This document shows, one piece after another, positions 1-32,443 of a stretch of DNA of 32,443 nt. Source of the stretch: an uncultured Calditrichaceae bacterium (lineage in GTDB: Bacteria; Zhuqueibacterota; Zhuqueibacteria; Oceanimicrobiales; Oceanimicrobiaceae); the NCBI GenBank assembly GCA_964629935.1, contig CAZVSL010000003.1:1-32443 (forward strand). The letters run 5' to 3'. A program made the translations under genes and the position numbers. Under the pieces are notes generated by a model, which saw only the letters and a list, made by a program, of their open reading frames with translations, was not told where the DNA came from and did no database searches. How positions within the stretch are numbered: position 1 is the stretch's first letter; each line of letters begins with the position of its first letter.

Positions 1-1148
1 CAGCCGAATGCCGGGCCGAGATACGCGCCTTGCATGCCATCGCGGTCGTCGAAACGGTCGCGTTTATTGCCGAGCCAGATGTGCCATGCTGCCAGCGCTG
101 CTCCCAATGCTCCGCCAGCATCGCCTGCTGCCGGTTGGATCCAAATTTCTTGAAATGGCGTGCTCCCGGTAAGCTTGCCATTCGCGACGCTGTTTAATGC
201 AACCCCGCCCGCAAGCACCAATCGTGAACTTTTGGTCATTTCATGGGCGGTTCTGGCGATGCGGAGCACGATTTCTTCCGTGACTCTCTGTATCGCAAGC
301 GCCATGTTTGCATATTCTTGAGTGATCTCTGAGTTGGGAGCACGTCTGGCTATGCCAAAAAGCTCGCACCACTTCTTGTCGCGGCACATCTGTAAGCCGG
401 TGGCATAGTTAAAGTAGTCCATATTGAGAAGGATGGAGCCATCATCGCGGAGATCGACGAGATTGGTTAGGATCTTTTTCTTAAAATCAAGGGTTTGCGA
501 AGCTCCGGGATTGCCATAGGGCGCCAGCCCCATGAGTTTATACTCACCGCTGTTGACTTTGAATCCAACATAATAGGTAAAGGCAGAGTAAAGCAAACCG
601 AGCGAGTGTGGAAAGTGCAGCTCGTTCAGGACAGTGATGCGGTTGTCCTGACCGTGCCCGAGTGTCGTTGTGGCCCATTCACCGACGCCGTCGATGGTCA
701 AAATGGCTGCTTCATCAAACTGACTTGGATAGAATGCACTGGCTGCGTGGGACAGATGGTGCTCCGGAAACAGAAGCGGCGCCTTGCTGTCGCCAAGCCT
801 GGCAAGCTCATGGCGCAGCATACTCTTCATGAACAGTTTTTCTTTTATCCACACGGGAATTGCGGAGGTAAAACTCGCCAATCCTCTCGGGGCAAAGGCG
901 TGATAGGTTTCGAGCAGCCGTTCGAATTTCAAGAAAGGCTTATCGTAGAATGCGACAGCGGTCAGGTCGTCAGTCTTGAGCCCGGCTTCCGCCAGAACAT
1001 AGGCTGTAGCATGACCGGGAAAGGAGGCATCGTGCTTTTTTCTGCTAAAACGCTCTTCCTGTGCCGCGGCCACGATCTTGCCATCGATAATGAGTGCCGC
1101 AGCGCTGTCGTGATAAAATGCCGATAGTCCGAGTATCGCTTGCGCCAA
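1..1148 (-). CDS. Carbamoyltransferase, NodU/CmcH family (N-terminal ~382 aa; C-terminus runs off the window start)
   Basis: Absent from the ORF track because it has no in-window stop. My minus-strand translation from TTG 1148-1146 reads (M)AQAILGLSAFYHDSAAALIIDGKIVAAAQEERFSRKKHDASFPG...FYDKPFLKFERLLETY...LFPEHHLSHAASAFYPS...TIDGVGEW...SLGLLYSAFTYYVGFKVNSGEYKLMGLAPYG...LAGGVALNSVANG...IQPAAGDAGGALGAAL...GMQGAYLGPAFG. The frame stays open to position 3. This matches the conserved pattern of the carbamoyltransferase N-terminal domain. The exact start codon is uncertain. Confidence 0.85.
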   Translation of the reverse strand, partial: MAQAILGLSAFYHDSAAALIIDGKIVAAAQEERFSRKKHDASFPGHATAYVLAEAGLKTDDLTAVAFYDKPFLKFERLLETYHAFAPRGLASFTSAIPVWIKEKLFMKSMLRHELARLGDSKAPLLFPEHHLSHAASAFYPSQFDEAAILTIDGVGEWATTTLGHGQDNRITVLNELHFPHSLGLLYSAFTYYVGFKVNSGEYKLMGLAPYGNPGASQTLDFKKKILTNLVDLRDDGSILLNMDYFNYATGLQMCRDKKWCELFGIARRAPNSEITQEYANMALAIQRVTEEIVLRIARTAHEMTKSSRLVLAGGVALNSVANGKLTGSTPFQEIWIQPAAGDAGGALGAALAAWHIWLGNKRDRFDDRDGMQGAYLGPAFG

Positions 1149-1156
1149 TCTTTCAC

Positions 1157-1312
1157 CTAAAACAGAGTGTAGATAAAGGGGGCGATTGCTGTGCCGCTGG
1201 TCATATAGATCAGACCTCCCAGCAGAAACAGGGTAAGAATGATAGGAAGGAGCCAGAATTTTTTTCGAACCTTCATGAATTGCCAGAGTTCTTGCAAGAA
1301 TTCCATCAACAT
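1157..1312 (-). CDS. Small membrane protein, DUF5989-like (51 aa)
   Basis: Below the ORF-track size cutoff. The minus-strand ATG at 1312 is preceded by GAGGAG. It encodes MLMEFLQELWQFMKVRKKFWLLPIILTLFLLGGLIYMTSGTAIAPFIYTLF, ending at TAG 1159-1157. It has one TM helix. It sits 4 nt after the SxtJ-like stop and 8 nt before the carbamoyltransferase start, the arrangement I recall for DUF5989 genes. Confidence 0.7.
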   Translation of the reverse strand: MLMEFLQELWQFMKVRKKFWLLPIILTLFLLGGLIYMTSGTAIAPFIYTLF

Positions 1313-1316
1313 CTCC

Positions 1317-1700
1317 TCAAAATGGCTTTTCGAGATCCTGAGATTCGTATGTATGATTACGCGTCACCAGAACGGAATCGTTATTTTGCTTGAATGCTTT
1401 TAGCTGCAGAGAATCTTTGCCAAGCAATCTGCGCAACAGACCGACGGGTGTCACAACCAGAAAAAAAATCAGAGCAAGCACGATCCGCGGCACGACCAAT
1501 CCCAGCACATTCGACAGTCCGAGCCAGATGAAAGCCACAGGTTTATAAATGTTTGGCATGAGCATATCTAAAACCAGGGCTATCACCGCCAGTTGTACGT
1601 AGCCCGGGCGTTGCAAAAACAAAAACGTCAGGAGCAAAAGTAAGACAACAGCCATGCCGGTGTCTCTGCATTGCTCGCGTGTGATCGCATGGTAAGACAT
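1317..1700 (-). CDS. SxtJ-family small membrane protein
   Basis: 127-aa ORF with three or four hydrophobic helices (MAVVLLLLLTFLFL..., LAVIALVLDML, VAFIWLGLSNVLGLVVPRIVLALIFFLVV). It is the first gene of the tight SxtJ / DUF5989 / carbamoyltransferase triad. The family name comes from recalled sequence pattern and synteny. Confidence 0.65.
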   Translation of the reverse strand: MSYHAITREQCRDTGMAVVLLLLLTFLFLQRPGYVQLAVIALVLDMLMPNIYKPVAFIWLGLSNVLGLVVPRIVLALIFFLVVTPVGLLRRLLGKDSLQLKAFKQNNDSVLVTRNHTYESQDLEKPF

Positions 1701-1822
1701 GGTGCAAAGTTACATAACTCGCACAAGAAATACAAGCAGGATCGAGCCTATTCAGGATGTTTGGGCCTTTCAATGCGCACGAATCATTCCAGATAGTAGG
1801 AAAGGGATGGCCAGATGAGCCC

Positions 1823-2695
1823 TCATGCAGCGGACTGCATTTTGGCCACTTCCCAGCCGATGATCGCTTTCTTGCGGGCTGTGCCGCCGCCATAGCCGCC
1901 AAATTCTCCAAGCTTGCGAATGACGCGATGACACGGAATGAGAAAAGGAACGGGATTGCTTCCGATCGCATTGGCGACGGCACGAACCGCTTTCGGTTCG
2001 CCAATCTCATGGGCGATGTCGTGATAGGACACAACACGCGCGTAGGGTACTTTGAGCAAAGCCTCCCACACTTTCAACTGAAAATTCGTGCCTTTCAGAA
2101 ACAAATGAAACGGCACTTGTCGCTTAGAGCCGCCACATGTAAATATTTTCTCGATCAAGGGCGCTGTGCTGCTCGTATTCTCCACAAAACGCGCATGCGG
2201 CCATTTCTTTGTTACACTTTCCAGCTCACTTTCCGGACGCCCGTTCCTGACAAAGTCCAATCCGCAAATGCCCCGTTCCGTGGTTGAAAGCAGGCATTCG
2301 CCAAACGGCGTGGCATGGAAGCCATACTCGATGGTCAATTGCTCGCCGAGATTCTTGTATTCTCCCGGCGTCACGCCCTCGCACGTTACGAAGAGATCGT
2401 GCAGCCGGCCGGGGCTCGAGAGCCCGCTTTCGTAAGTGACGTCGAGAAGGTTGCGGGATTGCCGCAGCAGTTCTTTGGCGTATTCTTTTGTCAGAAACTG
2501 AATAAAGCGTTTCGGGCTGATTCCAACCCAGCGACTGAAAAGACGTTGAAAATGATACTAGCTGACATGGACGTTGCGCGCGATCTCCTCGAGCGATGGC
2601 TGGCGGTTGAAGTTTTGCTCCAGGTATTGAATCGCCTTCTCAATGCGGGCATAATCGAGCGCCGATTGTTGAAAATTCGCAGACATTTCAGACAT
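1823..2695 (-). pseudogene. Ada-like AraC-type HTH / methylated-DNA-protein-cysteine methyltransferase fusion, interrupted by an in-frame TAG at 2560-2558
   Basis: From ATG 2695 (SD GGAGGA 5 nt upstream) the minus strand reads MSEMSANFQQSALDYARIEKAIQYLEQNFNRQPSLEEIARNVHVS-[TAG]-YHFQRLFSRWVGISPKRFIQFLTKEYAKELL...LHDLFVTCEGVTPGEY. It continues in the same frame into track ORF 1823..2374 (...NPVPFLIPCHRVIRKLGEFGGYGGG). The total is 873 nt, or 290 codons plus the stop. The AraC HTH pattern and the PCHR methyl-acceptor motif are both present. Confidence 0.75.
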
Positions 2696-2783
2696 GTTGT
2701 TCCTCCGTTTGACTGCGAACAAGATAATCAAATTTGTGGCGCCAGGCCACCCGAATCTTGCGCTTGCGAAGCTGCAGGTTCGC

Positions 2784-5369
2784 TCAGGTTTTCGGCTTTT
2801 CGAGTTTGTATAATGCGTTAAAAATCAGCTTGAAGGTGCCAAAAGTCTGCGCACGGTGTTGCGGACGGAACGCATACAGGATAGCCCGTCCCTTGCCAAC
2901 GGGAATTTCCGCCAATGCGACGTTGTTGTGAAGCTGCTCTTCTCCCACAGCCCAGCCGCTGAGCAGGACATGGCGGTCGCCAAAAACGCCGGTTTCACGG
3001 ATCTCCCGATCATACATCTTGAGTTTCAGTACCAGTGACTTATTTTTGTATATCGGAACCGTCGCTGTCATGCCATAAGTTAAGGGCGAGCTCAAGTCCA
3101 GGTTGATCTCGTAGATGCTGCCAGGCGCGAAGTATTCGCTGCGGTTGGTTTCTTGCAGAACGTTTTGCGCCGGCAGATTTAGCTTCTCGATCGCAAAATT
3201 ACATGCTTCGCCGAAAAAGAGTACGGTGCCGCCCTCGTTTAGAAACTGTGCGATCTTATCCACACCGATTGCGCCGATCCCGCCAGTGTATTCTTTGCGA
3301 ATTTTAGGTGAGCCTAGTACTGGCTGCTCCGGAGTCTCAGGTTCACCATTTACTATCCAGTTTGTGTTTTGACTGCCAAATATCACCACATCAAAACTGT
3401 TGTTGAGTTTTGCACGCGACTTGAAATCTTCGTTGTGCAGAAGCGTGTAGTCAAATCCGAAGTCATCGAGAACCAGGCGAAGCCAACCTTCATCATAAGC
3501 CCAGGGTATCCATGGCTGATAGACGGCAATCCGCGCTTTCGTCAGTTTTCGATATTCAGGCAGGGTGTTGGCCCTTGCTGCAAACAAAGGTACTTCAAAA
3601 CGTTGGGCAGTGCCCTGAATGGCCTTGCCTTTTTCAGGGGTCAGGCTGAAAAGGAAGGTCCCTGCCGGCGCCTGCTCACCCTGCTCATGGGTTTGAAATA
3701 CTTCAATGCCGTTGACGATGAGCTCATTCACCAGTTTGAAGCTATGGGTGAATCTTCGCTCTGCATAAACCCAGCCGGAATCAGGCTGAGCTTCCGGTAG
3801 CGGCACAGTGGGTCGTTCAACTGAGCTCATTTCTGTTTTAAAGGGAGCCTCAATTTCTATTGCTTTGATATTGAATTGCAGGGGCAGGGTCCAGGCCGTG
3901 ACGTCATAAGGTTGCCTGGGCGGTCCGCCGGGATACTCACGCAGATTCGGATATTGCTGGATTTCCATTAAATCCTTGATGTATGCCCGCGCTGGCTGAG
4001 CCAGCGGGACCACGAATGCGTTTTCCGCAACCTCGCCGGATTCCGTTAAAATCGGAGTCTGACTGCGATAGATATCGACGTTGGCAATCCGCAGGCGGCG
4101 CAACAATTCGATGGCATTGTTCGGGTCGTGTTGGTCAACAGGCACCACGTAGGCAAAAGGGCCGCCCTGCTTTCCTGCTGTAATTGCGTCGCGGTTAAGG
4201 CGGTAGAAATTGCGTTTGTATTTTTGTTTGTAAGTTGCGGCCAGGTCCAACATAGAATAGGTTGCTGCTTTTTCTATTTCGATGATGTCCCGCAAACGCC
4301 ACCAGCCACCGGGCCACGGATCGAGAAAGTTGGTTTGTTGACGATATTCAGGCAGATCGATGCCCATACCTCGCAGGCTCGTTTTCGGAAAAAAGATGGG
4401 CGTGGCAATGTGCACGCTGGCGGCTTCCGTTAATATCCCGATGCGATTGTGCCACAGCGGCGTCTTGGACATGGTGCCCTCAAAAAAAGCATTGAAGATG
4501 GTACCGGTAACCACACCCTGAAAGCCGGCATCGTGCAAATCCGAAACCACATGTTTGCCCAGCGTGTTTACATGTGCCATGAGCGCAGGCGCCACGTTCG
4601 GGTTGACCGGATCGGCATAAGGCGGCAGAAAAAGACGGGCGCCGCGAGATCCCATTTGGTGCTGATCGAGCACGATCTCAGGGTACCAGTCGTGATAGAG
4701 CACGCCAGCTACATGTTGGCTTTCCACCAGATTGAAGAAGAACCAGTCGCGGTTGTTATCATGGTCGGCGTAGTGATGATACTTCATCGGCATGCGACTG
4801 CCTTCATACTCCGTGCCGACATCTTTCAGATACCACTCGGTGACCATGTCCTGGCCATCAGGATTTAGAGATGGTACGAGCAGGACAATGACGTTTTCGC
4901 GTATCTTTTTCATGCGCGCCGTTTCGGAAGTCGCCAATTCGTGGGCCAGCTCGACCGATTCCTGACTGGCTGCAATTTCGGTCGAGTGGATATTTAGCGT
5001 GATAAGAAAAACTAGCTTGCCTTCATGAATAAGGGTCTCAGCAATACTGTCCTTGAGATTAAATGGTCGCGCCAGTTGCTGCTGGATGTCTTGGTATTTT
5101 TCAAGCCTTTGAATGGTCGCCTGCGTACCAATAACCGCCATGATCATTGGTCGGTCGAGGGTGGTCTTGCCCAGTTCCACTACCTGCACGCGCGGAGAGT
5201 CTTTGTCCAGCATGGCAAAATAGGAGACAATCTGCTCCCAGTTGATCAATTTCCGGTCTGCTCCCATTTGAAAGCCGAAGACCTGCTCTGGCGACTTGAT
5301 CGTCTGGGCATGAAGACTGGAGAGCGATAAAATCAGTCCTGACACGACCCACAATGTCTTGCCTAACAT
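2784..5369 (-). CDS. Secreted M14-family zinc carboxypeptidase-like metallopeptidase (861 aa)
   Basis: The N-terminal signal peptide is MLGKTLWVVSGLILSLSSLHAQ. HSTE (an HxxE zinc motif), NPDG and a later DQHQMG His are typical of M14 enzymes. An AAGGA SD lies upstream of ATG 5369. The long C-terminal half is not peptidase-like. Confidence 0.8.
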   Translation of the reverse strand: MLGKTLWVVSGLILSLSSLHAQTIKSPEQVFGFQMGADRKLINWEQIVSYFAMLDKDSPRVQVVELGKTTLDRPMIMAVIGTQATIQRLEKYQDIQQQLARPFNLKDSIAETLIHEGKLVFLITLNIHSTEIAASQESVELAHELATSETARMKKIRENVIVLLVPSLNPDGQDMVTEWYLKDVGTEYEGSRMPMKYHHYADHDNNRDWFFFNLVESQHVAGVLYHDWYPEIVLDQHQMGSRGARLFLPPYADPVNPNVAPALMAHVNTLGKHVVSDLHDAGFQGVVTGTIFNAFFEGTMSKTPLWHNRIGILTEAASVHIATPIFFPKTSLRGMGIDLPEYRQQTNFLDPWPGGWWRLRDIIEIEKAATYSMLDLAATYKQKYKRNFYRLNRDAITAGKQGGPFAYVVPVDQHDPNNAIELLRRLRIANVDIYRSQTPILTESGEVAENAFVVPLAQPARAYIKDLMEIQQYPNLREYPGGPPRQPYDVTAWTLPLQFNIKAIEIEAPFKTEMSSVERPTVPLPEAQPDSGWVYAERRFTHSFKLVNELIVNGIEVFQTHEQGEQAPAGTFLFSLTPEKGKAIQGTAQRFEVPLFAARANTLPEYRKLTKARIAVYQPWIPWAYDEGWLRLVLDDFGFDYTLLHNEDFKSRAKLNNSFDVVIFGSQNTNWIVNGEPETPEQPVLGSPKIRKEYTGGIGAIGVDKIAQFLNEGGTVLFFGEACNFAIEKLNLPAQNVLQETNRSEYFAPGSIYEINLDLSSPLTYGMTATVPIYKNKSLVLKLKMYDREIRETGVFGDRHVLLSGWAVGEEQLHNNVALAEIPVGKGRAILYAFRPQHRAQTFGTFKLIFNALYKLEKPKT

Positions 5370-6082
5370 GCACAGTCCTTTAGTTCTGTTTTTTCAATCG
5401 TTACTGGATTACTCGGAGTTTTGTGGCTTTGATGAAGTTTTGAACAGAGAATTAACTTCTTGTTTGCGATTATATCAAGGAATTTCAGCATACTGTCATA
5501 ATTTGTAAGAAAGATGTAACATGAATGTCATAAGAAATAAACATGTGGTTATTTTATTTAAACATCGCTAAGCTGAAATTGTCAATATTTTTGTCCGCTA
5601 TTGTCGCAATATATCGCGAAAAAAATCACGCAAACGTTAAATTTTACTTGCTATCTTAAAAAAATTGTATTATTTTCTCTACCACCATAAATGGTATCAG
5701 GGGTTATTGTCTTGCCTTAAGGAAACGGACGGGGAGATCATTCCCAGCATAACACAGGTTAGACGCACGTCTGCGTTCAGCTTGAGTTACTCACCTTTTT
5801 GCTCGATAACGCTGATGTGCCAATGGCTCTTTTTGGTTATTGACACACCGGGCGAGTGCAGCATGAGTTGGATGTTAAAAGCTTCTAATATCACACCAGC
5901 GGGGACAGTTACCCGTATTTCGTCTCATTCCCACAAACTTAAAACGTTTCTATTATTTCGCAGCCAGACCAAGTAGATGGTAAATTATAGATACCATGGG
6001 TGAATAGTACCATCAGGATTCGACAATGAAGGTAGGTGTTCAACATACATCAAGAACCGACAATGAATAGGGAGGCACATAT
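5370..6082. promoter_or_regulatory. 713-bp AT-rich divergent intergenic/leader region upstream of the T4SS-like operon and the M14 peptidase gene
   Basis: No convincing ORF. The region contains ATTGTC(N0-2)AATAT twice (5578-5588, 5600-5612) and the ACCAT-AA-ATGGT palindrome (5684-5695). It also has ATGGTA-N9-TACCAT (5977-5997) and a perfect 10-bp direct repeat CGACAATGAA (6021-6030, 6058-6067). The SD GGGAGG (6070-6075) lies 7 nt before ATG 6083. Promoter positions were not resolved. Confidence 0.4.
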
Positions 6083-6376
6083 ATGAATCACAAAAAACAC
6101 TGGTTGCTTTCTTTGTTGAGTACGTGTTTTGTACTTTTCAGCTATAACTATTTGTTTGCCGACCCAATTGATGATATTTTGCGAATCTGGCAAGAGACCA
6201 TCTGGACCTGGGGCAAGAGGATTTTTTGGTTCTTTGCCGTGGGCGCTGCTGTCGTAATTGCAGCCTCGCCTGACAACAGGAAGAAGGCGACCTATGTGTT
6301 GTTAGGCGTTATCCTTTTCTATCTATCCCCTGTGATAATAGACTTCATACAACAAGCGGCAGGGCGACCATTTTAG
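6083..6376 (+). CDS. VirB2/TrbC-like pilin candidate (97 aa)
   Basis: Strong SD. The signal-like N-terminus is MNHKKHWLLSLLSTCFVLFSYNYLFA|DP. The mature ~70 aa has two hydrophobic helices separated by the charged loop SPDNRKK, which is the VirB2/TrbC topology. It is the first gene of an operon containing VirB4. The assignment rests on topology and position only. Confidence 0.55.
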   Translation: MNHKKHWLLSLLSTCFVLFSYNYLFADPIDDILRIWQETIWTWGKRIFWFFAVGAAVVIAASPDNRKKATYVLLGVILFYLSPVIIDFIQQAAGRPF

Positions 6377-6547
6377 ATTTGTAGCCGAAATGGGTTCCAA
6401 TTAGCTTCACAGCCGACGGCCATGAAGGTTGAGTTGTGAATATGAGTTGGGTGGAATCGGCTGAACATTTCATAAAGCAAGAATATCCTGCGGCTTGGTT
6501 AGCGCCGTTTTCTTGTTTTTGAATTCCTTCGGGTTTGTTTGACTGAT

Positions 6548-6570
6548 ACTCCAATCGCTGGGATTGGAGT
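6548..6570 (+). other. Perfect 9-bp stem / 5-nt loop hairpin between the pilin-like and VirB3-like genes
   Basis: ACTCCAATC (6548-6556), loop gctgg, GATTGGAGT (6562-6570). No U-tract follows, so it is not a canonical intrinsic terminator. It may be an mRNA-stability or attenuation element. Confidence 0.35.
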
Positions 6571-6690
6571 TGTCGTTGCTGTCATACTTATGAGTGTGAT
6601 ATTTCAAGCGAAGCGACTTATGAGAGAAGCCAGACCCAGAGGTCTAGCATTAATTCGAACAGATAATTGTTACCTTTAGCCTACTCACTT

Positions 6691-6969
6691 ATGGAGCACC
6701 TAATCGAGCAGACACTATCCAAGCAAACCCTGCAGTTTGGTTTGCGCTATCAGGACTACATTGCATTGGTGCTGGTTGCAACAGTCGGTAGTTTTTTTGT
6801 GTCACGGCTGGTGTTGACCATTGTGCTGCTTGTCATGGCCGGCGTTTTTCGATACATCAATCGGAATAAGCGCCGATTTTTCTGGTCTTCAGTTTATATC
6901 TGGCTAATCACAAACACCAATTTGACAATAAGGCAGACTAAGAAACTACCACCTTTGTTAAAGGACTAG
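6691..6969 (+). CDS. VirB3/TrbD-like small inner-membrane protein candidate
   Basis: The ORF of ~92-100 aa has ATG at 6691, and the track uses TTG at 6667. It has a long hydrophobic hairpin (YIALVLVATVGSFFVSRLVLTIVLLVMAGVF). It ends 3 nt before the VirB4-like start, the canonical VirB3 position. No clear SD, so the start is uncertain. Confidence 0.5.
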   Translation: MEHLIEQTLSKQTLQFGLRYQDYIALVLVATVGSFFVSRLVLTIVLLVMAGVFRYINRNKRRFFWSSVYIWLITNTNLTIRQTKKLPPLLKD

Positions 6970-6972
6970 GGG

Positions 6973-9435
6973 ATGCGTCTCAGAAAAAGAGATAGTCTTT
7001 CAGACAGTTTCCATTCACACGGTATCCTGGATTTCAACAATCGCGGATACCACATCCGAAAAGATGGGGCCATCTCCATCGTTTGGAAAATCGATGCCGG
7101 CAATGGTCTGCGACATACCCCTGGTGACCTGCAGAGCTACACAGCTCAACTCACGAAGACTGTGAACTTATTGCAGCCTCACACCCAAATCGATTTTCTC
7201 TATGATAAATATGAAACGCCGTGGAGCGAACAACTGCACACGGACGTCGAAGTCAATCGTCCGGAGATTGTGAAAATGATGGAGATTCGGCGGCGCGACC
7301 TCGGTGTGCGCCGCTCATATTCTCTCGATGTTTACCTTACCGTGACGTTTAATCATCTTATCCAATACAAACCTCCCATGCGCCAGGATTTCTTCTTATT
7401 CAATCGCAGCAAGTACGCCAATCTGGTGCGTGGTAAGTTTGAGCAAGATGTCCGACACATAGAAAATGCCGCTCTGATCATCGAGAGTGAGCTGCGGTTT
7501 TTCAAATTCAAGCGTATGAGCGGTGACGATATCACGCATCTCCTCAAAGCTTATTACAACCTTTCTGCCCGTCCTGCCGAGCTCAGTGTCCGGAGCGAAC
7601 AATTCAACGGCGACATTCTTTACAAAAACTTTTATCCTCAATACGACGATCTCGCTGTCGGTCTGGACCATCTGCTGGTGGCCTCCATGATTGAGCTGCC
7701 GGACAAGGTTGTCAATCCCATCGAATTTGATAAGCGCTTCATAAAGAGTCCGCTTGAATTCTTCTTGAGTTTGCCTTTCCCTCTGCGGCTTGCAGTGCGG
7801 ATGGAGAAGCTGCCGCGGGACAAGGCCGAGGCATTTGTCAGTCTCAATCGCTTAGTCAATAAGCCCAGGTTTAACAATCTCGCGGACATGAAGATGATCG
7901 AGCTCGAAGGCGACGACAACGGCCAGGTTTATCCCGGTGTGGCCAATCTGATCGAGTTTGACAAAGACTACCTGGCCAATCTCTCGCTCACTCTCATGAC
8001 CTGGCATCCGGAAAAGCCGAGGTTGGCGGAACGTCAGGAGCGAATAATCTCATCTTTTACGCGCTTTTTTAATTCACGCGGGATGATCGAATATGGCCAG
8101 GATGCTTTGAATGTGTTCTTATCGTGTGCGCCCGGAAACTATCCATATCGCCGCATCACTGTCCGTGGTTCACATCTGGGCCACTTCGTGAATTTGAGCG
8201 ACCACTATAAAGGTATGAACAGCGGTGTGCCGCTTATCAACACGAACAACACACCGGTCTATTATGATTTGTTTTCTACTGAAAACGCAAACTACAACAC
8301 ATTGATCGTCGGTCCTTCAGGCAAGGGTAAGAGTTTCTTTTGCAACTCTTTGATTTTTAACTATATCGCTCAGGGTGTGCAGGTGATCATTCTCGATTTG
8401 AGTGGCAGTTACAAGCCGCTCGCCGATGTCCTGCAATCGGACTACATCGAGATCGACCCGCGCAAGCCTAATTATTTGGACCCTTTTCACTATTTCAATC
8501 CGCTGAAGCATGAATATGACTCGCCTGAATACCTGGAGACGCTTACCTACCTGCAATCATTTCTCAACCTGATGGTCAAGGAAGAGTCGGGGAGTGAGCT
8601 CGGCAAAGATAAGAAAGCTGTCATTTATGAATCGCTGGAAAAGTTCTTTCAATCGCACGGCAATAACGTTTCTAACATGCGCGGCTATTGGATGTTTCTG
8701 CGTGAACAGGGTGAGGCTATTTTTGAGGATGATCAGGCTTTCTACCGGTATGTGGTCAAGACGCTCGCCTACTATCTCGAGAAGTCTGCCCTAAAGGTTT
8801 ACTTTGATCCGGCAAATCGTAACCATCTCCGTATCGACAGGCAAAAGCGTGTGGATCTGATCGCATTCGACTTGAAGGGCATTGAGAAGGAAATCGAGCT
8901 GATGCCACTCTATTCAAACCTGCTCAGCATGCTGGTGATGGATGCGTTGCACAGTGATTATCACAAGTTTCTGTTCATTCTGGACGAGAGTTGGAAGGCC
9001 CTGGAGAGCTCAGATATTATCTACGGTCTGGTTAAGGAGACCGGCCGGACATCACGCAAGCATTACGGTTCAGTTGGTGCGCTTACGCAAAACATCAAGG
9101 ACCTGCAACAGGGGGACCTTGGCGCTTCGGTGCTCACCAACAGTTACAGCAAGTTTCTTTTGCCGCATTCCGGTGAAGATGTTGAGACTGCGATACAGGT
9201 GCTCGACATGACGCGTGCTGAGCAGCACGCATTCCGCAACCTCAAGGAGCGCGAAATCCTTATGTTACGAGAAGGCGAGCCCGTCATTTTCCGCATTCCG
9301 TTTTCGAAGCTTGATTATTGGATTTGGACGACCAGACCTGATGAGGTCAACAAGCGCAACGTGCAAATGCGCAAAGACAGAAGTGTTATCAGTGCCGCAT
9401 CGGAGTTAGCTGAAAAAAGTATGATTCAGGAATGA
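6973..9435 (+). CDS. virB4: VirB4/TrbE/TraG(CTn)-family type IV secretion ATPase (820 aa)
   Basis: Walker A GPSGKGKS (nt 8311-8334) and Walker B LFILDES (nt 8971-8991) are present. The length of ~800 aa and the large N-terminal domain fit VirB4. The context of VirB2/3-like genes upstream and a VirB6-like gene downstream also fits. Confidence 0.9.
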   Translation: MRLRKRDSLSDSFHSHGILDFNNRGYHIRKDGAISIVWKIDAGNGLRHTPGDLQSYTAQLTKTVNLLQPHTQIDFLYDKYETPWSEQLHTDVEVNRPEIVKMMEIRRRDLGVRRSYSLDVYLTVTFNHLIQYKPPMRQDFFLFNRSKYANLVRGKFEQDVRHIENAALIIESELRFFKFKRMSGDDITHLLKAYYNLSARPAELSVRSEQFNGDILYKNFYPQYDDLAVGLDHLLVASMIELPDKVVNPIEFDKRFIKSPLEFFLSLPFPLRLAVRMEKLPRDKAEAFVSLNRLVNKPRFNNLADMKMIELEGDDNGQVYPGVANLIEFDKDYLANLSLTLMTWHPEKPRLAERQERIISSFTRFFNSRGMIEYGQDALNVFLSCAPGNYPYRRITVRGSHLGHFVNLSDHYKGMNSGVPLINTNNTPVYYDLFSTENANYNTLIVGPSGKGKSFFCNSLIFNYIAQGVQVIILDLSGSYKPLADVLQSDYIEIDPRKPNYLDPFHYFNPLKHEYDSPEYLETLTYLQSFLNLMVKEESGSELGKDKKAVIYESLEKFFQSHGNNVSNMRGYWMFLREQGEAIFEDDQAFYRYVVKTLAYYLEKSALKVYFDPANRNHLRIDRQKRVDLIAFDLKGIEKEIELMPLYSNLLSMLVMDALHSDYHKFLFILDESWKALESSDIIYGLVKETGRTSRKHYGSVGALTQNIKDLQQGDLGASVLTNSYSKFLLPHSGEDVETAIQVLDMTRAEQHAFRNLKEREILMLREGEPVIFRIPFSKLDYWIWTTRPDEVNKRNVQMRKDRSVISAASELAEKSMIQE

Positions 9436-9438
9436 GCC

Positions 9439-10320
9439 ATGAAGTTTAAAGCCATTATATCGATACTCTTTTTGTTTTTCCTCGATATTCAACCCGCTTC
9501 AGCACAGTTCCTTAATCCGTCTGACGCTGCCGTTGTGGCGAAGCTGGGCGATATTCTCAGGACACATCGTGAACATCTCGTGGAAGCGATCAGGACGGCG
9601 CGTGGTATGGAGCGTACCTTTGAGACCTTAAAGAACCTCAATGAGTACGAGAAGACGCTGCGCCGGGATATCAACTTCATTTCCAGCCTCGACCTGAGCC
9701 GCCTGGACGATCTCGAACGAATCGTTCTCTATGGCGATCAAACTGATTTCTATTTTCGGACCTTGACAAGCAAGATTAACAGAGACCTCTACAACTCGCG
9801 CCAGATGGGGCGCTATGGCGAAGGCTTTTTGGCGTCCATGGACGGTCTCGGCCTTGATGCAAACATGCTGCGGGCGATCTACGACAATGAACAGTCGCTG
9901 AAGGAAGCGGGCATCACCCCCGAGGAGGCCAACGCCCTGGTCAAAGAGTTAAGCGTAGAATCTACTATGCTGGATCTCTATGAGATCAGAGGCACGGAGA
10001 ATCTGATCAAAGCCCTGACAGAACAGGGTGAGTATCTCAAGAACGTGGCGGCGGATTCTTCAGTCAAGCTTGATCAGGGCCAGCGCGTCATGCTGCTCAC
10101 CAAGAGTGAGGAAAGCCTGATCGAAGCGCTGAAATATCAGCAGCAATTGGCGGAGCAGCTCAAAGAGAGAAATGAAAAAATATCGCGCAAGTTGATGTTA
10201 AAAAGCGAGATGGAGTCTGAGATTAAGCAACTGGAAAAATTCTACGAATGGCATGCATCGTTTGAGCGCAACCTGGGTTTTTTTGACACGGAGTACATAA
10301 AACGGCAGCAGTTTAAATAG
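9439..10320 (+). CDS. Secreted, largely alpha-helical/coiled-coil protein in the VirB5/TrbJ position (293 aa)
   Basis: The signal peptide is MKFKAIISILFLFFLDIQPASAQ. The mature part has no Cys. It is rich in heptad-like charged helices (...QQLAEQLKERNEKISRKLMLKSEMESEIKQLEKF...). The start lies 3 nt after the VirB4 stop. I recognise no family, so the functional call is positional. Confidence 0.6.
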   Translation: MKFKAIISILFLFFLDIQPASAQFLNPSDAAVVAKLGDILRTHREHLVEAIRTARGMERTFETLKNLNEYEKTLRRDINFISSLDLSRLDDLERIVLYGDQTDFYFRTLTSKINRDLYNSRQMGRYGEGFLASMDGLGLDANMLRAIYDNEQSLKEAGITPEEANALVKELSVESTMLDLYEIRGTENLIKALTEQGEYLKNVAADSSVKLDQGQRVMLLTKSEESLIEALKYQQQLAEQLKERNEKISRKLMLKSEMESEIKQLEKFYEWHASFERNLGFFDTEYIKRQQFK

Positions 10321-10329
10321 GGGCCTATT

Positions 10330-11241
10330 ATGTTCCAATCAATCCAGAGCATTTACCAACAAAGCGATGAGGTTCTGACTGCGATCGTCGATCTGTCCTG
10401 GAAGATTTTGCCATTTGTAGCTGTGATCATGTTGCTGTACTACATATATGATGCATTCAAGAACAATCGGGGCAACTATACGGACTATATCTACCGCATC
10501 GCCATCGCGACGATTGCGCTGGTGAGTTACAAGTGGTGGAGCGTCGAGATTGCGACGATTATTATTGAGATAGCCAAGCTATTCAAACACGAGGGTATGT
10601 CGGACTACTATAACGTGGTCATCGAGCTTTTCAAAAGCCATGCTTCAAATGAGGCAGCCTGGTATGAAGTAGGTATCCAATTCAGGGGGTTTTTCTACTA
10701 TTCGCTGCTCTGGTTTAGTGTTGCGCTTATCACCCTTGCCACTGTTTTCTTCGAGATGTTGCAATTTTGGGCTCAGGCATTTCTATGGGTGCTTGGGCCG
10801 TTGGCCATCGTGCTAACCTTGTTTCCCAATTTCCGTGGCGCGTTCCTGAGCTGGCTGAATCGCTTCATCGCTGTCGGATTCTGGTCTGTGATTTACATGG
10901 TCGCCACCCGGATTTTCAATGGGCTTATCGGTCAGACCTTTTCCGATTTGTGGGTGAGCAACCAGACCGGCATCGACGTTGGGACCCAGGGTTTCTCTAT
11001 CATGAAACTGGTGATCTTCAGTGTGGCATTTTTCTTTGTCATCGTGCGGATTCCGACCATGACCGGCTGGCTTACACATCAGAGTTTTGCGAGCATCAGC
11101 ACTATCATTGGCGCGGGCGCGAGTTTGGGCGCCAGCAAAGTCATGACAGTAACCCGGACGATGGGGAATGTAGTCGGTCGGGCTGGGTTGACCCGCCTGC
11201 AGCAGGCCGGCAGCGCCATTGCCAGCAAGTTAGGACGTTAA
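10330..11241 (+). CDS. VirB6/TrbL/TraJ-like polytopic inner-membrane protein (303 aa)
   Basis: It has at least 6 predicted TM helices (ILPFVAVIMLLYYIY, IAIATIALVSY, FFYYSLLWFSVALITLATVFF, AFLWVLGPLAIVLTLF, FIAVGFWSVIYMVA, LVIFSVAFFFVIV) and a hydrophilic tail. Its position between the VirB5-like and VirB8-like slots also fits. Confidence 0.6.
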   Translation: MFQSIQSIYQQSDEVLTAIVDLSWKILPFVAVIMLLYYIYDAFKNNRGNYTDYIYRIAIATIALVSYKWWSVEIATIIIEIAKLFKHEGMSDYYNVVIELFKSHASNEAAWYEVGIQFRGFFYYSLLWFSVALITLATVFFEMLQFWAQAFLWVLGPLAIVLTLFPNFRGAFLSWLNRFIAVGFWSVIYMVATRIFNGLIGQTFSDLWVSNQTGIDVGTQGFSIMKLVIFSVAFFFVIVRIPTMTGWLTHQSFASISTIIGAGASLGASKVMTVTRTMGNVVGRAGLTRLQQAGSAIASKLGR

Positions 11242-11257
11242 CAAATAGGGAAGACGT

Positions 11258-11965
11258 ATGAATCCATCAGATGTTGAGTCTGCCCGATCAGCGGAGCAGA
11301 CACGTCGCAGTAATAACCAGGCCCAGGTTAAGCCGGATGGCATCGAGGACCCGGTATCTGGCTTCATTTGGCGCACTTTTGTCGGCAACAAGAAAAAGGA
11401 AGATTTCTTTAAGAGCGCCATCCTATTGCTGCTTATTATCAATGGCGTCCTGGCGTTCTTTCTCTATAATCAAAAGACCCAAAAATCTGTTTATGTTATC
11501 GATGCAGGGCAGCCCAAACTGGCAAGCATGATAGATAGTGATGTGCGTGTGGACGAACAAATTCGTTTTTTCCTAAAGCTGTGGACAAAATTGCTTATCG
11601 AGATAAACGGGGACAACTACGCTGAAAACCGCGAAATGCTGAAGCGTCTATCCAGTGAGAAACTGATGCAACGCATTCTCAACTCTGAAAGCTCAAGCGG
11701 CAATCGGCTGGTGAAGGAAGTCATACAGTCTGAGACCATGCGGCTGCGGGTGGTGGACATTGTCATCGACGAGATAGAGCGCAAGGGAAGTCTAATCAAT
11801 GTGCGTTTTAGCGAGGTCATCCAGATAGATGTCCCGGATGGCAGCGAACGCTATGTCACAAGGCATCAGGCTCAGATTATTCCGACAAAGTATTCGTTAA
11901 ATGGCATGGGTCTGGCGATGGTGGATCTCGACAATCTCTGGAAGTTAGAAAGGAGAACAGAATAA
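11258..11965 (+). CDS. VirB8/TrbF/TraK-like bitopic membrane protein (235 aa)
   Basis: A ~55-aa cytoplasmic N-terminus is followed by a single TM (AILLLLIINGVLAFFLY) and a ~160-aa periplasmic domain. Size and topology match VirB8. The stop overlaps the next start (TAATG at 11963-11967). Confidence 0.5.
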   Translation: MNPSDVESARSAEQTRRSNNQAQVKPDGIEDPVSGFIWRTFVGNKKKEDFFKSAILLLLIINGVLAFFLYNQKTQKSVYVIDAGQPKLASMIDSDVRVDEQIRFFLKLWTKLLIEINGDNYAENREMLKRLSSEKLMQRILNSESSSGNRLVKEVIQSETMRLRVVDIVIDEIERKGSLINVRFSEVIQIDVPDGSERYVTRHQAQIIPTKYSLNGMGLAMVDLDNLWKLERRTE

Positions 11966-13029
11966 TGGACGTTCCTGGATATAACTTCAAACTGAACAAG
12001 AAATGGGTGATTCTGGGGGCGATCGGCTTTGTCGTGCTTTTTCTGGTTGGCTCCTTTCTTGTTTCTTACTATGAATACAAGACAACGGGTCCGATTTCAG
12101 AGGAGCCCGTCAGTTCTTATGATGACGCGAGCTTTAAGCGGTTGCAGGAGGAGCTAACAAAAGATAAGCCACAGCCCATCGATCAAAAAGAGGTTTTGGA
12201 TGAGCTGGTCAAACAGACCAATGAAGAGCAAGAAAGGCAAGATGGCTCCGTTAGGCGAGTTAGCCGCGAAGAGTTGTATACCAAAGGCACATTTGACACG
12301 CTTGCCGTCAATTGTGGCGTTTTACTTGAAAAATACAAAGAACTTGTTATAAAATATCATGAGCTTGAGAAACAGCTCGACGGCAAAAGACGACCGATTG
12401 CAAAAAAAGCAAGTCCACCGGCTCGCTCCTCGTCCAGTTCCGGATTTGCCAGCCGTTCAGGCAGCAGCAGGGGCGGTGGCGCCAGTGCCAACGGTAGCTT
12501 TGACTACACCCGTTATGTTCGTGGCAGCGGCACCAATGAGCTGCTTAATGAAGGTGGGGGCGGCACAGTGAGCGGACGAAACGCATCCTTCACATGGGTG
12601 ACTTTATCGTTTCCGCAGCGCCAGCGCATCTTCAATCAATCGGTCCTTGTGTTTGACGTTGCCGAACCATTTGTTTTGGATGGTTTCAGCGTGCCGCGTA
12701 CCGCCCGCGTTGAAGGCGTGGCACAAGTGAGCCGCGGTCGCGGTCGCATATTTGTTAATTTTAATCGTATTTACACGCAAGACCAAACCATTGAAGTCGA
12801 AGGCGAGGCCTTCGCACTCGACAGGTCGCGAGGCCTCAACGTATTCATTCATGGAGAGAGCAGTCTTGCGGAAAGCTTCAAACGTGAAGCAACAGACCTT
12901 GTTGGTCTGATCGATCCTTCTCGTACCGGCGTCGGCAGAACCGTGCTTCAGGATACTGACGTCGGACAGGAGGTCTTTGGTATATTGGAGGCTGGCACCA
13001 TGGTGCTGGCCAACTTAAGAAGAAAATGA
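11965..13029 (+). CDS. VirB10/TrbI/TraM-like envelope-spanning protein (354 aa)
   Basis: After a short N-terminus comes a TM (WVILGAIGFVVLFLVGSFLV). Next are a coiled-coil segment and a Ser/Gly-rich low-complexity linker (ASPPARSSSSSGFASRSGSSRGGGASANGS). The C-terminal beta-rich domain (...FSVPRTARVEGVAQVSRGRGRIFVNFNRIYTQDQTIEVEGEAFALDRSRGLNVFIHG) resembles the TraM/TrbI C-terminal pattern. A 4-nt ATGA overlap links it to the next gene. Confidence 0.55.
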   Translation: MDVPGYNFKLNKKWVILGAIGFVVLFLVGSFLVSYYEYKTTGPISEEPVSSYDDASFKRLQEELTKDKPQPIDQKEVLDELVKQTNEEQERQDGSVRRVSREELYTKGTFDTLAVNCGVLLEKYKELVIKYHELEKQLDGKRRPIAKKASPPARSSSSSGFASRSGSSRGGGASANGSFDYTRYVRGSGTNELLNEGGGGTVSGRNASFTWVTLSFPQRQRIFNQSVLVFDVAEPFVLDGFSVPRTARVEGVAQVSRGRGRIFVNFNRIYTQDQTIEVEGEAFALDRSRGLNVFIHGESSLAESFKREATDLVGLIDPSRTGVGRTVLQDTDVGQEVFGILEAGTMVLANLRRK

Positions 13030-13937
13030 GTTATCCTCAAAAGCTTGCCGCAGTTGTGCTGTTCGCCTGTTTGTTGTGTTGGCAAACAGCAACCACACAG
13101 GTGAAGAGCGGCGATATCGTGATGCACCTCGAGATCGGTACGCTCTCAGAGATCGTATTGCCTGAGCCCTATACTACCGTTCAGATTCCTGTTCAAATCG
13201 TTGAGATGCGGGACGTGCCCGGCAGAAACAAACGGGTAATCACCTTGCATCCTGTCATCCAGCAAAGCGCCAGGACCAATATTCGAATTTATACACAAAA
13301 CTATGATTTCAACATCAAACTTTTGCTAAATACACGTGGCGCCGCAGCCACCGAAAGCCTGGATTTACACAGATACGTTGCGACCCGACCCGGGAAGAAT
13401 GGCGCCGCTGGCAATGGCGGCACGTCAAACGGACATGCGAATGGTGCAGGCTCCACGAATACAGCCGAAAGCGGGGACATCGATGGCCGGCGACCTGCTA
13501 CCATCCAGGATTTCAGCTTTCGCAACCTGCTGAAAGTTAAGCCGGACTTGCTGAAGTCCAAAGAACAGGCTCCTGCCATCGTGAAAAATCGTGTCGTCTT
13601 TGCAATCGACCATATTTTTCATCATAAAGATAAGATCGTGTTCAAGGCGACCTTGTGGAACAAGTCCAGCGTGCCTTATCATATTCTGCATCTTGCTATT
13701 ACTTACAAAGAAAAGACCGGCATTCCTTTGTTGAACGAACGGCAGACAAAATCATTGTCTCTAGCACCTTTCTATGAAAGGTACTCTCGCAAGATCGTGC
13801 CGCCCGGGAAAAAGTCGCATATCCTGTATGTGACATCCAGGCTCAGTCCACAGGATACAGGTTTTTTTAATTGCGTTCTTGTTGAGAAGTACGGCGCCCG
13901 TAATTTTGATTTTAACATTCCATCTTACATCAAATAG
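13026..13937 (+). CDS. VirB9/TraN-like secreted protein (303 aa)
   Basis: Signal peptide MSYPQKLAAVVLFACLLCWQTATTQ. The N-terminal segment ...TNIRIYTQNYDFNIKLLLN resembles the VirB9 N-domain pattern (TNL.v.T..r.Y.F.L). A Gly/Asn/Ala-rich linker follows. The C-terminal segment VFAIDHIFHHKDKIVFKATLWNKSSVPYHILHLAITYKEK resembles the Bacteroidetes TraN (DUF4138) pattern. Confidence 0.55.
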   Translation: MSYPQKLAAVVLFACLLCWQTATTQVKSGDIVMHLEIGTLSEIVLPEPYTTVQIPVQIVEMRDVPGRNKRVITLHPVIQQSARTNIRIYTQNYDFNIKLLLNTRGAAATESLDLHRYVATRPGKNGAAGNGGTSNGHANGAGSTNTAESGDIDGRRPATIQDFSFRNLLKVKPDLLKSKEQAPAIVKNRVVFAIDHIFHHKDKIVFKATLWNKSSVPYHILHLAITYKEKTGIPLLNERQTKSLSLAPFYERYSRKIVPPGKKSHILYVTSRLSPQDTGFFNCVLVEKYGARNFDFNIPSYIK

Positions 13938-13959
13938 CCAATCTTAGCCAAAAGATAGA

Positions 13960-14451
13960 ATGAAAGCAGCCTTGATATTGCTGATAACAATGATACCTTC
14001 TACGAGTCTTCTGGCTCAATATCAGAAAATGGTCAGTTCGAGTGTGGTCAGTTTGTCCGGTTCAAAAACGTACGCGAATGTTGCCTGGAGCAAACAACTG
14101 ACAAGCCGGACGATGTTTACCATCTCTGGTTTGTATTTTCGTGACGAAACCCGCGTAATAAAAACCGACAATTTTGGCGCTGACCTGGGCTTAAGCCGAT
14201 GGCTCTTGCGTTTCAGTGATGTATACGTTGGCGCCGGGCTGGGCGGCTATATGCTGCATACCAATGCTGAAAGCGCCGCGGGCTCTGAAGCTGATGACCT
14301 GAGCTTTGGCTTAGATTTGAGAGGTGAGATCGAGTTCTATCCGCTCTGGTGGCTGGTCATGTTCGGTGAAGTTAAGCAGCTTGTCTTCGTGGGATCAGAC
14401 TTCTTCAATCGGAAATTCATCCTCGGGGGCGGCATTAAATTCGTATTTTAG
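13960..14451 (+). CDS. Small outer-membrane beta-barrel protein candidate (163 aa)
   Basis: Signal peptide MKAALILLITMIPSTSLLAQ. Alternating hydrophobic beta-strand patterns with Gly/aromatic girdles are present. The C-terminus ...GGGIKFVF ends in Phe, the classical OMP sorting signature. Confidence 0.55.
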   Translation: MKAALILLITMIPSTSLLAQYQKMVSSSVVSLSGSKTYANVAWSKQLTSRTMFTISGLYFRDETRVIKTDNFGADLGLSRWLLRFSDVYVGAGLGGYMLHTNAESAAGSEADDLSFGLDLRGEIEFYPLWWLVMFGEVKQLVFVGSDFFNRKFILGGGIKFVF

Positions 14452-14474
14452 TCTGGCATCACGGATAGAGAGGG

Positions 14475-16268
14475 ATGAGATTGAGAAGACGGCAGGCACT
14501 TGCATCTATTATTGTGCTCCTTTTCGTTAGCTGTTCCGACCGCAAAGAGAATAATCCCCTGACGGAAAACAACGAACCTCCGCAGTTGCAGCTCGTTGGC
14601 TTTGCTGCAGATACACTTGTATTTGTCAGCGGCCAGGTTTACCCATTTGAATTCCAGGCGACAGATGATGGCGAAAGAGAGTTAGATGTCCTGGCCAAAG
14701 TAGTGGGCGAAACCGGCAGCGTGGCGATTGTTGACAATACCTCCGGTGGCCTGTACAAAGGTGAATTTACGCCTTCACTCAAGGGCGAACATCTGATCGA
14801 AGTTTCAGCGTCAGATGGATTGGAAGAGACAACTGAGACGTTGAGCATTTTTATGGGAGATAACCACGATCCCGTGGCTGTTATCACGCTGCAGGAAATC
14901 GATCGTGATGCCGAAAATCTGCTCTTCACCTATGAATTTGATGCCAGTCAGTCCACGGACCAGGATGGCGCTTTGGTCAAGGCAAGGTGGAATCTCGATG
15001 GTTTTGAAACCGAAGGCGCCATAGCGCAGAAAATCCAACATACATTTGATTATTACGCCGACTACCGAATCGAGCTCGTGGTCGAAGATGAACATGGCGG
15101 CACGGGCGAAGCTCTGCGGGTTATCGACAACTCTCGCCCTCTGGCAAGCTTCGAGATTCGTCCCGCTGCAGAAGCCCGGAATAGTGAACAAATTACCCTC
15201 GATGCATCAAACAGTGTTTCGCCGCGCGGACAATTGGTGGCATATCGATGGTTTAATCGCGTGCCGGGAGTTGGTATTGATATTCTTGAAGAAAGCGCCG
15301 ACAACATTTTCCGGTACACTGTTAATTTGCCGGTCGGGCAAAATCAACTTGGATTGGTCGTTGAGGATGAGGAGAGCAATGTGTCTGACACATCCTGGGT
15401 AGCCCTCGATGTACTTAATACGCCTCCTGAGGTTGACTACAATTTCGCGACCGAGCTGGAGCGAATTATCATAACCGAAAACCTCTCTGTGGATGGCGAT
15501 CCGGGTGATTCCCTGTCCTATAGCTGGTTCATCAACGACACGCTCCAGACTGAGCAGGAGAATGAGGCATTACCTACTTTCCAGGTGCGAGGTGAGGTCT
15601 ACCAGCTCACTTTGCAAACCAGCGATAATCATGGCAGCTCCGGCTCTCGCAGCCGTTCTGTTAGCGTGCCTGGTGTACCGGAAGCGCATTTTGTGTTCTC
15701 AGCCTCAAATGCTGATACGCTGGATGCTCAAAACGGACAGCAGGTGGTTGTTGACGGCAACGATTCGATTCCGGGCAACGAAAGCGGTGGCATCGAGACC
15801 TTTACCTGGTTCTTGCGCGGTGAGAACCATCCGCTGGAGGTGCTCAGTGAAGGCCGGTTTGCTGACCTGACCATCGATATTAACCATCCGATTGGGGAGT
15901 ATGAAGTTGGTCTGGAAATCACCAATCGTGAAGGGCTGATTAGTATTACAACCTGGCAGAAGATGTCCGTGGTGAACAGTGCGCCAACGGCCGAATTCAC
16001 CTGCCAGCTTGATGCCTTTGAGCAAGGTTTCGTATACAGAATCATCACCAACGATTCCAGCGACCCCGACCCCGGCGATTCAATCCGGTTCAAATGGTTC
16101 CTGGATGGTGAGGAGCAGGAACAAACCGGGCCGACGCCGTCGTTCACGCGCGGCCGTAACGAGTTTGTCGAGACCATAACTCTTCAGGTTTTGGACAATC
16201 ATGGCGGAATCGGTGAAAAATCCGTCACAGACGGCTGCAGCGGTTCGAGCGTGGGCACGGACTTCTAG
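14475..16268 (+). CDS. Lipoprotein with about six tandem PKD/Ig-like domains (597 aa)
   Basis: A lipobox-like LLFVSC places Cys at residue 20. Repeated modules of ~85-95 aa carry PKD hallmarks, for example FDASQSTDQDGALVKARWNLDG...YADYRIELVVEDEHGGTGEA, LDASNSVSPRGQLVAYRWF...LGLVVEDEESNVS, SVDGDPGDSLSYSWFIND...LTLQTSDNHGSSGS and SSDPDPGDSIRFKWFLDGEE...ITLQVLDNHGGIGE. Confidence 0.8.
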   Translation: MRLRRRQALASIIVLLFVSCSDRKENNPLTENNEPPQLQLVGFAADTLVFVSGQVYPFEFQATDDGERELDVLAKVVGETGSVAIVDNTSGGLYKGEFTPSLKGEHLIEVSASDGLEETTETLSIFMGDNHDPVAVITLQEIDRDAENLLFTYEFDASQSTDQDGALVKARWNLDGFETEGAIAQKIQHTFDYYADYRIELVVEDEHGGTGEALRVIDNSRPLASFEIRPAAEARNSEQITLDASNSVSPRGQLVAYRWFNRVPGVGIDILEESADNIFRYTVNLPVGQNQLGLVVEDEESNVSDTSWVALDVLNTPPEVDYNFATELERIIITENLSVDGDPGDSLSYSWFINDTLQTEQENEALPTFQVRGEVYQLTLQTSDNHGSSGSRSRSVSVPGVPEAHFVFSASNADTLDAQNGQQVVVDGNDSIPGNESGGIETFTWFLRGENHPLEVLSEGRFADLTIDINHPIGEYEVGLEITNREGLISITTWQKMSVVNSAPTAEFTCQLDAFEQGFVYRIITNDSSDPDPGDSIRFKWFLDGEEQEQTGPTPSFTRGRNEFVETITLQVLDNHGGIGEKSVTDGCSGSSVGTDF

Positions 16269-16279
16269 GAGTAAACAGC

Positions 16280-16543
16280 ATGGCTTTAGTCTACAAGATC
16301 ATAGAGTTACGCGGCCGCACCTTTATGAAAGGCAGACTGCGACTGAAGCAAGTTGAAGACTTGCTGAATAAATATTCTGCTGACGGCTGGGATCTCGACC
16401 GCATCATGCCCAGCAATCAGTTTTCTTTTTTAAAGGGCAAGAAGGATGTTTATCTTGTTTTTTTTAAGATGGACCGGGATGAGTATTTTCGCAGAACAAA
16501 AGGAAAGAAGATATCTGCTACAGAAGAGAGTAACGGCGCGTAA
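16280..16543 (+). CDS. DUF4177-like small protein (87 aa), last gene of the operon
   Basis: A GGAG SD precedes the ATG. The sequence YKIIEL...LLNKYSADGWDLDRIMP...VYLVFFK matches my recollection of the DUF4177 pattern (small alpha/beta protein with a GWEL/GWDL motif). A basic C-terminal tail follows. Confidence 0.5.
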   Translation: MALVYKIIELRGRTFMKGRLRLKQVEDLLNKYSADGWDLDRIMPSNQFSFLKGKKDVYLVFFKMDRDEYFRRTKGKKISATEESNGA

Positions 16544-16554
16544 ATCTTGGCGCG

Positions 16555-17304
16555 CTAGGCCATCAACTCGCTCAGTCGCGCATATCCACGTTTGCTCACT
16601 TTGAGTTTTGTGCCATCCTGCAGCACAGCTCGATAGCTGTCCTTCCCCAAGACTTCCATTCGGCTGATAAACGAAGTTCTCACAATGTAGGACCTGTGTA
16701 TGCGCACAAATCCGTTCGGATCCAGGTTTGCTTCAAAGAACTTCATGGTTTTGGCCTTGAGGTGGCTACCGTCTTTGGTGTGCAACATGACGTAGTCATC
16801 CTGTGCTTCCAGCCACAGCAGTTTTTCAACCGGAATCAGGTGAATCTTGTGACCGGTCTTCACCACCACGCGCTTCAGAAACTCGATGCGCTCATCCTTA
16901 TGTTTGAGCAGGTCGCTGATGACCTGCTTGTTGCGTGGTTGATCTTGAAGGAAAAGTTTGGCCCGTTTCACGGCTTCGGCAAAGCGCTCTTTGGAGTAGG
17001 GCTTTAGCAGATAGTCGGCGGCGCTGACCTCGAATGCTTTCAGGGCGTATTGATCGAACGCCGTACTAAAGATCACCACGGGTGGTTCATCAATTATCTC
17101 GAGCATTTCGAATCCTGTCAGCTTGGGCATCTGGATATCGAGGAAAATCAAATCCGGGCTAAGCGCGTTTATCTGCTTTAGGCCATCGAAGCCGTTGCTG
17201 CACTCTGCTGTAATCTCGATATCAGGGAAGTCCTGCAGATATTGCCTGATGACCGTACGCGCCGGCGCCTCGTCATCGATGATGATTGCAGATATTTTAT
17301 TCAA
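16555..17304 (-). CDS. LytR/AlgR-family response regulator (receiver + LytTR DNA-binding domain)
   Basis: Receiver motifs are IIIDDEAPAR and DLIFLDIQMPKLTGFE. The C-terminal LytTR pattern is ...IHLIPVEKLLWLEAQDDYVMLHT...FVRIHRSYIV. Confidence 0.9.
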   Translation of the reverse strand: MNKISAIIIDDEAPARTVIRQYLQDFPDIEITAECSNGFDGLKQINALSPDLIFLDIQMPKLTGFEMLEIIDEPPVVIFSTAFDQYALKAFEVSAADYLLKPYSKERFAEAVKRAKLFLQDQPRNKQVISDLLKHKDERIEFLKRVVVKTGHKIHLIPVEKLLWLEAQDDYVMLHTKDGSHLKAKTMKFFEANLDPNGFVRIHRSYIVRTSFISRMEVLGKDSYRAVLQDGTKLKVSKRGYARLSELMA

Positions 17305-17306
17305 CC

Positions 17307-18380
17307 TTAATTCTCCTCGACCGGAATAAACATATTGACGCGAAATCTGTCTTCTTCTTTTTCAATATCGAGTAAATTGACGTGGTTATACATCATTTGC
17401 AGACGGTTTCGCACGTTGCTTATCCCGATTCCTTCTCTGTTAGAAGTTACAGCGTCCGGATCAAAATTGTTCTCCACGGTGATCTTCAAGAAGTTGCCAT
17501 TCTGCTGGCACTTGAACTTGATATCAACCGGTTTCAGGCTTTCATAGACGCCGTGTTTGATGGCGTTTTCGATTAGCGGTTGAAATATCATGCTTGGTAC
17601 TCTCTTGCTCATGCAGGTTGACTCAACGTGCTGTGTAAATCCGAGTTTGTCGCCAAAACGCACTTTTTCGATATCCAGATAGAGCTTGAGTGAATCCAGT
17701 TCCTCCTGCATCGTATTTTTTTGCCGTTCACTGCTTGAGAGAGTATAGCGCAAATAGTCTCCCAACTTTATTGTCATTTCACCTGCTTTTTGCGGATCCG
17801 TCATGGTCAGAGCGTTGATTGAATTCAGGCTATTGAAAATAAAGTGCGGATTGATCTGGAATTTCAGTGAGCGTAGTTCCGCTTCTTTGACCAGCATTTC
17901 CAGTTTCGACTCTTTGATGAGCTGGCGCCTGTAGTTTTCGGAAAAGATATAGACATAATAGAAGGATACGATAAGGAAATAGAACAAGACACCGATGAGT
18001 CCACGCCAAACTATGGAGTTGCGCAGGAAGGCGAGATAGTCAGCCTCGACAGCGAACACTTCCGACAGAAATAAGTAGGAAACGCCAAGCCAGAGCACTG
18101 AGGTAAAAGCTGACGCAAACAGGTGATGCTCCAGCACCTTGGGCCATCTTAGACGGTCGATGGTGACAACCTTGGTGCTATACCAGAATGCAAGCCCGAG
18201 CAGACAATAAAATGCCGTGAATGTCAAACTGTCGATGAGCACCCATTGCAGCGGAAGCTTTTGATGGAGCGTCAACACCACAACATGCACGCTGGCGACA
18301 AGCGCCCAGGTGGCAAGATAGAGGTAGATGCTGCGCTTAGAATTCAGAATTGGATGGTCCATTGAAAGCGTAATCCTCAA
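17307..18380 (-). CDS. LytS/YehU-type sensor histidine kinase (multi-TM sensor + His_kinase + HATPase)
   Basis: Four to five N-terminal TM helices. The H-box is LRSLKFQINPHFIFNSLNSI, the N-box FQPLIENAIKHG and the G-box REGIGISNVRNRL. The track start is TTG 18380, which overlaps the upstream stop as TTGA. ATG 18362 is an alternative start. Confidence 0.85.
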   Translation of the reverse strand: MRITLSMDHPILNSKRSIYLYLATWALVASVHVVVLTLHQKLPLQWVLIDSLTFTAFYCLLGLAFWYSTKVVTIDRLRWPKVLEHHLFASAFTSVLWLGVSYLFLSEVFAVEADYLAFLRNSIVWRGLIGVLFYFLIVSFYYVYIFSENYRRQLIKESKLEMLVKEAELRSLKFQINPHFIFNSLNSINALTMTDPQKAGEMTIKLGDYLRYTLSSSERQKNTMQEELDSLKLYLDIEKVRFGDKLGFTQHVESTCMSKRVPSMIFQPLIENAIKHGVYESLKPVDIKFKCQQNGNFLKITVENNFDPDAVTSNREGIGISNVRNRLQMMYNHVNLLDIEKEEDRFRVNMFIPVEEN

Positions 18381-19096
18381 ACGCCGGTTGGCCGTGACAC
18401 TTTTAGTTCGATAGCGCCAAACAACACCATGCCCTTGATAATGAGTTTGCTGTCTTCCTGCAGGGTAGGCGCTGCCTCGGGTCTCGAGTCTTCCAGTCCA
18501 CCGAAAATTGGCACGGCGTCGACAACCACGTGCCAGTCATCAGGAACGGTGATCTCGGTGCCGCCGAAAATCGTCAGGATATCCAGATAATTGTCGCCTT
18601 TGGCGAGGCGTGCTCTGCTGAAGTTGATCTCAGCGCCACCGAATATGGTGGTGATGCGCCCACCTTCGAAGTTATCTGAAGCGACGTCCCTTTCATTGCC
18701 GCCGAAAAATGCCATGGCGCTGAGCCAATTTTGCGAAGTTCTGTTTTTGGTTTGGCCTCTGTTACTGTGCCGCAGCAGAATGGAAACGCCAATGCCTATA
18801 AGTAGTAATGGCCAGAATCGCCAAATCATGCGCCAGTCCAGAATGCCAAGGTAACCAAGCGAAAAGACGATACCGATGCCCAGAAATACCCAGCCAGCGG
18901 CGCGCTCATCCCTGGCGCTATCCTTTAGTTTTGCAATTCCGATCAGAATAAATATTACCGGCCAGAATTGCCAGACGTCGCCAAAATCGATGATGTCAAG
19001 ATTGTCGAGCAGAAACAAACCACCAAGTGCGATGAGTCCTATGGCAACCCAGGGGATTTGTTTTGGCGCCGCATGCCTTTTGTTGTGATTGTGCAC
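18377..19096 (-). CDS. LiaF-like membrane protein (cell-envelope stress module, DUF2154-type C-terminal domain)
   Basis: A GTG start has an AGGAG SD. Four TM helices (WVAIGLIALGGLFLL, FWPVIFILIGIAKL, ...) are followed by repetitive FGG-containing beta segments (FFGGNERDV..., TIFGGAEINF..., TIFGGTEITVPDDW..., PIFGGLED) typical of LiaF-type domains. Confidence 0.7.
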   Translation of the reverse strand: MHNHNKRHAAPKQIPWVAIGLIALGGLFLLDNLDIIDFGDVWQFWPVIFILIGIAKLKDSARDERAAGWVFLGIGIVFSLGYLGILDWRMIWRFWPLLLIGIGVSILLRHSNRGQTKNRTSQNWLSAMAFFGGNERDVASDNFEGGRITTIFGGAEINFSRARLAKGDNYLDILTIFGGTEITVPDDWHVVVDAVPIFGGLEDSRPEAAPTLQEDSKLIIKGMVLFGAIELKVSRPTGV

Positions 19097-19120
19097 TGTT
19101 TTCTCCTGTTATGAAGGCGT

Positions 19121-19309
19121 TCAGATGAGAAACCTTATAAGTTGTTGCAGGTATTCGAGCAAAGAGTCAGTCCATTTCTGGTGAAAGTCCGGGATCTCCG
19201 GAGGCCCGATTATTCCCAAGAATAAGCCAACGGCGATCAGTAAAACTGCGATCACGAGATCCTTGTTTCTGGCCAGGAGGGTCGCAAGTGACATTGTCTT
19301 TCTTCCCAT
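19121..19309 (-). CDS. Hypothetical small membrane protein (start uncertain)
   Basis: The ORF upstream of the LiaF-like gene has one TM (LVIAVLLIAVGLFLGII). Candidate starts are ATG 19309 and ATG 19294, while the track uses TTG 19348. I recognise no family. Confidence 0.3.
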   Translation of the reverse strand: MGRKTMSLATLLARNKDLVIAVLLIAVGLFLGIIGPPEIPDFHQKWTDSLLEYLQQLIRFLI

Positions 19310-19517
19310 GATTTTGGTCTCATCGAAACGTGGCTCAATATACGGCAAAGCTCAGTTTGAGACCATCGAAAATCGGTGAAGGGAAGAAAAGGGCCGGTGA
19401 ATGCTCAAAATATATGGCTCTGTAGCTGTCCTGTCAAGGGATTTCCACGTTGCGCTTGTCCTGGTTTGTTGCTATTTTCTGCCAAACATGCCATCAACAC
19501 ATATTCGAAACGGAGGA

Positions 19518-20846
19518 ATGATGAAGCGATTCTGTCTGTTAATTTCACTCGTTGCTTTTCTGCCTGTATTTTCCGCCCGGGCCCAGGACGTGCCAAAAAT
19601 TCTAAGCATGCAGGACCGTGCAGAACTCCGTGATGCATGGCTCGAGCAGCGGCTGGCCACGGTCTTGCCGGGCTTAATGACACGGGAGGCTATTGACATG
19701 TGGGTGATTGTGGCGCGGGAATATAACGAAGACCCTGTGATCAAGACGATGCTGCCGGCGAAATGGCACGCAGCCAGGCGCCGTACCATCCTTGTTTTCT
19801 TCGATAAAGGCGAACAAGTCGAGCGATTGGCTGTGGCAAGATATGACATCGGCGATTTCTTCAAGAAAGCATGGGACAAAGAAAAGCAGCCTGACCAGCT
19901 TGCCAGGTTGGCTGAAATCATCCGGGAGAGAGATCCGAAAAAGATCGCCATAAACTATTCCCGTGACTTTGCACTGGCTGATGGTATCACCTACAGCGAA
20001 TATACTGCGTTGATGGAGGCTTTGCCGCAGAAATTACAGGAGCGCATCGTCTCCGGAGAGCGCCTGGCCATTGGCTGGCTGGAAACACGTACGCCCGAAG
20101 AGCTGTCGGTGTATTCGAGCATCTGTCGCATTGCTCATGAGGTTATCCATGCCGGTTTTTCGGACAACACGATCCAGCCCGGCTTTACGACGACATCAGA
20201 CGTGGAGTGGTGGTTTCGCGAACGAATTCGGGAGTTAAAGCTGACAACCTGGTTTCATCCGTCCGTTTCTGTGCAGCGTGCGACAGAGCCGGGACGCTCC
20301 GGCAGCTTCGCGTCGAAGCCAGAGTCGATGACAATTGAGCGTGGCGACTTGTTGCATGTCGATTTTGGCATCACGTATCTCGGCTTAAACACAGACACAC
20401 AGCAACATGCGTACGTACTGAAGCCGGACGAGCGCGATGCGCCAGCCGGTCTGAAGAAAGCGCTGCAGGCCGGCAACCGGTTACAGGATATCCTGACTTC
20501 GCAGTTCGAGTACGGTCGCACCGGCAATGAAATCCTTGCGGCTGCGTTGAAACAAGCCAAAGAGGAGGGCTTGAAACCGAGCATTTATACCCACCCGCTT
20601 GGATTTCATGGACATGCGGCCGGGCCGACGATCGGTCTGTGGGATCAACAAGAAGGCGTACCCGGCAAAGGAGATTATGAGCTTTATTATGACACGGTGC
20701 ATTCAATCGAGCTGAACGTGACAACGACAATTCCGGAATGGGAGAGCAAAGAGATAAGGATAATGCTGGAAGAGGATGCTGTGTTTACGAAAAGTGGTGT
20801 TCGCTATCTGGACGGCCGGCAGACAGAGTTGATTTTGATTCCCTGA
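19518..20846 (+). CDS. Secreted M24-family metallopeptidase (Xaa-Pro peptidase/creatinase-like)
   Basis: I prefer ATG 19518, which has GGAGGA immediately upstream, over the track start 19401. This gives the signal peptide MMKRFCLLISLVAFLPVFSARAQ. The pita-bread metal-site pattern is DLLHVDFGITYLGLNTDTQ..., HPLGFHGHAAGP, ...IELNV..., ...MLEED. Confidence 0.8.
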   Translation: MMKRFCLLISLVAFLPVFSARAQDVPKILSMQDRAELRDAWLEQRLATVLPGLMTREAIDMWVIVAREYNEDPVIKTMLPAKWHAARRRTILVFFDKGEQVERLAVARYDIGDFFKKAWDKEKQPDQLARLAEIIRERDPKKIAINYSRDFALADGITYSEYTALMEALPQKLQERIVSGERLAIGWLETRTPEELSVYSSICRIAHEVIHAGFSDNTIQPGFTTTSDVEWWFRERIRELKLTTWFHPSVSVQRATEPGRSGSFASKPESMTIERGDLLHVDFGITYLGLNTDTQQHAYVLKPDERDAPAGLKKALQAGNRLQDILTSQFEYGRTGNEILAAALKQAKEEGLKPSIYTHPLGFHGHAAGPTIGLWDQQEGVPGKGDYELYYDTVHSIELNVTTTIPEWESKEIRIMLEEDAVFTKSGVRYLDGRQTELILIP

Positions 20847-20886
20847 GTTGCAGGTACAGGTCTTCAATCGTTCAGGTGACCGGGCA

Positions 20887-22323
20887 TCAATTTTTGTGCT
20901 GAACTCTTACGTTCTTGGGCGAGGCTGGCGGCAAATCTATGGCGCCACTACCGCCGGCCTCATACGCACCGATGTCTGGCGCGTTGCCCTGGGGCACCTG
21001 GCTACCGGCGATGTCCTGTTCCAGGCCAACTTCTGTGGCCGCGTCAATGCACGGTGAATTATCCGAGAGTTTGATGTCTGCGATCTTGTTGGGCGCGGCA
21101 GAGCTCAGCCCGGGATCGGATGTCAGGGAGTGTCCGTCTCCGCCATAAGCGCGTTGCCAACCTTCGAAGTCTACGTCATCGCTTTCCGCTGCTCCGTTTC
21201 TGAAGAAGATGCCGTCTCTCTCATTGTAGTAGCTGTTGTAGTCGAACGCATTTTGATGATCATCGGGCAGCGATTTGCTATCGGCGATCAAAATTTGACG
21301 GTAACAACTATAGAACAGATTGTTCATGATTGTGTTACCGGTGGGCGAGTTGGTTTTGGCGGTCTTTGGGTTGAATATAGAAATCCCAATAACGCAATCT
21401 GATACAGTATTATTGAAAATATGATTGTTACGTCCGACCTTTTGGTGGTCGACAAAGTGGCTGGAGACGGCTAGCACGATGACCCCGGCGTAGCTATTGT
21501 GAACAAGGTTGTAAGCAACCAGGGCATCATTGTAAGTTTCGATACCCTCTTCTTCGCAGTCGTGAACGTGGTTACGGGTGATCGTATTTTGATTAACGGA
21601 GCGAATCCCCTGATGCACAACGTGGTGAATATGGTTGCGATCAATGATATTATCCACCGAGTGCACCTTGATGGTTATGCCCACGACACAATTGTAGATT
21701 TCACTATTTCTGACGACGTTGCCGCGTGCGCTGTAGTTGTGGTCCGCGCCTGCGGTTCCGATATAGACGCCCGCGCCCTCCTTGTGGTCGCCAACGTCAT
21801 GGATGATGGTGTTTTCCACCAACGCATTTGCTGTGTTGTGATTCAAACCTATACCGACCGGGCTACCGGGACCGGTTTTTGTGATGTTTTCGATGACGCA
21901 GTTGCGCACCGTCAGCATCTCGGAATTGATAGCATAAATCCCCATGTCGCCCCAGTCCAGAATGTGGATATCCTCAATGGTGAAGTTGCGAACCCCGTCT
22001 GCCCGAATGGCATCGTCAGACAGCTTGCCGTCTTTTGTGCCGATCATCCTGGGCCTGTCGCCGGCGCCGTACGCCGTGATGGTCAGGCCGTCCCGACCTT
22101 CCAGATGCTGGCCGTGCCATGCTTCACCCCGCTTCAGTAAAACGATATCACCGGAACCGAGATCGGCTGCATTCACTTTGCTGAGCGTTTGCCAGGCGCT
22201 GTTCTCTGAGACGCCAGAGTTGCTGTCATTGCCGTTTCTCGCATCGACATAGTATGTCTCCGCAAAAACGGCAGACGCCAGAAAAAAAGCCGCAAACAGG
22301 GCGAAACTTATGCTGCGTAACAT
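20887..22323 (-). CDS. Secreted right-handed parallel beta-helix repeat protein (pectate-lyase-fold)
   Basis: I prefer ATG 22323, which gives the signal peptide MLRSISFALFAAFFLASAVFA. The N-terminal cap is YYVDARNGNDSNSGVSENSAWQTL. Many repeats of ~22 aa carry N/H/I/V ladders (NCVIENI, NTIIHDV, NSEIYNC, NHIHHV, ...). A C-terminal DIGAYE motif is present. Confidence 0.8.
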   Translation of the reverse strand: MLRSISFALFAAFFLASAVFAETYYVDARNGNDSNSGVSENSAWQTLSKVNAADLGSGDIVLLKRGEAWHGQHLEGRDGLTITAYGAGDRPRMIGTKDGKLSDDAIRADGVRNFTIEDIHILDWGDMGIYAINSEMLTVRNCVIENITKTGPGSPVGIGLNHNTANALVENTIIHDVGDHKEGAGVYIGTAGADHNYSARGNVVRNSEIYNCVVGITIKVHSVDNIIDRNHIHHVVHQGIRSVNQNTITRNHVHDCEEEGIETYNDALVAYNLVHNSYAGVIVLAVSSHFVDHQKVGRNNHIFNNTVSDCVIGISIFNPKTAKTNSPTGNTIMNNLFYSCYRQILIADSKSLPDDHQNAFDYNSYYNERDGIFFRNGAAESDDVDFEGWQRAYGGDGHSLTSDPGLSSAAPNKIADIKLSDNSPCIDAATEVGLEQDIAGSQVPQGNAPDIGAYEAGGSGAIDLPPASPKNVRVQHKN

Positions 22324-22609
22324 CAACTTGCTCCGGTTTGGTGGTGATACAGTTCGTTGGGGTAAGAGAAATAAAGCATGATAGAGCCGATTGTGAGAAG
22401 GACTACCAAACATATGTCGGAGTATCGAACCTGCAAGTGTTCATTTTGAAGAAAACTTCATATCTCACATAGGACCGGCAACACTTCAATGCTAAGGAGC
22501 ATCAAGTAGCAAAAACAGTACCAGTGACTCGCATGGAAGTCAGCCGATGATGCGCGTTCAAAATGTGCAATTGGCGATTCTTGTTCAGGCCCGTAATTCG
22601 TTTTGGTAA

Positions 22610-25348
22610 TCAATGAGCTTCAAGCCAGTTGGGGCCGACGCCGATTTCAGCCTTGATAGGTACGTCGAGCGGTATGGCATGCTCCATTTCCCATTTAACC
22701 AGCTCCTGTACTGCGGGGCTTTCCGATTCAGGGGCTTCAAATACAAGCTCATCGTGCACCTGCATGATCATTTTGGTTTCGTAGCCTTCCCTTTGCAGTC
22801 TGCGCGAAATATTGATCATGGCCACTTTCAGGAGTTCTGCGGCTGTTCCCTGAATTGGTGTGTTGACGGCCGTGCGTTTGGCAAACTCGCGTATGTTGCG
22901 ATTCTTGCTGTTGATCTCGGGGAGATAACGTCGTCGGTTTAGCAGTGTGGTTACATATCCGTGTGTTTCCACCTGCTGGTGCATTTTGAGGATAAATTCC
23001 TGAACCTTGCCATATTGCGCAAAATAGCTGATGATAAATTCGCGTGCTTCTTCATTCGAAATGTTGAGGCGCGAGGCCAGGCCGTAGACGCCCATACCAT
23101 ACATAATGCCAAAATTGATTTCCTTGGCCCGGCGGCGATGTTCATGGGTCAGCTCTTGCGAGTCAACTCCAAAAACCAGAGAAGCGGTTTTCGTGTGAAT
23201 GTCTTCTTCGTTGCGAAATGCCTCCAGAAGCACGGGATCCCGTGATAGATGCGCCATTACGCGCAGCTCGATCTGCGAGTAGTCAGCGTCGATGATGACG
23301 TGCTGGTCATCACATGGGATGAAAGCCCGCCGGATTTCCCTCCCCATGTCAGTTCGGATGGGGATATTCTGCAAATTCGGATCGCTGGAAGATAGACGGC
23401 CGGTAGCGGCTACGGTCTGATTGTACGATGTGTGCAAGCGTCCGGTCTCGGGATTCATCATCAGCGGCAAAGCGTCAACATAGGTGGACTTCAGTTTTAT
23501 CAGCTCGCGATAGTCCAACAGCGTTTTTGGCAGCTCATGAACTTTGGCCAGTTCTTCCAGTACCTTGGCGTCCGTGGAATAGCCTGTTTTTGTGCGCCTT
23601 CTTCTCGGCAAATTTAGCTTTTCAAACAGAATTTGTCCGAGCTGTTGCGTGGAGTTGATGTTGAATTCCTCGCCCGCGATATCGTATATCCTACTCCTGA
23701 GCTTCTCCAGCTTTTTTGCCATTTCTTGAGACATCTTGTGCAGGAATTCAAGGTCCAGCGCAACACCGTGCCGCTCCATTTGACGCAAGACATCGATGAG
23801 CGGCAACTCCACATCCCGAAACAGGTTTATGAGGTTGCCATTCTGTAATTGCGGTTCGAACAGCTCCGTGAGCTTAAAAGTAATATCTGCATCTTCGCAG
23901 GCATAGCTGGCCACTTTCTCTGTCTCGATCTCCGCGATATTAAGCTGATTCTTGCCCGTTCCTAGTAGCTTCGAGGTAGAGATTTTCTCGTAGTTCAGGT
24001 GTTCTCTTGCCAGGGCGTCGATATTGTGCTGGCGGAGTGTTGGATTGATAAGGTAGGACGCAACCATGGTATCGAAATGCAGACCCTGCAATTCGATACC
24101 ATGGCGCGCCAGCACGATCATATCATACTTAATGTTGTGGCCTGATTTGTTTATCTTAGAGTTCTCCAGAATCGGCTTGAGGTAAGCATCGAGCGCCAAT
24201 GAGCCGAACAGCTCACCATCCGTCTTCAGATACATATCGCGCAAAACCGCATTGACGCCGTCGCCACCGGCGCGCCGTTCCAGGTAAACCGGCACATAGT
24301 AGGCCTCACCGGACTTGCATGAAAACGCGATCCCCACAACTTCGGCGCGCATGGGGTCACGGTCTGTTGCCTCAACATCAACCACAATGAATTTCGACTT
24401 TTCCAGCTCGCGAACCATTTGCTGCAACTGCTCTTGTGAGTCGATGATATGGTAAGCCACTTCGGACGTCGTTTGGTCTGACTTAAAGCGCTCGAGCATG
24501 CTGTTGAATTCGAGCTCGTGCAGAAGCTGGATGACTTGTTCGCGATTTGGCTCCGTTCTCTTCAGAGTCTCGAAATCCAGGTCAAACGGCACCTCTGTAT
24601 CGATCTTAACCAGTTTCTTCGACAGCAAAGCTTCTTCGCGCTGGGTCTGCAGATTCTTGCGTACGTTGGCGCGGCTCACCTTGTCTGCGTTTTCGAGCAC
24701 ACCTTCAACGCTGCCAAATTCTTTTATGAGCTTGACCGCTGTCTTTTCGCCCACACCTTTGACGCCCGGCACGTTATCCGATGTGTCTCCCATAAGTCCC
24801 ATATAATCGATGATCTGATTCGGTTCCAGGCCCACTTTTTCGCGCACGCCCTGTTCATCGAGCACTTCAACAGCTTCGCCGCCGCGTTTGGGGTTGTAAA
24901 GCTTGATACCCTTGTCGACAAGTTGCATGAAGTCTTTGTCGCCGCTGACGAGGTACGCTTCGAGGCCCTGTTGTTGGGCCCGCCTGGCAAGGGTGCCGAT
25001 CACATCATCTGCTTCAAATCCGGGGATCTCCAGAGTGGGGATGTTGAGGGCTCGCAGCACCTCAAGGATTTTTGGCACCTGATCCCGCATATCATCCGGC
25101 ATTTTCTGGCGGGTCGCCTTATATTCCTTATACTGCTTGTGCCTGAAGGTTGGTCCCTTGGGGTCGAAGACAACCGCGAGATAATCCGGATTCTCATTGT
25201 CGATTATCATGAGCAGAAACCGAAGGAAGCCAAAGATAGCGCTCGTATTTTCTCCGCGTGAGTTGATTAGCGGATTGTTAATGAAAGCAAAGTAAGAGCG
25301 ATAGGCGATGGCTGAGCCGTCGATGAGAAACAGGGATTTCGAGGACAT
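22610..25348 (-). CDS. polA: DNA polymerase I
   Basis: 912 aa. The 5'-nuclease N-terminus is LFLIDGSAIAYRSYFAF. A central 3'-5' exonuclease-like domain follows. The Pol A motifs are DYSQIELRVMAH (A), RRRAKEINFGIMYGM (B) and QVHDELVFE (C). Confidence 0.97.
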   Translation of the reverse strand: MSSKSLFLIDGSAIAYRSYFAFINNPLINSRGENTSAIFGFLRFLLMIIDNENPDYLAVVFDPKGPTFRHKQYKEYKATRQKMPDDMRDQVPKILEVLRALNIPTLEIPGFEADDVIGTLARRAQQQGLEAYLVSGDKDFMQLVDKGIKLYNPKRGGEAVEVLDEQGVREKVGLEPNQIIDYMGLMGDTSDNVPGVKGVGEKTAVKLIKEFGSVEGVLENADKVSRANVRKNLQTQREEALLSKKLVKIDTEVPFDLDFETLKRTEPNREQVIQLLHELEFNSMLERFKSDQTTSEVAYHIIDSQEQLQQMVRELEKSKFIVVDVEATDRDPMRAEVVGIAFSCKSGEAYYVPVYLERRAGGDGVNAVLRDMYLKTDGELFGSLALDAYLKPILENSKINKSGHNIKYDMIVLARHGIELQGLHFDTMVASYLINPTLRQHNIDALAREHLNYEKISTSKLLGTGKNQLNIAEIETEKVASYACEDADITFKLTELFEPQLQNGNLINLFRDVELPLIDVLRQMERHGVALDLEFLHKMSQEMAKKLEKLRSRIYDIAGEEFNINSTQQLGQILFEKLNLPRRRRTKTGYSTDAKVLEELAKVHELPKTLLDYRELIKLKSTYVDALPLMMNPETGRLHTSYNQTVAATGRLSSSDPNLQNIPIRTDMGREIRRAFIPCDDQHVIIDADYSQIELRVMAHLSRDPVLLEAFRNEEDIHTKTASLVFGVDSQELTHEHRRRAKEINFGIMYGMGVYGLASRLNISNEEAREFIISYFAQYGKVQEFILKMHQQVETHGYVTTLLNRRRYLPEINSKNRNIREFAKRTAVNTPIQGTAAELLKVAMINISRRLQREGYETKMIMQVHDELVFEAPESESPAVQELVKWEMEHAIPLDVPIKAEIGVGPNWLEAH

Positions 25349-25502
25349 TTAATGGGTTCCGGGCGTTAAATTCTTTGTCAATTAGGATATATCGCAAATA
25401 TAACGACAACAGGACATAATAATCAAACCTTACTTTTGTGGTTTGACTGTTAGCTGGTTTTTCAGTAAGATTGAGTCACCGTTCACAAAGAAAGGAGTTT
25501 CC

Positions 25503-25850
25503 ATGGCTACGAACACGCCAAACACGCCAAACACGCAAATAAACGTAGAATTAGGAGAGAAGGAATCTGAGGGTATCTATTCGAATCTCGCCTTGATTTC
25601 ACATTCGCCGGCGGAATTCGTTCTGGATTTTACGCGTATGCTTCCGGGCGTGCCTAAGACCCGGGTGTATGCGCGTATCATCATGACGCCGCAGCACGCG
25701 AAGTCTTTTCTGAGAGCGTTGGATGAGAACATCAAGAAGTATGAAAAGCAATTTGGTGAGATAAAAGTCCACGGACAACCGAACCTGCAAAACCCGATTG
25801 GGTTCAACGCGCCTCAACCTCAGCCGCAGGATGAGAAGAAAAAAGAATAG
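25503..25850 (+). CDS. DUF3467-family protein
   Basis: I prefer ATG 25503, which has AAAGGAG upstream. The sequence is MATNTPNTPNTQINVEL...GIYSNLALISHSPAEFVLDFTRMLPG...ARIIMTPQHAKSFLRAL, the conserved DUF3467 core as I recall it. Confidence 0.7.
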   Translation: MATNTPNTPNTQINVELGEKESEGIYSNLALISHSPAEFVLDFTRMLPGVPKTRVYARIIMTPQHAKSFLRALDENIKKYEKQFGEIKVHGQPNLQNPIGFNAPQPQPQDEKKKE

Positions 25851-25868
25851 GGCTCAGTCTCTGGAGTG

Positions 25869-25934
25869 CTGGCCGGTTGGCTCATTCCACGGGCCGCAAG
25901 GCCAGTTCTCCGATTCCAACCAGCCGGGTTTATT
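25869..25934 (+). terminator. Possible intrinsic terminator downstream of the DUF3467 gene
   Basis: The imperfect outer stem is CTGGCCGGTTGG (25869-25880) paired with CCAACCAGCCGG (25916-25927), with 10 of 12 positions paired. It encloses an inner GGCC-GCAA-GGCC hairpin and is followed by GTTTATT. The structure is imperfect and the T-tract short. Confidence 0.3.
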
Positions 25935-25995
25935 CATAGATCAGAAACATGATGGTATCCAACAAGTTGATATTTAAACTCTTAAGCGCCTGGGG

Positions 25996-26057
25996 GTAAT
26001 GGATTGTTGGGGCATGGATTGCGAGGAGCATTCCCCAACAATCCATCAATCCATTAC
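25996..26057. repeat. 14-bp perfect inverted repeat with nested ATGGATT/AATCCAT repeats in a convergent intergenic region
   Basis: ATGGATTGTTGGGG (25999-26012) pairs with CCCCAACAATCCAT (26033-26046) around a 20-nt loop that itself contains ATGGATTG. A slipped alternative register pairs GTAATGGATT (25996-26005) with AATCCATTAC (26048-26057). There is no T-tract on either strand. Confidence 0.5.
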
Positions 26058-26123
26058 TCCATAACCCCGTAACCCCTATTTTATCAATCACTATTGCATA
26101 CCATATCTGCAAGATTCATCAAT

Positions 26124-26540
26124 TCAAAACAATGGCTTGCCAATCAATTCGAACAGCATGAAGATGATAAAAAACAGTGTGCCGCCGCCAAATATCACCA
26201 TGGCGCCGAAAACCATCAGATTCTCTTTCATTTCCTCTCCATATTCAAGTGCAGGCTCAATACTAATCCTGGCATCCGACACGAGTTTTGCCTGGCAGGC
26301 CAGTCGAATACCGCTTTTCTCATCGCAATGTAGTTTTTCTTTCCAGGTCATCGGCGAGAGGCAATCTTTCGGTTCCGCCTTGATCCGGTCTGTACCACAC
26401 AGTCCCAATCCACGGCAATTCAGCAGCTTATTCGGCCCGCCATAGATGGGGATATTATTCTGGCGAGCAATCTTTCTGATGTCCAGTCCTTCTTCAGCCG
26501 TTATCGTCACATCAGGCTCCTGAAATTCAACGGACGGCAT
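26124..26540 (-). CDS. Ferredoxin-fold (2Fe-2S-like) protein with C-terminal TM anchor
   Basis: Strong AAGGAGG SD. The beta-grasp ferredoxin pattern is ...NCRGLGLCGTD...IRLACQAKL. The C-terminal hydrophobic helix is LMVFGAMVIFGGGTLFFIIFMLF. The usual CGTC is CGTD here. Confidence 0.5.
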   Translation of the reverse strand: MPSVEFQEPDVTITAEEGLDIRKIARQNNIPIYGGPNKLLNCRGLGLCGTDRIKAEPKDCLSPMTWKEKLHCDEKSGIRLACQAKLVSDARISIEPALEYGEEMKENLMVFGAMVIFGGGTLFFIIFMLFELIGKPLF

Positions 26541-26636
26541 GAGTTTCCTCCTTTGGTTTCGTTGGTCCGAACGTCCACAGAAATGATTAGAATTTTTGCC
26601 GTGAAACTTGTTGCGATGTTACGGAAGCAATTGGGC

Positions 26637-27353
26637 TTAGTGCGCCTCAGCACTTTGTTGGGCCAAACGGTCCTGAGCGACTCTGGCCATCTCAGTGCCG
26701 GGATAGGCAGCGATGATCTGACGCCAGTAAGTCTCCGCTTCCTCGTGGTTATGTATGGCGGCATTGATCTCCGCCAGGTAATGCAGTGCGAACGCGTTGT
26801 TCGGTTCTTTGTCGAGGATTTCCTGCAGCAGGGATGTTGCTTTCTCGTTATTGTCGAGGTTATGATAGGTTAAAGCCAGGCCGATTTTCGCATCTTTGCT
26901 GTCGGGCTCAATCTCCAGGTGCATTTCATAGTATTCTTTGGCTTTTTCGTAACTGCCGGCAATGGAAAACATGACCGCCAGGCTGTCTATTGCCACCGTA
27001 TCTGTAGGATCATTTTCAACTTTCTGTTTGAGCCGGTTGAGAGTCTCATGCACCTGGTTCATTGCCGCCATGCTCGGCGCTTGCGACTGTTCCGCATTGC
27101 CTCCGTTTGCCGCTTGTTGGATAGGCGCGGGGTCTTCATTCTTCCAGAAAAGCAGAACCACAATAAGCGCAAACAAGGGGATGAACAGAAAAGCCCCAAA
27201 GGTGTTCAACCAGCTCTTGGTCGATGCGCTGGCTTCTTTCTGCGCTGTCTCTTCGGAGTCCGCTTTTGATGATGAGTCTTTGATGGCCATACCGCAGGCA
27301 TGGCAGAAGCTGGCTTCATCTTTGAGTTTTTCGCCACATTGAGAACAAAACAC
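26637..27353 (-). CDS. Zinc-ribbon / single-TM / TPR-repeat protein
   Basis: A GTG start has an AAGGAGGG SD inside the end of the upstream gene. The N-terminal zinc ribbon is FCSQCGEKLKDEASFCHACG. One TM follows (AFLFIPLFALIVVLLFW). The TPR-like C-terminus is (...AKEYYEMHLEIEPDSKDAKIGLALTYHNLDNNEKATSLLQEILDKEPNNAFALHYLAE...). Confidence 0.7.
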   Translation of the reverse strand: MFCSQCGEKLKDEASFCHACGMAIKDSSSKADSEETAQKEASASTKSWLNTFGAFLFIPLFALIVVLLFWKNEDPAPIQQAANGGNAEQSQAPSMAAMNQVHETLNRLKQKVENDPTDTVAIDSLAVMFSIAGSYEKAKEYYEMHLEIEPDSKDAKIGLALTYHNLDNNEKATSLLQEILDKEPNNAFALHYLAEINAAIHNHEEAETYWRQIIAAYPGTEMARVAQDRLAQQSAEAH

Positions 27354-27355
27354 GT

Positions 27356-28207
27356 TTATATGCCCTCCTTTTTAACGACAAGGTTTTCAAAAACACGCTC
27401 CAATTTGCTAATCTTCTGATCTTTTTTCTGCTGTTGATAAATGAGCAACAGGTTTCGGATCATCCTGATAAAGATGTCTCGCGGTCTTGATGGCGAGAAA
27501 TGTGCGCTCCTGGCCGTGTAACCTAGCTGACGCACGAGTCGTTCACAGTCCGCGCGGGATAAAATTTGTCCGCGATTGAAGGCATCAATGTAGATGCCAT
27601 CAGAATTATCGCCATACTTCACCATGAAATGTCCGGGCAGCCCCACGCCTCGTACCGGCAGCTCCAGCCTTTTTGCAAGGAACAGATATACCGCAGAAAG
27701 ACTGATGGGAATACCCATGCGCCTATCCATGACGCGATTGATAAAACTGTTTTCAGCGTCATAGTAGGTCTTGCGATTGCCACGGAAGTTCAACTCCTGA
27801 AACAAGTATTGATTGAGCTTTGCGATTCTTTCGAGTTCGTGGGAAGCGTTTTGCGTTCGTTCCTCAATCTCTTTGGTATAGTAGTCAAGCCTGCTGGTGT
27901 AAGCGGCGGTGTCCATGGAAGGATATTCCAATTTTGCGAGCAAGAACACGGCTGTCTCCAGATCGAACTCGGTTCGGCAAAGGCTGGCAAAGTCTTCTCT
28001 GAGCGCCGCCACCCTTGTGTCTTCCAGAATATTCCTGATTTCGATGCGAATCCGGCCTTCGGCGTCGCTGTCAGCCGTATCGCGCAACAGCGGCTCAGCA
28101 GCAGCGCCCGCCTGTTTCAGCTTTTCTCTTGCAAGGTTGCGGATGCTGATATCGTCATCTCCGAGCAGCGTAATTAGCGCTTTTATCTCTCCGTGGCTCA
28201 ACTTCAT
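27356..28207 (-). CDS. SirB1/transglutaminase-like family protein (UPF0162-type)
   Basis: The core is ...IAKLNQYLFQELNFRGNRKTYYDAENSFINRVMDRRMGIPISLSAVYLFLAKRLELPVRGVGLPGHFMVKY. I prefer ATG 28207. The track's TTG 28255 would overlap plsY by 32 nt. Confidence 0.65.
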   Translation of the reverse strand: MKLSHGEIKALITLLGDDDISIRNLAREKLKQAGAAAEPLLRDTADSDAEGRIRIEIRNILEDTRVAALREDFASLCRTEFDLETAVFLLAKLEYPSMDTAAYTSRLDYYTKEIEERTQNASHELERIAKLNQYLFQELNFRGNRKTYYDAENSFINRVMDRRMGIPISLSAVYLFLAKRLELPVRGVGLPGHFMVKYGDNSDGIYIDAFNRGQILSRADCERLVRQLGYTARSAHFSPSRPRDIFIRMIRNLLLIYQQQKKDQKISKLERVFENLVVKKEGI

Positions 28208-28223
28208 AGCACGCTCACAATCA

Positions 28224-28868
28224 TCATGCGTTTCGTTTGAAAGGATTCTTGCCAAATCGATTTTCCTGACCGTGCAAAAGGCGGCGAATGTTATCCCGGT
28301 GTGTAAAACAGATCAAACCCCCGAGGATGACACTGAACATGATGAATGCATTGGAGAATGTCTTGCCGGTCATGCGGTCCAAGATGAGCAGGATGAAGGG
28401 CAGGGTCGATGCTGCCGCAATGGAACCAAGTGATACGTAGCGTGTTGTCACCACCAGGGCTACAAAAACGATCAGGCAGATGAGGGCCGCCCAGGGGCTG
28501 ATTACGATGAGTACACCGCCGGCAGTGGCGACGCCCTTGCCGCCTTTGAACAACGCCAGCACCGTCCAGATATGGCCGATGACGGCACAGGCGCCGGCGA
28601 TCATCTGCATCAACTCATGGTCGATTGGCACAGGGTCGACTCTTATTTTCGAGACCAATGCCGCAGCCAGCATACCCTTGCCGATATCGACAAGCGCGAC
28701 AATCAGGCCAGCCTGCCAGCCAAGCACCCGTAAAGCATTTGTGCCGCCGGCATTGCCGCTGCCGTACTCCCGGATGTCGATGCGGCGCGTGATTCTGCCC
28801 CAGACCACGCTGGTGGGAAATGAGCCAATGAGATATGCCAGCAGCGCAACAAGAATAATCGAATACAT
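28224..28868 (-). CDS. plsY: Glycerol-3-phosphate acyltransferase PlsY (acyl-phosphate dependent)
   Basis: MYSIILVALLAYLIGSFPTSVVWGR...REYGSGNAGGTNALRVLG...DIGKG...GGKGVATAGG. It is a polytopic membrane protein of ~214 aa with the canonical PlsY motifs. Its AGGAG SD lies within the last codons of the upstream gene. Confidence 0.9.
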   Translation of the reverse strand: MYSIILVALLAYLIGSFPTSVVWGRITRRIDIREYGSGNAGGTNALRVLGWQAGLIVALVDIGKGMLAAALVSKIRVDPVPIDHELMQMIAGACAVIGHIWTVLALFKGGKGVATAGGVLIVISPWAALICLIVFVALVVTTRYVSLGSIAAASTLPFILLILDRMTGKTFSNAFIMFSVILGGLICFTHRDNIRRLLHGQENRFGKNPFKRNA

Positions 28869-28872
28869 GGTT

Positions 28873-30684
28873 CTATTCTCCTAAAAACGCAACACCTGCC
28901 GCACCCGGGCCCGCATGTGCGCCGAGGGCAGGCGAGACGTTGGTGGTGATGATGTCATCTACATCGAATTTTGATCTGATTTGATGTTCCAGCCAGGCAG
29001 CTCTCTCCGGAGCGTTAGCATGTGCGACGGCAAAGCGCAGGTTCTTTTTGTCTGCAGTCTCTTTGCAAACCAGCGCCATTATCTTTCTTAAAGCCGCCTC
29101 ATCGCTGAACGCCCTGGCTATAGTCACTGCTTCTCCGGCACTGTTCAGGCTGATAATGGGTTTGAGATTCAGGGTATTGGCAATCAGGCCGCGGGATCGT
29201 CCCAATCGCCCGCCGCGGATGAGATACGCCACCGAGCGAAAGGTGACAAAGAAGCGCGTGTTGGCGATAGCCCGTTTTGTTCTGGCGATGACCTCAGAGA
29301 GCTCGCAGCCCTGTTCAATGGCATCGGCTGCCTGCGCAACGATTAGACCAAGGGCTACGCTTGTGTTTTGACTGTTCAGAACGTGAATGTTGGCCCTGTT
29401 TATAGATTTGGCCGCTGTCTGTGCGGCTTGCAATGTGCCGCTCAACGCGCCGGAAAGCATGATTGCAAGCACCTGATCATAGTGCCCAAGGACTTCTTCA
29501 AAAGCGACCTTGAAGTCGCCGGGCGCCGGCTGAGAAGTCGTCGGATAGTGTTGATTTTGGGCCAGCAAGCGGTAGAATTCACGCGGTGTAATCGTGATTT
29601 TATCGATGAAAGTCTCGTTCCCAAAGGTAAGCTGGATGGGTACGGTTTGAATATTATGACGAATGATATATTCCGGCGGCAGATCGCAAGATGAGTCGGT
29701 TACCAGGGCGATGTTGCTGGCAGCCTTCTTATCGAAGCCGTCGGAATGCTGTTTGCGCATATCGTCAAACTTCGGGTTGCTGACGCGGCCGAATTGACCC
29801 GCAATATCAAACACGCGCTGAGGCTCATTTGTGTGAATATGCAAACGAATTTTCTCACTCGAACCGGCCACAATAAGAGAATTACCCAGCGCAGCTATCT
29901 GGTCACGTAGTTGGCGACGGTCAATATTTTCGCCTTCGAGAAAGCACTCTGTGCAGTACTGAAAGGCGATATCCTGGGGCGCCTTCTCCACTTTGGCCCG
30001 CAGGATCCTCAGGTCTCCGAGTCCCACGGCTTTTTCCAGCTTTCCTGACTGCAAGAAATGGAGAATGCCTTCCAGTAGATGCACGAAACCCTGTGCTCCG
30101 GCATCGACAACACCAGCGTTGGCCAGAAGCTTGAGCCGCTTGGGGGTTTCTTTCAGAGAACGTTCAGCTTCATGCAGGCCGGTCTTCATTAAATCCAGAA
30201 AATCATGAGCATGCGAGCAGTGTGACTTGATCTTTTCGGCCCAATCGTGTATTACGGTCAGAATGGTGCCTTCCTGTGGTTCACTGATGGCTTCGTAGGA
30301 AGAATTTCGAGCCTCTACGACGGCGTCTGCAAACTGATGCATGGTGATACGGTAGTGCCCCTTGACTTTCTCAGAAAGACCTTGAAAGAATTGCGCCAGG
30401 ATAGCACCTGAATTTCCGCGCGCGCCCATCAGAGCCGATTCGGCGAGGTGTTGACTCATCACCGATACGCTGCGGTGGTGGCAATTGATGGCGGCTTCGG
30501 CGATACTTTGCATCGTCAGGGCCATATTTGTTCCCGTATCATTGTCTGGAACCGGAAAGACATTAATGCGATTGAGTGCGTCCTGCATCAAAATGACACG
30601 TCTGGCTCCTGCAATAACTGCTTGCTTCAGGCGAATACCGTCTATGTAGTTGATTCGCATAGATATTTGTGTGGTCGCATGCAT
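28873..30684 (-). CDS. DAK2-domain / DegV-domain fusion protein (603 aa)
   Basis: The N-terminal Dak2 pattern is LNRINVFPVPDNDTGTNMALT...GARGNSGAILAQFF. The C-terminal DegV pattern is IALVTDSSCDLPPEYIIRHNIQTVPIQLTFGNETFIDKITITPREFY...SGALSGTLQAA. It is a single uninterrupted ORF. The start could instead be ATG 30660. Confidence 0.85.
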   Translation of the reverse strand: MHATTQISMRINYIDGIRLKQAVIAGARRVILMQDALNRINVFPVPDNDTGTNMALTMQSIAEAAINCHHRSVSVMSQHLAESALMGARGNSGAILAQFFQGLSEKVKGHYRITMHQFADAVVEARNSSYEAISEPQEGTILTVIHDWAEKIKSHCSHAHDFLDLMKTGLHEAERSLKETPKRLKLLANAGVVDAGAQGFVHLLEGILHFLQSGKLEKAVGLGDLRILRAKVEKAPQDIAFQYCTECFLEGENIDRRQLRDQIAALGNSLIVAGSSEKIRLHIHTNEPQRVFDIAGQFGRVSNPKFDDMRKQHSDGFDKKAASNIALVTDSSCDLPPEYIIRHNIQTVPIQLTFGNETFIDKITITPREFYRLLAQNQHYPTTSQPAPGDFKVAFEEVLGHYDQVLAIMLSGALSGTLQAAQTAAKSINRANIHVLNSQNTSVALGLIVAQAADAIEQGCELSEVIARTKRAIANTRFFVTFRSVAYLIRGGRLGRSRGLIANTLNLKPIISLNSAGEAVTIARAFSDEAALRKIMALVCKETADKKNLRFAVAHANAPERAAWLEHQIRSKFDVDDIITTNVSPALGAHAGPGAAGVAFLGE

Positions 30685-30966
30685 TGTTGAATTTTTAATG
30701 TAACCGCATTCTGACTAAAAAGCAAGAAAAATGTCCGACGCAAAATGCGGGTTTCCCTTGCCAAGTTGTTGCAAGAATGTTAAATTTAAGGCTGTGTCCG
30801 GTCGCGGGAAAAAGAGAACGCTTAAAACATGACACCGGTAATAGAAGCGCAGCGCATGCATAAAATCCATGTGGAACGATAACCGTACTCGGACGTGTAA
30901 TAGCTTCGAATTAACCTCAAGTTCACAGAATCCAACACGAAAACGTTTTTTGCGATGGGAGATGCG

Positions 30967-32175
30967 ATGAAGGCAAAGAGTCTTGTGATCTTGCTATGTC
31001 TGCTGTGTTCCACAGCCGCCTACAAAACCCTGAGTGCACAAACCGCCGAGGAACTGAATGTTCAGGCCATGGAGTTTATTGCTGAAGGCAAAATCAATGA
31101 GGCCGTGGATGCGATACGCAAAGCCATAGAAACGGATTCGACTTATGTCAAGTCCTATATTAATCTTGGTTTTATGTATTATTCCAACGGCATGTTGGAA
31201 CAAGCTGCGGCATTCTATGCGCGCGCGCTGGAGTTTGAGCCTGAAAACCCGGTTGCACACAATAACATGGGAGCAACTTTGCTGGCCGCGGGTGATATAG
31301 ACAATGCCATGAAAGAATATCAGCTTGCGCTGAATTATGATCCTGACTACGCCGAGGCGCACAATAACCTGGCTTATGCTCTCTATTCTCTCGGCGCCAA
31401 TGACCTGGCGATCAAGGCTGCAAACAAAGCGCTGACGCTCAAACCTGACTATGCCCGGGCATATAACAATCTCGGTATGGCATTGAATGCAAAGGGGGAG
31501 CATGAAAAAGCGGAGGCCCAGTTTAAAAAGGCGCTTGAAATCTCCCCCAATCTCATCGTGGCCCTCAACAATTTGGGTATTACGTATCGCTTTCAGGGCA
31601 AATTTGATGAGAGTATTGCCATGCACCGGAAAGCCATTGCGCTGGACAGCCTGAATGCCGAGTCCTACAACAGCCTGGGGCTCGCTCACATGAACAAAGG
31701 CGACATTGATGCATCTATAAAGTGGTTCAAAAGGGCGCTTGAGGTTTCTCCGAATTATGCCATCGCTCACAACAACCTGTCATACGCCTACTATGAAAAG
31801 CTGAATTACAGTCTGGCTATGCAGCACGCCAAAGCTGCCGAGCGTAATGGCATGAAGATGTCCGAGGACTACATGGATGACCTGAACAAAGCCCTGGACC
31901 CGGCATATATCCGGGCGCGCCACATTCTGGTTAAGACACAAGCTGACGCTGATATGATTCTTACAGAGGTAAAGAATGGTAAAACCTTTGCGCAGCTTGC
32001 CCTGGATAAATCCCTGGACAAGAAGAGTGCTTCGAAAGGCGGCGACCTCGGATACTTCAAAAAAGGAGACATGATGCCTGAATTTGAACAAGCCATTCTG
32101 CAGACAGATATTGGCATGATAAGTCCGGTGGTAAAAACGGACTTGGGCTACCATGTGTTTCAGCGTCTTAAGTAA
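30967..32175 (+). CDS. Secreted TPR-repeat protein with C-terminal PpiC/parvulin peptidyl-prolyl isomerase domain
   Basis: I prefer ATG 30967, which has GGAG 5 nt upstream, over the track start 30955. This gives the signal peptide MKAKSLVILLCLLCSTAAYKTLSAQ. About eight TPR units recur as ...A..YNNLG.A.......A...F.KALE..P. The terminal parvulin motif is ARHILVK...FAQLA...S.SKGGDLGYFKKGDMMPEFE...GYHVFQ. Confidence 0.85.
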   Translation: MKAKSLVILLCLLCSTAAYKTLSAQTAEELNVQAMEFIAEGKINEAVDAIRKAIETDSTYVKSYINLGFMYYSNGMLEQAAAFYARALEFEPENPVAHNNMGATLLAAGDIDNAMKEYQLALNYDPDYAEAHNNLAYALYSLGANDLAIKAANKALTLKPDYARAYNNLGMALNAKGEHEKAEAQFKKALEISPNLIVALNNLGITYRFQGKFDESIAMHRKAIALDSLNAESYNSLGLAHMNKGDIDASIKWFKRALEVSPNYAIAHNNLSYAYYEKLNYSLAMQHAKAAERNGMKMSEDYMDDLNKALDPAYIRARHILVKTQADADMILTEVKNGKTFAQLALDKSLDKKSASKGGDLGYFKKGDMMPEFEQAILQTDIGMISPVVKTDLGYHVFQRLK

Positions 32176-32254
32176 GCAGTCAGAAAAGGGCAGGGCGTAG
32201 AGTAGGAAGGACGGGTTGACTGAATCTGGTAGCAGGCCGGCCGCCTTTGGTTTG

Positions 32255-32443
32255 TTACTGCAAGATGGTGAACTTTTGGAGCAAACCGGCATAGTAATTG
32301 GCCTGCGCACTTTTGCCGCGTTTGCGGAATCCCTGCTCCAGTATCCGGCACTTTTCGTGCATTTGCTTGGCCAGAAGTTTCCTGGTCTTGTAAGTCAGGC
32401 GGGGATTGTCAAGTAGCTTCATGAGCGCGCGCACGCGATATTG
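32255..32443 (-). CDS. Hypothetical protein, C-terminal 62 codons (N-terminus may lie beyond the window end)
   Basis: The minus-strand frame is open from the window edge: QYRVRALMKLLDNPRLTYKTRKLLAKQMHEKCRILEQGFRKRGKSAQANYYAGLLQKFTILQ, then TAA (32257-32255). It is not in the ORF track. I recognise no family, and it could start at the internal ATG. Confidence 0.3.
   Translation of the reverse strand, partial: QYRVRALMKLLDNPRLTYKTRKLLAKQMHEKCRILEQGFRKRGKSAQANYYAGLLQKFTILQ

Follow-up and report, generated by a model that had tools for sequence, protein, structure and literature searches.

A putatively fixed, MPF_B-related type IV secretion gene cluster without linked relaxase or coupling protein genes in a KSB1-like bacterium

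The DNA-uptake type IV secretion system (T4SS) ComB of Helicobacter pylori is composed of equivalents of VirB2, B3, B4, and B6-B10. The MPF_B profiles span TraE-TraQ, and of the VirB homologues only B2, B3, B4, B5, B6, B8, B9, and B10 are assigned to them (PMC4027160). Chromosomal T4SSs devoid of a relaxase ("MOBless") are a recognised and recurrent outcome, and experimentally established non-conjugative functions are named for MPF_T, MPF_I, and MPF_F only (PMC3548315). Here we describe a gene cluster in a window of 32,443 nt, i.e., the whole stretch of DNA analysed, which on balance we read as a complete and intact, chromosomally fixed MOBless T4SS derived from conjugative elements and possibly serving its host.

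In the ORF listing of the window, eleven plus-strand ORFs reading in one direction and closely packed span positions 6083-16543, and the two overlapping junctions reported in the preliminary description, TAATG (11963-11967) and ATGA (13026-13029), are present as well. Except for genes 1 and 2, which are separated by 314 bp from ATG 6691 or 290 bp from TTG 6667, intergenic gaps measure 3-23 bp. The features are as follows.

5370..6082, no strand: intergenic region of 713 bp, AT-rich (about 42% GC), separating the pilin gene from the divergent gene of the M14 peptidase
6083..6376, plus strand: VirB2/TraE-like pilin, 97 aa, with signal peptide, two hydrophobic helices, and conserved C-terminal AAGRPF
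6377..6690, plus strand: spacer of 314 nt, peculiar to this genome, with strong predicted structure
6691..6969, plus strand: VirB3/TraF-like small membrane protein, 92 aa, ATG at 6691, ORF open from TTG 6667
6973..9435, plus strand: VirB4/TraG ATPase, 820 aa, sole ATPase of the cluster, with Pfam, NCBIfam, and profile matches
9439..10320, plus strand: secreted protein in the TraH/TraI (VirB5) slot, 293 aa, with signal peptide and all-helical prediction
10330..11241, plus strand: VirB6/TraJ polytopic inner-membrane protein, 303 aa, with at least four hydrophobic segments
11258..11965, plus strand: TraK/VirB8-like bitopic protein, 235 aa, with cytoplasmic N-terminus, TM residues 51-69, and periplasmic domain of about 160 aa
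11965..13029, plus strand: TraM/VirB10-like bitopic protein, 354 aa, with N-terminal TM, Ser/Gly-rich linker, and conserved C-terminal domain
13026..13937, plus strand: TraN/VirB9-like secreted protein (DUF4138), 303 aa, with Pfam, NCBIfam, and hhalign matches
13960..14451, plus strand: TraO homologue, 163 aa, with signal peptide and C-terminal ...GGGIKFVF
14475..16268, plus strand: PKD-repeat lipoprotein, 597 aa, with lipobox Cys followed by NP(L/V), both kept in all orthologues
16280..16543, plus strand: DUF4177 protein, 87 aa, Pfam DUF4177 1.7e-7, co-oriented after an 11-bp gap

The intergenic region 5370..6082 is presumed to contain the cluster promoter; a sigma-70-type scan of it gave a number of sites not above chance, and it is not conserved in relatives. 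The neighbours in the window comprise, among others, the M14 peptidase, LiaF/His_kinase/LytTR, polA, PlsY, and FakA genes, which agrees with the M14 peptidase, LytTR two-component system, and polA named previously. No tRNA was found in the window and no convincing direct repeat flanks the cluster; mobility, T4CP, and relaxase domains were absent both from the remaining ORFs of the window and from a further 3 kb to the left on the source contig. The cluster was thus correctly described as a T4SS gene set bounded by housekeeping genes, with no coupling protein, relaxase, mobility gene, tRNA, or att repeat adjoining it.

The gene at 6973..9435, previously called an unambiguous VirB4, is judged from its sequence to encode a genuine VirB4 ATPase. 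It matches Pfam P-loop_TraG (1e-26) as well as NCBIfam TraC/VirB4 models, its family profile matches the solved VirB4 structures 4AG5 and TrwK, and both Walker A (GPSGKGKS, residues 447-454, 8311-8334) and Walker B (FILDE, residues about 668-672, about 8974-8988) are invariant across 16 homologues. Compared to Bacteroidota TraG, hhalign gave 100% probability (E 1.6e-45).

Upstream of this gene, the pilin scores 1.7e-4 against Pfam TrbC/VirB2, under the curated cut-off, and its L087 and L097 orthologues match TrbC. With 64-79% identity in five relatives (VirB4 66-80%) and 46% in L096 (VirB4 55%), its conservation is roughly equal to that of VirB4 and among the best in the cluster. The spacer following the pilin gene has a fold z-score of -3.5, zero Rfam matches, and no second copy in the fetched DNA, and aligns to a spacer of about 70 nt in relatives. 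For the VirB3-like gene, 6691 is the most probable start instead of 6667, since this fits the 92-aa orthologues. Its product reaches 0.009 for Pfam TraL and 0.016 for VirB3, the L084 orthologue is a weak VirB3 match, and six of the eight top Bacteroidota matches of the family HMM, including the top three, lie directly upstream of TraG (best 2e-4).

Downstream of VirB4, the secreted protein at 9439..10320 is conserved in all eight lineage loci covering the slot and has zero Pfam, NCBIfam, or PDB matches. Three of the four top weak matches of its family HMM are ORFs of the Bacteroidota TraG-TraJ interval or DUF4141 carriers (1e-3 to 0.2), hhalign gave only 20%, and the AF2 single-sequence model is helical at low confidence (pLDDT 43). 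The TraK-like protein and Bacteroidota TraK are reciprocal best profile matches (7.5e-5, 4.6e-5) and share the slot after TraJ; hhalign gave only 15%, the AF2 single-sequence model has a pLDDT of 38, and zero PDB matches were obtained. The VirB5-like and VirB8-like assignments, made from weak similarity and gene position, are tentative. The VirB6/TraJ protein reaches 26.1 bits for Pfam TrbL (cut-off 25.9), 2e-4 for NCBIfam TraJ, and 96.3% for TraJ in hhalign; the TraM-like protein 25.4 bits for Pfam Transposon_TraM (cut-off 25.1) and 97.3% for TraM; and the TraN-like protein 1.2e-6 for Pfam DUF4138, 5e-5 for NCBIfam TraN, and 98.9% for TraN (E 1.4e-17, 242 columns).

The preliminary description regarded an outer-membrane beta-barrel, a PKD lipoprotein, and a DUF4177 protein as three extra genes foreign to canonical T4SSs; of these, only the last one is a local addition. 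The supposed beta-barrel is a TraO homologue (hhalign 95.3%, E 2e-8, 173 columns), and the top Bacteroidota matches of its family HMM are PF10626 TraO proteins. The PKD lipoprotein (Pfam PKD_4, 3.7e-18) is no novelty of the orphan version, as it is conserved throughout the lineage, relaxase-linked relatives included: it occurs in all seven lineage loci reaching past TraN (VirB4 43-80% identical), and in the relaxase-linked clade a giant protein of 5850 aa is collinear with it from the lipobox on (E 1e-28). It is an ancestral partner and lineage-specific accessory of this T4SS lineage, possibly an outer-membrane anchor or adhesin. In case of DUF4177, the gene occurs elsewhere only in the closest relative, L089, which marks it as a local add-on whose membership in the T4SS is doubtful.

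Taken together, profile-profile matches of 95-100% to TraG, TraJ, TraM, TraN, and TraO, the reciprocal best match of TraK, and a gene order as in CTnDOT and F. johnsoniae identify the cluster with high confidence as an MPF_B-related T4SS. Among the proteins other than VirB4, those corresponding to TraJ, TraM, TraN, and TraO match these Tra components at hhalign probabilities of 95-99%. The gene order is no hybrid of Trb and Bacteroidetes arrangements, as had been proposed, since the whole of it, B2-B3-B4-B5like-B6-B8-B10-B9, corresponds to TraE-F-G-I-J-K-M-N of CTnDOT/MPF_B (PMC4027160). An unrelated envelope system in which a HerA/FtsK-type ATPase is accompanied by similarly sized membrane proteins could be imagined from the several Pfam matches under or just at curated cut-offs and the two proteins lacking a detectable family. 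This reading is effectively refuted by the five independent matches to CTnDOT-type proteins with order kept and by the match of the VirB4 profile to solved VirB4 structures; moreover, a TrwC relaxase gene is linked to the cluster in relatives. That VirB11 and VirB1 are absent, previously taken as a signal, is uninformative because the MPF_B profiles assign neither (PMC4027160).

PolA is 70% identical to that of candidate division KSB1, by which the host is classified as a KSB1-like (FCB group) bacterium. Homologues of its VirB4 are rare, with about 20 in 5.8 billion proteins and, at E <1e-100, four clusters in 1.84 billion representatives; the nearest relatives outside the lineage are Bacteroidota TraG at 22-26% identity. 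In the NJ tree, 99.5% of bootstraps recover the VirB4 lineage as monophyletic, 42.5% place it as sister to MPF_B, and 7.5% as sister to MPF_F, and within it the 33% clade, the 43% member, and the core clade follow each other (support 87.5% and 100%). The lineage forms a clade of its own, weakly placed as sister to Bacteroidota TraG. VirB4/PolA identities in the same MAG pairs are 80/78% and 66/73%, the GC content is 49.0% in the cluster vs 51.0% in the flanks, and GC3 is 57.6% vs 59.5%. Divergence of the cluster tracks PolA and its composition is host-like. PolA relatives of at least 69% identity form about 30 clusters and are more numerous than VirB4 relatives of at least 66% (7 clusters), therefore the module is patchy in the lineage, a distribution in keeping with an accessory trait and perhaps also with an element that is gained and lost.

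The window's clade, defined by VirB4 at least 55% identical, comprises seven contexts (the window, L089, L001, L084, L107, L002, and L096). All seven are bounded by housekeeping genes, e.g., the dcw cluster, cytochrome bc, polA, FakA, and YchF, and none shows an integrase, relaxase, or T4CP, the latter two being absent from flanks of about 20 kb. When searched explicitly with a T4CP HMM and for TrwC, the clade loci gave no match to either; as a control, a T4CP was detected within 10 kb in 11 of 28 Bacteroidota MPF_B loci. Conserved chromosomal neighbours, proposed as a check beforehand, were found on the left side of L089, which shares AraC-Ada and the M14 peptidase with the window; with the exception of one pair, the flanks vary from genome to genome. 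Due to these differing flanks and an IS66 transposase 1.2 kb upstream in L084, relocation of the module is possible. By itself the cluster is not an ICE, as inferred before: integrase and att repeats are absent, GC and GC3 match those of the flanks, the left neighbours recur in L089, and known plasmids and elements provide no close match to the locus (best 24% identity).

Among deeper relatives, the 33% clade carries a TrwC relaxase 6 kb upstream and the 43% member is flanked by an integrase and ParA/ParB. In the relaxase-linked relatives, the fetched flanks of 10 kb on either side contained no T4CP. Missing neighbouring T4CPs are therefore weak evidence, and in this lineage it may be usual for T4CP and MPF genes to be far apart. 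This bears on a trans-acting conjugation module, for which T4CP, relaxase, and oriT would be encoded elsewhere (chromosome, plasmid, ICE, or IME) and which would still transfer DNA in the form of mobilisable elements or of chromosomal segments in an Hfr-like manner. In its favour, the nearest homologue of every component belongs to a conjugative system, T4CP genes are often placed with the relaxase and not with virB4 (PMC12102498), and the scan covered contigs, so that both genes may sit elsewhere in the MAGs. We nevertheless regard it as rather unlikely given the seven contexts free of either gene, the match of the cluster to host divergence and composition, and its intactness down to 73% PolA identity without linked mobility, which is commoner in host-recruited systems (PMC3548315).

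An ICE or integrated plasmid of which, after deletion of the mobility and DNA-processing modules, only a decaying, non-functional remnant is left would likewise explain a conjugation-type gene set lacking adjoining integrase, relaxase, and T4CP as well as the patchy distribution, and decay does occur in the lineage, as the relaxase of the distant relative L087 is broken into three ORFs. Such a remnant is highly improbable, since in seven genomes (VirB4 55-80%) the core genes are intact wherever contigs cover them, with conserved lengths and tight or overlapping junctions, the composition is fully ameliorated to the host, and the pilin gene, despite its small size, ranks with the best conserved genes and is even duplicated in L089. 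We thus consider it likely that the cluster is a chromosomally fixed, functional MOBless T4SS, and propose a non-conjugative role more tentatively.

The fixed MOBless T4SS would have arisen as follows. Because deeper relatives adjoin a TrwC relaxase, or an integrase and ParA/ParB, the lineage presumably began on conjugative elements. In the window's clade, a 10-gene module would then have lost its linkage to all DNA-processing and mobility genes and, amid housekeeping genes, been passed on with the chromosome. As the sole ATPase, VirB4 would extract pilin from the inner membrane and drive assembly of a pilus and of an envelope-spanning channel, with TraJ, TraK, and TraM as the predicted inner-membrane part and TraN, TraO, and the PKD lipoprotein as the predicted outer-membrane part. 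Since a substrate-recruiting coupling protein is not linked, we tentatively favour a machine working for its host over one that transfers itself; it may act in DNA uptake as ComB does, or mediate contact or adhesion by means of a pilus. The cluster would then represent a rare, deep-branching case of the known bacterial habit of keeping DNA-transfer-type machines for own use.

Compared to MPF_B (reference families TraM PF12508, DUF4138/TraN, TraO PF10626, and NCBIfam Bac_Flav_CT_G/J/K/M/N), the cluster shares TraG, TraJ, TraM, TraN, TraO, and TraK of the CTnDOT TraE-TraQ set, the order TraE-F-G-(I)-J-K-M-N-O of CTnDOT and the F. johnsoniae locus, and a single ATPase without VirB11 (PMC4027160). 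It differs by its separate, weakly sister VirB4 clade with only about 18-20% identity to MPF_B TraG, NCBIfam scores that are all far under the curated cut-off, a KSB1-like instead of a Bacteroidota host, the additional conserved PKD lipoprotein, and the lack of linked relaxase, T4CP, and integrase; unlike in MPF_B, TraH, TraL, TraP, TraQ, and TraA-D were not detected in the cluster. Similar to ComB, it combines VirB2, B3, B4, and B6-B10 equivalents and lacks T4CP, relaxase, and VirB11 (PMC3548315). Due to the different T4SS types this resemblance would be convergent; comEC, dprA, and comF were not seen in any flank, and DNA uptake is a purely hypothetical function of the cluster. The cluster resembles the MOBless T4SSs of Guglielmini et al. 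(2011, 2013) in its chromosomal location and intact state, in the lack of an adjoining relaxase or integrase, and in branching among conjugative relatives, a pattern read as exaptation (PMC3158045, PMC3548315), but it is MPF_B-related, stems from an uncultured phylum, and has no linked T4CP either. The chromosomal T4SS of Patescibacteria is, as here, lineage-wide, mostly relaxase-less, from uncultured organisms, and read as non-conjugative co-option, yet it represents a monoderm MPF_FATA type near-ubiquitous in its phylum, whereas the present cluster is diderm, MPF_B-like, patchy, and rare (PMC12102498).

Judged from sequence comparison, the eleven-gene cluster appears to belong to a rare sister lineage of MPF_B (the CTnDOT-type mating-pair-formation class of the Bacteroidota); this sister lineage occurs in KSB1-like bacteria and includes a chromosomally fixed, relaxase-less clade. 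In the ORF listing, all eleven co-directional ORFs (6083-16543) were recovered with the spacings and the two overlapping junctions reported in the preliminary description. For gene 2, the ATG at 6691 is the most likely start; it yields a protein of 92 aa that matches all orthologues, and the single large gap would thus be 314 bp. This spacer between the pilin and the VirB3-like gene (6377-6690), 314 nt in the window vs. approximately 70 nt in relatives, has an unusually stable predicted fold (z = -3.5). It matched no Rfam family, and the fetched DNA yielded no further copy of it. A small insertion is conceivable, as is a leader/attenuator with a regulatory role following the pilin gene. A sigma-70 promoter scan gave no more sites than chance.

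Gene 3, regarded as an unambiguous VirB4 from the outset, is confirmed as such by Pfam P-loop_TraG (1e-26) and by NCBIfam TraC-F-type (9e-48) and VirB4_CagE (6e-29), and its family profile matched the solved VirB4 structures 4AG5 and TrwK. Walker A (GPSGKGKS) lies at 8311-8334, as described, and Walker B (FILDE) at approximately 8974-8988, and both are invariant in 16 homologues; the cluster thus contains the VirB4-family ATPase with both motifs expected of any type IV secretion system (T4SS). A VirB6-like polytopic inner-membrane protein and VirB9- and VirB10-like envelope-spanning proteins, likewise generic T4SS components, were found as well.

For the remaining proteins, Pfam and NCBIfam matches were weak but coherent. 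Therefore, family alignments from seven non-redundant related loci were compared profile to profile (hhalign) with families of approximately 75 Bacteroidota conjugative-transposon loci, which had been gathered with a VirB4 profile. The window VirB4 aligned to Bacteroidota TraG with a probability of 100% (E 1.6e-45). Gene 5 was identified as VirB6/TraJ (TrbL 26.1 bits vs. a cut-off of 25.9; TraJ 96.3% in hhalign), gene 7 matched Bacteroidetes TraM (97.3%) and gene 8 DUF4138/TraN (98.9%). Gene 1 matched TrbC/VirB2 (Pfam 1.7e-4, below cut-off) and gene 2 TraL/VirB3 (Pfam VirB3 0.016, below cut-off), with weak TrbC and VirB3 matches, respectively, in their orthologues; topology and position fit in both cases, and hhalign against Bacteroidota TraE and TraF was not significant. 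Six of the top eight Bacteroidota matches of the VirB3-like family profile, including the top three, are ORFs that immediately precede TraG (best 2e-4).

In profile searches, the 235-aa bitopic protein and Bacteroidota TraK each found the other as best match (7.5e-5 and 4.6e-5); they share the slot after TraJ, and the topology of the 235-aa protein fits VirB8. The hhalign score is weak (15%), and the single-sequence AlphaFold model was unusable (pLDDT 38). The 293-aa protein, helical by prediction and equipped with a signal peptide, gave only weak matches, mostly to ORFs of the TraG-TraJ interval, among them one that encodes a DUF4141 protein. Position and composition weakly suggest a VirB5-like protein; its single-sequence AlphaFold model was unusable (pLDDT 43). 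PDB profile searches with the TraK-like, VirB5-slot, TraN and TraO families returned noise only. The 163-aa outer-membrane beta-barrel had been considered an extra gene foreign to T4SSs. This view was abandoned, since its best Bacteroidota matches are genuine PF10626 TraO proteins and the alignment to TraO extends over the full length (hhalign 95.3%, E 2e-8).

According to the published equivalences for MPF_B, TraE, TraF, TraG, TraI, TraJ, TraK, TraM, and TraN correspond to VirB2, VirB3, VirB4, VirB5, VirB6, VirB8, VirB10, and VirB9, respectively (Guglielmini et al. 2014, PMC4027160). Read in these terms, the window follows the MPF_B order throughout, and the accessory families TraJ, TraK, TraM, TraN, and TraO occur in CTnDOT order. 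The F. johnsoniae locus, annotated here as TraG-(3 ORFs)-TraJ-TraK-(86 aa)-TraM-TraN, has the same arrangement, so that the hybrid of Trb and Bacteroidetes orders originally proposed does not hold. TraH, TraL, TraP, and TraQ were not found, the cluster contains no extra genes, and HMMs of the Bacteroidota TraH/TraI-slot ORFs, of TraL and of the post-TraN ORF gave nothing significant within it. The lack of VirB11 and VirB1, initially read as a signal, is uninformative because the published MPF_B profiles include neither (PMC4027160).

VirB4 itself gives a different placement. The NCBIfam model TIGR03783 scored 58.9 bits (cut-off 261), less than the TraC-F-type model (162.8 bits). In a rough neighbor-joining (NJ) tree with few references (MPF_B, MPF_F, MPF_T, and MPF_FA), the lineage was monophyletic in 99.5% of the bootstraps; its sister was MPF_B in 42.5% and MPF_F in 7.5%. 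By neither this tree nor the curated score cut-offs does VirB4 fall inside the MPF_B clade. The lineage thus appears to be related to MPF_B by its accessory proteins and to form a separate deep branch by its VirB4.

The lineage is rare. PolA of the window shares 70% identity with proteins that carry the name candidate division KSB1 and has hundreds of relatives at 57-78%. VirB4 is far less common, with only 20 homologues in a collection of 5.8 billion proteins; at similar identity it has fewer relatives than PolA, and the trait is therefore patchy. When 1.84 billion representatives were scanned exhaustively with HMMER, only four VirB4 clusters reached E <1e-100 before identity dropped to 27%. 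Among the GTDB species genomes a single match at 55% is followed by Bacteroidota TraG at 22-26%. No lineage member was among the matches listed in the metagenome-contig scan, and the viral-contig scan yielded only distant VirB4s (at most 37% identity over short segments). Close kinship to a known plasmid or ICE was rejected, the best plasmid match being 24% (Hymenobacter).

The core clade, in which VirB4 is at least 55% identical to that of the window, comprises seven contexts: the window and the related loci L089, L001, L084, L107, L002 (55%), and L096. L089 (80%) shares AraC-Ada and the M14 peptidase with the left side of the window, followed by ispH and an XPB helicase. Neighbors are cytochrome bc genes and a TonB-type receptor in L001 (66%), YchF, an IS66 transposase and NUDIX in L084 (70%), a sulfatase, a K+ channel and an M24 peptidase in L107 (67%), and the dcw cluster from mraZ to mraY together with FakA in L096 (55%). 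As for the synteny check recommended at first, the left neighbors are common to the window and L089, the DUF4177 gene is confined to these two, and the flanks elsewhere differ. The window has one pilin gene, whereas L089 contains two paralogues (8190-8483 and 9345-9638) that share 80% identity and flank a 118-aa ORF; L096 carries an additional 332-aa gene without family match between TraN and TraO (17159-18157).

As described for the window, where family scans found no relaxase, coupling protein (T4CP) or integrase, family annotation revealed none in any of the seven core-clade contexts. Searches with an HMM built from 19 Bacteroidota T4CPs and with the TrwC sequence likewise found nothing in the core-clade loci. 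With the same flank size, a T4CP was detected in 11 of 28 Bacteroidota control loci and a MobA/VirD2 relaxase in 5 of 28.

Deeper relatives are linked to mobile elements. A member with 43% VirB4 identity has a tyrosine integrase before the T4SS and ParA/ParB after it. In the clade at 33%, a 1240-aa TrwC relaxase-helicase is located 6 kb upstream of the T4SS; it is intact in L097 (75-3797) and L099, and split into three overlapping ORFs in L087 (1-2762), which reflects either relaxase decay in one element or an assembly error. Both branch outside the core clade in the NJ tree (87.5% and 100% support). The element-linked branches are the deeper ones, a polarity that fits a chromosome capturing an element-borne machine.

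The cluster encodes a complete MPF_B-like set with a single ATPase and no linked DNA-processing genes. VirB4 would drive assembly of pilus and channel, with TraJ, TraK, and TraM presumably forming the inner-membrane part and TraN, TraO, and the PKD lipoprotein the outer-membrane part. Lacking a coupling protein, such a machine would miss the canonical route for cytoplasmic substrates, which favors a non-conjugative role, as does the documented recurrent exaptation of MOBless T4SSs, i.e., those without a neighboring relaxase (PMC3548315). A host-serving function in pilus-mediated contact or ComB-like DNA uptake is hence the reading we prefer, if at slightly less than even confidence. Conjugation with factors acting in trans is an alternative that we consider only somewhat less likely, as HMM search revealed no T4CP within the flanks fetched for the relaxase-linked relatives either and the core-clade data cover contigs. 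With regard to ComB-like DNA uptake, competence genes were not seen in the flanks of the core-clade loci and the deeper relatives.

Genes 10 and 11 encode PKD domains and DUF4177 (Pfam), respectively. All seven lineage loci that continue beyond TraN (VirB4 43-80% identical) encode the PKD protein, in which the lipobox cysteine and an NP(L/V) motif directly after it are conserved. In the 33% clade, a giant PKD-repeat protein of 5850-5876 aa follows the T4SS (L087 18556-22430; L098, another locus of this clade, 11208-15238) and is collinear with the 597-aa protein of the window from the lipobox onward, including the NPL motif and the first repeats (E 1e-28). This distribution argues for an ancestral partner of the lineage; since the protein also accompanies the relaxase-linked members, it does not mark the orphan version, contrary to the first impression. 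We infer that it might act as a VirB7-like outer-membrane anchor and/or a contact adhesin. The PKD protein and TraO evolve fastest among the components (34-63% and 39-57% identity, respectively, across six core relatives), which would suit surface exposure. The DUF4177 gene was found among the relatives only in the closest one (L089) and is probably a local addition.

Within the window, three further features deserve mention:

5411-5425 and 16598-16612: 15-nt direct repeat, 87% identical, bracketing the cluster almost exactly, second copy inside the LytTR gene
16555-19096, minus strand: LiaF-like membrane protein, LytS-type histidine kinase (His_kinase) and LytTR response regulator, directly downstream of and convergent with the cluster
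28873-30684, minus strand: FakA (Dak2 and FakA-like domains)-DegV (FakB-like) fusion, 603 aa

Because of its chance-level length, the repeat was not taken as an att site; in agreement with the preliminary description, the repeat search revealed no convincing flanking att-like repeat (chance-level short repeats only) and the tRNA scan no tRNA in the window. Family scans assigned all remaining ORFs to housekeeping or regulatory functions: the M14 peptidase, AraC-Ada, the LiaF/His_kinase/LytTR module (not kept beside the T4SS in relatives), an M24 peptidase, a beta-helix protein, PolA, DUF3467, TPR proteins, a transglutaminase-like protein, PlsY, the FakA-DegV fusion, and a TPR-PPIase. The window spans approximately 13.8-46.2 kb of a 51-kb contig; in the 3 kb that adjoin it on the left, a Calx-beta protein, an SSF transporter, and a carbamoyltransferase are encoded. 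A carbamoyltransferase-DUF5989-SxtJ-like trio occurs at the left end of the window (1-1700) and in locus L083 (2317-4683). The same FakA-DegV fusion is found in L096 (22154-22496), approximately 1.7 kb from the T4SS, a hint that the window and the 55% clade may loosely share synteny in this region.

Features of an ICE or a conjugative plasmid are missing: neither a linked relaxase or T4CP (window and flanks of six further contexts) nor an integrase, att repeats, a tRNA target or atypical composition (window) was observed. An ICE reaching beyond the cluster was rejected, as the flanks contain polA, PlsY, FakA, ispH, and further host genes. The recommended composition check showed that cluster GC (49.0%) and GC3 (57.6%) match the flanks (51.0% and 59.5%). 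In the two MAGs with both genes traceable, identity to the window is 80% for VirB4 and 78% for PolA in one, and 66% and 73%, respectively, in the other. Wherever contigs cover the core genes, these are intact and of conserved length, and the pilin is conserved approximately as well as VirB4. The tracking of VirB4 with PolA, the host-like GC, and the intact genes speak for long residence rather than for a remnant in decay. The module has no fixed position relative to polA; GCA_029261995.1 has VirB4 and PolA on different large contigs.

To our knowledge, all eight recognised T4SS classes have been defined mainly from cultured bacteria. It is tempting to speculate, with more doubt than conviction, that the lineage constitutes a ninth MPF class that has so far gone unclassified, with MPF_B as its sister and KSB1-like FCB bacteria as its native hosts, and that its chromosomal clade is the first exaptation of a CTnDOT-related machine, driven by VirB4 alone without a coupling protein, with the PKD lipoprotein at the outer membrane, and used for DNA uptake or interbacterial contact instead of conjugation. 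MPF_B is regarded as essentially confined to the Bacteroidota (99% of detected systems; PMC4027160), and a sister lineage in KSB1-like bacteria would give the Bacteroides-type conjugation machine a history that takes in the wider FCB group. MOBless T4SSs as such are well described; noteworthy here are the lineage and its conjugative-to-chromosomal series, as one small family appears to provide a natural succession from relaxase-linked via integrase/ParAB-linked to chromosomal MOBless forms, illustrating host capture of a conjugation apparatus. Most components would be missed or mislabeled by present typing models (NCBIfam cut-offs, probably CONJScan).

Among known systems, CTnDOT-type MPF_B is the closest, having components and gene order in common with the window cluster, which differs from it in VirB4 phylogeny and in falling below the score cut-offs. 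The ComB DNA-uptake T4SS is a compositional analogue only, both systems being without T4CP, relaxase, and VirB11; should the chromosomal form function with no coupling protein, it would parallel ComB independently and offer an uncultured phylum a path to natural transformation or to contact between cells. Among known categories, the closest is the chromosomal MOBless T4SS, whose definition (PMC3548315) applies to the window cluster: an intact chromosomal T4SS without a neighboring relaxase that branches among conjugative relatives.
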